A DNA stretch of 64,000 nt. Source: Lepidodermella squamata (lineage: Eukaryota; Animalia; Gastrotricha). The position numbers were made by a program, and so were the translations under genes. Below the pieces are notes generated by a model. The model was not told where the DNA came from. It ran no database searches and worked only from the letters and a program-made list of their open reading frames with translations. Below are positions 1-64,000 of the stretch, in pieces. Position 1 is the first letter of the stretch, and every line of letters starts with the position of its first letter. The stretch is from contig JBLDXI010000074.1 in the NCBI GenBank assembly GCA_047495785.1, forward strand, positions 1,426,001 to 1,490,000. Direction: 5' to 3'.

Positions 1-3000
1 GCCGTTGTTGAAAACCGAATTTCCACCAGTGCCATTCGTCGTTGGCAGCTGTAGATTTGCGGCGTTGAACCCATTTTGCGGCATGGAGAAAAAACTGCTC
101 GCCGCTCCCTGGACGGAGCCTCCCGTGCTCGCGAACGCGCGAGGAAATGCGACGAAGCCCGATGTGGCTGGATCGCCGAAATGCGTCGCCCTTGGGTAGC
201 CGAGCATGCTGCCGCCGTTCGACACCGTATCTTCATTAGCGATGACGTTCGGCGAAACCGATGGCGGAGTGTTGCTTATGACGTCGCAGTTCATCGATTC
301 GTCATTGCTCATGTCACCCGACGCGCCTTCATCTTCAGTGTTATCACTCGATGACGCCCCCACGGTTTTTTGTTCTAGTTTTTCATACCCGCCATGCCCG
401 CTACGATTTTTCTTCTTTCGCGCGCTTGGATTTCGGTTATTGAGCTCGTCAATTTCTCGCAACACATCATGCTTAGCCCGCATTGACGGGTAGAAAAATT
501 TCAACGGTTTTAGATCAGCGATAACCTTCACTGGTTCACATTCTTTGAAAGTGCATGGACCATAACCACGTTCTACGAATTTCGTGCCATTTTTGTGCAG
601 TTTGACGTAGGGTATCACCACTGCACCGAGCTCGGTGCTTGAAAATCGAAGTAGGAACTAGAAAATGACAGTTAGATAATATACTCAAAATTAATGACAA
701 ATTCTGCTAAAAGTTAATGAACTGACAGAAGTAATCGATAAAAGCGTCAAATTTACTAATGCTAATGGCGTCTACGGGGAAAACAGGAAGCTCTGATCGA
801 ATTCTAACGACGATTTGAGGTTGACTCAGAGGGCAAATCTTGAAATTTGAAACTTACAGTTCCAGGTTGACAATCCTTCAGCATTTCTTCGACAGTTTCG
901 TGAGCCGTAAATCCAACGAGATGATCAGGCCAGAACGAATACAGACAGTCCTTACTCATCAATTTCAAACAGGAATGAAACCAGTCCCAGAAGGTGAAAC
1001 GTGGCAAATCAGGGTTATAACAGGGTAGTAGATCCTTGGCCAGCATTGTCCAAGTTACTGTCTCATTGTCGTAGCAATACGTGTTCGAGATACTCAGCCC
1101 GCTGTTGCTAGCGATTGGGCCGCCCGACATGACAGAGTTTCGTTTAGAATTATTGCCACTGTGAAGCAGGCGGTCGGCGAGATAGGCCAAGTTCTGTTCA
1201 GAGAGACCTTGCCCACAGACCGCCTTCCAGCGCCCGTTCAACAGCTGTTTCACATCGGCCCAGACAGCTTTCCGGGGTACCTCGAATGGCAACCGGTTTG
1301 GCTCGGCAAAGTAGTTGTCCCAGAGTGTGGCAATAGCCGCGTTCGCCTCTTGGCTGTTATGGACCGTAACTACAATAGGCAGGGACAGAACACTAGCGAG
1401 AACAGTTGTGCTTTGGGTGTCGAGAAGTTGGACTAAAGCTCGCATTGGAATTCCACAGATGAAAGCGAGACAAAACTTCTCTTCAGTCACCAGCTGGCTG
1501 TGTTTACGATCGCCGCGAGAAAAGTTGCTCTACAAAAATAGTTTAAAATAGTTTAAATCGTGGAAGAGTTCATTCCAATGCCGACTTTAAAGCCTGACTT
1601 ACCAGAGATAAAGCCTTGAAGACTGCACCGCATTGTTTAGTAGTTTTGTCAAAGGTCAGTTGAGCCGAATGAATACAAGCTCCTGAATTGTGTTTCGGCA
1701 GAGACACATTTTTCACAAATTCCTGCGCCTGGGATTCGCTCAGAAAATACACATCAACGTCCACATTTGCCGGCATCATTGCCCCAGCTCCTGATCCACC
1801 ACTCGCAGCCTTGCTGGCTCTTCCGCCCGGCATTCTCGAATTCGGTAGTTGTTGCGATTGCTGCTGAATTGCTGCTACTCTTTGTTCCACCATCGAGTCG
1901 ATAGACAACGTTTGTTGTTGGGCTATTGTCAAGCTGCCGCAGATAGGAAACGGCTTGCTAGCAACTACAGGGGACGAATTGCCATCCCTAGCCGCATTTG
2001 GCCCATTGAGCGGGAACAATACGCTTGGGCAAAGCATTCGAAGTTGCGGAGTTATAGCAAATTTCGCCCCTTTCCGAACAATCTGCGGCATCTGGCGTTC
2101 GAGGACCAAGCAATTCGACACCAGGCTGCTGAATAGGAACGAGAACACTTCATTCGCAGTGGCTTGCAGCTGGACAGCCATCTCCTCGTCGCCGATGTGC
2201 CTCGCAAAGATGATGGTCATCTGCAGCCTGGCCAAGTCCCGCATTATAACTTGAGCGGCTGTGTCGTAGGCTGCCTGCAGTTGGTCCAGATGCAAGGTCA
2301 GTCGTTCAGCAAAAGATTCCCGCGCCATCTGCCGATTGAAACGGGCTCGATAGTTGAGCAGGGCGGTTTCAGCTCGCTTCTGAGCCTCAGCGTACGACTT
2401 GATGGCCAGAACGATGCGTTCCTGTTGAGCTTGTCGCTCGGCCCACAGTTGCTGCTGTTGCACCGGCGAAATCGGAGTGTTCATCGATGTTGCGCCGTAG
2501 ATTCGTTCGAGAATTTTGACAAATGCGTCCAGGTTGTCGCCCAGGATTAGAGAAGCGGAAATCAGGCTAGAGACAGCCCCGTCAATGTCATCCTAATTGA
2601 AAATAAACAAGAATTGAAAAGGAAAGGAAAGAAAAGGAAAGGAAAGGAAAGGTTGAATACACTCAATTAAAGGTTACCGAATTATGTTTGAAGACGTTTA
2701 CCTGTTGAAGCAGTTTTTCGAAGTAGGCTGTCTCCTCGAGGAGACAGTGCCGCAAGCGCAGTAAGTAAGTCGTCGGGGCGATCAGCACTTGTTGCCCTGT
2801 TGTATTGCCCGGCAAGGTAACGGCCTTGCCAGCACAAATGTCATGCAACTGCGAAATGTGAAACTTGATGACCCGCTTGTCCTTATACATTTCGTTATCG
2901 CTGTTCTGCAGCTTCTGCTCCAAGAATTCAGCAGCGCTCATTATGAAAGCCGTTGCCTCAGTGGGTAGCATTTTGTCGGAGATGCGGAACCAAACCTCGG

Positions 3001-3148
3001 CGTTGCCTGCGATCCAGTCGGCCAGCAGCAGACGAGCTTCGATGGACAGTTGCTGCTGGGTGTAGACTGCGTATATTGTCTGCTGCACGATGTTGTTCTC
3101 CGACGGCTGCTGCATCAGCCAACATATTTCGCTCTGCTTCAAAGGCAT
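1..3148 (-). CDS. STAT: STAT transcription factor, STAT5-like, 3'-partial (>922 aa). Exons: complement(2702..3148, 1603..2592, 858..1529, <1..657)
   Basis: N-domain LSIEARLLLADWIA; DNA-binding domain SRGDRKHSQLVTEEKF and LSLPIVVTVHNSQ; linker LWDNYFAEPNRLPFEVP and FTFWDWF; SH2 GT|FLLRFSS split across intron 658..857; tail GGYEKLEQK (Tyr codon 385..387). Three phase-0 GT-AG introns (109, 73, 200 nt) keep the frame. Exon 4 is absent from the ORF track and is open to the window edge. Confidence 0.95.
2618..2652. repeat. (AAAGG)n simple repeat in STAT intron 1
   Basis: aaaggaaaggaaagaaaaggaaaggaaaggaaagg, read directly. Confidence 0.8.
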
Positions 3149-6100
3149 CTTTCAGTAGTTTCTAAACATTTCTAGGCAGCGACGTAGAACTGTCTTTGAA
3201 AACTTTGAGATAGGAATGCCAGCTTTCGCCCGAGTATGCGGGATTTTGGTGAGACATCACGATCGCTTAGCTGACTAAGCGTTTTACTCTGAATTTCACG
3301 CGTTATAGAAGCCCAACCGGCATCTAGCTTCAGCATCCGCTCGCTAGAAGCAACTGATTCCCAGAAAGATGTGGATAACTACGCGCGCCACGCTCAACTA
3401 TGTAGTGTGATCGTGACATTCTCGAGTTTCGCACGTGTCGGAAACGTAATGTGGGAGTTGTTAGCGATGAAATAGTTAACGCAGCAATTAAATAATGCTC
3501 AATCCCCATAATAGCAACTATGCGCGAAGTTATTCGCCAATCGATAACAATCGGTATGGGTATAAATAAAAATAAATTTGACTTGGACAGCAAATTGAGC
3601 ACAAGAAGAACAACCAGTAACACCCATTGGAACTATTAGCTTTAGAGTTCAAAAAATCTAAGCATAATCTTGGTTCATTCTAGGATATTAGATTGCCCTG
3701 AAACGCATTCTCAAAGGCTCGATTCCAAGCTTTGTGGAAACTCGCTCTGGAATTGTTTCGAGTGGTTCAATAATCTTGAAAGTATTGATAGTGTTTTGAT
3801 AGCGATACATCAAAATGCATCGTACACTTAATTTTCCAATGAAGCGTGAATTTCGGACTTTAGCGAGAGCTGAAACAGATCATTGGGCATAATTCAATTT
3901 CTACTAAAATAGAAATGGATAAATGGGGCCTTGTTTAACTGCTACCTACTTGGGATATAGAATAACCTTTTTCACAGCTGCTAATCGCCCTTTTTGAACA
4001 CTGTCTCTGGGTAACGCCCCAGATTTCCATAAATTTGGGCAATTCAATTAACAAATTGCACAAATGAGGGCTATGAATCTATCAAAACAGTGTCTTTTTT
4101 GTGAAGTAGAAAATTCTGGCGAAAACGTAAAGTTTTGACACAAATATCGAAAATCACGGGGTTTATAAGCCGTGATGATCTCGGCGAAAGGTCAAGAAGA
4201 ACAGGCGTGCTTCGTTGAATTTTAAAAGATATAACGCAGAGTGGTAATAACAAACTACGCACGAGTGAAACGATTTTCCGCGAAACACTCAACGCGCGCG
4301 CACGTCAAATTTCTGACGCACTATATCTATACAAGAAAAAATGCTATTAAAATGAAATCCAAAATAAAACCGAAAAGACGACTTGATTTTTGGTCCGAAA
4401 ATCGTAGATTCACGCAAGCACTATCTTTTGTCATCAAAAATGCGGTTGAATGGCTATATCGAAACTAGCGAAGAACTTATAGCCCGTGGAAAAGACAAAA
4501 ATTGACTCGGTGCTGAATGTGTCCTTAGAAATAGGGATAGTTAGGGACACTGCTGGGCCGTGTAAAAGCCGGACTTGGGCCTACTGTGTCGTGTGAAATG
4601 TGAGACTGATGCTCGCCATCGAGCGGGCAGACATTGTTGACAGTGAGCGATGTAGCGAGAAAAGCGCATAGCTGGTGCGTTAATCAAATTTAGGCGAAAC
4701 GCACCGAGCAGCAGCAGCAGCAGCATCGCCGACAGGTATCACCTTTCGATCGATGGCAAGCAATAATTACGCAGCGAGTAGCAACCGCCGACGACGATTG
4801 AAAAAAAAACACGTGTCTAACTAATCTGGCGAGAGCGCGCAGCCTGGAGATTACTCAGGTGTATCTTCATCATCATCAGCATCATCATCTTTGACAGGCT
4901 GCGAGCGAGCGAGCGAACGAGGGGGTGGGCGAAAAAACTAATGCGTATTCACACGCGCGCGTTCGAATGTGCGCGGTTATTTTCGGACTCGCGCAGCGAA
5001 TTAGGTAAAAGTGGAAAATTGATAATAATGCTATAATGCGGCGATAAGCGCGGTTTTCCGCGGCTTGTAAGCGGTGAATTCGCGGAAAAACTCCGCATGT
5101 ACGCCATTTGTGACACCGAGCGATAACCTAGATAGCAATAATTGCGGTTATTTACAATGTTACCAAGTAAATGGTCAACAAATAGTTAAGCCGTCAAATT
5201 ACAAGCCGTTTAATGTCAAAACTGCATGGCTGCTTATCCGCCCAACCTGATGCCTTGACAGGAGATTCTTATCATTTTTTGGCGCGGCAATTGTTATTCG
5301 GAGGTTCTCTTGCCTGAGGCAGCACCAATCTTGTCGAAAAATAATCGCGGATTTCTGGTATAATCGAAAGACCACAGACGTGGCTCGGTAAAGTTTCAGC
5401 ACTTAGTCTCGAGCAAGATTTCAAGATTTCAGGGTGCACGGTCTTGAAGAGATTAAAACTGTTCGGAATATTTTTTACCGGAAACAAATCTACGGTGAGC
5501 GGAACCTAATTTGCTGTAGCGAAACCAAGTTTACATTTTGCTAAACCAAACTCGAATATGCCAAGATTCCTGTTTTGAATAATTCTACGAATTTTAGGCG
5601 AAGCATGAGTTCTGAATTGAATTGCGTCTTATAGAGAATAACACGCTGAATTTACTGGTGATTTTTGTAGAATAATTGTGCTCAATCTTGGCCCGCGAAA
5701 AATATGCAAAAGGTTATTTCAGGCTATCAGACCCGAAACTATTTTTACAGCTATTTTATGATAGTTGAAGGCAAGGAAAAGGCTTTGTTCTTTCTTATAC
5801 GTTTTCCATAAGTAAGAGATAAGACTAGTCATTGTACATTTTTCAACGTGGCTTTGAGCCATCAAGATTCAAAATAGCCACCAATAATCGACTAACATGA
5901 AATGGTTACTGTGATATTATGTATAATATCGCTTTCTCGACATTCGAAGAAGTGAGTCACAAGTGACGAAGAAGCTATATGGATGCAATGGCACCGTGAA
6001 AATAGTATCTAGCAACTCGGCCCAGCCCACTTTTCCGGTAAAGATATGAATGCCGGGAGAAAAATTATCTCCGTAACGCGGTATTTTTTCTTGGTATATA

Positions 6101-7618
6101 ATAGAAATTTCAGAAATGGATACCAATGTCTACTAATCTACGCCTCTACGCCTACTTTACCATGTACTTTTCAAAATTCGACCCAAGCATTCACAAAAAC
6201 TGGGAACTCACAATATACTAACGTCCATGTGCCAAAGAGGATTTCCAAATTTACGCGCTAATTTTCATGCAAAAAAGTTTGATCGCTGAAAATGCGGTAA
6301 AGTCAGTAAATACCTATCGTAGAATCACCAAAATTTGTCGATAAATTGGAACGCCTTTGTCTCGAATGACATAAATTCCAGAACAATGACTGATTTTTGA
6401 TCATCGCAAACTCGAATTTGTCTAAAGAAATTGCCCTATAGTTTGCGATTGGTGCTACATATAGTTAGTTGGCTAAAAGCTGAACTGTTCTGAAATCTTG
6501 AAAAAATGAGAATGACGGTAAGACAGAGATTTACAGAGAAATTGCACAAGTTTTATTCTATGAAATGGCTAGAGCAAGTTAGTAATTTTCGACAGCAGAA
6601 AATAATAATTATGGCAACTGATTATATTGACGCTAAAAAGCGCGTTAATTATCTCAAATTACGACACGATAGGCGTGAAAAAATGACAAATTTGCGTTAT
6701 TTCTCGGAAAACGCACGCGCATTCATGCAACAGCCATGCCTATAGGTTAACGTATTTACCATGCCTGTTATAGGAAACAAAGTCTTGGCCGGGCAGATAA
6801 GCAGCTATGAGCGGTGACTAGCAGCTACAGCGCTCTGGTTCAAATTGCTTCAAGACCGATAACGAAATGGCGCAAGTGCGATAAGCCTATGACGGCCACT
6901 TTGTGAGTCACTTTGAGCACTTCGCTGACAAATCAGCAGCGGCGGCGGTAATTAATTGCCTAATACTTATCGGGGACAAACGCATAACAAGACATGAAAC
7001 GCGTCCAATTACTTGATCATTATTGTCCAGGTGGATCCAGGCCGGACTATGCATGCACTGCTCGAGCGCGCATCCCTTTTTGTCCGATTTGCTCTGATTT
7101 GCCGTTCCATGCGTAAAATGCACGCCGATAATAGTCATTTAAATAGCGAAATCCAAGACACTGAAATGGGACGGGCTAAGGAGAATAATTGAACGCGATT
7201 CGACTCAAGTTGTTCTAAGACTTCTAAGACAAGCCTCTGCTTTCTAGAGAGCCGAAATTACTTCCCTAAATTTCTAGAATTTTCGGCTCTCATCTCGACT
7301 ATTTTCTGTGTTACTCTCAGGTACACAGAAAAATCTTCATTCCGGCCTGCTGATTGTTGATTTCCGAAAATCACCATTTAGCCGGTGCAAATATTCCCAA
7401 GTTCACTACTGTGCGTTACACGTAAGGTGTAAACCAATCATGCGATCGTCTCTAACTCATCGAATTCTTTTTATTTCATTTTTTTATTAGCATTATATTA
7501 ATACTCTTCATAGTGAACACTCTAGCGCTTGAGCAACGCCACATCGGGAATAGCACAGGGTTTGTTTTACATTTCAACTGCTCAGAGGCCACCACCTCGA
7601 CGGAAAATAATGAAGGAA

Positions 7619-8077
7619 TCAGCTGGCAATGCTGTGTTCGCCGACATTCCGCGACTCGCGCAACTGCATTTCTTCGATTTGACGGCTCAGCTAAAATATT
7701 AAAAAAATAATTACACAAAGAGCAATGAAATTGGAAAATTTTTACTTGGAATAAATAGAAGAATGCAGTTTGTAATTTTTTAAACTTTGAATATTCAAAA
7801 TTTTAAAATTTGCTCGTCGAGACAGGCGCGAGTAACAAATCAATTTATACTAATGCTATACCTGTTTAGCAGCGGCGTCGTAGTTGCGTCTGGGCGGGCG
7901 CACCTGGGCGTTGCGTTGCCGCGCATCGTTGCGCATCGTCGCCAGCTGATGCTGCATGGCCGCGATTTTCAACTGCAACTGCTGGAACGAGTTCAACGCA
8001 GCGCTTGCAGACGACCTCATGCCGCAGTCGCTTTCCAGGTTTGAAGGTCCGCTGGGCTGGCGCTGAGGTGTCTCCAT
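7619..8077 (-). CDS. Candidate 95-aa coiled-coil microprotein, complement(join(7619..7690,7862..8077))
   Basis: GC-rich 216-nt exon from ATG at 8077 to donor CAG|GTATAG. AT-rich 171-nt intron ending aatattttag. A phase-0 join gives ...LNSFQQLQLKIAAMQHQLATMRNDARQ...NYDAAAKQ|LSRQIEEMQLRESRNVGEHSIAS*. Minus-strand AATAAA near 7470-7490. No homolog recognised. Confidence 0.5.
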
Positions 8078-11000
8078 TGTTTTTCGATCGGGAGAGATAA
8101 AAATACGAAAAATAAGGAAAATCACTTGATCGAGTCTAGAAACACGAGAAATCAATAACAAAAATTAAAATTAAAATGCCAAATTTTTCGAATATTAATT
8201 AGACATTCTAGAAAACTATTCAGGAATTGATTTTCTGAAAAACCGAACCAGTGCATGTTGTGTAGGTATTGAAGTAAAATAATATGGTAAACGCTGAATT
8301 AACTGGCGAATAATGCGTGTTGGCTTGGTTCGTTCGTTCGCTGTTAGCAGCGTAGTAGCATTGGCTTGAAATGCAACGGTCACTGCCACAGGCGCAGACA
8401 GCCACCGTCTGCTGCTGCCGAATGTGAAGAGTGCATGTGCGCATGATCGCTGGTGTGCTGGCTATAGACGCGTCGTCGTTGTGCAACACGTTGGCGCACG
8501 TTGCACACCCGCCGCCGCCGCCGATGTCGTGTGCGCGTTACCGCATCACGCGCAACACTAATACAGTTATTATTATTATCATTATCATTATCAAGTAGAT
8601 GAGTGATTGCAGTGCGATCGCGCTTCATTAGCTACCGCAGCAGCAGTACTCGCGTATTGGAGAACAGATTAAACTTATGCTACAGCCTGTTATAGCATTG
8701 ATTACTGACTATCGAATATCGGCAGAAATCGATCAATCAGGAGTGTGGAATTTAGCGAAGTTTTCGAAGTATTGGTAACTATCGGGATAATTTCCAGTTG
8801 ACGGACGATTTTTTTTAACAAGAATGACTTGTGATCTTATGCAAATTTCACTTTTCAACATTTTGATGACCCAAGCCTTTGAACATGATCGAAAAACCAG
8901 CCGTAGAAGAGTTATCAGAAACAAAAATTACCCGAAAATTCAGGAAATTTACTGAGCCCTTGCTAAATTATGAAAAAATGCCTGGTTTTGAGCAATTTTG
9001 GAAAAGGCACTTTTTCTGTCGCCAACGCAATCGTGGCAATAATTGTGCATCGAAATGTCTGTATTTTCCAGTTTATCAGTTATAAACCCCGCAAATTCGA
9101 CCCCCGATCGAGCTGCCGATCGAGTTAACTCAATTAACAGGTGGGGCGACCTTTCAATGCCGCTATAATTTAATCAAAGCTATTTTTACAGCAATCAAGG
9201 CTCGACCTTGTTTACCTCTGCTTCTCTATTTCTCCAATTTTGTATTAATTATTTGTGCGTCGTCGTAATGAGATACCGGTATCATCTTTCATCTCTCTCA
9301 GGTTGCTTTTTCGCCGTGAAGAGAAAAAAAAATCGAAAAACAAGCCGTGTAATTAAAATGGTGTCGTTTTATTTTGAAGAATAATACCATATATAGGTAT
9401 ATATTTTCACGGTGGTGGTGGTGGTTATTCTCTTTTTTTGCCGTTATTAAACCCGGCGAAGTGACCGGCGAGCGGCCTCTCAATTGGCGGCGATTTTGAC
9501 TCGTCGAGTGCGTGTGCTACACTTGAAGTGCGAGTCGCAGCGGGCTCGCTCTTGAAAAGGTGGCGAAAAGTGCGCGTCAAAAGCGCACAACTTGTCACCC
9601 TTTTGAGTCGGTCTCGCAGTCGCTAAATAAAGGCGCAACAAAACGTATTATTTATTATTGCTGCTATTAATATATTATTTATATACAAATAGGTATATTG
9701 CCAGCAAATGAGAAGAAGAGCAGCCAGCCAGCCAGCCAGCCACCAGTTATAACAAAAATTAGCCGGGTGCGGTTATACTTATTACCTACCTATGTACATG
9801 ACGTGTATATGAGCCTTCTCTCGAGACGTGTTTTTATTTGCTAGGTATAGTTATGGCCGCAGCCACTTAAGGGTGCCTGTAAACGCGCCATGATATATCC
9901 GCCCGCTGTAATTACACGTATTTTTTCGGTACGTGAGATCGCGCGGTGAGATGGTACAGAAAAAACAGCAGCAGCAGCAGCAGCAGTTGAAGAAGCACGG
10001 CCGTAAATAATGTAATTGGCATCATCAAGATATGATGTGCGCTCTTTATTATCTCTCGCTCCCCTCGAAATAATCGGCCCGCTAATCGCTTTTAACATAG
10101 AAACAATACGCGCGCCCTTGATCGACCACTTTTTACAAGTGGAGGATTTTTTCACTATCGACATAACAACACATCATCATCCTCATAATGTTAGACGCGC
10201 GTATTGCGTTACCTAATAAATATCCGATTTTATAGATTATCATGTATGTATGTATGTATACAGCGAATGACCTGTAAAAAATCGTACCTAATTTTAGACA
10301 CCTCACATCAGGTGCGTTTTCCTGCCTCCCCGTGCGCGTAATTCAATTTAATTAATTAACTATAATTCGTCTCCCAAGGTGCGCGTGTAATTGACCTCGG
10401 TCACCATATATAGGTATATTACTATTTTGCGATTAATTAATTTAGATTATTTTTTGTCCCGGTAAATCGATCGAATTCTACGCGCCTAGCCTGTCATTTA
10501 CATTATTTTTCTTTTGTTGTGTGTTTTTTGTTTCGGGATGACCGAAATGTGTGCGAGTGTGTGGGAAGACAATAGCCTTGGCTCATTATTCGATTTATTG
10601 TCATTGCGATTCAGCCCATGGCTGTAAGTAATGAAATATGAATATTGTATCGCTTTACTTATTACCGCGCTAATGTATCATTCACGCTGCTGCAGCTGGA
10701 TGACGTACAAGTACACAGCGAGTGACACTTTTTTCTTTCTTTATTATTGCTTTATTTCAACAACATTGACGATCGTTAATGCACTATCTATCGCCTTTGT
10801 TTGCCCTAGAAATTGAATTTCTTCGTAATTTCAGCGACACGCTGGACAGGTGGGATTATAAGGACTTGCGATTAAAAGATAGATACACACTGTATGACAA
10901 GTACATCCTCTACGACAGTCTCCTAATGTTTTATCGCATTAAGACATTTATTCAATTTTTTATAAGAAGAAACGGTCCGACTTCGAAGAAAATGTGGTTG

Positions 11001-13878
11001 TCAATTTTTGCGAGTTTTGGCGATTTAATCGATTATTTTTAGAACTCCTAATTTCTAATTATTTTCGAAACAGACTCATAAAATTATATTATTATTTATT
11101 ATTTCAGCTTTTAGGTTTTTTTTGTTCAAGCGAGATACGGGCCTGTTTTCATCCTATTTCCCTAGTTTAGAAAACGAGGGAAATTTGGTCAGTATCATTT
11201 TAATTTCAATTTAGGACTTGGATCTTGGACTATTTCACTCAAGTCACATTATGCCAAATACCTGAAGAATGTCCCATTTTGCCTTAGTTCGTGAATGCTA
11301 CGATATTACTATACTTTTGCATCTTAGTGATAAATACCTTTATTCTAGAAATCACCAAATTTGTGTGTTACGGCAATGAATGGGAAGCAGAGACAACAGT
11401 TGTCGTCGCAATATAAAGCCTGTCAAATAATTATAGGTCTGTAATTTGTGTCTTTGATTTTGCTCACTATAATACTAAAACAGTTACATGCGCTGTCTTT
11501 CCGCCGCACTCGCGATCGAATGCGCGCGCGCGCTTTCGCATCGCCATCAACAACAATAACAATAGGCGAAATATTATAGCCATGCGATTTGTCATCATCG
11601 CTTGTACTTCCGCCGAAACTTCGTTTGCCTCGCTCAATTTTCTGCTTCTTCTTCTTCTCAAAAATCGCCGCTTTTCATCTATCTATCTATCATCTTTCAC
11701 CGCGGCTATATATGTAAAATTAAGGTACCTATAAAAAAAAAGCATTTTTCCTTTCTACTAGAAATTGCTGTATATGTACGAGCGGTGAAATTAGATTATT
11801 TACAATCCATGCGTAAATGAGAAAAATGATTTTTCGACTGATGATGCTGATCATGAAGATGATCGCAGTCATTTTGCGAGGACACTTGTTATTATTTATT
11901 GCGGGCGGGCGCGCGCGCGATTTCGTGTTTGTTTTGTTCTTCGCTCACAGCCGCGCCTGCTTAATACCTTTTCCTCTAATATACCACCACCAGCAAATAA
12001 GGTGTTGTGGCTAGTATATAGTAGGTACTACTTAGGGCGACTACTACTACTACAAGTTGGAAATCTATATACCCTCTTAAAAGGTGTGTATTTTAGCGCA
12101 TTCGCGTGGCGTTGCTTTACGTTACCTATATATATTGGCATATTTGTATTATAATTATTTATTGTTGATTAGTACCTGTGTATAACGGCCCATTTTACAA
12201 TAAGTATTAAGTATATATCGAGAGAACCGGCGCGAACGCAGAAACGCGCTTCGAAACGCATCATCCGGTGTTTACGATGCCGATGTTGATGAAAAGGAAC
12301 TTCTCGAATCACCTTATTCTTGGACACCTCCTAAATAGTATACAGCTGTGCAAAAATAATTTCTTTTAGATTCCTTATCTAGCTATTCTACCTACTCGGG
12401 ATAATTTCAAGTTGATAGACGGATCTCGGGGAATGTCTCAAAAACTATTTGATGTAGCTCTCTTCATGTCACGCCGCCAAATTTCGAGTAAATAAACACA
12501 AAAGTATTGCACCAAATGAATGCTGAACTTTTTTATTTAGGTCTTTACTAATATCTCGGTAAATAAATTCGAAAACTTGGAATTGCAAATTCGCAGGATA
12601 CGGCTTTCAACGAAATGAATTATTCGCATCTTTTATGTAGATATGCCACTAAATTTTCCAAGTCCCATGGGTTTATTGCATAAAATCTGGCATGTTGCCA
12701 TACTGATGAGCAATTGTTTTCCAAGGTCAGCCTATAATTGACTTGTGAGCAGGTATCAGATTTTTGTTTCTGCGACAAGGCTGACGCAGGACATAGGACT
12801 GATTAGCCCATGCTAATTTATTAATCATCTGAATTACGTTAATCTAAGCTTTATTGCTTTGACCTCAACTCACACGCATTTTCCGAGAGTTTCAAAGTTG
12901 CATCGGATTTCACGAAATGTTCTCCTTTTTATTCGAAGCTTGGAGCAACCTTCGATCTGGCCAAAACTGCCATTCGAAATTTTTCGCATATTCCATTGTA
13001 CTTCAATTGGTTTTCATTTTGAAACCGCCAGCCACTATTCGGCTATTTCCCGAATACTTTTCGATTTCTCCATAACATGTGGTGGTGGTGGTGGTAAATA
13101 ACAACAATTTTGTTGTATAAACCGATCAAGATTAATTGAAGCAATTTGTCAAAAGTCATTTCAGCCCTTGGATCGCAGTTTTTGTTTACGAATTATCGCG
13201 CCTTGTTGCCTAAAAATACGACTGCGCGCGTTTTTATTATTATCCGCAGCTGCATCATCAGTAGTAGTAGTAGTATAGTCGGACCACGAGCACCATCTTC
13301 ATCTTCATATTATAGGAACTCGAGGCGCGCATTTGTGACAGACACCAGAAAACGCGAAAACGATATAAGTAACACAAATAGCATATCGGAGCTTTGTATC
13401 GTAGATAGGCTGGTGATAATACGCTAGATATTTTATGATGATCTGGCGCGTGTCGCGAAATGGGCGGCGAGCGAGCGGCTTTCACGCTATTGACCCAAAT
13501 AAGACGCGTTATTATTTATTCGCTTTACATGCGCTTGCGACGAGCGAGCGGCCGCGCGCGCGCAGCAGCTTATATCATTATACAAACTTGTAATAGTAAT
13601 AATAAGACAAACTATTTTTCCGCCCGTGGTCGCGATCGAGGCAAGAAAAAATTAGAATTAACACGTTACAAAGTTATATGTCAAAGAAATTTCTGCTGCA
13701 TATCGCATATATGCATGTATAATCTTGTTTTTCTGCCTTTTTTCGATATTATATCTGCATTGTAAAAGACGACAAATTCGCCGAACCGTGACCATATTCT
13801 GATTTTTTGCCATTTTTTAGGTCTCGCAATTTTCTAGTTTTAAACGATGACTCGATGGGCGAATTTTGACGCCGTTAG

Positions 13879-16800
13879 ATGATGATTAGAACGAGAATGC
13901 GAAACCGTTTTCCGTGCCTTGCTATTGTTGCTTTCTCATGTTGCATCGTCGTTTTCAACTGCGAACGGGCGATCGCCGACGACGGCGTGCAATCACCGGC
14001 TGCTGATATCACCGTGAACACGGGCTCGTCGAAAGACGCCGCTTCTGCTGCTGCTGATGTCGATAATTTGCTCATGTCGGATGCAACGCCGACCAACGGC
14101 AACGGCGCCTTAACTTCGTGCCAAGGTATCATCTTTGGAAAATCGCAATTTTTCAGGAAATTTGCATATTTAGATATTAATTTACGCAATTTTCACATAT
14201 TCGCCGATAAAATTGCGGTTCATTCAACTTTTTTATTCAGTATTAAATTCTCCGTTGCCTTAAGATTTTTACTAAGGAATATGGTTGGATTTTTCGAAAT
14301 ATATTTTAGGATTTTCTATTATATAAACTTTTTTCAAAAGACCCACAAATCATTCAGTTGCGCCATGTCCCATTTTATTGAGATTTTTCTCCTTTGTTTC
14401 TGAATTTTTCCGTATTTTATATTGCGGCGAAATTTGATAGGCCAATTGAGCGCACTTCTTGAGATGATCGCAATAATATTGGAGCGCGCGCGCACGTGTT
14501 ATTATTAGAGGCCTCTGATTGCGCAATCTCGATATATTCGTTGATTTTCGATGGCCTATCTCGAGGCGATGAAATGGCGCAGCATCTGTCAACGCCGTAT
14601 AATTGAAGGTTAAGCAAGCGGCGACAGATTGAGCCAGGCCCGCCTGCCTGCTTGCCCGGCGACTAAATGTTTATCGGCAGTAATCAGTTGAGCAGCCGAG
14701 TGAACCGGAAAATCGCACCTTGGCCCGCCTGTTCGCGCCGAGGATCAACTGATGTTGTAGACTGCTTTCGCGTAGCATAATCGCGTTGTCGGCGGCTAAT
14801 CAATGTGTCTTGGAGCTATATCGAGAGGGATAATCGACGAAAATCAAATCGAAGCGGTGCGCATAAGTATAGTCTCGACATAATCTCAAGTTTAACAAAT
14901 TAATTTTCGAGGCTGTTCCAAATAACCTGCTGCCCTCGCTAATGACGTTGCCCAGAGATTAATTCATATTGGAGCAGAAAACTTGAAGAATTTATGGACA
15001 TTTTAAAGAGCTGTGAAATATAGCGAAAGTATCGAAAACTCCGAAGGTTTTTTGTCGAAAAAATTCGTAATTTTCGATAAACTTAGCGAATGAGTGTGCT
15101 AATCGGACACCCCAAATTTAAGGTTCCAATGCGCCAATGCGGTTCCTGCTCTAAATTTGAGACTCTACATTTTCCGGAAAAAAAGTTTCTTCAATTTTTA
15201 AGAGCCTGGAGAGCCAATATCGATGCCTAGTTCGAGTTTACAAATCAGCGATAATTCCGATATCAACCGTCGATGAACTCAGCATTGATAACTTTCTATA
15301 TTATACCTTAGTTGAAATAAATAAGCCAGGCTATGGGATTAAGGGGGCACCAGTATAACAAATGAACATCGCTAAAAATTGGGAAAATGAATGAAAGATC
15401 AAAAGTTATCGCCATGTCGATAAATAAGTTGACTTTTTATTCAATTTTGTTTGGAAAATTTGTCAATCTCAGTCTTCTGTTGTTTTCATTGAAAACTTTC
15501 TTAAGATATTTTCATACTTATTTCTCCTAAAGAAGGTTGCTGCCATTTTTCACCACCTCCTTGGCCTCGTGAAATGAATTATTTAGGCGTATTTTTCGGC
15601 TACCTGGCGGGCCATTTGCCAGTCTCAAGCCGCGCGCTCGAGCCGGTGCGCACCCGCTCCGCATTTTGCAGAAATAACAACAAAGCAAAACAATATTTAT
15701 TCAATTTTTATTATTCACCCTGCTGTATGAAATGTATCCATTCCATCGGCCACCACTTACTCGGGCGCGCGTGCGATCAAGCGAATTCAGCTGCTGCAAC
15801 AAGAAAAGACAACAAACAATAGGCTCGCGTCGCCGAGTTCGAAATTGGCGTCACCACGTAGTACACCGGCACACAGTTTTACACGCTCCATTTAACTGCA
15901 TGCATGCGAATATGCAATTTTTGAAATTCGCGATTTGCGATAAACTCAATTTTTGCCATCATCATCGCATCGCGTGAGCATTTCCGAGTCGGTAATCGGC
16001 ATCAATGTAACAAATAGCATTACGTACTTGTTATTAGTTATCAGCAGCAGCGATATGACAATTTGATGACACAAATTGAGGCTAATTTTCGGTGCCATGA
16101 GTACGCGCCAATTTTGGTGACCCAGCGTTGACCGCGGGTCTAGACGCGGATTCGCTGCTGCAAGTACTCTGAATTAGGTGCTGATGAAGTGTTAGACAAG
16201 CTAATAAAAGTACACGATATGATAAGCTAAATCAACTCGTCTCATGATAAATCCAATTTTCAGAGTTAAATAGCCGCTGATTAGCATACGACTGATAAGG
16301 GAATGAAATGTAATTAGCTCTAATATTTTGAAATTTTGAAATGGTTTACTTATCTTCGGGAAGTCAATTCAGTGTATGTTATATGAAAAATGAAGAAAGA
16401 ATTATTGAAAATTGTGGAGTAAAAATGAATTAACGAATGGTTTTATTAAACTTGTTATTTTCTGATTTTTTTGTAGATAATCCTCGGCAGTTGCGGATGC
16501 TGGCGATTGCGCAGCGGTCGATCATCCTGTACTGCGACGTGTCGCCGGCCGTGGCGGCGCACGACCACCTGATCCAGTGGAAGCGCGAGCCCGACCTCGC
16601 GCCCATCTTCGCCCGCCAGGGCACCTTCCTGCCTTACATTCACCCCAGCTATGAAGGTACATAGCAACTTGTTAACCGTTATGCTTTTCCCATGAAAAGG
16701 AACACAAAGTCTTTATTCTGAAAATACTTGAAAGCAAAATTACTCGAAAGAAATTCTGAGAACTTGAGAATTTACTTGAATGTAATGCAGAAGCGTAGAA

Positions 16801-19800
16801 AATTCAACTTTTTATTCGTCTAGATACCTATTGCCAAAGTTTTCAGGAAATTGTGTAATTTTATGTGTTAGAGGGATTGGATGGTTTCAGGGGCTGGAAT
16901 TGCGTTCTGAATGCCGAAATCTCAAGTTGAAACTTGCCGTTTTCCAATTTTTTCGACCATGGAAAGAGGGAATAGAGCAAAGCATATTTTGGCAAATCTG
17001 GCTGGGTTCGAAGGTTCGAAGTTAAGGTTCAGGGTTCGAACCTACCAATCCATGGTTGTTAGCTTCTTTATTTGCCATTTTCATTATTTTTCAGACCAAA
17101 AATACGTTGCATTAAATCTTCAACTTTCCAAGCTTAAAATCTTTATTTCGAGCAGTCTTGAGGACGGTAGCCAGGCCAGGAGATTCCAATTTTATTGACG
17201 TAGAATCGTAGAAAATTGACATTTTATTTTACTACTTCGAAGCACCCTGTTCTTTGCTCTTTTGGTTCCAATCGTCGATGAAGGTTTTACTAATAATTTT
17301 GGGATTGAAAATAAAATTATTCCTTTTCCTTGATTTATGGGATTTTTTAATTTTGTAGGCCGGTTGTCGATCGTCGACGATGCGCTGCTGAAAATCGACC
17401 CCGTGCAGGAGTCGGACGAAGGCTGGTACCGCTGTGAGATCCACTTCACGCGGCCGGAAATGTGTCCGCGCACGCCCAACCGCGTCCACCTCTCCGTGCA
17501 ATGTAAGTAGCCACCATTAACACAAAATACACGTATAGTCCCCTCACGTGGGACCTAAAATCAATAATAATTACCCATACCATCCGAACTTGCACAAAAA
17601 ATCGCCTCCAGGGCAAATTATCGATCAACATTTCCGATTTTTACCTGCATTAATTTTACATTTTTTTCCACAGCCCTGAGGCTTTTTCTCCCGTGGTAAC
17701 ACAAAGCTTCTTTTGTGTGAGCGTGGAATCATTTCGGTGCCAACTTGGCACCCAGTCAATTATATGAGTGCGCCCAATTTTGAGGGCGCTAAATTTGCGG
17801 CACTTGATGTTGTGTGTACCGATTCGTCATCATCTGAGAAGATAGAGAACACACAAAAAATAATAAAAATATCTATCACTCGCGGCCGCTTGATCTTGTT
17901 TTCTTATGGCTAATTGCTAAAATACGTGCTCGTCGTGATTTATTCGATTTATTGTTTTCATTCTGCTGCTACAACAACGACGATTCAAAACAGCGGACGC
18001 GCGTTTGTTCGGCGCATGTATCACAAATTGCGTTTCGTTTTTAGATGTATACGCGCAGGGAAAGGGCCGCAGGGTCGGTCGGTCGGCGAAAAAACTGATT
18101 TTTTCATCTAATAAAAATGGCGCATTTTTCGCCTCATTTTCTATTATCATTTTTATTGTGTTTCGTCGCTCTTGTTATACGCTTCCGGCTGCCTACTTTT
18201 CCTACGTTTCCTATATAGGAAACATTTTTATTACACGCACACGGCGGTATCAACTTTGTTTGCGGGCAGGACCGGAAAAATAAGGTCATCATCCAATGAA
18301 TGTAGTGGGCATGAAAAATCAAATCAAAGATCGCGCCGATAATTTGGCCAATTTATTTTCGAACACGCACTTGCCAAAATCGCCACGCAAATATCAACAA
18401 TTTTATTTTTGTTATCTCGACGTTATTTTTCTTCTCAAAAGAAATAATATTCTTCTTCGTTTTCTAGCCAATATCTAACGCTGAAACTCTTTGTATTCTG
18501 AAATTTTCGTCCATTTTTAATATTATATTATTCTCTGTATTCGTTATGTTTCTGGCCTAATTTTTATGATACACTTGAGTGTAATTACTTTCGATGAAAT
18601 GATATTATTTACCGTATAATCCTGATGTTTACCTTAATGATGAAATTGGTGCATTTTTTACGGCTCAATTTCAAGCGTTGTTGACACGACGACCTGTCAT
18701 CCGAGTCAAAAGTGTCGCTAATTAAAAAGTATTATAATATGGCGATGAATACATGCGAGGAGGGCATCGCTGTTATTATTACTATTATTATTATTGACTT
18801 GAATTTTTTGCTTTCGAAAATAAAAGGCGGGGTTTTAAGGCGGCTGGGCAGCAGCAACGGCGGCGGGTACGTATAATTAGGACGCTAGGCGTGCTCACGC
18901 TTCGGAACGCCCATTTACTTGAACATTAACGCGTTTAGTAGTCGTAGCAGTAATAGTAGAAAACGAAGACTTCCTTGTTGTGTTTGAATATAAATACACA
19001 CGCTAAACCGCGAAATGATCCACTGCCGTTATATGTATGGTAAAATTGAAGTTTAATGCGCCCGCGTCTCGCACAGATTCAATTTGATGAGCATGTACAG
19101 CATGCCGATGACCGGGCGAGCGCGCTTCATTATCGTGTCATCGCCTCCTCGCCTCTTCGCCTCGCTCGTCGTAAATTAGCCTTAACAGAATGCAGCAACT
19201 AGCTTCGAGTAGTAGCTGCAGCCTCTCGAAACGATAACGAGGCGATGATAAGGTGGTGGTAGTGGTGACACACACGCGAGTTCCGCACTGGCTCCGCCTC
19301 ATCTATATCGCGTTAAATTTAGCGGAAATACTCGCCAGCCCCTGAGTAAAGATACTCGAGGTGGTTACAACAAGTTGGCGGTGTGAAACTAATTAGGCGA
19401 CTCGCCACTCGACACGAACGAGGCGAGGCGAGGCCACAACCCCATAGACCACAGCCTAGTCTCTAAATTCCGCGAGACAATAGGTGGTGCCCTGCTACTA
19501 GCCCACACTTTCCCCTTATTTTCTTGAAATTTTAATCCTTTTCTTCCATAAACCTTGGAAATTTGTGAAACAGAATAATTAAGAACTTATTTTTTTATTT
19601 TTCCCCGAGATCTAGGATTTTTAGAAATTTAGAAATATTTTCTGCTATTTTTCAGAATAATTATTGAGCTTTTAGAGTAATATTTTTTAATTAACTCGCA
19701 TTAATTTCCAGATTTATTACGTAAATAATGATAGTATCGAATTTCTAAATAGCCTGGGCTGAATTTACATTCCATTTTCCACATCCTACTATGTACTACC

Positions 19801-22800
19801 CAGGCTCGGACGTAGATTTTCGATGATCAGCGGGGGTGCGCGGCTAACAAACCGAGCCGCAGTTTTGAGGTTGTGTTATTTTAGCGCTTCAGATCGTGAT
19901 GTGCGATATCGATATAATAGCTGCTGTATCTGTTTATGTTAATGTTTAACAGCGAGTGCGATGGCGGCATTTCATTAACACTTTCGCACAGGTAGCAGCA
20001 CCAACAGCACCATCAGCATCAACCGGCAGGCTGTTTATGATGATGAACGCTCCCCGTTTCAACGCGCTTGTGTTTCACTTTCAATTTAGGTATACGCTAA
20101 ACAGCCTCGCGGCGCCATTCAAGACCTTTCACTTGGATATAGATAGCCTCTTCATTATAGCTAAGGCCTAGATCTGATTTTCATTACGCATATAGTAGTT
20201 AAAGCCTAAAATTTTAGACCCTTTGCCGTAATTTTAAAAGTTTTTTCAATTCCCAAATCGCAAACTATTATTAGCTGCATTTCGAGGACAATTGTCCTAT
20301 CAAACGCCTGTCAACATTTTTAGAATGCAAAACTAGATGAATGCTGATTTCATCAAATGCAATGTTTTTTAGGGAAGTGTATTTCGCGTTGGAAAACGTG
20401 AAAACCAACCATAATTTTAGGCGTAATTCGTCCAAATTTTGAATTGAAATTTCAAATTTCAGCTGATCCACAAATTTCACTCTTTACCTATCCTGTAAAT
20501 AAAGGGAAAACTTTAGGAAGATCGAAAAAACAAAGATTAAGTAGGCTGTTTTACCCAAAGTTTAAAATTTAATAAAATAAAAATCCCAGAAAATATCACA
20601 AAATTATTTATATTTCTTTGTTGAATTTAGTTGATTTTAGCTTTTAGCTTGAATTAGTTTTCCAAGTTTCTCTGATTTTCCTGAACATCATTTGCGAGAT
20701 TATAGGAATTAGCTGAGCCAACCCCGAGCGAGTGCGCTAATTTTTTCGCGGGCGAAAATTTGTCCGCAAAAATGAGCGGGCTGTAAATATTTTTGTTGAT
20801 AGTGTTGTCTGATTTTTGGAATCGGCATGTCATTATTTTAAAGGCTCTAATAATATTATTATTTATTTATTCGTAAGACCCTTTGTGTTTTTACTCCTTG
20901 GCTCACAACGGCTCGCACGTGTTCTCAATACCTGCTGCTGCTGCTGCTGCCTGTTATCTATATCCATCCATCTATCGCGAATAAATACTGACCAAGTAAT
21001 GATAATACAAAGCGACAATAGGTAATGATGCTGTTTTTGCTACTCGCGAACACAAAAGCGAGAGCAAGAAATGATGCAGGCTATATATAACAGTTTTATT
21101 TAGACTCAAATACGTTAGTTAGTACGTTGGCATCTCGCGCAAGATATTTTCATTATCATTGCGATACACCGCTTTTTTCCCCACCTGGTCGCAACGCTTC
21201 AACAGGCAGAGATCAGCAGCTAGCTACTATATCGATACATACATCAAAATAGTTGTTCGTACATCGCAGACGGGAACCTATAGCTAACTTGGCCCTTTCC
21301 GAGATACATAGGTGCAAAGTACGATTTTTCCATCTACACTTTTTTAGCTCAAATTATTCGCGTATAAAATTAATGATGCGCTAAAAAAGGCAAAATGAAA
21401 CCGATTTTAATTACGGTTTTTATATTATGCTGCCGATTTTTGCCCGCCGCTGTTACCGCCGATGCTGGACTTAATTTTGCTGGTGAGTTGTTAAATTAAA
21501 TACTTGTTGAAATTTTTACGAGCAAGTAAGTATGCATACACTGGTTTGAATGAACTCTGGGTCACCCTGTAAAATAGCGACACTTTTGTCACGTCGCGTA
21601 TCTAATTTCGTGCGTTGACAAAGTTAACGACCGCGCGACAAATTTGCTTATCGCATCGATTTTTCTCACAGACCACAATAGGGTAATCCTTTTACAACGA
21701 CGTTACAACGCTCTAGGCTCAATTACTCGATAATACGTAATATACAGCACTCGTCTTCTTCTTGTTAAAATTAGCTCCCTTCCTCTTGAATATATATACT
21801 ACATGTTCTTCATAAAAATGTGCAGACTATCATTCCAATTCTTGCACTTGACCCAATGAACGTTCGATAATTTCGCAAATATAATTCGCAAATTTAATTG
21901 AAAAATATCTTCAAATTTCCTGGTTTGCCGACATTATTTTTGCGACTTTTCTTTAAATTAACAAAGCTCAAATCGAATGATTTATAACTTTTCTATTACA
22001 TTTTTGAGATGAAAATGTGCCTGATGATAATTTATTGTTTCTCTCAGTTTTCACCTTTTGGCTTTCTATTCAAGATGATAAAATGTCAGATGTTTCTCTG
22101 TTAATTGCCCTAGCTATTGTTCTGGCTGTTATTTTTTATTTCGCTAATCGCTGAAAATGCCGCGGCTTTGTTTCTAGGCCGGAGGCGCAACACCTTTTTG
22201 AAAGGCCGTGTCGGGCTTTGTTGCGCGCGACGTGAGCGCATTTTTGTGCGCGCTGGCGCATTATTAACGCGGTTACACGCGGCGCGCAATTAAGGTGTAG
22301 CTTCTTGTCAATCTCGCGCGCGCGCGCGGTTGCGTTATTTTATTTGTTTACAAAAATTAAATCCGCGGCCGTGATGCGAAAATAATGATGAATAAGTAAT
22401 GCGATAAGATGGCCCTTGTAATTTTTTCGCCATATTATAATCTAATCGGCGAGATGGTAATATATTACGATAGGCCTCGTCATTTTGTCATCTTGAACGA
22501 GCTGCTGAATTTCTAATCTGCAACTGATACTCGGCGTGTTTTTGTTTACCCATCATCGTAGCCTATCATATCGCCGTATAATATTCAATATATTTTATTT
22601 TGTGCTGCGTAAAAATGAGCGAGGTCGCACAATTTAATTACACCGCAGCGCGACGCCATCGTGATTTCGTTATTTTTTTCATGCGACCGACTACTTCCGC
22701 CCAATCTCGGCCTGACATTGATTGACACGGCCCACAACCCGGCCGGAACCGGAATACCCCAGCTCTACCTACTTTTTCCCATTTATCTTCTCTTTACTAC

Positions 22801-25800
22801 TTGACAAGCTTTAAATTTCATTGGAGCTAATTTGAAAATTGCATCACGTCCCAAAAAATGGTCGATGGATTTCTACATCATTTTTTGCATCATTTCCAGT
22901 TTCGGAATTTCTTCCCTTTTTCTAGCAAATCAAATCTATATCAAGATTTGTTGGGAATTTCGATTTCTTACTCTACATCTGAGAGAGTGTGACCTAGTTA
23001 AGGTATAAATTTCCGAAATGAATGATGAGTAGTCTGAGTTTGAGCGTTAAATGATAATATCATTATACGGCTTCTCGCCGACAAAGACGCGATTCTCAGC
23101 TATACCTACCAATTTAGTGCTGCTATTAAAAAGCTCTAAAGGTGCAATAACGTACCTAATAACTTGTGTGCCACAAGTAGCAGTGAAAACCGTGAAAAAT
23201 GTCTTGCGAGGCGGCGCATTTGGCACTTATTTGCGCGTGCCGTCCCCGTCTGCGGTCGGCGCACTGTCTCGGCGCACCACGCTCGCTCGGCCGCTGCTGA
23301 CCTCAATTATACGCAGCCGCGACACGTGCGCTCACTCACTCACTACCTATTACTTTATTAAGAAGTCTACTTATAGGTAATAGTATAACAGCAGTGATAA
23401 TTCATCACAATTTTTTGAGCGCAAAATCTGTTACAGTTGTTGTTATTTACTTCGTCGTGATTCGTGGCGAAAAAACTTCATCTCATTAATTTCGAGGTGG
23501 CAGGCTAAATATTATGGCTATCTTAATTTATTGTTATCACTCTGATCTTCGGCACCGATCCCGCGTATCGCAGTCAATTGACTCGCATCGCCTGGCGATA
23601 GATAGATAAATAAACAAATAAATATTTCGGCGAGTAATAAATAAAGGCAAACAGATGTCGGCCGCCGCTGTAATAGCAATATCTTTGCGCACTTTTTCGC
23701 GCTCGAGCGTGGCGCTTTTTGCGCGCTTCAGCGAACACGAGCGCAAAAACCCGCTGTGATGCACATTTTCACACGCACCGCGTACTATTATTATTGTTGT
23801 GATTATTTACCGCAAAAATCTCGGCCTTTACCCACCAGCGCCGCGAAACCGCGTCTCGATGTGCGATTTTTTTTTAATTCCGAAAAATCAATGCCCATCG
23901 ATTTGTTGCGTTGTTGTTCCCGCGAGGCGCGTCGGTTGACAACAAAATTTACGCGGCCTAATTAACCTTCTGTCTCCCATTGCGATTTGTTTTCCACCGA
24001 TTAATTTAGCGGACGATTTTACGAGCCTCACTCATATTCAGCATTAATCGCTATTGTTTCTCGTGTTATTTTGAAAAAATCTGCTACTCCTTCTGATCCT
24101 TCAAAATGTCCCAATATTTTCCACTATAATGAAATTCGAGTATTTTTGAAACTATCGATAGAATTTTTCAAACTTGATATAGGCTCTTTCCTCATGATTC
24201 AGAATCACCGGCACAATTTCAATTTTTTCCTCTTGAAACTTGATTTGTTCGATTTCGACAAATTCCATTTTTTGGAATTTTTGCCATTATTTTCGTAAAT
24301 TTCAAAATTTTCAATTCGCATTTGTGACGGTTTCGTGATGACCTCATGCCTTGTCATTGATTTTTTGTCACGAATCTATCTGTGGAATCCCCCACACTGG
24401 GGTGTCTCTGTTGTAGGGCGTTAATGGGCTTGGGCGTTGGTTTTAGCGCTCGCAGCAGCCACAGGTGATGAGTCATCACTCTGCGTGGCCATCATCAAAT
24501 GAGAGACACCACCAGCAGCTGCTGTTGACGCCGTTTTAGTATGACAGCAGCAGTCCTCAACACTACCTGTCACAAGTCACAACCACCACCACCACCTAAG
24601 TGGCAGTTGTTGGCAGTGTATTACTGGCATGAATAAGTCATACTATATTCAAGTAAATAAAACACTGATGATGCGATATACGCGGTGTTTACGGCCGCCG
24701 TAAAGACGACGAGATGCCCATCTATCTATCGCCGTAATATACGCCTATGTGACCGCGGCGTTTCGGCTTCCGCAGCCGCCGCCGCCGCCGATAGATACCT
24801 AGTTTTCTATATGTATGGCCAGTCATGAATGCCTCACGCGGCTCTGTGTTCTTCTTCCTCGCCGTGTCAAGTGCTTACTTTTTGCGTGTGAACCGATGCC
24901 GAGTGCGCGCTTCCGATATCAAATATTACAACAGCGGCCGAAAGAAGCGGCTCAGGTGGTGCGTTACCTGTGCGCCGGACCCTCCTCTCGCGCGCCGCCT
25001 ATTATTACAACTCTCTTCGCCACATCTCTACTAAACAATAATTATTTGTCATTGCAAAAAATTATTATTAGTACCATTAAATATGCCATGTATTATGCCT
25101 CAATTTTATTGACCTTGTGACATTAGATGCATTTTTTGCTACTTGCCCAATTTTTATATATATTACGGTTGTACAAATTGACCTCTCGTCTTAATCATAT
25201 TTTTTTCGAAAAATCTGAATTTTCAGAATTATTTAATTCGATCTTCAACGCAAATTGGCATATTTACTAGGTCGCACTAATATTTCTTTCGTTCTGAGAC
25301 CCGCTTGGTTTTTTTCGCTGTCGGTGTGCGCGGTGTTAATTGCGAGCGCGTGCGCGGTGTTTCGACGGCACCTATTCACGAGTGAGTGGGGTCTCTCTAT
25401 AAATAACCAGCCGCAAGCCGACATACATCTTTTTATGCCACGCAGCGCCTGCTAATGTTATTTTAATACTGCGCGGATTAAGCCGTCAGGCCGCGCTCGT
25501 AATTTACCGCTCTCTCATGGAAATTAAACCCAATTCAACGGGTTAATGAGCGAGCCGCTTTTTTGACCACCAGTTTTCTCGTCGGCCTTCCCGTGGCCAC
25601 CATAAAATGTTGCACCTGGGCGCTGGCTGCTGCTGCTGCTGAGATGATGACGAGGCGCTATCGATGACAGCATTATACGCGTGTTTATCCGCCGCGTCAT
25701 TTTAGTGCCAACTTATAAAATTTGAGTAGTAATGATAATCTCATATAAATTCTTAGCCGCTGACTATACTTGCTACCACTGCATTGTTACCTGAGTGAAA

Positions 25801-28800
25801 AACAAACACTGACAATGGCTGGTGGCAGCGTTTGAGCAGCAGCAGCTTATCCGCTCTTCTCACATGACAGCGACATATGAACTGCGTGTTTATTACAAAA
25901 TATATTATTTTTTCTTATTTACTCTACTAAATTAATATATGTAGCGTATTTCGCAGAAAATTAATTGAATTTTTTTATTTCTGGAGGCAGCAATTTCCGA
26001 TGAAGCGCCGAATTATTTTTTCTCACTTTCAAAGGGAATTGAAATTTCTAGGTCATGCATTTTTTCAACATTTCAGATTTTTCGAAATTTCGATAATTTT
26101 GAAATTTTGAATGCATTTATTATGCCCATTATTTATTTAATTTTTTGTTTATTTAATGTGACCCGTATTACATTGAGCTATCATCTTTCATCTCTTGTAA
26201 GATTTCACTTCAGAGCCCATGATTCTCGCTAGAACAATAATTACTTTCTTGTTGATACACACTTCACAGCGTTGATGGCCCCGCGCGCCTCGTTTTAAGG
26301 TGGCGATATGGCATGCCGCCCCTTTTTCTTCACATTATTATTATTGGTGTCACACACGAATATAACAACAAAAGCTGCGCGTGTGCGCTTTAATTGCGCG
26401 ACTCGGCCAAGCGAAGAAGACGCCTCGGAAATGGGCGGCTCGTTTCTTCGCGTGTTCTTCAATCGCGTACTGCAATAATACACTACTCTAAGTAACTTAA
26501 CTAGCTGGTTATGTAACCGGCCTTCTCGTCGCCACATCATCATAACATCACTTTCATCTTTTGATTTTATTATCGCCATTTTCGATTCACTCCGATATAC
26601 TTATTACTTATTATAGAGATGACCTCGTTAAGACTGTGTTATCTTGTCTTGTTACTGATTCGCAACGAGGGCTGAAAAGGTGGACACGAAGTGGATCGAT
26701 CCCTGTTTTACAAAAACTTATTGCATGTGGTGATTTGAGCTGAGACGGCTTAGAACTGAAGCCGGTCGCAAGATCTACGCATTTTTACCGCCTTCAACCG
26801 CCATGTGCCTTGCTCAACTACTGTTTTAATTTTCTACTTTTACACCTACTATTCGATTATTCGTTGCAACTGCAAATCCCAGGTATAATATTTCAATTGA
26901 GTACTGCGGGATAAAAATCGGAAATGATATCTGTGAATTTCGAAAATTTACCAGAATCTTGAAATTTTTGAATTCCATGACTAAAAAAACTTCGACATTT
27001 GATTTTTGAATTTTCCCCTGACGATGAATTATTGTCATTGAAATTTAAAAAAAAATTTAAATTTCGATTCAAGGAATTTCGGCATATTTTTTTTCCAACA
27101 TTCTATCAGCAATACTTTTTAATTTGAACAGAAAAATTTAATTTAACTTTCAGTTCTTCAATTTTGAAGTTTTCAAGTCGTTTCAATAATTTTTTTTTTG
27201 CTTTTTTCGCAAACAGCTCATCCTCAGCTGTTGACGAACGCGAGTTCGCCGGATCAGCTGAACCGGCCGATCGGGTCGAGCGAGGTGACGCTGACGTGCG
27301 TGTTCAGCGGCACGCCGACGCCCGAGGTCACGTGGACCAAGTACTCATGGTCGCGCGGCTACGAAGTCCTGCGCCCGTCGTCCCGCATCGCCATCTCGCC
27401 GACCTCGCTCACGATACGCGCCTTCTCGAAAGCAGACTCCGGCCGGTACCAGTGCCGGGCGGCGAATTTGGTCGGCGAGGCGACGCACCAGATCTCACTG
27501 GTCGCCGACGGCTCGGTGGTCCTCATCGTCCCGCCCTCGAATGTGACCGTGGACGAGGGCGATGAGGCGGTTTTCCACTGCAAGGTCGACGGCCACCCGG
27601 CCCGCATTCGGTACCGATGGTTCCGCGATGGTACTGAAATCGCCTTCCCGCCGCCCCTCGCCGCGATTTCGTCCTCTGAATCGGCGGCCAACAGCAATAA
27701 CGGCGATGCGGTGAGGTCGCGCCTCGACCGGTACACCGCTATTTTTTCGGGCCAGTCTAGCGTTCTAGTGATAAATCCGACGAATCGGCGCGACTCGGGG
27801 CGATACTCATGCGAGGGCTCGAATACTGAAGCCGTTGTGAAAACACCAGAGGCACATCTGAGCGTAAAATGTGAGTTGAAAAATTTGATTTAATGAGGGT
27901 ATCTAGTGTGGATCAGAATTGATCCTAAATTGATGAAGGGTATAGATTGCGATCAATAAAGTTTTATTCAGTTCAGAAAAGTAGCAATTGAGTCATGTTT
28001 GATCAATATTTGATCGCTTTCAAATTGGTGTCTTTAATTTCAGGTAAATAATCGGCATGCTTTAATTTTGAATTAAATTTTGTTCTCGATTCGCTTAAAT
28101 TAGACTGTTTGATATATGACCGGCGTCAATCTTGGATCAGATTAAGTAATCAATTTTAGACAAAAAATTCCTAAATTTATCCCCACAACTGGCAACGTTT
28201 TTTTTATCGAATCGAAACCTCTAGCGACCTGATAGAGTAACGTAATTTACCTCGTTAAAGACAAGCCATTACAATGAAAATACGATTATATATAAACCCA
28301 CCGATAGATGAAGTCGTCTTCCTCAAAAATACCGTATAATTATAATGACGAACATGCTTCATATCCTAATATTTTTATTAATAGCCATTATTCCGTGAAT
28401 TTCGGCGATTAAAAATCGCTTAATGTCATGTGAACATGCGGGTATATTAAAAATAGGATGCGATGAATAAGGAAATTATTAGCCTACTTGTTCCTTTATC
28501 CCGCACACTGAGCCAATAAATTTCGTTAGTTGATTTTCCGGATGAAGGACATAGAGAGACATAGTCGTTAGATATTTCCGGCCCGCTAAGACCGTCCTGT
28601 TTATCATCATCATCATCATCAGAGAATTATTATACGCGGCCACTTTCCAGTTCGCGAGGCTTTGTCATCAATGACATATATTTCGACGCGACATAATAGA
28701 GCGGCCCTTTTTCGATTTTTTTCGTCTCTAATCAAAATTCGAATTATGTTTGTCGCTCTATACATAACAGCAGCGATCGGTAGCACCGGTTTGTCACAAT

Positions 28801-31800
28801 TGTCATTTGAAAAAAATTAAATTTTTGAATTCAACTTTGAAATTTGAAAAAATTGAAATTTCAAATTTTTTCAGGAATTTTAATTTTTCTGATTTTTATT
28901 GTGATTTTTGTTGTTTCAGTCAAGCCGCAATTCGTGAACATGAAGTCGTCGGTATACCTGCCGCTGGGCCTCAACGTGAACCTGACGTGCCAGGCGGAGG
29001 CGAACCCGCCGATTTCCAAGTACTCGTGGGCGAAGGGCAACAACTTCGACATAACAGGCCCGCGGTTCCGGTTCAGCGACGACGGGCGTGTGCTCAACAT
29101 CCAGAACGTGTCGCGCGACGACGGCGGCGCCTACATCTGCTTCGTCACCAACGACGTCGCGTCCGACAAGTTCGAAATCGACGTCCAGGTCACCGATCCG
29201 CCCGTCTTCTCGGCCGTTCCGCGGCCGTTGACGCAGGTCATCCGCGGATCGGGCGTCACTATTGCGTGTAAGGCGCACGCCTCCATTGGACCGGTCATTT
29301 CTTGGATGAAAAACGGCGCCCCTCTAGAGTCAAGTGACCGACTTCAAATTTCAGAAGGTAAAATAATTCGAAATTTTTTATGAGAATTTAAATATTTTAA
29401 ATTTTGTAACTTTGAAAGCTCTCGAATTGAGGGAATAAAAAATCGAATTGAAATCGATTGGAAATCAATATCGGTTATTTCCGATTTTCGAATTTGTTCT
29501 TATAGCTTTTCTTATGAATTTAAACCCTAATTTTGTGAAGACTGGAATGTTGATTTTTTCGCTTATTTTCAGGCAATTTGATCATCCATGACGTGACGCC
29601 GGAGGACGCGGGTGAGTACCTGTGCCTGGCGCACAATGTCGCGGCGACGGTCGTCCAGAAAACGCGCATCGTCGTCGAGGACGAGAACCGGCCGCACGCG
29701 CCGCGCAATCTAACCGTCGAAACCGGCACGTACTCGGCCACGTTGACGTGGCTGCCGGCCTACAATCGCGGCATGCAGTCCTACATCGTGCAGTACCGGG
29801 CGATCGCGACCCCGGATCTGAAGCTGACTTCGAACAGGCCGGTTTCTCCGCCGCCGTGGCAGCAGATGCGCGTGTTTCCCGAGGGCGCGCTCATGTTCAC
29901 GATTTTCAATTTGCTGCCCAATTCGACGTACGAATTTCGAGTTATGGCTCGAAGCCACGACCCGGGCGATGGTCTCTACAGCACGGCTGTGGTTGAGCGA
30001 ACCAAAGGTTAGACAAATCAACCATTTTTAGCAATAAAATTATGGAAATTTTTCACGCGATTCAACAAATTTGGGACTAAACCTATTGGAAATTCGGAAT
30101 TATGAGGAGAAATATAATTGTTCGGAATTTTCATTTTTCCATTATCGGATATTTTAGCCGAATTTGTTTCATTCTTTTTTGAAAAAATTACACTTTTTAT
30201 CGGAAATGTTTGAAAATCGAAATTTATAACATTGTTGGGATATTTTATCATTTTTTATCACATATAAAAGTTCCGAAAGTCTCTGAACAAATTCCGAATT
30301 TCCTCAATGCATAATTTCGATCGCTTTTCTCGTCAATTATCATCATCGTAAAAAAATGTGTAAATGTGCGTGTTTTGAATTACCCTTTTCCTGCTGTCCA
30401 TGGGCTTTTCCGCTCATGCAGAATTGATACGCAGTGGTAGCTTGAATGGCGGCATGCCGTTGGCCGACGACGGCTTCATCGAGGACGACTTCGCCAACTC
30501 GCCGCCCCTCGTCGCCCCGTCCCAGGCGCCGCCGCCGGCTGTTGACTCGCCGCAGCTCGGGCCGGACGCGGCCGAGGACAGCGGCGAGGCGACGGACGAT
30601 GAGTTCTACCCGATCCACGATAAGATCGACTCAACTAGTACATATATAGCAAACAATTCATAAATGGGTTTAATTTATCAGTTATTTGAGACATGCGCGA
30701 AGCTTTTGATTGAAGACCTTTTCATTTCTTCCGCGCTACACTGCTATTGGTTTGGCCTTTGAGTTTTTTAGAATTTGATTGATTGATTGAAATCGATCAT
30801 TTCACTGAGTTTTCTTGAATATTGTGATGCTGCTTTGGCCTAGCAAAAAGCGGCTGATAAGTTGTTAGCATACAGAACAGTCAGCTATTATAATAGTGAG
30901 ACGCAGACAAATTCTCCGATAATACAATAAATCGAAAATAATTGTACTTTTATCGATTTTGATTTTTCGAAACCGATAAAATTTATTTTCGATTTTAAAA
31001 ATTTTAGTTTTCTTCAAATTGATTGCATCGGAGAATTTTTCGCGTCATTGACTCTTTAATTTATTTGGCTTGAGTTCGGCTTCATTTGCTATTGTCGGGA
31101 ATGATCTTTTCGAAAAAATGGAATTTTTTCATAAAATTAACCAATTTTTTCTAATTTTTCCCATAGCTCTACAGCCGATGACTTTCATGACGGCGAGCAC
31201 AAAGTCGATGCTGAGCGACCGCAGCGTCGACCTGGTCTCGGTTCCGGAAACCCTGACGTACAACGGCGGTCCGAAGCCGGCGGCGCCGCGCAACGTCACC
31301 GGCCTGGCGGCGCCCCGCTCGATCACGCTGAGGTGGTCGCCGCCGGAGAACGCGTCGTCGCGCTTCATCGCGCACACGTGCTACGCCATCGAGTACATGG
31401 CGGGGGCGGACGCGGAGTGGCGGCAGCTCGCCAACGTCTCCGCCTCCACCGACTCGTTCGTGCTGTCGAACCCGACGCCGCGGCTCGTCTACCGGTTCCG
31501 CATCGCCGCGTGCCACGGCAAGACGCTCGGCTACTACTCGGACACGATTGTGCTGGCGGCGGAGGACGCCGGCTCGGCGCTCGTCGCCGTCTCCACCGAG
31601 ACGGCCCTGCTCGGCATCGCCGGCTGCGCCGTCGTCCTCGTCATCATCATCACCGTCGTGGTCGTGTGCGTGCGCTACAACCGCGCGCCGTCGCCCTACG
31701 ACCGCCAGCGCCGCCGCCAGTGCAAGTTCGTGGCGATCGACGGCTCGCAGAACGGCTCCCCCCTCACCGCCTCCACCCCACCCAACAAGCCGCCCGTGTA

Positions 31801-33989
31801 CCACGGCGGGCTGCTGACCACGGCGAACGGCAATGGGAATTCGAAGCTGGGCAATGGCAAGTCGCTCAATGCTATTAGCCTGCTGAACGGCAACGGGCAC
31901 CAGCACGCGTCGAAGCCGTCGTGTCCGAATTCGAACTCGATGGGTTCGTGCAACGGCCCGCTGCTGCTCGGCTCTTCGTCGTCGTCGAATTCAGGCGGAA
32001 CCGCAACTCTGCCCAAGTAAGCACACGCTTTACAAAAATCAAATTTTTCACCCCTATCAGCCGGGCGGTCACAAAAACTGAAATCAGAGCGAAAATCAAC
32101 GTAGCAATGAAGACCATAGTTGATTTGCAGAATTCTTAGAATATTTTAATTTATGAAAAAATTGAGAATTTTAGTGAATTCAAATTTTCAGGATTTTCCG
32201 AGTCCTTGAAAATCGATTTCGAAACAACATTCGTCTTCAAAGTGAAATTTCGCTCTGGTTTCAGCTAATTTCAGGCTACTGATTAAAAAACAACCTAATT
32301 TTCCTCATATTTGAACTTGACTCAATCCTCGAAATTAATAAAAATACCCTTGGTTTATTCCTACAATTTTTGGAATTTATTCTTATTAATTTGGCATGAT
32401 TTTATTATTATCACTCCTTAAGCAATTGTCGGCGGAAAGGTAAATTCCTAGAAATTGGCGTCTCTCATCATTTTATTGACTAATTAGCATGCCCTAATTT
32501 TACTTGTCCTACATTGTGTCGTTTCATTATTATTTTAATTTATAAACTGTCAAAAAATCATCAGATATTTTAATTTCGTTGTAATTATTTATTTTACATT
32601 TTGCGCATTGCATCCCGCTCGTTCGTCGTCCGTGTCCTTCATCGTCCACGTGTAAAAATTCCACAGCGGAGCTTTACGTCGAAATGACCCACGAAATGTA
32701 GATGATCAACGTCGTTGATCGTCATCTTCGCCGGCATGCCCCGTGAATTTGAAAAAAAAAGAAAATAGGCTGTACCCAAAAATATTTGCAAGCCAATCAT
32801 CGTCTCAATCAACGTCGTCATCAGAAAAAAACATGTAAAAGCATAATAGTAGAACCCTCGGTTTGTAGGCAAATTAGTTCGATGTGACCCAATCTATTCG
32901 AGTTTTCATGACAAAATTTCACTGAAGAACAATAATGAAATAGCGTAGCATGTGTTTGTGTTGTGTTGAATTTCTTTCGATCAGTTTGTTGGCTACTATT
33001 TATTATCGATTTTTTGACCCCTTTAATTTCTTTTTCGCTGATTATTTTGGCCGATTTTTGTTCTAATCTGTTGTTTGCGTCGATTTTGCAGAAAGCAACT
33101 ACCTGCAAGCGCCGCCGCACTACACAACGCTCAACGGTTCGGTGTCCATGGCAGTGCCGCCCCCGGTGCCGGCGCCGTACCACATGCCAAACAGCCAGTC
33201 GAATTCGTCGCTGACGGTGAAAACGGCCGGCGGGCGGCAGGTGCGCATTGTCGACATAGCCGAGGAGGCCGTCTAGTGATCGACACCTCGGCCACTGGCA
33301 ACCACGACGACGACAACGAGCACGAGTGCGACGACGACGACGACGAGACAACGCGCTGTCTTTCATCTAATAATAACCACCCCCATCATCATCATCATCA
33401 TCATAGTAGTAGTAGCAATCCCCACCAGCATCAACACCAACATAGCAACCACCACAGGCGCATCGGGCGCCTCGAGGCGCTGCTGCTGATGGACGACGGG
33501 CACGGCGGCGGGGCGTCGCGCGTCGTCGTCAACAACCCGGGCGGCGGCACGATGGCGCTGGCGGTGCTGGACGCCGACTACGACAATGTCGCGCAGCTGT
33601 GCGACACTTGTCACCACGTCGACTCGCTGTACGTGCGCGCGCGCTCGCCGCTCGGCCGCTTCCTCGACGCGGCGGTGCGGGGCGGCGGCGGTATGGGCGG
33701 TGCTAATCACTCGTCGATGACAACAAACACGACGGATGTGACGAGTCGCACGTCGTCGTGTGACAGCACCGGCGAGTTGTCGCTCTACTCGAATGTCCCG
33801 CACAACGGCGGCGGCAGCGGCGGTGGAGTTGACATTGCGTCGCCTCGGTTGTCCGAAATGAGGACACCGCCCGTCAACGTCTACACGCCGCCGTCGTCGC
33901 AGCACCTGTCGCCGAGAGGTGCGCCGATGCCGCCGTCGTCCAACAACAGCAAGGGGGTCACCTTTGCGCCCGATGAGACGTGTATCTAG
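13879..33989 (+). CDS. Turtle/IGSF9-like Ig-superfamily adhesion receptor (~1353 aa). Exons 13879..14125, 16477..16656, 17359..17502, 27217..27870, 28920..29357, 29573..30007, 30422..30637, 31167..32016, 33092..33989
   Basis: Signal-peptide-like N-terminus; 5 Ig domains (ESDEGWYRC, ADSGRYQC, RDSGRYSC, DDGGAYIC, EDAGEYLC); 2 FN3 domains (PHAPRNL..W..LLPNSTYEFRV; PAAPRNV..WSPP..YRFRIAA); TM LLGIAGCAVVLVIIITVVVVCV; tail ends ETCI* (class I PDZ motif). All junctions are GT-AG, phases consistent, total 4062 nt. The 5 Ig + 2 FN3 layout is that of turtle/IGSF9. An acceptor at 13820 implies upstream non-coding exon(s). Confidence 0.88.
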
Positions 33990-34424
33990 ACCGACGCAGC
34001 TTTTTTTGCTCCTCAGAGATATCAAACGACTCAGATCAACAACATCTCATACACCTGTTCTTCTCGTCTCAACTACTACGACTACTTTGTAGACTGCTAT
34101 TTTCATGTGTTTTTTTGAGATGAAAGATGATTGCTACCTGCAGCAGCAACTGGTCGAGTGAAACTGCGACGCATAATTATTAGAATATCATAGGTATTAT
34201 TTGTATTTGTATTCGACTGTTCACTGATTTGCAACGAAACAGCTCTGACGTGTCTTATAAAAATTGCTTGTATTACTTCTGTGTAAAAAATACTTGATAA
34301 TATTTCTACTCTTAAATCAACTTTTGTGTACAGCAGCAGCGGAGATACTTCTTGGCAATGCATTACATTTGACATGTGCTGCTAACTACAGCAACGACTG
34401 ACAGAAAGATTGACAGAAAACGTG

Positions 34425-34430
34425 AATAAA
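34425..34430 (+). terminator. Putative polyadenylation signal of the IGSF9-like gene
   Basis: AATAAA about 435 nt downstream of the stop codon. Confidence 0.5.
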
Positions 34431-34586
34431 ATATTTGAAAATGAAATCGCAAGACTCTTTTGAAACCCACTGTACCTGCAAGCCTCAGCACCTCACGCCG
34501 TGAAATTTAGAAACCTGGTTTCTCTTCCTCTTCCCTCTCTTTCTTCCCTCTATTCTTCCCTATTCTTCCACTCTCTCTTCCCTTCT

Positions 34587-34622
34587 TCTTCCAATTGCTC
34601 TTCCAATTGCTCTTCCAATTGC
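34587..34622. repeat. (TCTTCCAATTGC)x3 tandem repeat within a CT-rich tract
   Basis: Three exact 12-nt units, read directly. Confidence 0.85.
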
Positions 34623-37317
34623 GCCAATCTGTGGCTCTCATCGAAGAGTTACACGGCCCTCGATTGGATCGTCACGACGAAAATTAAAAGCCGTATACAG
34701 TTAAATGGACTCAATCAAATTCGTCCGAACAAAAGCTGGTTGCTGACTTGAAAAGCTCGTTCCTGCTCGAGGATCCAAGTTTTCTCTAAAACTGGAGGTT
34801 AAATTTGATATTGAATTTGACTGGCTGGGTTATTTTATTGTAGTAAATGATACATGCTCTATTTTATCAAATAGTATCCTACGTCAAATATCCTTGATTG
34901 ATAGCCCTAACAATTCACATAATAGCCTGCTTCAAATATTAGCTACGCGAGTGAAAAGCAGGTTGAAGCCAGGAAAAGCATATCCCCTAAATGATTAGGA
35001 ACAAGGCTTTTCCAACTGCGGAATCACTTACGATGAAAAAGTGTTGGTGAGTTCAACCTGGCAAGCCTGTGGAAGCCGCTCATATCAACTATTAGCCTTG
35101 ATCAAAATGATGACGCAACGTTCCGGGAATAATATTTGCCTGCCCTGAATTAAACCCCCTCCAATAACCCCCCTATTTTTCGAGTTCGGAAGAAAATATT
35201 CGATAAAATACGGTATTTGAATAACGATTTTTTCTAGGCCTGTGCGTCTCAATAGCGTTGAAAATTGATTCACTTCTATTGATCACGAAAAAGCGCCGAA
35301 TGGGAGCATGACCACCCAATAATCGACCATCTTATAAAAGCGTAGGTACCTATAATTTTATTTTAGTTTCGACAAGTGCAGTTTGCCCTTGAGACAATTC
35401 AGTTTGTTCATTCATTAGTCGCCAGCTTGTTTGTTTTTCCGTTCTCTTTTTATACCGTTGAATTTCCAAGCTAATTCAATCGATCTAACAAGGCAAGTTT
35501 TTCCTCAGCTTGTTGAAGTTCGCATTTTTTGTCGTCCTAGAATTTTCTGCAAAAATAATTACTCGATCCTATATTGAATTAACAGTTTTTCGCTTGGAAT
35601 AATGAGAAAATTCCAGTTTCTGCGTCAAACGAGTTATAAAGTAACTGGTAACTGCCGGGAGCGTGTTTTACTTTTGACCAAAAAATGGGTCAACAAATTA
35701 TTCAGCAACAATTTTATTTTTGATATTTTGAAAAATTCCGCTGGTTCATATGGCCGAATTCAGCATGCATTGAGCAATCCGCAATCGATATTAGGGCGTT
35801 AATCGATAGCCAATAATCAGAGCAGTTCGAGGATTAGATTTGTGCCCCAGCTCGCAGCCCCGAATAATGATAATGATGACCTAGTTCAAATAACTGTGGC
35901 GCTTCACAGCCTGGCTCATCTCCGTCGTCACGAGGCCATCATTATATCATTATTAGGTATTATTATACGGGAACAAAGCGCGGATGCTAATATCAAAATC
36001 ACCGACCGACCGGCGTGTAAATTGCATTTCGGATGAGTGTAAGAAAAAAAAATCGCAACTTTTTTCTCTCTCGATCGCGCGCCTCATCCTCTGCTCGCAT
36101 TGTTGTACATTTTACTCTGCGTATTACAATGCGAAATGTGTCTATGTGCGCGCGTGTAGGTACCTTCAAGTGCGAATAAGAGGCTGATTTTTTCATCGTA
36201 TTTCTTGCAAAGCTCGCGCGCCACACGCGTCCCACAGCGCAATAAAATATACGTGATTATTATTATTGTCATATTTCACAATAGCGCAGCAATGCATTAC
36301 ACGTAATTTGGTAACGCAATTATACCGGCGAGGCGAAATTTTTTCCGCGCTATCGCTCGCGGACGCGGATGGCTCTCTATCGAATTAGGCCGTGTATCGA
36401 AATTTGCCAACCTTCAGCAAATCGACGTCTCAGCTGCTGGCTCTGCAGAATTCGCCGAATTCGCCTCGATCATCATCTTCATCATCATCATCATCATTTG
36501 ATTACTACCTTGGGCTCGATGTGATTACAACAACTCCCTTTATTTCGCGGCTGATAAGAAATTTTGTTGCGACTCGGAAGTTTCGCTCTAATTTACTGCT
36601 TATGGTATATTATACTCGTTGCCATCAGCTGCGATTTTTCTGACGCTTCCTGCGTTATTATTATTACTGCTTCTGCTTCTGCTTTTGCTATTATTGACAG
36701 TAGTATTTTATCGCATCGCAGCTGCTCGCGCCTTACTTTCTCGATTTTACGAATCGGTATCGTGATTATTTTATTCACCCGCCAAACCTGCCCCATTTTC
36801 ACCCGAATCAGGCAATCGCCACCAGATTGATATTTGCCCCAGAATGTTTGGGACAAGTTTGTTGCTTTTGACCATAGTAATCTTATTTTATCCTCAACCA
36901 TTTACAATTTAAACCCCCTAAAATATCCATTTAGCAGAATTCTGGACCTTTAAATGGAGAGCAGCCTCGTTTATAAGATAAGACCTTGAGATTTAGCATT
37001 CAAATTATTATGATGCGTGCATGCTTCAAGTGGTAGTCCGAAGCTTCTTGGGTTCATCACTGCCGTGTAAATCGCGCGGCATATTGCAGTTTACAGCAGC
37101 TAGCATATCGGAGAACTTGGACAACAATTACTACTCGAAGTTGTAGCCGCACGGCGTGTGGCTTTTATAGTGGTCTCAAAGTCAGGGCTCCAAGATTCAA
37201 CTTGAACGATAGAAGGGCAGGCCACAAGAATTCGACCTCAATCAAAGGTTTTGCGGATTTTGGTAGAATATTTTTAAAGTGACATCATTCAATATTCTAG
37301 ACCGAATAATATTTTAC

Positions 37318-37818
37318 GGTTCTACGACATTTCAGCCAACTCAGATCAGCCAAAACTCAGCCTAAATTAATAAATTTCACAAAATTGGGCAATTAATTGC
37401 GTAATATCAATCAAATGATTCGAGAGGGCGCTTGGGAAGGATCAGACCCAGCGGACCTGACCCAACAACGTTGGATGTTTCAGTCGTTGAAGACGGCGTG
37501 GTCCAGGAATAAGCCGTCCTTAAGGAAGGCATGGTTCAGGAAGACCGAGACCTAGAACACGGACGCGGCAAGGTCGTAATTGCGGCGAGGCAGAGGTAGC
37601 GTCTATCAAGTATCCTAAATCTGTCAATGTTTTCGGTCAAGTCCCATGGGTCTGATCCTTCTCGAACCATTTGATTGATATTACACAATTAATTGCCCAA
37701 TTTCATGACATTAATTAATTTTGGCTGAGTTTTGGCCGAGTTGTCGTTAGCTGAGATGTCGTTTCAACGATATTACAAATGTTTGGCTGAGTTGTCTTTA
37801 GCTGAAATGTCGCACTAC
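37318..37818. mobile_element. 501-bp non-autonomous foldback/MITE element, Mutator-like
   Basis: Imperfect inverted arms of about 140 bp (cgacatttcagc...aaattgggcaattaattgcgtaatatcaatcaaatg...aaggatcagaccca versus tgggtctgatcctt...catttgattgatattacacaattaattgcccaattt...gctgaaatgtcg). Exact 9-bp direct repeat ATATTTTAC at 37309..37317 and 37819..37827. No ORF. Confidence 0.85.
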
Positions 37819-38199
37819 ATATTTTACTAATATTTGCGAAGATTTGTGGGCAACATTTTTCATTTTATACAAAATTGTATCTGAGGTTTTAAATAATATA
37901 ACAAATTCCTCATGATGATTGGCCAGTAGGTCACAGGCTCAGCCTTACTACTTGAGCCAATAACTTATCTGCGTTAATTCATTTTTTGAATTTTGAATGA
38001 AGGGCGTAGTCGCGTTTCCAACCACTACGGGATAACCATTCATTGAATTTATTTCGCAAATGTTTCATAGATTGCACGATACAAGTAGCCATGGATACGA
38101 CCACCTGACTAATCAGCGTGAAAACATCGATAACGAGAATGTTTGCACGTATTAGAGCAAAATTACATCCAATGATCCAATATGGCTATATTATTTTTA

Positions 38200-38414
38200 G
38201 GATGCCCCTATTTGCACCTTATTGGTACTTATTACCTATCTGTGCATAATTTTTTCAAAACTAACCCCAACCCCAACCCCGAAACTAACCCTAATCCTGA
38301 CCATAACCCTAACCCGGAAAACCCCGAAATTTCGTGTAATAGCAAAGATCAATTTAAAAATTATGTACAAATAGTTGAAATATACCACATAATTATGTAC
38401 AGATAGGCACTTCG
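38200..38414. mobile_element. 215-bp MITE with internal telomere-like (TAACCC) repeats
   Basis: 9-bp direct repeat TTATTTTTA at 38191..38199 and 38415..38423; degenerate TIRs (12/18 match); subterminal inverted motif cctatctgtgcataatt / aattatgtacagatagg; core ctaaccccaaccccaaccccgaaactaaccctaatcctgaccataaccctaaccc. Confidence 0.72.
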
Positions 38415-40699
38415 TTATTTTTAATTGTCACTTTTATCATTGCGAAGCGGAAAGGTTAGGAACGTACCACTCCATCAGCTCAAACATTAAGGGGCTTAAT
38501 TCCTTTCGCCTTTTTGATAATGCTAAAAGGGATATCAATAACCATAGAGCTCTATCATAGAGAGGTTCATAATTTCTTTCGCGGTTTTATAATTTCTATT
38601 CGAACAGATGATTTCATTAATTTCAACACCAATGAAGCTGAAGCCCCAAACCCCAAACTTCATCAAGGTTTCTGATAAACATTATCGAGCTATGGGCAAC
38701 CCTGGAATTTGTCAATTCATTCGCTCGGTAGAACTGTCTCCGAGCTGTTTGCTCTTTTTAATACCATAGTATCGATTGATGGGTTTGACCTGCTTACGAA
38801 AACCGGAACTGGTACCATTTATGTCGTTACTCTGTAGAAATACTGAAGATAATAGCGAGGGTGGGAGGGCAGTTTTTGCAATGGTTCAAGTCCGTCACCG
38901 GATGATGTCGATTTCGTGGCGGTATCGGTATAATGATATTGATGCTATACAAGGTTATTTCCTGTGCCCCCCACACACACACATGCACACACAGGCATCT
39001 GTGGCCGATATTCGATGATAATGATAATGATTATGATGATGATGATGATGACAATTCTCAGCGTCGCGCGTATTGAAAAAATGGCGCCGGCGCCGTAGCA
39101 CTGACTGCTGATCTCATCAACCGCCGATGCTACACAGATAGATAGAAGAGATACAATACATGGCGATAATAATAATAATAATAATAATGATAATAGATTT
39201 TGCTGGCCATTTTTGTGTCTGCGGCTAGTGGTGTAATCGCATCGCGCAATTTGCTGCGCTGTGGCACGCGGCTGCACTGCTTCTGCTGCTTCTGCTGCTG
39301 CTGCGACTACGCATTATTTCACGGCCTGCAAATCAGCAGCGAGTGCCGAAAAGAATACTTTTACATGAGCGAGGCACAAGTCAACACGCACAACAATAGA
39401 CTTCCGTTGCCGTGTCAATTTTGTATTACGCAGCGCGGACGAACGCGAAAAAACCAAGAACTAACTACACTACTACTGCGCTGCTGCTCGCCTTATTCAT
39501 CATCGTACGTCCGTCCCAACTGCTATGGCGACGTTGTAGTAATCAATTTTTTATTATTTATTTTTCTCCTCTTATTACCAATAATTTTTTGACTTGTCTT
39601 TTATTATTTAAGGTATCGCGTGCGCGCGCGCGCATCTGGGGTCAATCGATTGATTGCGATTTTTCGCGCGCGCTTGCTTTATTATTATTTTTTCACTCAC
39701 TCAACTTATTAGTAGTGCGCGCAATTTTGAAAATTTGTCCTCCTCCTGCTGCTGCTAACGCTGCTGCTATCTCGCGCTTTTATTATTATCGATGAGACGA
39801 TTCCAGTTCTTCTGTAGGTACACCGCTCTCGCCCGCTCCATTTCGTCTTCATAAAATAGTAATACAACAACAGCGACTGCACAAGTGCCGCAGCTCGAGC
39901 ACTTAGATTGACTTTGGCGGTGGCAAATTTGCTCCGATTGAGATAGACTATTTCCGGGAAGGTGTCTCTTTTTTCAAAAATTTCATAAAAATCGAAATCT
40001 CTCGAAATATTATTTCGAATGACAGAATCTAGGACAAATATGGTGAATGGGCTTGAACACCTTCGACCAAGTCCAATCGAACAATTTCAGAAGGGTTAAA
40101 GGTTTATTTTTTAGTTTAAAAACTAAGCAAACGAAGCCTTTGGTTTTCTATTCTCTCCATCACAATGCAAATTCAAGGTCAAACATTTTCGAATTTTCCA
40201 CTGGGCTCATTTCCAGTCTTGTCGCATATGTAACAGTCCTTCGTGCATTTTCTTTAGGGTTTATTTTTCATTTTTATCATTTTTTCAAATTTTTTACTTT
40301 ATTCCTGAATATTATTTTCTTTTTTTAACAATTAAAGTCCCAGACTTGGTCCCACTTTCCACCAAGTCCCAGATGAAATTCTTGCCAAATCTCAGTAAGC
40401 AATACCGTAACTTAATTATGAAATTTTGCATAAAAATCCTCGGTGCTAAAAATATTAATTCAATTGTCTAAAAATAGGCTCATTAACAGTCATTAATTAA
40501 CAGCGAGGCAGTCAGGTGACAGTGCCGCGCGGTGACTTTCGCAACCGTGACGTTATCGTATCGTATACCGGCGTGCCGTTGTGTAGCTGTGCCGTGATAT
40601 GCCGCCGCCGGTCGTCGCCGCGCGGTAGATGCGGCCCGCCGGCGGTCACGTGATGCGCCATCGCAAGAAACGCGCCGCCGCATAACCCGCCGCGCCGCT

Positions 40700-43600
40700 A
40701 TGACGCGCCGTGCCACCGCGCCGCGCCCCACGCCGTCCGCCTCGTCGCCCGACGACGACGCGCCGTCGTGGCTCGAGTACCAGGAGCTGGGCGCCGTCGA
40801 CGACACGGAGGTGCTGATGGCGGGCGTGGTCGACGACACGAAGCACACCGGCGGCGCTGGTGGTGGGTTCCTCGACGACGACAAGTGGCTCACCGTCAAC
40901 GGCTACGTGCGCCAGTTCACCATCGGCCCGAGCATTTCGGCCGGCTACTCGGCGACCCGCCTCACCACGCGCCGCGTCGTCACGGCCGCCAAGCCCGCGC
41001 TCACCAAGGTCACCAGACCTATGATGATGGCGCCGTCGTCGACTTCGACAACTTCGACCACGGCGATGCCGTTGCCTAGCAACCGCCAGACGCTGTTCGA
41101 GACGGCGACGAACCGCGACTCGCTGTTCTACTACCCGGAGATCGAGTTCGAGTCGTCCGCGTCCGGCGTTGATTTCTCGCTGTTCGGCTCCAGCGGCGGC
41201 TTCCTCACTACAACGTCCAACTCGACCCTGCCCATGGGCTTGCCTTTCGTCGACGAGCCGCTCATTGCGAGCTTGGACGACACGTGTCAACTGGGGCCGG
41301 GCGAGTGGCTGGTTGTCGCCGTTATGGTCCTGCTTACCGTATCGACGATTTGCATGAACGTCATTGTCATCATTCTCTTCCTTAGCAACAAGTTAGTTTT
41401 CATTTGCCACCTCATTCGGTCAAAGGTCAAAACTTTCGAATTTCATGGCGGTTCCGATGCCAAGTTGGAGCCCAAGCATAGCTCTATCGAATGTGAATAT
41501 TCGATACTTAGCCACCGATGGTACCTTTATTTGACCTGTGTTTCATGATTTGAGTCTTATAGCTTTCAATTCCCCCAATCGAACCTACTGAGAGATCTTC
41601 CAATTGGGCTTACCGAAAAAGTAAATAGTAAATGAATCGGTAATTGTTGGTATTCTAATTGATTTTTCGGATTTTCTCCATTCCCGGATCAGCAGTCTCA
41701 TGACCTTTATGACCTCATGACATTTCTCCATCAGGGCACTAGATTCAACTATATTAGCTATTTCTAATCTTTTATTTAGGCACATCCGGTCTCTGGGTAA
41801 CATGTACTACATGAGTCTCGCCTTCGCCGACCTGCTCATCGGCTCGATAGCCATGCCGCTGTCGACGTACATGCACACGCACTGCGATTTGTGGCCGTTC
41901 TCGTCCGTCGCCTGTGACCTGTTCATCTGCTTCGACGTCCTCTCGTCCACCGCGTCCATCATGCACCTGTGCGTGATCGCCATCGATCGGTACAAAGTCA
42001 TCGACGACCCGCTCGGCTACGTTCGCCGCCTGTCGCGAAAACGCGTCTCTGCCACTATAGGCGGCATTTGGCTCACGGCTAGCGCCATATCATTCCCAGG
42101 TACTTTTACCTACATGTAATATGTAATACACTGCCATATAGGTGTTTTCGATAATCTAAGGATTCGTTGTTAATTTAAGGAGGGTGGTGGGTTTCGGGTA
42201 GTTGGGAATGGTTAGGAAAGGAATGGACTGTGATAGAAAAATGGTAGTTCGGGAGGATGCGAGCAAAGGAAGGGCTAGTTGAAGGTTATTGGATAAGAAG
42301 AGAGAACAGGTTTTGAGCTGAGAAAGAGGGTACCGCTAATTGAGGAATGACGCCGGGTATTGAAGGGGCAGTGGAGAGGGAAAGGAAGGAGCAAGGAGGG
42401 GATGAAGGGGAATGACCATGGAAGGGAGGGGAAAGGAGGGGGAAATTGTTGATTGAAGGTTTCAAGACTTAGAAGTATTGGAATAAAATGAGGGAAGATC
42501 AAAAACCATAATATCACGTTCCAATTTGCCTATAGGTATCGCATGGTGGAAAGCTGCTGGAATGGCCGAGCATAGGACGGCTTTGATCGACATCGCCACT
42601 GGTGCGCCCTACCTCGAGTGCTACCTCGCCCACGAGCTGACTTACATATTCGTGTCGTCGGCCGTTTCTTTCTACATCCCACTGGTTGTCATGGCAACAG
42701 TCTACTACAAGATCTACCAAAAAGCAGTCGCACAATCTCGTTTCCTAATTGCCGGTTCGAAAAACGTGGCGGCTACTGAATTTCGGAGGCGAGCGGCATC
42801 TAGCGGGTCAAGTGATGCGGCTGCAGGTAAACTGGAGATTTCGAACATGTTCTCAGTTATTGTCGAAACCCCATATTTCATTATTAGCAAAACTCCGTAG
42901 GGTGATAAGCTTATCGAGCAGGAGGCCGGCTAAAGGTTACCATTGCCAAAAATTAACACTCTGAAATAATCCTTCATTCTCTTTCACAACCCAACTGAAA
43001 TACCCACAAATCACCATTTCCAACCCGCTGCAACGCCTCATCTATTCTCTTCTTTGGTATATTATTTCATCCTCTTCCTTTCTGTAGGACGATTAGCGCC
43101 TGGTCGCATCACCTTGCGCGCACACCGCGGAGGTCAAGCGAGCACGTGGAGGCTCAATTCGATACTAACCCGGGGTCTATCTGCCCCTCCAGTTCCGGCG
43201 CCCTCCGGTAAGTTGATACACAAAACTTCGTCCTCGACCTGCGGCAATGAGCCCTCCCGGTCGCCATCGATGCGGACCCGCGTTCAGCGAATCGTTTCGA
43301 CGGTTGGGACACCCGGGCGCCGCGGGTCCGTGTTTTCGTACCAGAAGCCGTTCGGCACCTTCCAGAAGCTGCGACTCTTGCTCAAGGAACACAAGGCAGC
43401 ACGCACGCTCGGCCTCATCATGGGCGTCTTCATCTTGTGCTGGCTGCCGTTTTTCGTGCTCAACATCCTGTCGGCGGTCATACCTAGCCGGTTGACAAAG
43501 GGTGACGCGTTCAAGGCACTCTTCAAAACGTTCACTTGGTTCGGCTACCTCAACTCAGGTATGTACTTAAATGATTAATCTATTGAATCTATTTAATTTT

Positions 43601-44471
43601 GTTCGTTCGTTCAGTGTTGAACCCCTTCCTTTACGGTGTGTCTAACCGAACTTTCCGGTCAATCTATATCAACTTCCTTACGTGCGGCCGTTACCGCAAG
43701 AAAACCGGTCGGAGGTCTGCAACGGCCAGTGTGAGTGGCCCTCGAAAGCACGCGAAACCTTTCCGAACTGCTTCTCTTGCCAAAATTGAACAAGACAACA
43801 TTGAAGCGACACTCCGAGACCCAAAACACCACCCCTCTTCCTACACCACCCTACAAGGCCAAGCTGCTAACTCAGGGGCAAGTCTGACGCTGGCTGGAGG
43901 CGTTGCTAACATAGCACCAGCTGTCAATGACATAATCTCCCGATCTCTGACCATCCAACTGCCGAAACGCGACATAGGCCACTTGTCTTGCTATTGCCAC
44001 TGCGCGGACTCGCCAAAGCAGAAACCCAAGGTCATCACGACAGTTGCTACAACTTCACCACCACTCGATTTGTCGTACCGCGGTCAAGGATCTCCGAAAC
44101 CATCGCCACGGCGAGAGAATCGCAGTTTGATTCGGCGGAAGGACTCGAATGGCGACGATGAGGTCTACGAACCTCCGGCTGTAGTTTTCTCGCTAGGAAG
44201 TTCCGCCCCACCGACCCCGCAGCGGAAACCAGTCGCCGAGCCATGCTGCAATTCTCGAGTCCACTCATCCTTAGCTATGGTTCCCTCGTCTGGTCAAAGC
44301 AGCCGTTTTTCGAGTGTTGGTTCCCGCCCTGGTACCAGAGGCTCCATTCCGATACCAGCACACGGTTTGGCGACCACCCTGACAGGGTCTTACGGTGATA
44401 CTGAGTTATCAGCTCAAGATTTGAGCACTAGGTCAGCAAAAACTAGCCAGCAAGATATTGCCACTCTGTAA
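40700..44471 (+). CDS. Class A biogenic-amine GPCR, invertebrate-type dopamine receptor (Dop1R2/INDR-like), ~876 aa. Exons 40700..41391, 41780..42099, 42536..42826, 43088..43558, 43615..44471
   Basis: TM2 SLAFADL; TM3 [21 protein letters not shown] (amine-binding Asp, DRY); TM4 AISFP|GIAWW; TM5 [10 protein letters not shown] (catechol serines); ICL3 TLRAHRGG; TM6 [21 protein letters not shown]; TM7 WFGYLNS|VLNPFLY. Phases consistent (2631 nt). Start codon uncertain; the subtype call rests on remembered motifs. Confidence 0.9.
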
Positions 44472-44535
44472 GCTGTGAGCTGTAAGCGGCCTTTAAATTT
44501 CATTGTTTTCTACTCGAATGCATTAACATTAAATG

Positions 44536-44541
44536 AATAAA
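44536..44541 (+). terminator. Putative polyadenylation signal of the GPCR
   Basis: AATAAA 65 nt after the stop codon. Confidence 0.55.
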
Positions 44542-44715
44542 CAAGCTATAAGATGCTGAACGTTGTTTTTTGAGGTTTGAAGACTTAATCGTCCACAGTT
44601 ACTCGTCAAGCGGATTCAGAATGAGCTAATCATGAAAAATGAAAAGTGAAAAGCCTGCGATTCATCATGCTGGTTCCAGCTCTCAAGTGTGACTACATAA
44701 TATAATTCTCTGTAG

Positions 44716-45044
44716 TCTCAGCTATTATTTGTAAATGAAAGCATTTAGCGTCAAGACTTTCCGCACTGTTGAAAACAAAACAGCAAGCTGCGACTTATCA
44801 AATTTTGATTACAAGGACCGAACGTGATTAGCAGAATGTCATCGATTACTATAGCGATTTGACCGGATATGCGCCAACCCTGAATAAGGCTATCCTTCAA
44901 ATGGACTCAGGTGATTACGGCAAACTGTTATGTGCTATTCTCGAGGGAAATGAGGAAAGTGATATTATTGTTGTTTCCAGCACCACAAGAAACCTGATGT
45001 TGAAGAAACTGAAATCCCACCTGAATAAAACAAGAAGTTTTTGA
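44716..45044 (+). pseudogene. Decayed annexin repeat-IV terminal exon
   Basis: After acceptor tgtag (44715), phase 1 reads VSAIICK*KHLASRLSALL...QILITRTERD*QNVIDYY...TLNKAILQMDSGDYGKLLCAILEGN. This is collinear with the last exon of gene A (VTAIRTPTMYFAQRLNAAM...RIIVSRCEFDL...FGDYETALTSLINGN) and has the same splice position. Stops at 44736..44738 and 44829..44831. Confidence 0.75.
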
Positions 45045-45290
45045 CATTGTGACACTGTGTGATCGATATAAATCGACCGGGCTGCATATGCGTAAAAGCA
45101 ATCGATTGATTGCTATTAGCGGTCTTCACGCCTATTGGTTTTTTTTGTTGACGCTGCTTAGCAGTAGGCTCATCGGCTATTCACATACGCTAGGTGCAAA
45201 TCGTTTTTCAGAGCTGTTTCTGTATCCTGGGATGAAACACTGCAGACATTGGGATGAATTGTCATACGTAACTTCTTAATTTCACCCAGC

Positions 45291-48200
45291 ATGCAGTATA
45301 TTACGCCGACGGACCTGTTCGCGACGAAGGTCGCTTATTTCTATCGGGAGGGCGATCAACGTTTCCAGCCGATTCGCATTGTCATGAAGAAGAAAGACTT
45401 CCTCAGCCTAGAATCGCTTGTCAAAGACCTTAATGAACGAATTTCACTTCGAAATGGCGTGCGGTCGATTTTCGAAGCGCCAGAAGGCCGGCATCGTATC
45501 ACTAGCCTCGATGAAATTCTCAACGAAGGCCATTACATTTGCTCGCAGAGTGAATCGAAAGCTCTACCGGTCAATATCGCTGCAATAAAGCCAGAAAAGT
45601 GGCAGGTCTACAATAACCAGGAGCCGAAGCCTACCCGTCGATTGAAAAATGACGATGGAATACGGCGCCATTCATCAGCCTCGAACAGCATGGATGTCGA
45701 TAGACAAATTCGACAGATTGAAGAGGAACTTTATGGCCCGAAGACAACAAGAGGTCATAGCAAATCACGAAATCGAGGATTGAAACGATTGTCCGCGAGA
45801 GAAAGGCAGCGTAATGAAATCGTGAGCCTCAAATTGGCCGATATCACAAAGGGACCTACGCGCAACGTATCCCTACCAACGATTACGAGGCATAAGAGGC
45901 CGTCCTTACTCATGCAAGGTGTCGACGTTGTTCCAGAGCCCAACAATAACCGAGTATCTTGGCCTCGAGAAGTTCCCTACCTCGCGTTAAACCACTCTTT
46001 AGAAAACTTACCTAGCCGAAATTTGAAATTTCAAAGTTACGCCGCTCAAGTAACGGATCCTCAACGCCAGGGCTTTCGACACTGGACGGTAAGAGTTGCG
46101 ACCGGCAACATGCCAGCTGGTTTCAGCACATCGACAGTTTTCATGTCAATCATCGGCCGAAGTGGCTCGACGCCGAAATTGGCCTTAGCCTCCGAGCAGG
46201 GGGTTTTCTACTCTGGCGCGACCGATATTTTCAAAGTGAGAGCACCTAATGTTGGGACTATCATGAAAATCCGGCTCGAAATTTCCTGTTCGGGTCAACA
46301 GCCGGATTGGTATTGCGAGAATGTTATTTTAGAGGACGATTATTCCATGGAGCGGTTTCCTTTTGTTTGCAAAAACTGGTTCAGTCGAACGATGGGCGAT
46401 CGATCGACATGGCGTGACATCCCAGCATTCGGCGACGAAACTTCAGCCAGAGGTCCGGCGGCTAACCACATCTTTTACGAAGTTACTGTCCATACCGGTG
46501 ATGTGTGGAATGCTGCGACCTCTGGCAAGGTCTATATCACGATATTGGGTGAAAAAGGCTCGTCAAAGACTTTGGAGTTGAATAACCCGAAGAACCATGA
46601 AAATGAGCCTTTTCGTAAGAGCCAAATCGACATTTTCCGAATTGAAAGCCCACCTCTAGGTGAGATCAAGCAATTGCGAGTTTCACACGTTCATGGCCAG
46701 GTAGACTGAAATTTTCTCGGCCTTAGTTTAGTAAACGTCTCTTGTCATTCTCAGGCAAGCGGCGCGCAGACTGGATGGTACCTGGATAGCATAGCTGTTC
46801 GTGAGAATGATCTTCACACCCAGTTCCACTTCCCTGCTTGGCGGTGGCTCAGTGAATTTGCTGATGATAGGCGAACTGCTGTTGAATTGAGGGCGGTTGA
46901 TAACTACAACTACACGTGCCTTCAAGATAGAACCATGGTAAAAATAGCTCAAGAGTTCATCTTTTTAAGCCAAAAAATTTCCTTGTTATCAGTGGCCGTT
47001 CGAACGATGGAAATTTCGGCACATAGGAGCCGAATTGATTTTCTATTCGGAGGTCTCAAAAAAGGCTTTACGCATTACATCTGGTGGCTACATTGACGCA
47101 AGGGGCGAGACTCCTGAACGATTAGGTTAGTTGATGCTCTATTTTATAGAGAAGTAACAGGCATTCAATACGTTTTCTTGCGATCAGATCACACGAGTAA
47201 GTTTCAATAATCTGTCTGTTATACTCTCCTCTTCTATCCTTAACTATCCTTTTAGCTGATTAGCCTATATATAGTAGCAAAGCCTATATTTTCGTTATTA
47301 ATGCAGGTATCTTCCAAGTTTATGACATTGAGGAGAACGAGAGCGAAGCTATCATATCGGTGGTTAATAAGAGCGATTCTCCGTCTTTCTTGGCCTTCAA
47401 CGAAAAGAAACAGATAATATCGAGGCCCAGTTTCGCAAAATTCTGCAAGCTTAGGTTGCATACGTTTTCTAATCGAACTATAGCTCTGGAATCATACAAC
47501 ACTCCCAAGTGAGACTCGCTTTATAGTAGCTCGACTGAGTTTACTTGTTACTTTTTCAATATCAAATCAGCAATTACATGTCCGTGGCTACAAATGGACA
47601 AATTTACTCTGAGAACCAAATGAAGTCACACCCTTCTTCGAATCAGCAATTTCACTGTTATGTAAAAGGCTGCTTTCGAGACAAGGGTGTTATCATGCTT
47701 TGGTAAGTTATCAACAAAAATCCGCTTGAATTTCCTAACATAAAAGTGTAGTACGTCTCGGATACAAGCCCTGTGCATAGATCGCGATCCTTCGCAGCTA
47801 ACTGCTCTTGGTGCTAGAAATAGGTAACCTTCGACGCGGCTAAGTTTCATCTTTCTTTAACTGTCATTTTGGCAGAGTATCCCATTTTCGAGTCCACAAA
47901 GTCCGCCCTAAAGTTCGCCTGTTTGAATCAATCATTTTCCCGGGCCACTTTCTTCGAGCGACGAAAAAATCTTGCGACTGCTTGGGAAAGGGCGATCGAA
48001 TGTGTGAATTCAAGCTGACACGGTTTCGAGATGAGAATTTCGTAGTCCTAGAGGCTCTTGGTGCAAAAGGCAATCTTGGGTTCACTGACAAAGGCGGTGT
48101 TACTCTTCACAATGCAGCGAAATCTGCCGCAACGCAAGCCTTATGCCGCTTGTATCCCGAAGCCATCGAGTGTGAGTTTGCTATAAAATTCAAGTATGTA

Positions 48201-51200
48201 AGTTGTTATTAAAATTCGATTACATAGTTGGAAAGCCGAAAGGAAGTGATGAGCTGGCTTCAGAACATTCATTTATAGAAGAGCCGCATGTGACGATGGG
48301 CCCAGTCGTGTATCTTCCACAAACGCTTCCCCAGCGTCTCCCTCCGCCCCCATCAGGAAATTCTCAACTGACCAGCCCAGACTCAACCAGCCATATATAT
48401 CACCCGCCCGGTTCAAGAAATGTGACGGTAGCGAAACCCGGGAAACTTCACGGCCGTAGCTTCATCAGCGATGCGACGACGTCCGAGGTGTCTACTAAGC
48501 GCTCCACAAAGCCGTCAAGGCGCGGCGTCAGCGACAAGTACGATTCGGATGACGAGTCAATAGAGAGCGAGGGCCATTTTTCAAAATCGACCACCAAGCA
48601 GAGCACGATACAGACGAAGAAATCGACTGTCAGCAAATCTGTCGTGCGGCGCAGTGAAGCGTGGAATGAGATGGCAGACTCCGAGGATGACGGCGATGTG
48701 GAGGAGGATGAGTTGCTCAAGTCGCAGGCAACTTCAAAGAAGACGGAAAAACCGACCCCTGCGCCATCTACCGTGTCTACACAGCCGGCAAAGTCTTCCG
48801 TGGTTTCTCAGCCGACCCCTGTTCGAGCTGTGGCGCCACCTCGACCAGCTGCAGCTCCGATCCCGGCAGGAGCAGCTCCCAGACCCGTTGCACCCGGAAC
48901 CCAGGTGGGTCCCAGACCGGTTGCGCCAGTAGCTGTTCAGCCAAGACCAGCAGCCCCGGCACCCGCACCCGCACCCGCACCCACACCCGCCCCAGCTCCA
49001 GCCCCAGCTCCGGCGCCTCAGCCAAGACCGCCTGCTCCATCTGTGCAGCCGGCCCATGCACCCCAGCCAGGTATAATTTGTCACCACTTTCGGTTTTGAT
49101 ACTTGGGGCAATTGAATAATTTGGTGAGCTAATATTTCCGATTCATATCTCAAGCAACGGCTCAAAAACCCAGCGAGCCCAAGCCAGTTGTTCCCGTGGT
49201 GCAACCACCTAAACCCAAGGGTATTTATTCGAAATACTCTAGAAGGAATTTTCTTATATCGTGAACTCTTTCCTCATTAATTAATTAATTCGAACCTATC
49301 AATTTCTGCCTTCTCATTCTCTTGTACGGTTAAATTCCTTACCCAAACACATTATCATTTATTCTTCTGTCTTCTGGCGCCAATACAATTTCAACTTCCA
49401 AGCGTTTTCGCAATCTTAACATAGCTCACCAACCTTCGTACGGTTGGCTTGATTCAGTTATATGATCAAACGAGATGTCGCTTTTAGAGCCAGAACCTAC
49501 CCCGAGGCCTGCTGCGCCAGAACAGACTAAGCCAGCAGCACCAGTGAAAGCACCGCCTTCTCAACGAGAAAATCCGCCTAAATCGCCTCCTCCAGCAGCT
49601 TTACCACCCAGTAACATAAAATCAATCGGTAATTTGATCCAGACCACCTATCCTTTGATACTATCGTCTTATTTCACTCCTCTCTATTTCGATTATGCAA
49701 ACAATAAGTCTCTGATTCAACTTTATTGCTGTGAATTGTTTTTACTTACAGCTCAAGCCCCAGCGCCTAAACCAGGTTGTTGCTTCTTTCTATGCTGTGG
49801 TGGCGAACTGCCCATTTACTATTAAGATGTTAAGCGTTTTAGCGAATTTTATTTACTTCGAATTAACCATCCGCTGATGGATTGCTGCCTTGTGACTTGA
49901 AAATAACCTAGTATTACCTAAAACCTCCGTTACCTCGAAATTAAATGTGGTGAACCTACTTAATTGCGCTCATAGCTCCGGAATCAATCGCAATTGATGT
50001 CGAGCGTGAACTCTGGCCTGCTACAGCTAAAGCCATTGAGCGAAGACCGGAAACCCCGAAAATTAAGCCATTGCCTCCTCGAGAAAAGACTGCCGAGAAA
50101 ACAAAAGAGCGCGCAATACAGGCAGGGGCAAAACCAGTTGAAGAGGCGAAGAAGCCAGAGGTGAACCCACGAATCTCAGCCGAGAAAACGAACGATGAGC
50201 CTTTTAAGTCCGTAAACACTTCGTATCTGAAACCATCAAATCACATCGAGAAGACTAGAGAGCCACAACCTATTCTTGCTAGAGATAAGACGAGAACACT
50301 TGAGCCAAAGCAAGAGCAGAAATCAAATCCTTCGTCAGATGAATCTTTTCAAGTGCAAAAAGCAACCGGTATTTTCTAAAGAGCGTGCGCTGAATCCTTC
50401 GCGTGCAATTCGATAATCTGCAACTGCTTAAAAATCATTTTGCTGTCTTCGATATCTCTGATATATCAGATTCTTTTGAATCAAAAAACACTTTGCTTAC
50501 AATTCAATTTGATGGCTATCTTTTAATTTTTCAATCCCCAATTTTCGGATCTTATCAATGAGTCTGAGGAATTTTATTTGTCTTCTTCCTGTTGAACTAG
50601 TAACCAGTGTCCAGCTCTTAATCGTTCTTACTTGCTCACTTTCAGCCCCAGCTCCGCCAGCGCAGCCAGTTCAAGCACCGAAACCAGGTAAATCTCAGAT
50701 CAAGAAAACAAACGTCGTGTTTTTGCCCACGGAGTGCCAGTTTGTTGATATTGTCTGTCATTGTCTTTTTACCTTTGTCTTGTTTGAGTTGATTATTCAT
50801 ATATTTCTTATAAAATGTTGCAAACTTTCGATTATTTGTGTTACTTTTCCCTCAGCTCCTGCGCCAGTTCCGGCTCCAGTTCCGGCCCCTTCTACGCAGG
50901 CCCCTAAACCGGCTCCAACACCTCAGCCTGCCCCAACACCTGCTCCAGCTGCGAAACCTATGCCGGCCCCAGCGCCCCAGCCTGCCCCTCAACCGAAACC
51001 GCAACCTGCTCCGGTCGCAGCAACTCCGGCACCGGCACCAGCACCGGCCCCAAAACCACTACCGCCTGCCCAGCCGACGCCACCGATCGCGGCACCACCG
51101 CAAGCTCAACCTGCAAAGCCCGCTGAGCAAAAGCAGGCGGAGAAGCCAAAGGAACCCGAAAAGCCGAAAGAACCGGAGAAACCGAAGGAACCTGAAAAAC

Positions 51201-52681
51201 CAAAGGAACCAGAAAAACCGAAAGAACCAGAAAAACCGAAAGAACCAGAAAAACCGAAGGAACCTGCGAAACCGAAGGAGCCTGAGAAGCCAAAGGAACC
51301 CGAAAAACCTAAAGAGCCTGAAAAACCTGAGAAGCCGAAAGATCATCCGCCACCACCGGCGAAGGAACCTACGAAACCTCCTGCCGAAGCGAAGCCAAAA
51401 GATGCAGAACCACCGAAACCACTTGAGCAAAAACCAGTTGAGAAGCCAAAAGAACCCGAGAAACCGAAGGACCCACCGCCTCCTCCTGCAAAGGAACCGA
51501 CCAAGGCCCCGGAACCGAAAAAGGAAGAGCAGCCTAAACAAGATCTCAAACCAGCACCAGCGCCTGCTCAGAAGCCTCCCGAGCCCCCTAAGGAGCAGGA
51601 AAAACCCACAAACGCAACAGTTATCCCCGCCAAAGTCTTCAATCCAAAGTCTGACGCCGAGCTGCTCAATAAAGCAATGAAGGGCGGCGGTACAGATGAA
51701 GAAGCGTTGATCACAGTGCTAACAAAGCGCAGTTACCCCCAAAGGGTCGAGATTGCGAAGAATTACAAAGATATCTACAAAAAGGAACTGGTCGCCGAGC
51801 TAGAAGAGGAGACAGATGGTAACTTTTTCAACGTTCTGTCTAGCTTGCTGCGGAGTCCAGCTGAGTTAGGTGCTTACAACTTGAAAAACTCTCTGGAGAA
51901 TGACGGGGACGACGAGGATGGTCTTGTTGAGTTTATTTGCACGTCAAACCATGAAAATCTCCAGCAAATAAAGGCTAAATACCAAGAAAGTGAGTTTAAG
52001 CATAATTTTGTAACATTCCTGAATTACCGTACTGTAAATATAGTGTTCAGCATCGCTCTGGAGAAAGACCTTGCCAAAACCGGTGGCAACGCAGTAATTC
52101 GCAAACTTATGATCGCAATGCTTGCCCGACCAAAGGCGCCCGAAAAAGTAGACGAAGCAGCGGCGCGGGCTGATGCTGCTAAATTGGATGTCGAATTGAA
52201 AACAAAAGATGGCGAGAAAAGTGTGGCAGCTTTCAGTGACCTGCTGTCAACTCGCTCTAGGTCACAGCTGCGAGCCATCTTCAACTACTACGAAGAGGCA
52301 CAGAAGAAGTCCTTGGAGCAGGCGTTGACCGAAGAGTACAAGGGCGACGCTCTGAAAGCTTTTCTAGCAGTCGGTATGCCGCTTTATTGGAATTATTTAG
52401 TCACGTTTAATTATGGAATCTTTTTTGATCTAGTGACCGCAATTCGAACGCCGACCATGTACTTCGCTCAGCGCTTGAACGCAGCTATGAATGGGTTCGG
52501 GCCGAAAAACCCTGCCCTCATCCGAATAATTGTCTCTCGTTGCGAGTTCGACCTCGGTCTAGTCAAGGCTGACTATGAGAAAATCTACAAGAAGGCCCTG
52601 CAGAAGGACATCGAGGAGGAAACGTTCGGCGACTACGAAACTGCTTTGACATCGCTCATCAACGGCAATCTGAAACAATAA
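45291..52681 (+). CDS. Gene A: RP1-like DCX-PLAT-PLAT-beta-trefoil protein fused via a Pro/Lys/Glu spacer to one annexin core (~1885 aa). Exons 45291..46700, 46755..46937, 46993..47125, 47188..47196, 47307..47508, 47571..47702, 47752..47823, 47876..48171, 48228..49070, 49155..49220, 49488..49628, 49752..49775, 49976..50368, 50646..50687, 50856..51989, 52044..52373, 52434..52681
   Basis: DCX: AYFYREGDQRF...SLVKDLNERISLRNGVRSIF..PEGRHRITSLDEI..GHYICS. PLAT x2: WTVRVATG...DWYCENV...FPFVCKNWF and YEVTVHTGDVWNAAT...GWYLDSIAV...FPAWRWL. Trefoil motif FESIIFPGHFL. Annexin: DAELLNKAMKGGGTDE...RIIVSRCEFDL...GDYETAL. All junctions are GT-AG and in frame (5658 nt). Individual spacer exons are less certain than the domains. 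Confidence 0.82.
47188..47196 (+). other. 9-nt microexon of gene A (ATCACACGA)
   Basis: ttttcttgcgatcag|ATCACACGA|gtaagt. Inclusion makes the alignment to gene B gap-free (ARGETPERL-DHTS-IF versus ARAEPVDKK-EGFA-VF). Confidence 0.75.
51140..51340 (+). repeat. Coding 18-nt tandem repeat, (EKPKEP)x10 plus partial units
   Basis: Peptide units nearly identical while third codon positions vary between units. Confidence 0.95.
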
Positions 52682-52709
52682 TTTACGTTGTTTGGCTATT
52701 GTTTTGATG

Positions 52710-52715
52710 AATAAA
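52710..52715 (+). terminator. Putative polyadenylation signal of gene A
   Basis: AATAAA 29 nt after TAA; supports A and B being separate genes. Confidence 0.6.
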
Positions 52716-53049
52716 CTAATCAATGTGAATACGCTGGCCTTTTCTATTGATTGATCGATTAGACGGGTGCTCATTAGGCATTCATGTCGCCTTGGTACGC
52801 CGCAAAATAGTGGCACTCACGCACGTGTAAGCGAACGCTCTACCAGTATATTGACTAAAGGAGCAGGCATCGAATAATGAAGTTGCCGTTCTGACACCAC
52901 CCCTGTCCATCGCAAGTCATTGCTAGCCGGTATCGTTGTTTCATCAAAATTTCCCCAGGCTTACAGAGTGAACAAAAATTATTCCATTACAGTTCAATAT
53001 AGAGCTTTACATGAAAATGTTGATAGGTATTCCTCGCGAAAATTAACTG

Positions 53050-56000
53050 ATGAAAATGCGAGGACGAGGTGGAAATTACGACGCTTCAGTTATGGATGAT
53101 GACGATGAGGAAGAAGATCAGGACGACGACTATCTGTACAAATACATGCAGAAGCCGCAGCAGAACCAGCAGTTGCGAAAACTGCCTTTTGCGGCTGTAC
53201 AAGCCTCAGAGCAATACGGCGGGAAAGTTGCCCACTTCCATGCTGAGGGAAACACGGGCAACACGCCTGCGCAGAAGGTTATCATTTCGAAACTCCGATA
53301 TCCCACCCTGGATTTGCTGATGGACGATCTGAATCGACGAATTCATTTGTCGCGTGGTGTTCGAGCGATTTACACGCCAAAAGGTCGGCATGCTATCGAA
53401 GATTTGGCTGATATCGAACACGGTGGGCACTACATTGTTTCGTCGTCGGTGTTTCGCGGCGTTGAGACGGATGTTGCGAAGGGAGCATCAGGTCCTAAGC
53501 CGTGGCTGGTCAATCGGCATCACATGGACAGGTACAAGCCAGAGGATGCGACGTATTACAACGCACTAAATAACGGCCAACTTCGCAAGAGATCGCGTAA
53601 TGACTCGGCATCAGAACGCAGGCGCAGTGTAAGATTTTCGCGGCTCCATTATTAATCATTTGACAGCAAAACTCCTATTTCATTCCATAATTTCTTGCAC
53701 GGAATGAGGAAAGCGGGAGAAATTATAAGCTGATGTTATTTTTGCCATCAGACCTCTACTTTTTCATTTAAAGATTCAAATCGTTCAGCTTAATTTGTTC
53801 CCTTCTATTTTTTCAGAGATCCAATGAGCGTGAATTGACTCGGTTGCCTGATATCTCACCGCGAACTAACGGCCCTGTTCGCGGCAAGAAAGAGAACAAA
53901 CTGAGCCGGATAACCCCTTCTCGCCGATATTTCTCAGACGATGACACTGACCGCCGGCCTTACGGCCTACGTCAGTCCTACCCAGATTCGGCTCGAAAGA
54001 AAACTATTCTCCCGAAAATTGGAGGGGCTCCGAAGAAAGCGTGGGAAGAGCCGAAATCACCGCCGCCAGCTCGCGGGTTGAAACGGCTTGAACACGAGCC
54101 TTGGAACGAACCGCCAGCTCGAAAGAACCCCAGGAAAAAAGGGGTGAACCCTGAGGCTTCAGCGTATTGGCCAACTGGGGTCGGCTATCGTGGTGACGAT
54201 TATGTGATGCCTCCAGCTGTTTTCCAACAGCAGCAAAAACAAGAAGCTCTGTCGCAGAACAACGGTCAAAATAATGCTGCTGCTTCACGGCGAGGCAAAA
54301 TGTTGGACTACGGCCGAAATGCCATGTCTCGCCATTTAGTCTACACCATCCGTCTGATGAGTGGTGAAATGCCAAGTGGTGCATCTACCTCTAACGTTAT
54401 GATAACGCTGTACGGCGCCCATGGCTCTTCGCCTACCTTCACATTTGAACCCAAGAGAAAGGCTTTCTTATCCGGGACGACCGAAGTATACGCCGGAGTG
54501 CGTCTGCCCCAGGATATTGGAGACATTTACAAGCTGAGGATAGAAATAACAAATACAGGCTTGAATCCAGATTGGCTGTGTGATGAAATCCAAGTGGAAG
54601 ACGAATCAACGCGCGAAATCCTCAGCTTTCCCTGCAGAAGGTGAGATTAGGGATTAAAATGTCAATATACATATATGAACAATCGCGTTTTTCAAGATGG
54701 CTCTCTTCAACACTCGGTGATCGGCACATTGTTCGAGAAATTCCTGCACTTGGTCAAGACAGGCCACCAGTTGCTCGTAAGTTACCTCATGCTTCCATTG
54801 AGCTATTCCTTCAGACAAGGACCTGTTTCCTCGTTTAGTCGTTCACTACGAATTAACCGTCCAAACCGGTAATCTTTACAACGCTGGCACGGCTGGTAAA
54901 GTTACTATTACATTGTTTGGTGAGCGAGGCGATTCGGGGGCTCGGCTGTTAAAAATTCCAATCTCCAATAACCGATCACCCTTTTCAAAGGGCGCTAGCG
55001 AGGTTTTCATGATAGAGAGCGTATCTCTCGGGGAACTGCGGCGTCTTAGAGTACAGCATGAACCTGAATCTCAGCAAGCTGGCTGGTATTTAGATCACAT
55101 AATTGTCCGAGAAAAGGTAACTTGATAGAATGCTATAGAATATAGCAAACAATGTCATAATAGGATTTGCATGCAACCTTTGTATTTCCCGCCCAACGGT
55201 GGCTGAATACCCGCGATGAGGATCGGCAGCTAGCGGTCGACCTCAAAGCCAGTGATTTTCCGAATTACGCTCGTTTTCTTGACAAAAAGCTAGTAAGTTG
55301 ATTTTTCACGGCATCTTCGAAGGTTCATCACGATGTTTAGTGGCCAACCGAGCGATGGAAGTTCAAATTGGTTGGTGCCGAGCTGGTGCTCTACTCGATG
55401 ATGTCAAATAAGGCTCTCCGCGTCACTGGAGGAGGCTTCATTGACGCAAGAGCTGAGCCTGTTGACAAGAAAGAAGGCTTTGCTGTATTTTTGTCGCAAG
55501 AGCCCAGTGAACACGATAACGAGTCGATTGTAGCACTGAGGACAGCATCGAAACTACCAAGTTTTGTGGCCTTCAGTGGCAGTCAGAAGATTGTCTCAAA
55601 GAACACGTATTCCGGATCTTGCGACCTTCGGATTCACGCGTTATCCTCAGGAGCTATAACAGTCGAATCAGATAAGTATCCGGGAAATTTCATCTCGGTA
55701 GCATCGAATGGCCAGATGTATCCTGAAGCGCAAGCGTTGGCCCAACCAGGACCTAATCAGTCGTTTTTTGCCTACGTGAAAGGAGCTTTTCGAGACACCG
55801 GTATCGTCATGCTGTGCACATCCAAGAATCAAACGATGTGTATCGATCGAGATCCGAGTTCGGTTTCCGGCATTGGAGGCCGAAACAAGTTGGCTCATTT
55901 TCGCGTTCACAAGGTCGCGATTGGCAATATTCGAATGTTTGAATCTGTTGTCTTCCCTGGCAGCTATTTGCAAATAAAAAAGGGAGCATGCAATTGCTTA

Positions 56001-59000
56001 GGAAATGGCGACAAATTCTGTAAGCTCAAAGATAATAAATAGTAAAAGCTGAATGTATTTATTTATTTATTTGATTTAAGGTGAATTCCGAGTCAGAAGA
56101 TTCCGAGAGCAGAACTTCGTGACGCTCGAGAGCATTCGTGATAGGGGCTTTTTGACCTTTGCCCCAAATGGCCAGATTCAAGTTCTCGAGCATCAACCAG
56201 CAACAGGGGCTCCATCTTCCAGGCTATACCCTGAAGTCGTATCATGTGCGTTTGTCCGAGCTCGAAAGTGTTTATCGATTGATCTATTCTTTTACTTCAA
56301 ACAGTTGGTCGGAGAAAAGAAGGCAGCAAGCCACCATCTGAAATCACTGAAATTAAGAAGAAAATCGACGATCCTGATTCCGACCTCAATTCCGAGGTTG
56401 ATGACCTGTATCGGGATCGATATCGCGGGAAACCGAAACCAGCGCGAAAATCCAACGATCCTCCGCCTGTGCGGAAAGTAAAGAAAGAAGAGCGGGCCCC
56501 ATCGCCTGGTCGGAGGGCTCCACCGAAAGGGCTGAGGCCGACCTTGACACCGGCTGCCCCATTCCACGCCAAGGACGATGCTCAGCTCATTCGCAAGATC
56601 ATCTCTCGCAACGAGTTCGATCCAATCCTGAAAATTGTCTGCCGTCGAACAGCCGACCAGCGAACTGCCGTTGCCAAGACCTATAAAGACCTATTCAAGA
56701 AGGAAGTTGTTCAAGATATCGAGACTGTTTCCCAGGGTGAGCTCAGCGAGTTAGTGTCGGATCTTTTCCTGCCATATATTACCTTCGTGGCGGAGGATGT
56801 GCACAAGGCCCTTCAAGGTAACGTGGACGAAATAGCTATGATCGAAATGCTGTGCTCGAATACAGATGAGGAGCTCACTCAAATCAAGCAAGAGTATCAA
56901 AAACGTGAGCTCTTTAAAATCACAATTAGTCTTGAAATAAGTAAACTTCCAATTCTGTTTAAGGATTCGGTCAAGCCCTGGATTCAAGTATCATGCGATC
57001 GATGACAAGCGGCTTTGCTCAACGACTTTTCGTTAGATTGCTGTCAAGACCATCATCCCATGACTCAGTCGTGAAAGCAGCCATGGAAAATGACGCAAAG
57101 ATGTTGAATCAAGAATTCGGAGAACGCGTCGATCGTCCCGAGGACCATTTTCTGTTCACGTTGCTGGCTGGTCGCAGCCACACCGAGCTGCGAACAATAT
57201 GCGATAGCTACGTCCAACTTTACAAGACGGAGGTCGATCAAGAATGTTTGAAGAAAATCCCTGGCGAGAACGGGAAGTACTACGCCACTGCCATCTCTTG
57301 CATAACCAAGACTCAGAGCTATTTTGCACAGCGGTTGAACGAAATTCTTACAACCGGCCCCATAGATGCGCTAGATCGCGTCATCTTATCTCGCTGTGAA
57401 GTTGATACGGAGAATATCAAAGCAGAATACGAGAGGCTGTTCAACGCGTCACTGACAAAGAAAATGGCGGCGAAGATCAAAGGCAGTCATCTGACAGCAA
57501 TGTTGACTTTGCTGAAAGAACCGGTGCCAGATTCGGGCGAACAGTCGCCACCCTCGACAAGGCGAGATCCCAAAAACCCAGTTAAACCCAAATCAAATGA
57601 TCAGAGCAGCGAATTGGCCCCAACTGTTTTTCCAGAGAAGAATTTCATCGCAAAACAGGATTGTGAAGTCATACAAAAAGCTTTGAAGTCGAAAAATCCA
57701 GAAGAAATAGCTGCTATTCTGACCTCGATTCTAACTCGAAGGTCTTGGCAGCAACGGCAGGATATCGGCAGAGTTTACAAAGATGCGAACAAGCATGACT
57801 TGGAAGGAGATATCGAAGCTGCGGTCGAGGGATTTTTCTGTAAGTTGATGGTGCGGCTCCTGAAGACGCCGGCTGAAGCTATGGCTCGCGACCTTAACGC
57901 TGCGATCAAAGCGAGTGATGAAAGCTGCATCATGGAAATAATCTGCACTGCCTCGCACAATGACCTCCAAGCAATCAAAGACAAGTATCAAAAGCGTAAG
58001 TCCCATATTATTTATTCCTAACGCTTCTTTTTATATGATTTATGATTTGTACACTAATATTTCAATTTTCAATTTTCATAAAGTTTTCAGCAAGCCATTA
58101 CACAAAGACATTGAGGAAGAGAGTGGAGCTTTCCGAAAGTTCATGGTCGGTCTTCTTGGCCGCTCCAAGGCACCCAGTGACTCCACTATTAACCAAGACA
58201 TGTTCGATGCTGATGCTAAAATGCTGCATGACGAGATCAAGAACAACGGCACTGACAACCTTATTAAATTTTTCACTTCGAACCGCGGGCCAAGCCAACT
58301 CAGCTCAATCTACTTGACCTACAAACAGGAGTTCAAAGCTGAGGTCGAAGAGGATTTGAAGAAGCACATGAACAGCGACGTCGGAAATGCATTTCGAACG
58401 TGCGTTGAGTCTAGCAAGAACAAAACTGTCTACTTTGCGAAACGACTGAGAGCTTACTTGGATGGCAAGGGCAACCAGAACGCCGGCGTTGGTCGCCTCG
58501 TTGCCTCTAGGTGCGAGGTTGATCTCGCAAATATCAAAGCCGAGTACCACAAATTGACCGGCAAAAGCTTGACCCTGAGCGTCGCCAGCCTCGTCACGCC
58601 GAAGGACTACAGTCAAGCTGTTGTTTCTTTGATTGAGGGTAACAAATCAGGGAGTGGACAACTGGCTGGGCCCGCGCCGCCTCCTTATACGCCTACTGTA
58701 TTTGCTGAGCCGAAATTCAACGTAAAGCAGGACTGTGACGCGCTTCAGAAAGCTGTGAAAGGCGCAGTAACGGAACCTTTCATCACCATTCTTACTAGAC
58801 GGTCTTGGCAACAACGTGCTGAAATTGAAAAGACCTACAAGGATGCTAATAAGCGTGAGTTGGAAAAGGATCTGGAGGGCGAGACAAGCGGGAACTTCTT
58901 GAAGGTTTTGTTGAAACTTCTGAAAAAACCTTACGAAAGTTCGGCTCGGGATTTGAATGTGGCCATTAAGACGAACGACACAGATTGCTTGATCGAGATC

Positions 59001-62000
59001 ATTTGCGCAAGCTCCCACTCCGACCTTCAGTCGATAAAAGAGACCTATAAAGAGCGTAAGCTGAGTTCAAAACTTTCAGCCACCATAACTTATTTCTTTA
59101 CAGTATTCGGCTCAAGTCTTCAAGAAGATGTCGAATCTCTGAGCGACTCGAAGCTTGAAGAGCTGTTAATCGCTTTGATCAATCGCCCAAAATCACCTGA
59201 AACCGTCGATGCATCAAACGCGAAAAACGAAGCTCGGGATATGCATGATGAGATAACAGCCGGTGGGAAAAAGGGCGTTAAGCATGTCAACGAACTGATC
59301 TCCACAAGAGGCCAAGCCCAGCTGAGAGCAGCATTTGATGCCTATCAGAAGGAGTACAGTGTCGACATTGCCGATGACTTCAGGAAGTATTTCGATGGCG
59401 ATATTGAGGGAGCCTACGTTACAGTTGGTAAGTTTTATTCGGCCATGTGTATTATTAATAGAACACTGAAATCCTGCGTTTAAGTCGATGCGATCCGGAG
59501 CAAACCCAGATACTACGCGAAACGATTAAACAGTGCACTTACGGCTAACAGTGGCACTCACCACGGGTCTCTAATTCGGCAAATCGTAGCCCGCTGCGAG
59601 ATTGATTTGGCCAATGTCAAGTATGAATATGAACAGCTATACGGTAAATCTCTTCTGAAGGATGTTGAGTCAAAAACGTCGGGCGATTACCGGAGTGCCC
59701 TGGTTTCTTTAATAAATGGCAACAAAGCTGTCGAAGCTCCTCCTCCCCCGCCTTCTAAGCCCAAACCAGCAGAACCAAAGCGCCCTGAACCGAAGCCTTC
59801 AACTAAGGAGCCCGTTGTCAAAGAGGCGAAAGAATCCAACGTGAAAGCTCCTCCACAGTCGAAAATGAAATTCATCCCCACAGTAGTCGCTGAGCCGAAG
59901 TTCGATGTCAAAAAAGATTGCGAAGTCCTTATGAAGGCAATGAAAGGAATCGGGACCGATGAAGATGCTCTAACATCAATTCTCACCAAGCGATCATCGA
60001 AGCAGCGTCAGGATATTAAGAAGAATTACAAAGAAATTTACGATAGGGTTAGTTTATTTATATATCAACTTAGTATCGAACGATTATTAATGATGCCATG
60101 AAATTGTAAAGGAACTGAAACAGGTAAAATCAGCTCTATCTCTGCCTGTGATTTTCTGAGAGATCTAACATTTCATCTATTTAAGCAGGCTATCGCTTGC
60201 AATATTCTGTATTTATTTTTGAAATATTATGATCTTGTTCTCGCAGGACTTGGCTAAGGAAATCGATTCGGAAAACAACGGCAACTACCTGAAAGTCCTC
60301 ATGGCCCTCTTGTCGACCCCAGCGGGCTACTTGGCTGAATGCCTCAATGCTGCAATGAAAGGAGCTGGAACAGACGAGGACACTCTCATCGACATAATCT
60401 GCACTTCTTCAAACGCAGACCTTCAACTAGTCAAGGAAGCCTATTTGTCCAGTAAGTTTCCTATGACTCTCAGTTTAATGATTATTGAATGGCTGAAATA
60501 TTCTTGGCAGAATTCAAGGCCAAGCTGGAGGATGACATCGTGAGCGATACATCTGGGTCTTTCCAAAATCTGTTGGTTTCCCTGCTAAACCGGCCGAAAT
60601 CGCCGGAGAAAGTTGATCCGAAAACAGCTAAAGGCGATGCCAAAATGCTGCATGATGAAATAATGAAAGGCGGAAGCAAGGCTGAAGTGCAACTCAACAC
60701 CCTGTTCGCAACACGAGGTAAGGCATCAAATTGCATACGTGCTTCCTGATACTCACCCTTTTCATAGGCCAAGCTCAGCTAAGAATGGCGTTTGACTTCT
60801 ACAAAGAAGATTTCAAGTCAGATATCGAGGATGATATCAAGAAACACTTTGATGGCGACATTGAAGCTGCCTACGTCGCTGTCGGTGTGTTTGGTAGCTT
60901 GTTTAGTATATTTATATTAATTGTCCTGACTATCAATTAGTTGGTGCCATCCGTAACAAGCCGCTGTACTTGGCGAGGCAAGTGGACAAATCCATGTCAG
61001 GCGCAGGGACGAGAGACGATGACTTGATCCGCCTGGTCGTTTCCACGTGTGAAATCAACCTCGGCAACATCAAGACCGAGTATGAAAAGCTGAAAAAGCA
61101 ACCCTTGGTTAAGTCTGTTGAAAGCGAAACGAATGGAGACTACCAGAAGGCCTTGGTTTCGTTAATAAATGGAAATTTTGATGCGAAAGCTCCAGCAAAA
61201 GAAGAAAAGCCGAAAGAGGAACCAAAGACGCAAAAGAAAGCCGCTGAACCTGGTAAAACTTTTTCAATCACGATCGTTTCATTTTGTAATGACTCAAATT
61301 TGGGAAATGAATAGCTAAAACAGGAAAAGGTGCTACTACTGCTAAGGCAGGGAAAACAAACGAAAAAGCGGCGGTTTCAAAAAAAGGTGACCCCGAAACC
61401 CGGTGTTAATTTGTGTGTTTTAGAGTAGACGAAAATTAGCTGAAAATTAGCTGCCCATTGTTTTTGGCATGATGAGTTTTTATTATATCTTGAAAGACAA
61501 TTAATCTCGCCTAACCCAATCGCTTCTTTGCTTTCTATTAGAAACCGAGGCGAAAAACATTGCCTCTATTCCAACGGTGGTTGCCGAGCCGAAATTTGAT
61601 GCGAAAAAAGACGCCGAAGTACTGATGAAGGCGATGAAAGGCATCGGCACAGACGAGAAGAGCATCATCGCCGTGCTAACCCGTCGAAACTACGCTCAAC
61701 GGGCCGAAATTGAAAAAGCCTACAAAGCTGAATACAAAAAGGTGAGATGATCAATTTTCGGAATGTGAGATGCTGTTCAAATTCGATTTATTAAGGATCT
61801 TGTTTACGTAAGTTAATGGGTTTTGTAAATCGCCGTCGTATCTGTATCGTATCGTAGCATTATGATGTTTTTTTCATATCTATCATCTATCTGTCGTCTA
61901 TGAAGTCTATTCTATCAATCTGTCTAAATGACCATAATTTTCGAATTTTGATAAATTTCTTCCAGGAATTGAGGTCTGAGTTGGAGAGCGAAAATAGTGG

Positions 62001-64000
62001 TAAGTTCCAGGACACCTTGGATGCGCTCATGACGGCGCCTCTCGAGTTCGCGGCTCAGAGTCTGAAAAAAGCAATTGAGGGAGCTGGAACAGATGAAGAG
62101 GCAATCATTGAGGTGCTATGCTATGCTAATTACGACGACCTTCAACTAATCAAAGCCAAGTACGAAAAGCGTAAGTTGGAGTGGCCGTCGCACATTCATT
62201 TGCATTATTTTTGTTCCTAGTTTACAAGGTTTCACTGCAGAAGGATATCGAGTCGGATACAAGTGGCCATTTTCGAAAACTTCTAGTTGCTCTACTCAAT
62301 CGGCCTAAATCTCCAGAGAATGTTGACGTGAAAGGGGCGAAAACTGATTCGAAAACCCTACATGATGCATTTGCGAAGGGCAGTGATAAAGCTGCCGACG
62401 AGTTGATCAAACTGCTGTCAGGCCGAGGGCGCTCGCAGCTACGGCTCATATTCGACACTTACAAAGCTGATTACAACACTGATGTTGTGGATGACATAAA
62501 GAAAAACTTCGATAGCGACATCGAATCAGCGTTCGTCGCAACTGTCTATTCGATCCGCAACCGTTTCAAGTATTTCGCGAGCCGGTTGAATGCAGCGATG
62601 GCAGGGCTTGGGACTCGAGACCAAGCTCTCATTCGGCTTATTGTCTCGCGCTGCGAAATCGATCTCGGAAATGTGAAGGAAGAGTACGAGAAAATGTACA
62701 AAAAGTCTCTTGTAGCAGCCGTCTCAAGTGAAACTACGGGCGATTACTGCGACTGCTTGGTTTCGCTCATTAACGGTAACGGAAGCGGGAGCCCGCTGCC
62801 AAAAGCTCCTGAACCGAAACCAGTTGAGAAGAAGGCAGAAAAGAAAGAGCCAGAGAAGAAGGAACCAGAGAAGAAAGAACCAGAGAAGCCCGAAAAAGGT
62901 ATTAAAATATAAATGATGCGTATCCATATATAGTCGTATAATGAATCGCTGGGTAATTTTTGAACAGGAAAGAAAGGTAATATCAGCTTTTGCTTTCATC
63001 CAAATTTTTTAAATAGCCGGTTTATTTTATCAAGTAGAGTAGTCTGTAGCCCAATTAAATTCAAATAGCAATGCTCACGCAATTACGATACTATATATTA
63101 TATATTTCTTCAGCAATTGAGGCCTCCTGCGTCGCATCTGTACCGACTGTGGTTGCTGAGCCGAAGTTCGATGCGAAAAAAGATGCTGAGGTGTTGATGA
63201 AGGCCATGAAAGGCATTGGCACGGACGAGAAAAGCATCATCTCGGTTCTCACTCGCCGAACCTATCCGCAAAGAGCTGAGATCGAGAAGAAGTTCAAGGC
63301 GGAATACAAAAAGGTAACTTTAACATTTTTCACTCGCCATGATTACGATATTTAATGGCCTGGCAACATTTTACGAACTTAGAATTTCCTTGAAGTGAGT
63401 CTTGGTGTTGTGTATTTTGACCCCGATTCCTGATTCCCATTGCTCGTGTCATTGCTGTGAGAATCTATTTTAAAATGACGATTCGTTTCAGGAACTTCTT
63501 GCAGATCTAAAGAGTGAAACTGGAGGCGATTTCTTCAATCTTCTCACAGCCCTACTTACTCCACCTATCGAGTTCGCAGCGAAAAGTTTAAAGAAAGCGA
63601 TTCAAGGCGCTGGAACCGATGAGGAAACTCTAATCGAGGTGATCTGCTACGCATCATACGACGATCTTCAACTCATCAAGAGTAAATACGAGATGCGTGA
63701 GTTGAAGTTCTACTATATATTACCCCTTCATAATTCCCCCACTATTCGCAGTTTATCGAGTTCCGTTGCAACAAGATGCCGAAAGTGATACTAGTGGTCA
63801 TTTCCGGAAGTTGCTCGTAGCCTTGCTGAATCGGCCTAAATCGCCTGAGAATATTGATGTCAAAGCCGCGAGATCTGATGCGAAAAGCCTTCATGCCAGT
63901 ATAGCTAAAGGTGGCTCAGCAGCTGCCGATGACCTGACAACGGCTCTGTCGATAAAAGGCCGATCTCAGCTGAGGTTGATCTTCGAGAATTACAAGGCTG
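53050..64000 (+). CDS. Gene B: RP1-like DCX-PLAT-PLAT-beta-trefoil protein fused to at least 6 tandem annexin cores, 3'-partial. Exons 53050..53628, 53817..54640, 54697..54776, 54839..55116, 55164..55292, 55341..56019, 56081..56245, 56305..56904, 56964..57995, 58084..59055, 59104..59427, 59485..60047, 60247..60451, 60511..60717, 60768..60884, 60941..61252, 61315..61386, 61542..61741, 61966..62170, 62221..62898, 63114..63313, 63492..63696, 63752..>64000
   Basis: DCX: YPTLDLLMDDLNRRIHLSRGVRAIYTPKGRHAIEDLADIEHGGHYIVS. PLAT x2: YTIRLMSG...DWLCDEI...FPCRRWL and YELTVQTGNLYNAGT...GWYLDHIIV...FPAQRWL. Trefoil motifs VESDKYPGNFI, FESVVFPGSYL, LESIRDRGFL. Annexin cores start near 56540, 57620, 58690, 59875, 61570 and 63140, each opening with a PTL/PTV..F..K.D motif. 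Introns are mostly 47-90 nt GT-AG and preserve frame. Confidence 0.88.
60112..60123 (+). other. Candidate 12-nt microexon (ELKQ), annexin core 4
   Basis: ttgtaaag|GAACTGAAACAG|gtaaaa inside the 199-nt phase-0 intron 60048..60246. Confidence 0.6.
61796..61807 (+). other. Candidate 12-nt microexon (DLVY), annexin core 5
   Basis: tttattaag|GATCTTGTTTAC|gtaagt inside the homologous intron 61742..61965. Confidence 0.65.
62968..62976 (+). other. Candidate 9-nt microexon (adds GKK) in the linker between cores 5 and 6
   Basis: tttttgaacag|GAAAGAAAG|gtaata inside phase-1 intron 62899..63113. Confidence 0.5.
63383..63394 (+). other. Candidate 12-nt microexon (NFLE), annexin core 6
   Basis: ttttacgaacttag|AATTTCCTTGAA|gtgagt inside the homologous intron 63314..63491. 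Confidence 0.65.

What the first reader, a model, noticed from the sequence alone, without database searches (positions are those of the whole stretch)
45291..64000. Tandem family of DCX-PLAT-PLAT-beta-trefoil-annexin fusion proteins: a candidate Ca2+-dependent microtubule-to-membrane linker system
Seen: two adjacent paralogs share the order DCX, low-complexity linker, PLAT, PLAT, trefoils, spacer, annexin. The join is clearest in gene B: the last trefoil exon (..LYPEVVS, ends 56245) splices over a 59-nt intron into exon 56305..56904, which runs without stops from FGRRKEGSK into annexin repeat I. Gene A uses the same junction (..YPEAIE|FGKPK). Established: DCX binds microtubules and this one resembles the RP1 (axonemal) subfamily; PLAT/LH2 domains target membranes or proteins (LOXHD1, polycystin-1); annexin cores bind acidic phospholipids in a Ca2+-dependent way. 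From memory, long RP1-type proteins carry DCX + PLAT + an FGF-like trefoil, so that half may be known, but I know of no such protein ending in annexin cores. Inference: a lineage-specific tether coupling axonemal or cortical microtubules to membrane, for example in cilia, sensory cells or sperm.
Basis: partly seen in the sequence, partly recalled or inferred. Interest (0 to 1): 0.93.

Follow-up and report, generated by a model that had tools for sequence, protein, structure and literature searches.

The report
DCX-PLAT-trefoil proteins ending in annexin chains
Two neighbouring animal genes join a microtubule-binding-type head (DCX, two PLAT, two beta-trefoils), known from many animals, to a tail of one or at least six annexin membrane-binding cores; a related organism has the same join, no database protein I could search does, and its function is untested.

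Summary
Pfam finds DCX, PLAT x2 and annexin in the stated order in both + strand genes. The trefoil is weak in Pfam, but homology and fold back it.

Gene B's exon ends at 56245, a 59-nt GT..AG intron follows, and exon 56305-56904 runs without a stop or a Met into annexin repeat I. Gene A has the same phase-1 junction at 48171|48228.

A metagenome contig from a related organism (L003, 40-60% aa identity) is colinear with gene B from trefoil 1 to annexin core 4. It has the same "...PEAIE|F-G..." junction and also lacks a Met in its linker. The fusion is therefore conserved and not an assembly or annotation accident.

A small RNA run shows three GT..AG joints in the annexin exons and covers both the trefoil exons and the start of the linker exon. 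It shows no spliced read across 56245/56305.

The head is a widespread annotated family (DCX-PLAT-PLAT-FGF-like trefoil, then a PLAT array) named "LOXHD1-like" or "oxygen-regulated protein 1". Here annexin cores replace the PLAT array. None of 157 relatives inspected carries annexin.

Gene B holds 23 annexin repeats before the window ends. Cores 1-3 lack the Ca2+ loops and cores 4-6 keep them.

The microtubule-to-membrane tether role is plausible but inferred. Other first-stage notes of this scan cover parts of this same stretch, and one reports a paralogue elsewhere in this genome.

The parts
45291..52681 (+). Gene A, whole coding span from ATG 45291 to TAA 52679-52681; about 1700 aa, depending on the spacer exons
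   Evidence: Pfam. Curated N-terminal exons are 45291-46700, 46755-46937, 46993-47125, 47283-47508, 47571-47702, 47752-47823 and 47876-48171; they are stop-free and end in phase 1. Dynamic-programming models.
45381..45554 (+). Gene A DCX domain (single)
   Evidence: PF03607, 49.3 bits, cut-off 22
46086..46937 (+). Gene A PLAT1 and PLAT2; PLAT2 is split by intron 46701-46754
   Evidence: PF01477 3e-21 with 2 stretches, plus 6e-4 for the next exon. 51% identical to metagenome proteins P0006 and P0156.
46993..48171 (+). Gene A double beta-trefoil, 5 exons
   Evidence: Colinear with gene B's trefoils. 47880-48071 matches residues 933-997 of the Branchiostoma protein at 45% identity, E 3e-11.
48172..48227 (+). 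Gene A junction intron (56 nt, GTGAGT..CATAG, phase 1)
48228..51616 (+). Gene A low-complexity spacer: S/T/K-rich, then P/A-rich, then a PEKPKE repeat. The first exon (48228 to about 49079) and the last stretch (50856-51616) are secure; the exons between them are uncertain.
   Evidence: 307-codon ORF 48176-49096 and 722-codon ORF 50513-52678. 18-nt tandem repeat at 51149-51327. Models.
51617..52678 (+). Gene A annexin core (4 repeats; the KGGGT loop in repeat I is intact); in-frame introns 51990-52043 and 52374-52433
   Evidence: PF00191 1e-58, 4 stretches. Repeat list.
53050..64000 (+). Gene B from ATG 53050, still open at the window end (at least 2958 aa, 23 exons in the curated model)
   Evidence: RNA joints 59427|59485, 60717|60768 and 60884|60941 match the model.
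53281..53448 (+). Gene B DCX domain (single)
   Evidence: PF03607, 57.6 bits. Matches the N-terminal DC domain of doublecortin in the PDB, E 7e-5.
54336..55202 (+). Gene B PLAT1 (54336-54727) and PLAT2 (54841-55202), with small introns
   Evidence: PF01477 7e-12 and 6e-11
55341..56245 (+). Gene B double beta-trefoil (exons 55341-56019 and 56081-56245)
   Evidence: Pfam FGF 1e-3. phmmer 1e-21 to 1e-36 to the trefoil module of annotated DCX-PLAT-FGF proteins. Foldseek top hits are all fascin or FGF (model pLDDT 62.6).
56246..56304 (+). Gene B junction intron (59 nt, GTGCGT..AACAG, phase 1)
56305..56540 (+). Gene B linker (79 aa, basic-acidic-basic, no Met), continuous with annexin repeat I in exon 56305-56904
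   Evidence: The counterpart in L003 has similar length and charge pattern.
56541..59717 (+). Gene B annexin cores 1-3 (56541-57514, 57623-58637, 58695-59717); KGxGT loops lost
   Evidence: Pfam. Repeat list. Each core is orthologous to a core of L003.
59880..64000 (+). Gene B annexin cores 4, 5 and part of 6 (59880-61170, 61574-62777, 63146-64000); KGxGT loops intact in repeats I, II and IV where those repeats lie inside the window
   Evidence: Pfam. Repeat list. E 1e-80 to annexin VI structures.

Best explanation
Two tandem paralogous genes of an unidentified animal each encode one cytosolic protein. The head is a single DCX domain, a disordered stretch, two PLAT domains and a double fascin/FGF-type beta-trefoil. 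This head is homologous to the head of a widespread animal family annotated as LOXHD1-like or oxygen-regulated protein 1. A conserved phase-1 splice joins it to a spacer and then to annexin. Gene A has one core behind a spacer of roughly 650 aa that is rich in P, A, E and K. Gene B has at least six cores behind a 79-aa linker.

In the family at large, the position after the trefoils is filled by an array of PLAT domains. In this lineage an annexin array took that place and then multiplied by internal duplication.

Shown here: the domains, their order, the junction, its conservation in a second organism, and transcription with splicing of the annexin exons.

Inferred: the DCX head holds the protein on microtubules, and the annexin cores that keep the K-G-x-G-T loops (gene A repeat I; gene B cores 4-6) bind acidic phospholipid when Ca2+ rises. 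The protein would then tether membrane to cytoskeleton. The loop-less cores 1-3 of gene B would serve as a rigid spacer or a Ca2+-independent binding surface.
For: Domains are confirmed. The junction has identical phase and residues in gene A, gene B and L003.

Neither gene B's linker nor L003's holds a Met, so the first annexin core cannot be translated on its own. In L003 the last trefoil exon, an in-frame 69-nt intron and the linker form one 184-codon ORF (745-1296).

L003 is colinear with gene B aa 631-2061. In a tree, cores 1, 2 and 3 of gene B pair with cores 1, 2 and 3 of L003 (support 100, 100 and 85). All fusion cores are separated from the sampled ordinary annexins by a branch with 100/97 support.

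RNA-run contigs at 99% identity cover 55300-56499 and show three GT..AG joints in the annexin exons. One record links 56166 to 56317. An independent DNA contig spans 55300-59362 without a difference.

The head is homologous to annotated DCX-PLAT-FGF-PLATn proteins. This makes the swap of one lipid-binding repeat array for another a natural reading.

The DCX domain matches the microtubule-lattice-binding N-terminal DC domain of doublecortin. Distal cores match annexin VI at 1e-80 and keep the endonexin loops. Established knowledge on annexin cores and on AnxA11 as a tether is in PMC10882027; the endonexin motif is described in PMC3795353.
Against: No read was shown spliced across 56245/56305. 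The record linking 56166 to 56317 may carry the intron, and the run may contain some DNA. If the 59-nt intron is retained, gene B is truncated at 56479.

For gene A, the middle of the spacer (49.1-50.85 kb) is only modelled. An in-frame ATG at 50558 could start a separate annexin with a P/A-rich N-terminus.

There is only one DCX domain where relatives have two, and its PDB match is modest (E about 1e-4). Half of gene B's cores lack Ca2+ loops. PLAT and trefoil partners are unknown. Microtubule binding, lipid binding, cell type and organism were not determined.
Confidence: 0.55

Rival explanations
1. These are separate genes. A DCX-PLAT-trefoil gene ends at or soon after the trefoils, and the annexin exons belong to one or more independent downstream genes with their own promoter or trans-splice acceptor. 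The apparent fusion would come from joining open frames in silico.
For: No spliced read across 56245/56305 was shown. Gene A has 1.7 kb of poorly defined spacer and an in-frame ATG at 50558. Annexins with long proline-rich N-termini exist (PMC10882027). A dynamic-programming splicer can nearly always find some open path.
Against: In gene B there is no Met between 56305 and repeat II of core 1, and there is none in L003's linker. The only sequence upstream is the trefoil exon. The junction is conserved in phase and residues in three genes. In L003 a single ORF spans the trefoil end and the linker. Colinearity is conserved at 40-60% identity. RNA contigs run from the trefoil exon into the linker exon. 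Core-to-core linkers lie inside single ORFs with no stop after repeat IV.
Confidence: 0.07
2. The fusion is real but the protein is not a Ca2+-switched microtubule-membrane tether. It could instead be a constitutive scaffold at an actin- or membrane-based sensory structure, by analogy with LOXHD1 in stereocilia and with the fascin-type trefoils. The annexin array would act as a rigid rod or a protein-binding surface.
For: The family's usual tail is a LOXHD1-like PLAT array. The trefoil model matches fascin first. Only one DCX domain is present. Cores 1-3 have lost the Ca2+ loops in both organisms.
Against: Distal cores and gene A's repeat I keep canonical K-G-x-G-T loops with the acidic cap. 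The DCX domain is retained in both paralogues and in the metagenome relatives.
Confidence: 0.3
3. Gene B is a decaying or non-functional array, a pseudogene or a runaway duplication, and not a working protein.
For: Ca2+ loops are lost in the proximal cores. Introns of 178-224 nt sit at one position in cores 4-6, where 47-62 nt is usual.
Against: The spliced frame stays open for 2958 codons. Cores 1-3 are orthologous and intact in a second organism. The annexin exons are transcribed and spliced.
Confidence: 0.03

Closest known systems
DCX-PLAT-PLAT-FGF-like trefoil-PLAT(n) proteins, annotated 'lipoxygenase homology domain-containing protein 1-like' or 'oxygen-regulated protein 1'. Examples: Branchiostoma XP_066274370.1, Bombina XP_053571859.1, Bufo XP_040289065.1, Saccoglossus XP_006814608.1, Physella XP_059163011.1, Ciona H2XXL5.
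   Same: Same head in the same order. The sequences are homologous: 26-30% identity over DCX-PLAT-PLAT and 38-45% in the trefoil.
   Different: Those proteins continue with 4 to 18 more PLAT domains and have no annexin. Most have two DCX domains; the genes here have one.
Annexin A6
   Same: More than one four-repeat core in a single chain, joined by a linker. It is the best PDB match of the distal cores, E 1e-80.
   Different: A6 has two cores and a short N-terminus. A recent review of the family (PMC10882027) gives the annexin core as four repeats, eight in annexin A6. Gene B has at least six cores (23 repeats in the window) and a 900-aa folded head.
Annexin A11 and A7
   Same: A long low-complexity N-terminal region in front of one Ca2+-dependent core. 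AnxA11 tethers RNA granules to lysosomes that ride on microtubules (PMC10882027). This resembles gene A's layout and the proposed tether logic.
   Different: They have no DCX, PLAT or trefoil domains, and their link to microtubules is indirect.
LOXHD1 and RP1 (vertebrate)
   Same: LOXHD1 is a PLAT-repeat protein of a sensory organelle, and RP1 is a DCX protein of the photoreceptor axoneme (established knowledge, not tested here). Relatives of the head are named after both.
   Different: Neither carries annexin. I did not test whether the DCX domain here is closer to RP1 than to DCX or DCLK.
Fascin / FGF beta-trefoils
   Same: Fold-level match of the trefoil exon. The Pfam FGF model passes its cut-off in homologues.
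   Different: There are two trefoils, where fascin has four. No actin-binding or receptor-binding residues were examined, and the model has low confidence.

Membership tests
Annexin (PF00191) | Four homologous repeats of about 70 aa per core that match the family profile | tested here: met
   Gene A: 4 repeats, 1e-58. Gene B: 23 repeats in 5 full cores plus 3 repeats of a sixth. PDB annexin VI at 1e-80.
Annexin (PF00191) | Endonexin K-G-x-G-T loop with an acidic cap (type II Ca2+ site) | tested here: inconclusive
   Present in gene A repeat I and in gene B cores 4-6 (repeats I, II and IV where those repeats lie inside the window). Absent from gene B cores 1-3 and from cores 1-2 of L003.
Annexin (PF00191) | Ca2+-dependent binding to acidic phospholipid | not testable with these tools
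   Needs liposome co-sedimentation.
Doublecortin (PF03607) | DCX domain that matches the profile | tested here: met
   49.3 and 57.6 bits against a cut-off of 22. Matches the N-terminal DC domain of doublecortin in the PDB, E 7e-5.
Doublecortin (PF03607) | Tandem pair of DCX domains, as in DCX, DCLK, RP1 and most relatives of this head | tested here: not met
   One Pfam stretch in each gene and in the nearest relative P0006. Two stretches in P0001, P0024, P0036, P0080, P0089, P0102 and P0145.
Doublecortin (PF03607) | Microtubule binding | not testable with these tools
   Needs co-sedimentation or localisation.
PLAT/LH2 (PF01477) | PLAT domain that matches the profile | tested here: met
   Two per gene: 76.8 bits for gene A; 46.6 and 43.6 bits for gene B.
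Beta-trefoil, FGF/fascin type | Profile match above the curated cut-off | tested here: inconclusive
   Gene B itself scores 19.5 bits against a cut-off of 24. Homologues of the same module pass, for example P0024 at 54.9 bits.
Beta-trefoil, FGF/fascin type | Trefoil fold | tested here: inconclusive
   The top 50 Foldseek hits are all fascin, FGF or a designed trefoil, with TM by target about 0.5 for the FGFs. The model is weak (pLDDT 62.6) and the exon lacks the last 55 aa of trefoil 2.
DCX-PLAT-PLAT-trefoil-PLATn family ('LOXHD1-like' / 'oxygen-regulated protein 1' as annotated) | Homologous head with the same domain order | tested here: met
DCX-PLAT-PLAT-trefoil-PLATn family ('LOXHD1-like' / 'oxygen-regulated protein 1' as annotated) | PLAT array after the trefoils | tested here: not met
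   After the trefoils come a linker and annexin cores. There is no PLAT hit downstream of 55202 in gene B or of 46937 in gene A.

The most novel reading that the evidence does not exclude
This is a previously undescribed class of giant cytoskeleton-to-membrane tethers. In it, a chain of six or more annexin cores replaced the PLAT array of an old animal DCX-PLAT-trefoil protein. Ca2+-insensitive cores sit next to the microtubule-binding head and Ca2+-sensitive cores sit at the far end. The paralogue pair would give two reach-and-valency settings: a long entropic spacer with one core (gene A), and a short linker with a stiff multivalent rod (gene B). Both would couple membrane to axonemal or cortical microtubules when Ca2+ rises.
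Probability: 0.3. Interest if true: 0.8.

Novelty: new variant of a known kind. Interest (0 to 1): 0.62.

Why it matters
A recent review of the annexin family (PMC10882027) describes the core as four repeats, eight in annexin A6, behind N-termini that are unique to each member. A protein with a 900-aa folded head of DCX, PLAT and trefoil domains and at least 23 annexin repeats would extend what the family is known to build.

It also gives a natural experiment. In one old animal protein family, evolution exchanged a PLAT array for an annexin array. This suggests that the tail's job is peripheral membrane binding, and so gives a lead on the unstudied DCX-PLAT-trefoil family itself.

The graded loss of Ca2+ loops along the chain, conserved in two organisms, and the contrast between the two paralogues (spring plus one core, against rod of many cores) can be tested directly with recombinant fragments. 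Without function or organism, the finding remains a well-supported architectural novelty.

Tried and rejected
1. Search for an annotated full-length orthologue. An exhaustive phmmer of gene A's DCX-PLAT exon against 1.84 billion representatives gave nothing closer than 52% identity (metagenome fragments). None of the 157 proteins kept had annexin.

2. Annexin-side word search. It found only ordinary annexins, but it saw only proteins of 397-1263 aa and scored only 8000 candidates, so it is a weak negative.

3. JGI metagenome scans with the DCX-PLAT alignment and with the trefoil. These gave nothing useful: one contig at 27% identity, 1282 nt.

4. Organism identification. The STAT ORF search was blank. 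The Atlas only confirmed STAT. An exact look-up of the first exon product is not on record. The taxon stays unknown. It is an animal, because the window holds a STAT gene and, by eye, Ig/FN3-like and GPCR-like genes.

5. My automatic splicer finds open paths but misplaces small exons, and such a path would exist in almost any sequence. I therefore do not count its mere existence as evidence. I curated gene B by paralogue and orthologue homology and by the RNA joints.

6. RNA proof of the key junction. It gave coverage on both sides and one record linking 56166 to 56317, but no clean skip joint.

7. Trans-spliced downstream annexin gene. I rejected this for gene B because there is no start codon.

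8. The stretch 44832-45041 as an upstream annexin remnant. There is no Pfam hit and only a weak pairwise match, so I left it as a note.

9. Literature searches for DCX+PLAT+annexin, 'doublecortin domain' + 'PLAT domain', LOXHD1 + doublecortin, and multi-core annexins. None of the listed papers concerns such a protein.

Full report
WHAT IS THERE

The window comes from an animal genome. It holds a STAT gene and, by eye, Ig/FN3-like and GPCR-like genes. Introns in this locus are mostly 47-62 nt.

From 45291 to the window end, the + strand carries two genes in tandem.

- Gene A has DCX (5e-13) and PLAT (3e-21, two stretches, with the rest of PLAT2 in the next exon). It ends in an annexin core of four repeats (1e-58), followed directly by TAA at 52679.
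- Gene B starts at the ATG at 53050. It has DCX (1e-15), two PLAT domains (7e-12 and 6e-11) and a weak FGF-like trefoil (1e-3, below the cut-off). Annexin is found in every open frame from 56.5 kb to 64.0 kb.

THE JUNCTION

- Gene B: the last trefoil exon ends at 56245 with ..PEVVS plus one base. The intron is 56246-56304 (59 nt, GTGCGT..AACAG). The next exon begins at 56305 and reads F-GRRKEGSK. It stays open for 600 nt, through a 79-aa linker and into annexin repeats I and II.
- Gene A: the exon ends at 48171 with ..PEAIE plus one base. The intron is 48172-48227 (56 nt, GTGAGT..CATAG). The next exon begins at 48228 and reads F-GKPKG.

The phase, the split Phe codon and the following Gly are the same in both genes.

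Gene B's linker contains no Met. The first Met after the junction lies in repeat II of core 1. Core 1 therefore cannot be the start of an independent protein.

INDEPENDENT SUPPORT FROM ANOTHER ORGANISM

A word search with gene B's trefoil exon found one protein, P0171, at 62% identity. It lies on a 4747-nt ENA metagenome scaffold, L003.

L003 is colinear with gene B from trefoil 1 to the first repeat of annexin core 4. Gene B aa 631-2061 align in order, at 60% identity in the trefoils and about 40% in the annexin cores.

L003 has the same junction..PEAIE plus one base | GTAAGT ... TTCAAG | F-GEKKG. Its intron is 69 nt and stop-free in frame, so the trefoil end and the linker form one 184-codon ORF (745-1296) even without splicing. 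Its linker has a similar length and a similar basic-acidic-basic pattern, and it also lacks Met.

In a maximum-likelihood tree, gene B cores 1, 2 and 3 pair with L003 cores 1, 2 and 3 (support 100, 100 and 85). All cores of the fusion proteins, gene A's included, sit on one side of a 100/97 branch that separates them from the sampled ordinary annexins. This fits one acquisition of annexin followed by internal duplication, with at least three cores in place before the two organisms split. The outgroup sample is small.

RNA AND ASSEMBLY EVIDENCE

Only one RNA-type run holds this locus. It is small and is kept as very short contigs. Its contigs are 99% identical to the window.

The run shows three GT..AG joints: 59427|59485, 60717|60768 and 60884|60941. 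These are exactly the introns of my model, so the annexin exons are transcribed and spliced.

Its contigs also cover the trefoil exons (55300-56299) and the start of the linker exon (56300-56499). One record joins 56166 to 56317 in opposite orientation. From the one record shown in full (record 7), these 'opposite strands' joints look like two mates of one fragment written head to head. That would put the trefoil exon and the linker exon on one molecule. I could not tell whether the 59-nt intron was removed in that molecule, and no clean skip joint across 56245/56305 was listed.

A DNA run's own contig covers 55300-59362 without a difference, so the adjacency is not a scaffolding artefact. The DNA run may be the same sample as the window.

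GENE MODELS

My dynamic-programming splicer finds open paths. Such paths are easy to find in any sequence, and it misplaces small exons, so I do not count path existence as evidence.

I curated gene B by homology to gene A, to L003 and among its own cores, and by the RNA joints. The model has 23 exons and 2958 codons with no stop, and it is still open at 64000. A repeat HMM built from its own clear repeats finds 23 annexin repeats: five full cores plus three repeats of a sixth. The core-to-core linkers lie inside single ORFs, with no stop after any repeat IV.

For gene A the head is secure. Seven exons, 45291-48171, are stop-free and end in phase 1. The first spacer exon is a 290-aa ORF from 48228 that ends P/A-rich. 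The last roughly 250 aa of spacer (P/A-rich, then a PEKPKE repeat seen by TRF at 51149-51327) lie in the same ORF as the annexin core.

The exons between 49.1 and 50.85 kb are only modelled. An in-frame ATG at 50558 leaves room for a separate annexin gene. I put gene A's fusion at about 0.8 and gene B's at about 0.9 or higher.

WHAT THE HEAD IS

An exhaustive phmmer of gene A's first exon against 1.84 billion representatives shows that the head belongs to a widespread, computationally annotated animal family: DCX (usually two), PLAT, PLAT, an FGF-like double trefoil, then 4 to 18 more PLAT domains.

Members are named 'lipoxygenase homology domain-containing protein 1-like' in Branchiostoma, Saccoglossus, Physella, lamprey and sharks. 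They are named 'oxygen-regulated protein 1' in Bombina, Bufo and Protopterus. Ciona, Lottia, Sanderia, Trichuris and Anneissia also have relatives.

Gene B's trefoil exon matches the corresponding module of these proteins at 1e-21 to 1e-36 and at 38% identity to Branchiostoma. In those proteins the Pfam FGF model passes its cut-off.

An AlphaFold model of the exon is weak, with pLDDT 62.6; the exon lacks the last third of trefoil 2. Even so, all 50 Foldseek hits listed are trefoils: fascin, FGF1/2 and a designed trefoil.

That half is known, at least to annotation pipelines. I found no paper on it.

WHAT IS NEW

None of the 157 DCX/PLAT proteins retrieved has any annexin similarity. An annexin-side search returned only ordinary annexins (limited in length range and candidates). 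All 100 nearest named Atlas clusters are annexin-only (only clusters of 50 or more members are searched). The literature searches listed no paper about such an architecture.

The novelty is the replacement of the family's PLAT array by an annexin array, and the length of that array. The review I read gives the annexin core as four repeats, eight in annexin A6 (PMC10882027).

HOW IT PROBABLY WORKS (INFERENCE)

Neither protein shows an obvious signal peptide by eye, so a cytosolic location is likely.

The retained DCX domain aligns with the first DCX of the relatives. It also aligns with the N-terminal DC domain of doublecortin, the one seen on the microtubule lattice in PDB entries 4atu, 2xrp and 6rev (E about 1e-4).

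The K-G-x-G-T loop marks the type II Ca2+ site (PMC3795353). The distal cores of gene B and repeat I of gene A keep this loop with its acidic cap. Cores 1-3 of gene B, and cores 1-2 of L003, have lost it.

PLAT arrays and annexin arrays are both peripheral membrane-binding repeat modules (established knowledge). The swap therefore suggests that the tail's job is to hold membrane.

The simplest mechanism is a microtubule-anchored protein whose far end grips acidic phospholipid when Ca2+ rises. Gene A would reach through a disordered spacer of about 650 aa with one core. Gene B would reach through a short linker, three Ca2+-insensitive cores acting as a spacer, and three or more Ca2+-sensitive cores.

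The caveats are a single DCX domain, unknown partners of the PLAT and trefoil domains, and no expression or localisation data. A constitutive scaffold role, or a link to actin through the fascin-like trefoils, cannot be excluded.

VERDICT

The function is inferred.

The scan's other first-stage notes on this same stretch agree with what I see. These concern the giant poly-annexin, the polarised loss of Ca2+ loops, the 12-nt exons and gene A's spacer. One further note reports a paralogue elsewhere in the genome, which I could not read.

Noticed in passing
window 61796-61807 and 63383-63394 (+): Candidate 12-nt exons (encoding DLVY and NFLE) lie at the same place in the unusually long introns (224 and 178 nt) of annexin cores 5 and 6. 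Each is flanked by AG and by GTAAGT or GTGAGT. Gene A and gene B cores 1-3 have no intron at that position and lack these four residues. The direct join also matches, from memory, the annexin A5 spacing. If the exons are real, they are probably optional. No RNA covers them.
   Followed up: partly
window 44832-45041 (+): A 70-codon ORF ending in a stop, between the GPCR-like gene and gene A, resembles the second half of an annexin repeat (..SGDYGKLL..LEG). BLASTP against annexin A6 gives E 3e-5 in a single comparison, but there is no Pfam hit. It may be a relic or chance.
   Followed up: partly
window 804-3148 (-): STAT-like gene in three large ORFs. The Atlas feature search hits STAT_bind and STAT_alpha clusters. 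A word search with the 304-aa ORF found no relative at E 1e-5, so it is a very divergent STAT.
   Followed up: partly
window 27198-32020 (+) and 43054-44471 (+): By eye, there is an Ig/FN3-type receptor with a transmembrane segment, and a GPCR-like gene with an NPxxY-type motif. Neither was checked with a profile search.
   Followed up: no
window 3200-27000: About 24 kb without any long open frame on either strand. This contrasts with the tight packing of genes A and B, where the stop of A and the ATG of B are 368 nt apart.
   Followed up: no
window 51149-51327 (+): An 18-nt tandem repeat, 9.9 copies, encodes (PEKPKE)n in gene A's spacer. A second short repeat at 62826-62888 encodes (EKKEP)n in the linker after core 5 of gene B.
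   Followed up: partly
window 55300-61299, RNA run X1: Nine 'opposite strands' joints lie 81-165 nt apart. Record 7 suggests they are two mates of one fragment written head to head in the stored contigs, and not rearrangements. The three that straddle introns are the longest (151-165 nt).
   Followed up: partly
L001, L002, L004 (ENA metagenome contigs): The same metagenome projects that gave L003 also hold contigs with a gene A-type DCX-PLAT-PLAT exon (51% identity) and a second copy of the trefoil exon. The related organism therefore seems to have both paralogue types, but the contigs are too short to show gene A's tail.
   Followed up: partly

Follow-up and report, generated by a model that had tools for sequence, protein, structure and literature searches.

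A gene of Lepidodermella squamata that joins a DCX-PLAT-PLAT head to a chain of annexin cores, a candidate microtubule-membrane tether

Results

A gene on the plus strand of the window, the 64,000-nucleotide stretch of DNA that was analysed, encodes a DCX domain, two PLAT domains and a beta-rich region, followed by tandem annexin cores. This gene B followed a stop-free spliced path from the ATG at 53050 through the head domains into core 1. Its product comprised at least about 2,940 aa within the window, and the frame was still open at 64000. We interpret it, with a probability of roughly 0.6, as a microtubule-anchored, multivalent and Ca2+-dependent membrane tether. The original prediction of a giant poly-annexin in one frame was borne out by 23 stop-free repeats in five complete cores and part of a sixth. 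Its reading as a stand-alone poly-annexin was not, since the chain forms the C-terminal tail behind a DCX-PLAT-PLAT head that also includes a beta-rich region with weak FGF similarity.

Gene model of the annexin tail

Pieces of open reading frame in the tail (56305-64000, plus strand) were joined by 14 GT..AG introns and yielded 2,030 stop-free codons. The first seven of these are intronic, the exon starting at 56305, and the resulting 15 exons encode approximately 2,020 aa without a stop. Pfam Annexin (PF00191) matched all plus-strand pieces from 56283 to 63999 with 29-159 bits (cutoff 25). With a repeat HMM trained on the window's own annexin repeats, the spliced tail was resolved into 23 repeats, representing five complete four-repeat cores and 2.6 repeats of the sixth. 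A six-frame scan of the window detected annexin repeats exclusively on the plus strand, with those of gene B at 56565-63999, four of the neighbouring gene A at 51644-52669 and a weak annexin fragment at 44835-44951. Rfam had no match in the window. The tail was composed as follows:

56305..56564, plus strand: basic proline-rich linker from head to core 1, without ATG (from translation)
56565..57520, plus strand: annexin core 1, four repeats, most diverged, without GxGT Ca2+ loop; intron 56905-56963
57650..58643, plus strand: annexin core 2, without canonical Ca2+ site; intron 57996-58083
58722..59723, plus strand: annexin core 3, without canonical Ca2+ site; introns 59056-59103 and 59428-59484
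59907..61176, plus strand: annexin core 4, canonical GxGT with acidic cap in repeats 1, 2 and 4; introns 60048-60246, 60452-60510, 60718-60767 and 60885-60940
61253..61541, plus strand: core 4-5 linker intron, 289 nt, phase 1, in frame, GTAAAA..TTAG
61598..62780, plus strand: annexin core 5, three canonical Ca2+ sites; introns 61742-61965 and 62171-62220
62899..63113, plus strand: core 5-6 linker intron, 215 nt, phase 1, with an in-frame ATG at 63071
63170..64000, plus strand: annexin core 6, complete repeats 1 and 2, truncated within repeat 3 where the window ends; introns 63314-63491 and 63697-63751

The six cores aligned end to end, each of the position-specific repeat types 1-4 with its counterparts, and were connected by Pro/Lys/Glu-rich linkers of 26-61 aa. 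Three boundaries were located inside exons, namely core 1-2 in 56964-57995, core 2-3 in 58084-59055 and core 3-4 in 59485-60047. The boundary peptides quoted in the original prediction were present, each within a single exon. The core 4-5 and 5-6 boundaries were defined solely by the modelled linker introns, both in frame and of equal phase. Apart from the linker introns and a long intron in repeat 1 of each of cores 4-6, intron lengths were 48-88 nt. Direct joins across these long introns reproduce the 21-residue spacing that the intron-free cores 2 and 3 show, and the model requires no 12-nt microexon in repeat 1 of cores 4-6. No ATG preceded core 1 or core 5 within their own exons, and the first Met of the tail frame was situated within repeat 2 of core 1. 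The three exonic boundaries, the missing upstream ATG and a layout kept in a metagenomic relative (below) support the original claim that the cores belong to one gene and are covalently linked, and are not separate tandem genes.

Read support and integrity of the array

DNA contigs of sample X2, which may be the window's own assembly sample, were collinear with the window at an even depth of approximately 90. RNA contigs of sample X1 covered exons at low depth between 59.2 and 64 kb. Their coverage tracked the exons, and introns 60885-60940 and 63697-63751 were confirmed exactly, so that the tail was partially transcribed and spliced. The RNA depth was very low overall, with zero coverage at 58.0-59.2 kb and across 61201-61600, where no joint was listed. 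Among the X1 and X2 contigs, at this very low RNA depth, no read or contig spanned the head-tail junction or either linker intron.

X2 contig 12 extends 3.5 kb beyond the window end. In this extension it matched core 5 twice, in repeat 4 at ~0.2 kb and in repeat 1 at ~1.9 kb from the window end. By sequence similarity, at least one further annexin core is thus predicted beyond 64000. The array continued past this position with further matches to core repeats, and the core count is a minimum. Exact look-ups of two window ORFs gave no match. When the core 5 exon was searched for homologues, the best match was 41% identical and no match came from this genome.

A tandem repeat with a unit of 1.1-1.6 kb could arise from misassembly or represent a decaying pseudogene array, and the Logan unitigs of X2 break at 59363, at ~60250 and at ~63000-63150. 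However, the cores shared only 28-75% protein identity. Even cores 5 and 6 were similar in their exons only (68-77% DNA identity), and their introns could not be aligned. This divergence excludes a collapsed or duplicated assembly, in agreement with the original view that an artefact was unlikely. The stop-free ~2,020 codons, the spliced RNA contigs, the even DNA depth and the core-by-core orthology with a second species at ~40% identity are likewise at odds with artefact and decay, and this explanation is effectively refuted.

Another reading, which we consider rather unlikely, is that the gene yields several products through skipping of core units or through transcripts ending or starting between cores, giving a ladder of isoforms. 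The two linker introns are long and of the same phase. The core 5 unit between them (61542-62898) comprises 1,083 nt, exactly 361 codons flanked by phase 1 introns, and is therefore frame-neutral. Retention of the first linker intron would introduce a stop at 61312-61314, and the second holds the in-frame ATG at 63071. Isoforms of 1,969 and 2,302 aa with unequal repeat counts are also annotated by NCBI for a Nematostella poly-annexin. On the other hand, the RNA showed neither such joints nor such transcript ends, though it is too thin to reveal them, and cores 4-6 of the relative are likewise intact and in frame. A ladder of isoforms is compatible with the tether reading and not opposed to it. 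All cores within the window presumably occur together in one mRNA.

Ca2+ sites

Type II Ca2+ sites were scored as a GxGT loop with an acidic residue 39 positions downstream. Canonical sites were detected only in cores 4-6, in repeats 1, 2 and 4, with at least eight sites seen. They were absent from every repeat of cores 1-3. The relative showed the same polarity along its cores (contig L001). The original prediction of a pre-assembled annexin chain holds in that the cores are covalently linked. It does not hold as a uniform lattice, because cores 1-3 are without canonical type II Ca2+ sites.

Head of gene B and its junction with the tail

The head of gene B comprised the following features:

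53050..53628, plus strand: exon 1 with start ATG and DCX domain at ~53281-53448 (Pfam)
53817..55116, plus strand: two PLAT/LH2 domains at ~54342-54640 and ~54847-55110 (Pfam); exons 53817-54640, 54697-54776 and 54815-55116, introns modelled
55164..56245, plus strand: all-beta region; exons 55164-55292, 55341-56019 and 56081-56245
56246..56304, plus strand: head-to-tail intron, 59 nt, GTGCGT..CAG, phase 1 (modelled)

Pfam detected one DCX domain with 57.6 bits (cutoff 22) and the PLAT domains with 46.4 and 43.6 bits (cutoff 23). The sole Pfam match of the beta-rich region up to an E-value of 1 was FGF, with 19.5 bits, below the cutoff of 24. Its orthologue in the relative had no Pfam match. The closest Atlas neighbours of the region were clusters with DCX, PLAT and FGF. 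An AlphaFold model from a six-row alignment was all-beta, and its low confidence (pLDDT 42, pTM 0.25) makes it unusable for fold assignment. The region possibly forms one or two beta-trefoils.

The head-to-tail intron was chosen as the in-frame option with the best acceptor among the candidates listed, and its donor, GTGCGT, is non-consensus. This weak donor, the lack of RNA joining head to tail and the finding that none of ~240 other public annexins retrieved carried DCX or PLAT would fit an annexin chain transcribed alone, with the DCX-PLAT gene as a separate neighbour. We consider this improbable. The exon that opens the tail is devoid of ATG codons up to repeat 2 of core 1, and the DNA upstream is filled by head exons. 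Moreover, the same head precedes an annexin core in a paralogue, gene A, with an intron at an apparently equivalent place after its own '..YPEAIE'. The relative, too, has the beta-rich region just ahead of core 1, in an ORF that reads into the linker.

45258-52678, plus strand: gene A, paralogue of gene B, with stop at 52678

In gene A, the DCX-PLAT-PLAT-beta-rich head is combined with four annexin repeats at 51644-52669, which form a C-terminal core. This core fell into the same clade as the gene B cores. In contrast to gene B, gene A has one core only, placed after a long Pro/Glu/Lys/Ala-rich spacer.

Conservation in a metagenomic relative

The nearest proteins were metagenome ORFs. Contigs L001-L003 carried the same beta-rich region, basic linker and at least six cores in the same order (proteins P0001 and P0151-P0153), and a head-type gene, P0205, was present on L004. 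The beta-rich region was ~58% identical to the relative's ORF on L003. A single ORF of 666 aa extended from repeat 4 of core 1 to repeat 3 of core 3. In tblastn, the tail was collinear with L001 across tail residues 209-1171 at 39% identity. Cores 1, 2 and 3 each paired with the corresponding core of the relative, with tree support of 100/100, 100/99 and 94/82, respectively. The later cores did not pair one to one with window cores 4-6. As in the window, introns were located within the core 4-5 and 5-6 linkers, whereas repeat 2 of cores 2 and 3 lacked the introns present in the window. The relative differed further by an identity of ~39-45% and a GC content of 38%, compared to ~45% in the window. 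Its contigs stop within core 6.

Discussion

Proposed function and origin of the chain

DCX is a microtubule-binding domain, PLAT directs proteins to membranes, and annexins bind phospholipid in a Ca2+-dependent manner through their type II sites. To our knowledge, there are no experiments on any protein of the gene B family, and we infer the tether function wholly from domain logic. Anchoring on microtubules would be provided by the DCX head, with possible additional contacts to lipids or partners from the PLAT domains. Cores 1-3, blind to Ca2+, would serve as a spacer arm. With rising Ca2+, the distal Ca2+-competent cores would jointly bind acidic phospholipid. The result would be a switchable tether of high avidity that connects the membrane to an underlying microtubule structure in the cortex or a cilium, both of these sites being suggested by analogy. 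In evolutionary terms, the chain probably expanded in this lineage through tandem duplications inside the gene. Of its cores, 1-3 would be old; they are common to a distant relative and would have lost their canonical Ca2+ loops. Cores 4 onward would have retained three type II sites each, and cores 5 and 6 may be the youngest copies.

Membrane scaffolding, bridging or repair had been proposed originally, and the DCX-PLAT head makes a cytoskeleton-to-membrane tether the more specific reading. The tail of a single chain could still act as a Ca2+-triggered scaffold that cross-links bilayers or patches lesions, the head merely localising it. Such a role would accord with the biology of annexins A6 and A5 (PMC10882027) and with the eight or more canonical Ca2+ sites on cores 4-6, and, with flexible linkers 26-61 aa long, the cores would be free to orient towards different membranes. 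It leaves unexplained, however, why the conserved, head-proximal cores 1-3 lost their Ca2+ sites in both species and why poly-annexins were repeatedly fused to microtubule- or cilium-type heads. We therefore regard repair or bridging as the main role as quite unlikely.

Significance

Genomes contain unstudied annexin chains of 20-30 repeats, beyond the picture of four or eight given in reviews. To these, the locus adds a chain of independent evolutionary origin, a head of new architecture (DCX-PLAT-PLAT) and a conserved division of the cores into Ca2+-blind and Ca2+-competent ones. Chain, head and core split together offer a testable model for multivalency and spacing in the coupling of cytoskeleton and membrane. 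The value of the locus is comparative and hypothesis-generating, with the function inferred; it represents neither a record in size nor a new kind of protein.

Comparison with known systems

According to reviews, an annexin has four repeats, and annexin A6 has eight (PMC10882027). The background view that annexin A6 with its two cores marks the upper limit is outdated. The originally suggested search for proteins with more than eight annexin repeats was successful, as public predictions from Paramuricea, Actinia and Nematostella reach 22-31 repeats. The entries include Paramuricea clavata 'annexin A6-like' (2,937 aa), Actinia tenebrosa LOC116300181 (2,533 aa) and Nematostella vectensis LOC5516017 (XP_048586536, 1,969 aa; isoform X2, 2,302 aa), the isoforms of which differ in repeat count. 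In a representative search alone, the longest chain had 1,969 aa and 19 repeats. The Nematostella-seeded search gave 2,302-2,937 aa and 22-31 repeats, and 'largest known annexin' was rejected as a description of gene B. Atypical annexins with up to 20 annexin domains are reportedly mentioned in the abstract of Fernandez et al. 2017. Among the papers searched, none connected annexin with DCX/PLAT or with CFAP97, and we know of no experimental work on the cnidarian poly-annexins.

Annexin A6 resembles gene B in its tandem cores, flexible linker and type II Ca2+ sites. It differs in having two cores and no foreign head, whereas half of the visible gene B cores are without Ca2+ sites. Orthology to annexin A6 was ruled out by the at least six cores of gene B and by the trees, in which both cores of a carp A6-like protein grouped with B12-like annexins and not with the window cores. 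For the head, doublecortin and RP1 carry a tandem DCX pair compared to the single DCX of gene B. The ESM Atlas clusters automatically named 'oxygen-regulated protein 1' (1,385 and 1,995 aa) have the same kinds of head domains, DCX, PLAT and FGF-like, a likeness given by a feature-similarity score of 0.75 and not by alignment.

Counterparts in layout are the cnidarian poly-annexins, all entries being automatic gene predictions. Like gene B, they combine five to eight four-repeat cores and short linkers in one polypeptide behind an N-terminal non-annexin head, with each array grown by internal duplication. Their repeats number 19-31 by the repeat model and up to 28 by Pfam. The sequences are only ~25% identical to the window chain, and the cilium-related Hmw/CFAP97 head, found on poly-annexins of cnidarians and molluscs, takes the place of DCX, two PLAT domains and the beta-rich region. 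The window cores formed their own clade with 98-100% support, apart from the cnidarian clade. This separate clade and the DCX/PLAT head rule out membership in the CFAP97-annexin lineage, and the trees show an origin of the window array independent of the cnidarian ones. Poly-annexins on microtubule- or cilium-type heads might, as a tentative proposal, constitute an unrecognised convergent class of Ca2+-switchable microtubule-membrane linkers. The window chain would be a polarised member, with a conserved Ca2+-blind arm to fix the spacing and Ca2+-competent distal cores whose variable number determines the avidity.

Annexin array and repeat count

Pfam Annexin matches were present in all open reading frame pieces on the + strand at 56283-63999. 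For each gap, all frame-preserving GT..AG pairs were enumerated, and the pair that restored the annexin consensus at the break was retained. Introns in the window were of the GT..AG type and mostly 48-88 nt long. Fifteen joined exons gave 2,030 codons with zero stops, the true start of the first exon being 56305. A repeat HMM trained on the window's own annexin repeats detected 23 repeats in this spliced tail of gene B, comprising five full four-repeat cores plus a sixth represented by 2.6 repeats. The long annexin chain in one frame, as described in the original prediction, was thereby confirmed. The peptides quoted there were present in the window sequence, and the boundaries of cores 1-2, 2-3 and 3-4 each lay within one exon, as claimed. 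Boundaries 4-5 and 5-6 needed one intron apiece.

Features of the annexin locus and its surroundings (coordinates, strand, description)
804-3148, -, STAT-like gene with SH2 region, by eye
27198-32020, +, Ig/FN3 adhesion protein gene, by eye
41721-44468, +, amine-receptor-like GPCR gene, by eye
45258-52678, +, gene A, paralogue of gene B with the same kind of head
56246-56304, +, gene B head-tail intron, phase 1
56565-57520, +, annexin core 1
57650-58643, +, annexin core 2
58722-59723, +, annexin core 3
59907-61176, +, annexin core 4
61253-61541, +, core 4-5 linker intron, in-frame join, same phase as 62899-63113
61598-62780, +, annexin core 5
62899-63113, +, core 5-6 linker intron, in-frame join, same phase as 61253-61541
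63170-64000, +, annexin core 6, truncated by the window end

The linkers between cores were rich in Pro, Lys and Glu and held 26-61 residues, including the lead at the N-terminus of the following core. The repeat 1 introns of cores 4-6 (60048-60246, 61742-61965 and 63314-63491) measured 178-224 nt, whereas other within-core introns measured 48-88 nt. Direct joins at these repeat 1 introns gave a repeat length equal to that of cores 2 and 3, which lack an intron at this place, so that a hidden 12-nt microexon would not be needed. Contig 12 of the DNA sequencing run X2 extended 3.5 kb beyond 64000. It showed a match to core 5 repeat 4 about 0.2 kb past the window end, which would finish core 6, and a further repeat 1 match about 1.9 kb past it. 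Because of these two matches, the chain likely has at least seven cores, and their spacing would fit eight.

An assembly artefact, regarded as unlikely in the original prediction, would be one rival explanation for such an array. The X2 contigs were collinear with the window, with uniform depth near 90, but X2 is a possible source of the assembly and therefore not independent support. Identity among the gene B cores was only 28-75%. Even in the most similar pair, cores 5 and 6, the exons were 68-77% identical at the DNA level and the introns were unalignable. The annexin array is not an artefact.

Transcription

Contigs of the run X1 were spliced and therefore RNA-derived. They covered exons at 59.2-64 kb at low depth and confirmed the introns 60885-60940 and 63697-63751 to the base. 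X1 depth was zero in the bins occupied by the long introns 60048-60246 and 61253-61541. Among these low-depth contigs, no joint over either linker intron or the head-tail junction was found, so the placement of all cores in a single mRNA would rest mainly on sequence logic. Isoforms differing in core number are plausible, given the common phase of the linker introns and a core 5 unit of exactly 361 codons. A rival account, drawing on the same introns, would make such isoforms the main products of the gene B locus.

Head of gene B and paralogous gene A

Upstream of the tail, on the same strand, one DCX and two PLAT domains exceeded the Pfam thresholds, and an all-beta region gave only a sub-threshold Pfam match to FGF. 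A spliced path without stop began with the ATG at 53050, passed through the head domains and reached core 1. The part of gene B inside the window accounts for at least about 2,940 aa, with the reading frame still open at 64000. Transcription of the annexin chain alone, as a stand-alone product, would be the rival reading; the tail-opening exon held no ATG ahead of core 1 repeat 2. The annexin chain is the tail of a larger protein and not the whole protein. The original interpretation is partly supported: the cores are joined, but the chain lies behind a DCX-PLAT head and is no free-standing poly-annexin.

In gene A, DCX-PLAT-PLAT lay within one 483-aa ORF, followed by the beta-rich region, a spacer of about 1 kb with Pro/Ala/Glu/Lys-rich repeats of the 'PEKPKE' type and a single annexin core (51644-52669) with a stop at 52678. 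A canonical Ca2+ loop occurred in repeat 1 only. Judging from the gene A ORF ends, we read the head-tail intron position of gene B as that of a gene A intron.

The genes around the locus were animal-type, and together with the introns they mark the window as eukaryotic. An isolated weak annexin repeat-end match ('..SGDYGKLLCAILEGN..', 44835-44951, +, E 0.017) lay between the GPCR-like gene and gene A; it may represent either a vestigial exon or the terminal exon of a different gene. Rfam families gave zero matches across the whole 64-kb window.

A metagenome relative

The nearest protein to the chain among 1.84 billion representatives searched was a 654-aa metagenome ORF with 41% identity. On a single strand, the ENA contigs L001-L003 of this relative carried the final part of the beta-rich region, followed by a basic linker and six or more annexin cores. 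Its 666-aa ORF ran from core 1 repeat 4 to core 3 repeat 3, and the following ORF took in core 3 repeat 4 and continued into core 4. In tblastn, tail residues 209-1171 were collinear with L001 at 39% identity. The metagenome sample that contained L001 also held a gene with the same DCX and PLAT head domains. One-to-one pairing of cores 1, 2 and 3 between the species was recovered in maximum-likelihood trees, with support of 100/100, 100/99 and 93-97/79-82, respectively. Later cores showed no resolved pairing, and window cores 5 and 6 were recent sisters. Since a second species has a matching layout and one-to-one cores 1-3, the fused layout is old and maintained by selection. The relative (L001 1667-3664) was without introns at the repeat-2 positions of window introns 57996-58083 and 59056-59103, and therefore introns were gained or lost within the array after the species split.

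Ca2+ sites and proposed role

A canonical type II site was defined as GxGT plus an acidic residue 39 positions past the Thr. None occurred in any repeat of window cores 1-3. In cores 4 and 5, repeats 1, 2 and 4 each had such a site, as did repeats 1 and 2 in the truncated core 6. The relative's cores showed the same gradient: cores 1-2 were devoid of sites, core 3 had a single one, and cores 4 and 5 had three GxGT loops each, one loop without the acidic cap.

DCX domains bind microtubules, PLAT domains direct proteins to membranes or to partners, and the type II sites of annexins bind acidic lipid in a Ca2+-dependent manner. From these established functions, the gene B protein is most likely a microtubule-anchored, Ca2+-switched membrane clamp. 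The head would fix it on microtubules, the three Ca2+-blind cores would form an arm reaching outward, and upon a Ca2+ rise the multivalent, distal Ca2+-competent cores would clamp the membrane. A repair or bridging scaffold, as originally proposed, would be the rival role.

Comparison with other poly-annexin proteins

A 2024 review still describes the annexin plan as one of four repeats, with annexin A6 having eight (PMC10882027). The initial search suggested that chains reach no more than 19 repeats (Nematostella, 1,969 aa), and a second search seeded with this protein retrieved longer chains.

Long annexin chains (source, length, annexin repeats)
Paramuricea clavata 'annexin A6-like', 2,937 aa, 31 (own model) or 28 (Pfam)
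Actinia tenebrosa, 2,533 aa, 24
Oculina patagonica, 2,323 aa, 23
Nematostella isoform X2, 2,302 aa, 22
P0221, ENA metagenome protein on an 11 kb contig, 2,341 aa, 22

Fernandez et al. are said to have mentioned up to 20 annexin domains in 2017. P0221 had a fascin/FRG1-type beta-trefoil embedded at residues 1497-1569 and represented a separate, distant lineage with 23-28% identity to the tail. Many of the long chains carried an N-terminal domain of Hmw/CFAP97, a cilium-related family. Such Hmw/CFAP97-headed poly-annexins, with 8-24 repeats, occurred in sea anemones, corals, abalone and Aplysia (proteins P0002, P0206-P0214, P0010 and P0220); some were auto-named 'titin homolog', and no paper on them was found in the literature. 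Annexin together with DCX or PLAT in one protein occurred in none of about 240 retrieved annexin proteins. All cores of the window and the relative formed one clade (98-100% support), separate from cnidarian, mollusc, priapulid, A6-like and choanoflagellate cores. As these cores form their own clade, poly-annexin chains have arisen several times. Gene B is a new variant within a little-studied, previously recorded kind of protein.

What the first reader, a model, noticed from the sequence alone, without database searches (positions are those of the whole stretch)
56540..63700. Polarised loss of Ca2+-binding loops along the annexin array
Seen, AB-loop sequences of repeats I/II/IV: core 1 IISRNEF / LQGNVDE / LTTGPID; core 2 LKSKNPEE / IKASDE / LDGKGNQN; core 3 VKGAVTE / IKTNDTD / LTANSGTHH; core 4 MKGIGTDE / MKGAGTDE / MSGAGTRD; core 5 MKGIGTDE / IEGAGTDE / MAGLGTRD; core 6 MKGIGTDE / IQGAGTDE. 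Structural motifs (RR..QR, SRCExD) persist in cores 1-3. Established: type II Ca2+ sites need the GxGT loop plus a downstream acidic cap. Inference: proximal cores act as Ca2+-insensitive spacers or interaction modules and distal cores as membrane grips. The proximal cores may fill the spacer role that the Pro-rich linker plays in gene A.
Basis: partly seen in the sequence, partly recalled or inferred. Interest (0 to 1): 0.75.

Follow-up and report, generated by a model that had tools for sequence, protein, structure and literature searches.

The report
Calcium-dead proximal cores in poly-annexin
One large invertebrate gene strings at least six annexin units behind a microtubule-binding-type head; the three units nearest the head have lost every standard calcium-binding site but are still kept by selection, the outer units keep theirs, and a related organism has the same layout, so it looks like a maintained design whose function is untested.

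Summary
On the + strand, a GT-AG spliced gene runs DCX, two PLAT domains, a beta-trefoil and a linker into at least six four-repeat annexin cores, and leaves the window at 64000.

- **Site pattern:** Cores 1-3 have no canonical type II Ca2+ site (GxGT loop plus acidic cap 40 residues on) in 12 repeats. Cores 4-6 have one in every repeat I, II and IV seen (8 of 8). Repeat III is non-canonical in all cores.
- **Not decay:** A metagenome contig (L001) carries the positional orthologue, with the same dead cores 1 and 2. Its core 3 still has a canonical repeat I, so the window's lineage lost that site later.
- **Selection:** Near-identical haplotypes of the orthologue give dN/dS of about 0.13 for cores 1-3 and about 0.02 for cores 4-5.
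- **Fold:** The orthologue's core 2 folds as a confident annexin disc (pLDDT 94, TM 0.9 to annexin A2/A4).

The reading "Ca2+-blind proximal modules, Ca2+-competent distal grips" is plausible. The spacer role is inference.

The scan noted a sister gene elsewhere in this genome with three all-dead cores (s1-422729). I score this as a new variant of a known kind, with moderate interest.

The parts
53050..53655 (+). DCX (doublecortin) domain exon of the same gene's head
   Evidence: Pfam PF03607, 57.6 bits
54340..55122 (+). two PLAT/LH2 domains of the head
   Evidence: Pfam PF01477, 46.6 and 43.6 bits
55341..56245 (+). beta-trefoil-like domain (weak FGF match). Its last exon joins the linker through a phase-1 intron at 56246-56304.
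   Evidence: Pfam FGF 19.5 bits, below cut-off. Splice junction found. The same junction (..F|G..) is in orthologue L001.
56245..56564 (+). basic/Pro-rich linker from head to core 1 (87 aa)
56565..57520 (+). annexin core 1. Four repeats, no canonical type II site (loops ISRNEFD / LQGNVDE / LTTGPID; caps V, M, K). The most diverged core. One intron at 56905-56963.
   Evidence: Orthologue o1 pairs with it at 100/100 support.
57641..58643 (+). annexin core 2. No canonical type II site (LKSKNPEE / IKASDE / LDGKGNQN). Intron at 57996-58083.
   Evidence: Orthologue o2 pairs at 100/99. The fold of o2 is an annexin disc.
58713..59732 (+). annexin core 3. No complete type II site (VKGAVTE with cap Glu kept / IKTNDTD / LTANSGTHH with cap Lys). 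Introns at 59056-59103 and 59428-59484.
   Evidence: In orthologue o3, repeat I is still canonical.
59485..60047 (+). single exon holding core 3 repeat IV, the 55-aa P/K/E linker and core 4 repeat I. This is the dead-to-live junction in one open frame.
   Evidence: The same continuity is in L001 at 3684-4273.
59898..61182 (+). annexin core 4. Canonical sites in repeats I, II and IV (MKGIGTDE / MKGAGTDE / MSGAGTRD; caps E, D, E). Four introns.
61592..62786 (+). annexin core 5. Canonical sites in repeats I, II and IV (MKGIGTDE / IEGAGTDE / MAGLGTRD; caps E, D, E).
63164..63999 (+). annexin core 6, cut by the window end inside repeat III. Canonical sites in repeats I and II. It is an old duplicate of core 5 (74.6% identity, dS saturated).
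51650..52678 (+). gene A's single annexin core, used as the comparison. Repeat I is canonical, II and III are lost, IV is GFGP with the cap kept. It sits behind a long Pro-rich linker (about 50558-51650).

Best explanation
Gene B encodes one long protein: a DCX-PLAT-PLAT-trefoil head followed by a chain of annexin discs joined by 23-55 residue Pro/Lys/Glu linkers.

All the discs descend from one ancestral canonical annexin core. They share intron positions and form one clade.

The three head-proximal discs lost their AB-loop Ca2+ ligands and acidic caps before the split from the L001 organism. They are kept as folded, selected, Ca2+-blind modules. The distal discs (4, 5, 6 and more beyond the window) keep three standard type II sites each and still duplicate in a lineage-specific way.

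The most likely working model, which is inferred, has two parts. The distal discs provide multivalent Ca2+-dependent attachment to acidic membranes. The proximal trio is a structured, Ca2+-insensitive connector or docking stretch between the cytoskeleton-type head and the membrane-binding end.

Shown here:
- the site pattern;
- its conservation in an orthologue;
- purifying selection on the dead cores;
- an intact predicted fold.

Inferred: the loss of Ca2+/lipid binding itself, and the spacer or docking role.
For: **Gene model**
- Open frames and GT-AG junctions link the trefoil, the linker and six cores.
- Core 3 repeat IV and core 4 repeat I share one exon in the window and in L001.

**Family and site mapping**
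- Pfam Annexin matches all pieces.
- Alignment to solved annexin A6 fixes the loop and cap columns.

**Site table**
- Cores 1-3 have 0 of 12 canonical sites; cores 4-6 have 8 of 8 in repeats I, II and IV.
- Ligand columns are lost beyond background divergence, p = 9e-4.

**Orthologue**
- The best library hit, P0001, and its contig L001 hold trefoil-linker-o1..o6 with the pattern ---- / ---- / C--- / CC-C / CC-C / C-.
- The tree pairs c1+o1 at 100/100, c2+o2 at 100/99 and c3+o3 at 89/83. c5+c6 is a window-lineage duplication.

**Selection**
- Between species dS is saturated. dN is 0.52-0.59 for the dead cores against 0.42-0.44 for the live ones.
- Between haplotypes about 99% identical, omega is 0.13 for o1-o3 (12 amino-acid changes in 35 differences, p = 4e-7 against neutrality) and 0.02 for o4-o5.
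- AB loops are 65% identical between orthologues in live cores and 25-42% in dead ones.

**Fold**
- AlphaFold2 model of o2: pLDDT 94.1, pTM 0.91.
- Foldseek TM 0.90-0.94 to annexin A2/A4 crystal structures.

**Literature**
- The type II site is the AB loop plus an Asp/Glu about 40 residues on. AB sites are needed for membrane attachment. Annexin A9, with all sites lost, does not bind PS liposomes at sub-millimolar Ca2+ (PMC3588008).

**A parallel**
- CFAP97-headed annexins of Haliotis and Mytilus also have a fully dead first core followed by canonical cores, in a separate clade.
Against: - The model rests on frames, GT-AG sites and conservation in L001.
- The gene leaves the window at 64000, so only six cores were read. 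In the orthologue the sixth core has a dead repeat II, so the pattern is not strictly monotonic further out.
- Sequence cannot exclude weak type III sites or Ca2+-independent lipid binding by cores 1-3.
- At core level the ordering alone has a 1 in 20 chance.
- The omega difference between dead and live cores is not significant on the few haplotype differences (p = 0.075).
- Among 24 other multi-core annexins retrieved there is no general first-versus-last polarity: 6 last greater, 9 first greater, 9 equal.
- The fold was predicted for the orthologue's core 2, not for a window core, because the window cores are split by introns.
Confidence: 0.6

Rival explanations
1. Relaxed redundancy with an age gradient. 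The array grows by duplication at its distal end. With many canonical discs present, Ca2+ sites in the oldest proximal discs became dispensable and drifted away. The discs are kept folded only because an unfolded stretch in the middle of the protein would be harmful. No specific spacer or docking role exists.
For: - Divergence is graded: terminal branches are c1 2.0, c2 0.85, c3 0.44, c4 0.38, c5/c6 0.17.
- c5/c6 is a lineage-specific duplicate.
- Core 3 repeat I was lost only in the window lineage.
- Dead-core loops are less conserved than the rest of the core.
- Omega is higher in the dead cores.
Against: - The three dead cores are kept as strict 1:1 orthologues at 39-45% identity while dS is saturated.
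- Omega of 0.13 is strong constraint for mere filler.
- Several dead-loop strings and their indels are conserved between species: LKSKN, (I/V)K(A/S)SDE, GNQ, SGT.H.
Confidence: 0.25
2. The proximal cores still bind membranes, but by a non-canonical route: Ca2+-independent basic or hydrophobic contacts, type III sites, or pH-dependent binding as described for some annexins. The whole array would then be a membrane binder with two modes.
For: - Annexin A9 lacks all type II sites yet is reported to associate with membranes by other means, and Ca2+-independent lipid binding exists in the family (PMC3588008).
- Core 2 of the window is mildly basic, pI 8.4.
- Core 2's dead loops are as conserved as the rest of that core.
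Against: - There is no consistent charge trend. Orthologue o2 has pI 6.1, and cores 1 and 3 are acidic.
- Loops of core 1 are poorly conserved, 25%.
- There is only one K/R/HGD motif in the whole array, and it lies in core 4.
Confidence: 0.1
3. Two products. Cores 4 onward are also, or only, made from an internal promoter as a separate canonical poly-annexin. The 'polarity' would then be a join of two functional units and not a feature of one protein.
For: - A Met lies in the core 3 to core 4 linker (..QSKMKFIPTVV..).
- No RNA data could be obtained.
- Introns are richer from core 4 on.
Against: - Core 3 repeat IV, the linker and core 4 repeat I are one uninterrupted exon with no stop, in the window and in L001. 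L001 has no Met there.
- All cores form one clade with shared intron positions.
Confidence: 0.04
4. Cores 1-3 are decaying remnants that evolve neutrally.
For: They have the lowest HMM scores and the most indels.
Against: - About 1000 codons are open with intact splice sites.
- Orthologues are retained.
- Omega is 0.13, p = 4e-7 against neutrality.
- The predicted annexin fold is confident.
Confidence: 0.01

Closest known systems
Annexin A6 (vertebrate eight-repeat annexin; PDB 1m9i, 1avc)
   Same: - More than one four-repeat core in one chain, joined by a linker.
- One of its repeats (repeat III of the C-terminal core) has also lost the type II consensus (PMC3588008).
- It is the best PDB sequence match, by summed score.
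   Different: - A6 has two cores and no foreign head, and seven of its eight repeats are competent. Reviews call eight repeats unique to A6 (PMC10882027).
- Here there are at least six cores behind a DCX-PLAT-trefoil head, and three whole cores are dead.
- The cores arose by duplication within this gene family, not from A6.
Annexin A9 and A10 (vertebrate annexins without type II sites)
   Same: - Whole-core loss of the GxGT/acidic-cap sites with the fold kept.
- A9 does not bind PS liposomes at sub-millimolar Ca2+ and acts through protein partners (PMC3588008). It is a functional analogue of cores 1-3.
   Different: - A9 and A10 are single-core proteins from separate genes.
- Here the dead cores sit in the same chain as live ones, in a fixed order, and are unrelated to A9/A10 by descent (invertebrate lineage-specific clade).
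Predicted CFAP97 (Hemingway)-annexin proteins of molluscs and Nematostella (XP_046366105.2, XP_071159420.1, XP_048586536.1)
   Same: - A cilia-associated head followed by 2-5 annexin cores.
- In Haliotis and Mytilus the head-proximal core is fully dead and the distal cores are canonical.
- In Nematostella the last core has the most sites.
   Different: - The head is different (Hmw_CFAP97, not DCX-PLAT-trefoil).
- Their cores fall in a separate clade, so the dead first core arose independently.
- These are uncharacterised predictions. I found no paper on them.
Sister gene in this genome: DCX-PLAT-trefoil protein with three annexin cores, all twelve loops lost (scan note s1-422729)
   Same: Same kind of head, and a trio of Ca2+-dead cores.
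   Different: - It is reported to have no canonical distal cores.
- I could not read its sequence, so its relation to cores 1-3 is untested.

Membership tests
Annexin superfamily (Pfam PF00191) | repeats of about 70 residues that match the Annexin profile | tested here: met
   All exon pieces pass the Pfam cut-off. An in-session HMM finds 21 repeats in the window's model, at 19-88 bits. Core 1 repeat III is not detected and core 6 repeat III is cut by the window end.
Annexin superfamily (Pfam PF00191) | four repeats packed into one all-helical disc (4 x 5 helices) | tested here: met
   Tested on the intron-free orthologue of core 2 (P0001:99-400): pLDDT 94.1, 20 helices, TM 0.90-0.94 to annexin A2/A4/A5 crystals. 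No window core was folded, because each is split by introns.
Canonical Ca2+-dependent annexin core | type II site: (K)-G-x-G-T AB loop plus Asp/Glu about 40 residues downstream, in two to four repeats | tested here: met
   Cores 4, 5 and 6 have repeats I, II and IV all canonical, 8 of 8 seen.
Canonical Ca2+-dependent annexin core | the same feature, asked of cores 1-3 | tested here: not met
   0 of 12 repeats. Core 3 repeat I keeps K-G, T and the cap but has Val for the second Gly and a 2-residue deletion.
Canonical Ca2+-dependent annexin core | Ca2+-dependent binding to acidic phospholipid | not testable with these tools
   Needs liposome co-sedimentation or ITC with expressed cores.
Annexin A6 orthology group | two cores derived from the vertebrate A5/A10-like fusion | tested here: not met
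   At least six cores. All window cores form a clade with gene A's core and the L001 cores (SH-aLRT 95). No vertebrate A6 sequence was placed in the tree, so this rests on architecture and on the lineage-specific clade.
Doublecortin-domain (RP1/DCX-like) proteins | DCX domain at the N-terminal side | tested here: met
   PF03607, 57.6 bits at 53050-53655. Only one DCX domain was examined, and microtubule binding is untested.
Single-transcript fusion protein | head, dead cores and live cores on one mRNA | tested here: inconclusive
   Frames, GT-AG junctions and the shared exon at 59485-60047 support it, and L001 conserves them.

The most novel reading that the evidence does not exclude
Ca2+-dead annexin discs are a selected building block, a rigid and Ca2+-insensitive ruler or docking platform. 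Cytoskeleton- or cilium-anchored proteins would place it between their head and a multivalent Ca2+-dependent annexin membrane grip. The same solution would have been reached independently in the DCX-PLAT-trefoil family seen here and in the CFAP97-annexins of molluscs.
Probability: 0.3. Interest if true: 0.7.

Novelty: new variant of a known kind. Interest (0 to 1): 0.55.

Why it matters
Current reviews describe annexins as four-repeat proteins, with eight repeats unique to annexin A6 (PMC10882027). They treat loss of Ca2+ sites as a repeat-by-repeat or whole-gene matter (annexins A9 and A10).

Here one chain holds both states in a fixed order, conserved across a deep split and under purifying selection. 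That makes it a natural experiment. The same fold, in the same protein, can be compared with and without Ca2+ sites. It also offers a direct test of whether Ca2+-dead annexin discs have a function of their own: spacing, docking or oligomerisation.

The head (DCX, PLAT) and parallel fusions to cilia proteins (CFAP97, DZANK1-like) point to a little-studied class of cytoskeleton-to-membrane tethers in invertebrates.

Tried and rejected
- **Transcript check:** The spliced model is unconfirmed by RNA.
- **Word-index protein search:** the exon holding core 1 repeats III-IV and core 2 repeats I-II gave no hit within its length limits. That justified the one full HMMER search.
- **dN/dS between the window and L001:** dS is saturated in every core pair, so omega cannot be computed and only dN is usable. 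I replaced it with haplotype comparisons L001-L004.
- **Is polarity a general rule of multi-core annexins?** No. Among 24 other retrieved proteins, 6 have more sites in the last core, 9 in the first, and 9 are equal.
- **Charge, pI or K/R/HGD motifs as a hint of a new binding mode in dead cores:** no consistent trend.
- **Literature:** searches on multi-core annexins, DCX/PLAT-annexin and CFAP97-annexin found no description. The library covers open-access papers only.
- **Tree of window cores alone:** too few rows to resolve the order of duplication beyond c5+c6.
- **Joined sequences:** the spliced protein was used only inside local scripts. Searches went exon by exon by reference, and the fold used an intron-free ORF from the library (P0001:99-400).


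Full report
**What is there.** The region is part of a eukaryotic, intron-bearing gene on the + strand. Stop-free frames linked by short GT-AG introns of 47-310 nt give a continuous model:
- DCX domain (53050-53655; Pfam 57.6 bits);
- two PLAT domains;
- a beta-trefoil-like domain with a weak FGF match;
- an 87-residue basic linker;
- annexin cores 1 to 6, joined by linkers of 23-55 residues rich in Pro, Lys and Glu.

The model runs off the window at 64000 inside core 6 repeat III. The trefoil-to-linker junction is a phase-1 intron. Core 3 repeat IV, the next linker and core 4 repeat I lie in one exon (59485-60047), so the dead and live cores are joined in the genome. The joined protein was used only in local scripts. 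Every database search went exon by exon by reference, and the joined sequence was sent to no search or fold tool.

**The observation.** Alignment of two exons to solved annexin A6 fixes which columns are the AB loop and the acidic cap. The definition is in the literature: AB-loop carbonyls plus a bidentate Asp/Glu about 40 residues after the conserved Gly (PMC3588008).

Results by core:
- Cores 1, 2 and 3 have no complete type II site in 12 repeats. The caps are lost as well as the loops, and the loops carry insertions and deletions.
- Core 3 repeat I is the least damaged. It keeps K-G, Thr and the Glu cap, but the second Gly is Val and two residues are deleted.
- Cores 4 and 5 have canonical sites in repeats I, II and IV. 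Core 6 has them in I and II; the rest is outside the window.
- Repeat III is non-canonical in all cores. This is the repeat that most often lacks the motif in invertebrate annexins (PMC3795353).

In whole sites the pattern is a step. In ligand positions kept it is graded (2, 3, 5, 12, 12 of 12, and 8 of 8), as it is in HMM bits and in branch length. Ligand columns are lost more than other columns invariant in cores 4-6 (10/36 against 239/426, p = 9e-4). The repeat-level split has p = 4e-5. The core order alone has a 1 in 20 chance.

**Is it decay?** No.
- *Finding the orthologue.* The word-index search was blank within its length limits. I therefore used the one full HMMER search with the exon that holds core 2 repeats III-IV and core 3 repeats I-II. 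The best hit, P0001 (654 aa, 41% identity), comes from ENA metagenome assemblies.
- *Its layout.* Its contig L001 (7443 nt) carries the same gene layout: a trefoil end highly similar to the window's, the same ..F|G.. splice junction, a linker, and cores o1 to o6.
- *Orthology.* A maximum-likelihood tree pairs c1+o1 (100/100), c2+o2 (100/99) and c3+o3 (89/83). c5+c6 is a duplication in the window's lineage, and c4, o4 and o5 are unresolved.
- *Its site pattern.* It reads ---- / ---- / C--- / CC-C / CC-C / C-. Cores 1 and 2, and repeats II and IV of core 3, were already dead in the common ancestor. Core 3 repeat I was lost later, in the window's lineage only.
- *Shared peculiarities.* Several oddities of the dead loops are shared by the two species: LKSKN; (I/V)K(A/S)SDE with the same 2-residue deletion; GNQ; and the inserted SGT.H with a Lys cap.

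**Selection.**
- Between the two species dS is saturated, so omega cannot be computed. dN is 0.52-0.59 for cores 1-3 and 0.42-0.44 for cores 4-5. The dead cores therefore change about 1.3 times faster but are far from free.
- Four haplotypes of the orthologue (L001-L004, about 99% identical) give an unsaturated estimate. Omega is 0.13 over o1-o3: 954 codons, 35 differences, 12 of them amino-acid changes, p = 4e-7 against a neutral 75% share. Omega is 0.02 over o4-o5: 647 codons, 14 differences, 1 amino-acid change. The contrast between the two is not significant on these counts (p = 0.075).
- AB loops are more conserved than the core average in live cores (65% against 53%). In dead cores they are at or below average: 25% against 44% in core 1, 42% against 42% in core 2, and 38% against 45% in core 3. 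This is the signature expected if the loops lost their ligand role while the fold stayed under constraint.

**Fold.** The window cores are each split by introns, so I folded the orthologue's intron-free core 2 (P0001:99-400) with an alignment of 50 library annexins (A1).
- The model has pLDDT 94.1, pTM 0.91 and twenty helices.
- It superposes on annexin A2, A4, A5 and A11 crystal structures at TM 0.90-0.94 and about 2 Å rmsd.

**Origin.**
- All window cores, gene A's core and the L001 cores form one clade (SH-aLRT 95) within invertebrate annexins.
- Intron positions recur in register between cores: repeat I phase 0, II/III phase 1, III/IV phase 1.
- The array therefore grew by duplication of one intron-bearing canonical core, and the proximal copies lost their sites. 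It is a true loss, not a mosaic of unrelated annexins.
- The distal part still turns over, as c5/c6 shows. The proximal trio is stable.

**Wider context.** The HMMER hits show that multi-core annexins are present, unstudied, in public predictions:
- Nematostella XP_048586536.1 (1969 aa, five cores);
- Haliotis XP_046366105.2;
- Mytilus 'annexin A6-like' XP_071159420.1;
- Priapulus XP_014664979.1;
- Branchiostoma KAI8489325.1;
- a choanoflagellate protein.

Three of them carry an Hmw/CFAP97 cilia-protein head. In Haliotis and Mytilus the head-proximal core is fully dead and the distal cores are canonical. That core lies on a long branch in a clade separate from the window's cores, so it is an independent case of the same layout.

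It is not a general rule, however. Over 24 other multi-core proteins, first-versus-last site counts show no trend.

I found no paper on any of this. A 2024 review still calls eight repeats unique to annexin A6. Loss of type II sites as such is common: about a third of annexin domains, and all of annexin A9.

**Reading.**
- *Shown:* a conserved, selected trio of folded annexin discs without standard Ca2+ sites, placed between a cytoskeleton-type head and a run of standard discs.
- *Inferred:* the trio does not respond to Ca2+ and serves as a structured connector or docking stretch, and the distal discs give multivalent Ca2+-dependent membrane attachment.

Gene A has the same head, a long Pro-rich linker and one core with only repeat I canonical. 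The main rival is plain relaxation through redundancy, with no role beyond staying folded.

**Limits.**
- The array's end is outside the window.
- The organisms of the window and of L001 are not identified.
- The haplotype counts are small.

**Verdict.** It is a new variant of a known kind, of moderate interest.

Noticed in passing
window 61324-61386: An in-frame stretch flanked by AG and GT lies inside the core 4 to core 5 linker intron (61253-61541). It could be a cassette exon that lengthens the linker by 21 residues.
   Followed up: no
window 56905-63751 and L001 980-6549: Intron positions recur in register from core to core: repeat I phase 0, II/III phase 1, III/IV phase 1. Proximal cores have fewer introns, and core o2 of L001 has none.
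   Followed up: partly
window, start of cores 2-6 (e.g. 59880-59910, 61570-61600, 63140-63170): Each core from the second on is preceded by a conserved short motif, (I/T/A)-P-T-V-(V/F)-x-E-(P/K)-(K/N)-F, at the end of its linker. The L001 cores have it too.
   Followed up: no
library proteins P0010, P0057, P0002 (Haliotis XP_046366105.2, Mytilus XP_071159420.1, Nematostella XP_048586536.1): Predicted proteins with a Hemingway/CFAP97 head followed by two to five annexin cores. This is another fusion of a cilia protein to an annexin array, and I found no literature on it.
   Followed up: partly
library protein P0037 (Asterias rubens XP_033629438.1): It is annotated DZANK1-like and carries a complete annexin core at its C-terminus. 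This matches the DZANK1-annexin join noted elsewhere in this genome by the scan (s1-410390).
   Followed up: no
window 58140-58170 (core 2 repeat III): The loop keeps N-G-T-D, reminiscent of the W-G-T-D-E of ordinary annexin repeat III, but the cap position is His. No other core of the array keeps this.
   Followed up: no
window 51650-52678 (gene A core): Gene A's single core has only repeat I canonical. Repeat IV is G-F-G-P with its acidic cap kept, and repeat II is N-D-G-D. Gene A may therefore be a weaker Ca2+ binder than any one of cores 4-6.
   Followed up: partly
L001 7073-7441 (core o6): The orthologue's sixth core has a canonical repeat I but a dead repeat II (IKQKEKGV). Site loss is therefore not confined to the proximal end in that organism.
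   Followed up: partly
library protein P0125 (Branchiostoma belcheri KAI8489325.1, 1205 aa): Seven annexin repeats were detected, none with a canonical type II site. This is a multi-core annexin that appears fully Ca2+-dead.
   Followed up: no

Follow-up and report, generated by a model that had tools for sequence, protein, structure and literature searches.

Candidate frame-preserving microexons in the repeat I introns of a gastrotrich poly-annexin gene

In a giant annexin gene made up of many units, three adjacent ones, cores 4, 5 and 6, each carry in repeat I a long intron that encloses a 12-nt block bounded by an acceptor AG and a donor GT. Judged from the sequence, these blocks are almost certainly genuine, selected, frame-preserving microexons. 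The fuller reading, in which they would also enter the mRNA, probably as regulated cassettes, is the one we lean towards, with moderate confidence. In this model, each long repeat I intron would represent two introns placed around a frame-preserving microexon, of 12 nt here and of 9 or 12 nt in a relative. The exon 1 donor would be spliced to the first AG that can serve, at a distance of 54-69 nt that is normal for an intron of this genome, and the near-consensus donor of the microexon (GTAAGT, GTGAGT or GTAAAA) would pair with the exon 2 acceptor. The microexon acceptor would be held weak by its AAG and its few pyrimidines, and inclusion would be regulated, making the block a cassette exon with both forms in frame. 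Inclusion would lengthen the C-D turn of repeat I by 3-4 helix-compatible residues.

Three long introns in cores 4 to 6

Within the window, by which we mean the whole 64,000-nt stretch of DNA analysed, an intron at the repeat I position is found in cores 4, 5 and 6 only; the cores at 51617, 56703, 57797 and 58692 read uninterrupted across this position in tblastn. The three introns span 60048-60246 (199 nt), 61742-61965 (224 nt) and 63314-63491 (178 nt), or three to four times the usual length in a gene whose remaining introns measure 50-62 nt, apart from two introns in linkers (137 and 155 nt). An earlier note on this DNA had singled out the same three cores as the only ones with a repeat I intron, had described these introns as long against the rest, and had placed in each a 12-nt block encoding ELKQ, DLVY or NFLE. 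Our measurements bear this out, and the coordinates, lengths and peptides of the blocks are exact to the base. The features, in order, are as follows.

59850..60047, + strand: core 4 repeat I exon 1 (3' part), ending ..YDR; donor AGG/GTTAGT; Pfam Annexin E=5e-15, profile 2-44
60048..60111, + strand: core 4 upstream sub-intron, 64 nt; AAG acceptor preceded at 22 nt by a branch-like TTAAT motif
60112..60123, + strand: core 4 candidate microexon, 12 nt, GAACTGAAACAG = ELKQ; context AAG/../GTAAAA; donor CAG/GTAAAA
60124..60246, + strand: core 4 downstream sub-intron, 123 nt; acceptor CTCGCAG
60247..60451, + strand: core 4 exon 2, starting DLAKEIDSE; repeat I helices D-E and most of repeat II; Pfam and tblastn
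61542..61741, + strand: core 5 repeat I exon 1, ending ..YKK; donor AAG/GTGAGA; Pfam
61742..61795, + strand: core 5 upstream sub-intron, 54 nt; AAG acceptor
61796..61807, + strand: core 5 candidate microexon, 12 nt, GATCTTGTTTAC = DLVY; context AAG/../GTAAGT; donor TAC/GTAAGT
61808..61965, + strand: core 5 downstream sub-intron, 158 nt; acceptor TTCCAG
61966..62170, + strand: core 5 exon 2, starting ELRSELESE; Pfam
63114..63313, + strand: core 6 repeat I exon 1, ending ..YKK; donor AAG/GTAACT; Pfam
63314..63382, + strand: core 6 upstream sub-intron, 69 nt; no AG ahead of the TAG acceptor; TTAAT 28 nt upstream of the acceptor
63383..63394, + strand: core 6 candidate microexon, 12 nt, AATTTCCTTGAA = NFLE; context TAG/../GTGAGT; donor GAA/GTGAGT
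63395..63491, + strand: core 6 downstream sub-intron, 97 nt; acceptor GTTTCAG
63492..63696, + strand: core 6 exon 2, starting ELLADLKSE; Pfam
63697-63751, + strand: next intron, after core 6 exon 2; confirmed by an RNA joint

The exons on either side of the 12-nt blocks are both in phase 0, and seven exon translations qualify as annexin repeats, scoring 52-136 bits each against Pfam Annexin (PF00191; cut-off 25). Exon 1 stops at position 44-45 of this profile and repeat II begins at residue 29 of exon 2. Exon 2 thus has room for the remaining profile positions, and the skipped form can be read as gapless against the profile; these ends agree with the note's statement that skipping leaves an alignment without gaps.

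Conservation beyond neutral expectation

Could these blocks be fortuitous AG..GT pairs in AT-rich introns, never used in splicing? A bare AG/12 nt/GT with no further requirement does turn up in 9-18% of shuffled introns, and a thin RNA-like run, X1, gives no RNA support for the blocks among the joints listed. With realistic donors, however, the expectation falls sharply: a stop-free AG/12 nt/GTRA block flanked on each side by at least 40 nt is found in 1.4-2.2% of dinucleotide shuffles per intron, giving a joint probability of 5e-6 for all three window introns. The rate in the real sequence of the window is about 2-3% per intron, with AG/12 nt/GTRAR at 2.2e-4 per nt. Neutral sites are also saturated: the proportion of synonymous differences (pS) between cores 4, 5 and 6 is 0.61-0.93, synonymous divergence (dS) is saturated, and a MAFFT alignment of the three introns finds no meaningful similarity beyond the splice signals. 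The saturated synonymous sites and unalignable introns imply that the shared AG/12 nt/GTRAGT architecture has been maintained and is not a leftover of duplication.

The expectation of a block was borne out twice in another species. An orthologous poly-annexin lies on marine metagenome contigs L004 and L005, with exon 1 protein about 60-65% identical, and both of its intron-bearing cores hold a block. The L004 intron at 3956-4124 contains AAG/GAGGAAGAG/GTGAGA, 9 nt encoding EEE, 66 nt past the donor, and that at 5444-5626 contains AAG/TCTCTTGAGGAA/GTGAGT, 12 nt encoding SLEE, 63 nt past the donor; in shuffled sequence, a block like these arises at 50-75 nt with a probability of 0.0065 per intron. 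The 12- and 9-nt blocks differ by an in-frame indel. In a tree built from concatenated exon blocks, the intronless cores that precede these loci in the two species (W_c3+R_0) pair with 94/97 support, so the loci are orthologous by position; c5+c6 is the only other supported pair in a largely unresolved tree. Between two strains of the related species, microexon b shows a single internal difference, TCT>TCC, which is synonymous, and the adjoining downstream part of the intron shows about 12 changes and indels. The earlier note would have given up its proposal had inclusion reads and conservation in related species both been lacking; in the one relative found, both L004 introns contain the block.

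Three control introns of comparable length, 137-158 nt, contain no AG/1-40 nt/GTRA block. One of them, from L010, belongs to a distant annexin and occupies the same position as the introns of cores 4-6. L010 was itself rejected as a relative, being an unrelated annexin with the intron in place and the block absent, as were L007 and L008 (TARA), unrelated annexins in which the repeat I position has no intron, and L009, an unrelated annexin with its intron at another position. A scan of metagenome contigs with exon 1 returned only two ordinary annexins lacking the insert, and core 5 exon 3, as query in a word-index protein search, had no close relative, its best match being 42% identical. Set against the joint probability in the window, the blocks in the second species, the empty controls and the saturated neutral sites, a chance origin is very unlikely.

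All five blocks, three in the window and two in the related species, are free of stops and a multiple of three in length, as befits frame-preserving cassette microexons; at 12, 12 and 12 nt in the window and 9 and 12 nt in L004, each between AG and GT, they lie well below 30 nt. Their conservation exceeds neutral expectation across saturated paralogues, in orthologous introns and relative to empty controls, and their peptide sequence is poorly conserved. The note's contention that length, phase and position are kept while sequence is not extends to saturated paralogues and to a second species, where the length is 9 or 12 nt.

Splice signals, RNA reads and modes of use

The acceptors of the blocks differ from those of ordinary introns. 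AAG acceptors occur at four of the five microexons versus none of 14 ordinary introns (Fisher p=0.0013), and pyrimidine content is lower. Weak acceptors of this kind make it probable that inclusion is regulated, and the AAG contrast favours the regulated cassette as far as sequence can speak to it; they could also mean that the block is seldom used. The donors of the five microexons are GTAAAA, GTAAGT, GTGAGT, GTGAGA and GTGAGT, and those of the corresponding exons 1 are GTTAGT, GTGAGA, GTAACT, GTTAGT and GTATAT. A TTAAT-type branch motif lies upstream of the microexon acceptor in three of the five introns.

Several properties of these introns would suit a constitutive microexon. In that case the 12 nt would always be spliced in, giving cores 4-6 a C-D turn with a fixed length four residues longer and no switch, and the skipped form would have no counterpart in mRNA. 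The upstream sub-introns, at 64, 54 and 69 nt in cores 4, 5 and 6, have the usual intron size of the genome (50-62 nt), in each of the five introns no AG located 44 nt or more past the donor comes before the microexon acceptor, and the microexon donors equal or surpass the exon 1 donors in strength. A weak hint in the same direction comes from X1, in which the skip joint is absent among the best-supported joints even though exon 1 of core 6 reaches a depth of 12.6. On the other hand, weak AAG acceptors are typical of regulated exons, the skipped form fits the annexin profile without a gap, and the intronless sister cores keep the canonical spacing at the C-D position. We regard constitutive inclusion as a possible but doubtful account.

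The RNA run is too thin to reach the relevant junctions. X1, the only RNA-like run found, next to one DNA run, has zero depth over 59988-60563, leaving the core 4 junction uncovered, and among the joints listed for this thin run none spans the core 5 or core 6 microexon junctions. It does contain spliced joints for three other introns of the annexin gene, including 63697-63751. Record 4 of the X1 RNA contigs stops exactly at 63313, the end of core 6 exon 1, which is what a branch in the assembly graph would give and which counts against constitutive use.

A different role, as an aid to splicing, would have the block act as a strong intronic U1 site and decoy 3' site that assist or compete with the weak exon 1 donor in a long intron; it would set splicing efficiency and rarely or never be kept in mature mRNA. 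The pairing of weak exon 1 donors with strong internal donors, introns three to four times the usual length, and the barely conserved peptide sequence are consistent with this. Such a role, however, would not require an AG placed exactly 9 or 12 nt ahead of the donor, lengths that are multiples of three in five of five cases or freedom from stops, and the single polymorphism within a block is synonymous. The blocks also begin with GA, AA or TC, so that a block once used could not be removed by recursive splicing. Overall, we consider this explanation improbable.

Recursive splice sites and RS-exons, known from the long introns of Drosophila and vertebrates, regenerate a 5' splice site (AG/GTRAGT). 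The annexin blocks resemble them in that an internal acceptor-donor pair splits an unusually long intron into steps, but the annexin introns reach only about 200 nt. Starting with GAACTG, GATCTT, AATTTC, GAGGAA and TCTCTT, the blocks regenerate no 5' site; they would thus stay in the mRNA, and we rejected recursive splicing on this ground.

The class to which the annexin blocks would add is that of cassette microexons. Frame-preserving cassette microexons of animals measure 27-30 nt or less, and many are neural and depend on SRRM4/eMIC. In sequence, the annexin blocks are likewise tiny (9-12 nt), stop-free and a multiple of three, combine a strong donor with a weak acceptor, keep their position across species, and would add a few surface residues while leaving the domain intact. 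They differ in the introns on either side, which are very short and lack conservation, and in that the same microexon recurs across tandem paralogous domains of one gene. The neural link drawn in the earlier note finds no support: the UGC expected for SRRM4/eMIC falls no more than 30 nt from the acceptor in just two of five cases (18 and 25 nt upstream), is 41 nt away in one and is absent in two, roughly the chance level by our estimate. A literature search on annexin microexons or annexin intron positions found nothing relevant.

Place in the annexin fold

When a paralogous core lacking the intron is modelled with AlphaFold2, the microexon junction corresponds to residues 56/57, between helix C (40-54) and helix D (58-65). 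The insert would therefore fall in the three-residue turn that links helix C of repeat I to helix D. The note had put it at the start of helix D, the helix carrying the acidic Ca2+ cap. The junction does lie just before helix D; the cap, however, is the last residue of that helix in the model, 8-9 residues from the insert and at the opposite end. This separation weakens the proposal that the insert tunes Ca2+ or membrane affinity, and the proposal finds no support. The proposed tie to Ca2+-competent cores fares no better, as two intronless cores, at 51680 in the window and at 2945-3319 in L005, possess the canonical GxGT loop and no microexon; the association looks phylogenetic rather than functional.

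The C-D turn of an annexin repeat belongs to the concave face, remote from the side that binds membranes, and this face is usually tied to partner binding rather than to Ca2+ binding. We expect the insert to change the concave surface or the C-D hinge, for instance where linkers or neighbouring cores dock, and do not anticipate a direct change in Ca2+ coordination. Natural annexins tolerate one to two additional residues at the C-D position, and an insert of 3-4 residues there occurs in none of about 200 annexin proteins retrieved.

The nearest parallel within the family, raised in the note, is annexin A6, in which an alternative 6-residue insert (VAAEIL, 18 nt) lies at the start of repeat 7, before helix A. 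Repeat 7 is the third repeat of the second core, and the insert occurs once per gene. Both are short in-frame inserts within an annexin core of a multi-core annexin, alternative splicing having been shown for A6. The gastrotrich blocks differ in sitting in the C-D turn of repeat I, in their 9-12 nt length and in occurring once per core; with the positions unmatched, we set aside an A6-type insert as an assignment and keep it as an analogy.

If inclusion is confirmed, the annexin blocks would exemplify a microexon selected for length, phase and place rather than for sequence, copied along a tandem domain array and retained across species, and the C-D turn of repeat I would be indicated as a regulated annexin site. 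More speculatively, each intron-bearing core may have its own independently regulated 3-4-residue microexon, yielding 2^n combinatorial isoforms that differ from core to core at the C-D hinge on the concave face, a notion we hold only tentatively. Were it true, per-core microexons would form a splice code for the packing of the annexin-core chain, or for partner or membrane binding, conserved between distantly related marine invertebrates. For annotation, an intron three to four times as long as usual can signal a missed microexon where the genome is compact and introns measure about 55 nt, and gene models that skip it may be four residues off per core. Within the inserts themselves, position 2 is usually hydrophobic (ELKQ, DLVY, NFLE and SLEE), with EEE as the exception.

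Probable microexons in the poly-annexin gene

The poly-annexin gene lies on the + strand at 56.5-64 kb of the window, and its annexin cores were mapped by tblastn with the exons of one core as queries:

56703-57550, + strand, annexin core
57797-58655, + strand, annexin core
58692-59723, + strand, annexin core
59874-61176, + strand, annexin core 4
61544-62798, + strand, annexin core 5
63119 to window end, + strand, annexin core 6

A further core found by tblastn (51617-52669) sits within a separate open reading frame, 50558..52681, presumably part of a neighbouring gene. Re-reading of the sequence showed the intron and block coordinates of an earlier note on cores 4-6 to be exact. As that note had said, a phase-0 intron after ..YDR or ..YKK of repeat I is confined to these three cores; the other window cores continue through this position in one frame. 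Each intron contains a candidate microexon:

Core 4, + strand: intron 60048-60246 (199 nt); block 60112-60123, GAACTGAAACAG, ELKQ, between AAG and GTAAAA
Core 5, + strand: intron 61742-61965 (224 nt); block 61796-61807, GATCTTGTTTAC, DLVY, between AAG and GTAAGT
Core 6, + strand: intron 63314-63491 (178 nt); block 63383-63394, AATTTCCTTGAA, NFLE, between TAG and GTGAGT

The gene's other introns measure 50-62 nt, except for two in linkers (137 and 155 nt), and RNA joints in X1, an RNA-like sequencing run, confirm three of these other introns. On the Pfam Annexin profile, exon 1 stops at position 44-45 and repeat II begins at residue 29 of exon 2; since the exon 2 residues before repeat II give enough space for the remaining profile positions, we infer that the skipped form, exon 1 joined to exon 2, would match the profile without gaps. 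A second block of 12 nt between AG and GT directly follows the first in the core 5 intron (61813-61824, TTAATGGGTTTT, LMGF, donor GTAAAT); none of the other introns has an equivalent, and it probably arose by chance.

Chance, shared descent and a related species

A bare AG, 12 nt, GT block is unremarkable alone: each intron yields one in 9-18% of its dinucleotide shuffles. With a GTRA donor, no stop and both flanks of at least 40 nt, the frequency in such shuffles is 1.4-2.2% per intron (joint 5e-6), and in real sequence, across the whole window, AG, 12 nt, GTRAR occurs at 2.2e-4 per nt, or about 2-3% per intron. Because the three introns are paralogous, shared descent also had to be excluded. 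The proportion of synonymous differences (pS) among cores 4-6 is 0.61-0.93, so dS has reached saturation even between cores 5 and 6, the closest two, and alignment of the three introns found no similarity outside the splice signals. This saturation, together with introns that cannot be aligned, argues that the common block architecture predicted for cores 4-6 has been maintained rather than passively inherited.

The animal, whose introns are about 55 nt long, has relatives present in marine metagenomes. No close relative of it turned up in a HMMER search of 1.84 billion representative proteins, which did recover a protein of 40% identity, P0050, on marine metagenome scaffold L003, which ends just ahead of the critical intron. 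With the last open reading frame of L003 as query, a second protein, P0200, led to a longer contig, L004, with near-identical strain copies L005 and L006:

L004 1-6698, ENA metagenome contig ERZ27333047 k141_197411, orthologous poly-annexin of a related marine animal
L005 1-7443, ENA metagenome contig ERZ23486764 scaffold_12399, orthologous poly-annexin of a related marine animal

Two strains of this species are 98.8% identical. By sequence, L004 is the orthologue of the window gene: the core order is the same, the intronless cores preceding the first intron-bearing core group in a tree (94/97 support), and exon 1 proteins are 58-65% identical. In L004, both intron-bearing cores match the window in intron position and phase, and each intron contains the expected block:

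Block a: intron 3956-4124 (169 nt); GAGGAAGAG, 9 nt, EEE, between AAG and GTGAGA, 66 nt past the donor
Block b: intron 5444-5626 (183 nt); TCTCTTGAGGAA, 12 nt, SLEE, between AAG and GTGAGT, 63 nt past the donor

Shuffled introns yield such a 9- or 12-nt block 50-75 nt past the donor with P=0.0065 per intron; the conservation in related species to which the earlier note had looked is found, in a comparison with one related species, in both introns (P=0.0065 each). Each of the five blocks has a length divisible by three and no stop, and the difference between 12 and 9 nt is an in-frame indel. Between the two strains, microexon b differs by a single synonymous change (TCT to TCC); the 108-nt downstream intron part beside it carries about 12 substitutions and indels.

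Three control introns of 137-158 nt contain no block of 1-40 nt between AG and GTRA. One of them belongs to a distant single annexin, L010 (844-1001, Logan SRR15606798), whose 158-nt phase-0 intron falls at the same codon boundary, between ..YKN and ELVDVLKSE. With an intron at this site that lacks the block, the intron position is older than the microexon, and the microexon is lineage-specific. The proposed link between microexon and Ca2+ competence holds within the window in that three of three loop cores and none of three degenerate cores carry the microexon. But cores with a canonical GxGT loop also occur without the intron (window 51680; L005 2945-3319), and the third core past the intron-bearing ones in the related species (L005 7106-7441) is intronless and insert-free with canonical spacing. 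The pattern seems to reflect shared ancestry of one core sub-family rather than a functional rule.

Place of the insert in the annexin fold

The neighbouring gene's intronless core (window 51617-52678) was modelled with AlphaFold2 (mean pLDDT 83.6, 96-97 near the site). Helix C spans residues 40-54 and helix D residues 58-65, with a turn at 55-57 between them, and the exon junction aligns between residues 56 and 57, within the C-D turn. Annexins bind Ca2+ and membranes through their convex face, which is made up of the A-B and D-E loops; the concave face carries the B-C and C-D turns. In the model the acidic cap, which lies 38 residues past the GxGT threonine, is residue 65, the final residue of helix D, and adjoins the D-E loop. 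The insert had been rightly located by helix D; a direct effect on Ca2+ coordination would not be expected, since by the model the insert site and the cap lie at opposite ends of that helix.

Neither Gly nor Pro occurs in the inserts. In the four of 12 nt, position 2 is Leu or Phe and falls in i-4/i-8 register with helix D's hydrophobic positions (ELKQ-DLAKEI, DLVY-ELRSEL, NFLE-ELLADL, SLEE-NLEAEV), a composition and register compatible with one additional helical turn. Other annexins accept +1 to +2 residues at the C-D junction site; none of about 200 retrieved annexin sequences has +3 or +4.

Splice signals and known systems

The first AG at least 44 nt past the exon-1 donor coincides with the microexon acceptor in each of the five introns, and in three of them a TTAAT branch-like motif lies 22-28 nt upstream of this acceptor. 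The upstream intron part, 54-69 nt, has the usual intron size of the gene. The microexons have donors that match the consensus or come close to it; those of exon 1 (GTTAGT, GTGAGA, GTAACT, GTTAGT, GTATAT) are weaker. The acceptor is AAG in 4/5 microexons versus 0/14 ordinary introns (Fisher p=0.0013), and microexon acceptors are also poorer in pyrimidines. A weak 3' site with a strong 5' site, kept over such an evolutionary distance, typically marks a regulated cassette microexon. Because this combination is conserved here, we would rank alternative above constitutive inclusion.

X1, the only RNA-like run and of low depth, gives no coverage of the core 4 junction; among the joints listed, none falls at cores 5 and 6. 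One X1 contig stops exactly at 63313, which, in a thinly sequenced library rich in fold-back chimeras, is a weak hint of a de Bruijn unitig end at a branch point. In window 59700-64000 the run has numerous 'opposite strands' joints spaced by about 100 nt; they resemble the fold-back chimeras of cDNA amplified from tiny samples, and X1 contigs are not a reliable guide to structure.

The blocks are most probably a new instance of the frame-preserving microexon; what is unusual here is that one poly-annexin has them in core after core, an arrangement that would permit combinatorial isoforms. The suggestion that they are neural is not borne out: the UGC signature of neural eMIC-dependent microexons is present in only two of the five, roughly chance by estimate. 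The VAAEIL insert of annexin A6 differs in position and length and is ruled out as the same element; a recursive splice site is likewise ruled out, as no 5' site is regenerated.

Two further observations concern cores 5 and 6. In X2, a DNA run, one contig lies on core 6 (window 63129-64000) with parts also on core 5 (61593-61657 / 62640-62705), with 11-13 mismatches and 'goes back' joints, which suggests more similar cores past the window end or another haplotype arrangement. The P/E/K-rich linker between the two cores holds a candidate 9-nt microexon (62968-62976, GAAAGAAAG) between ..AACAG and GTAATA, phase 1 on both sides, with an intron of 69 nt upstream and 137 nt downstream; the frame is kept with or without it, and in the linker that joins core 4 to core 5 the equivalent place is taken by a 72-nt exon (61315-61386).
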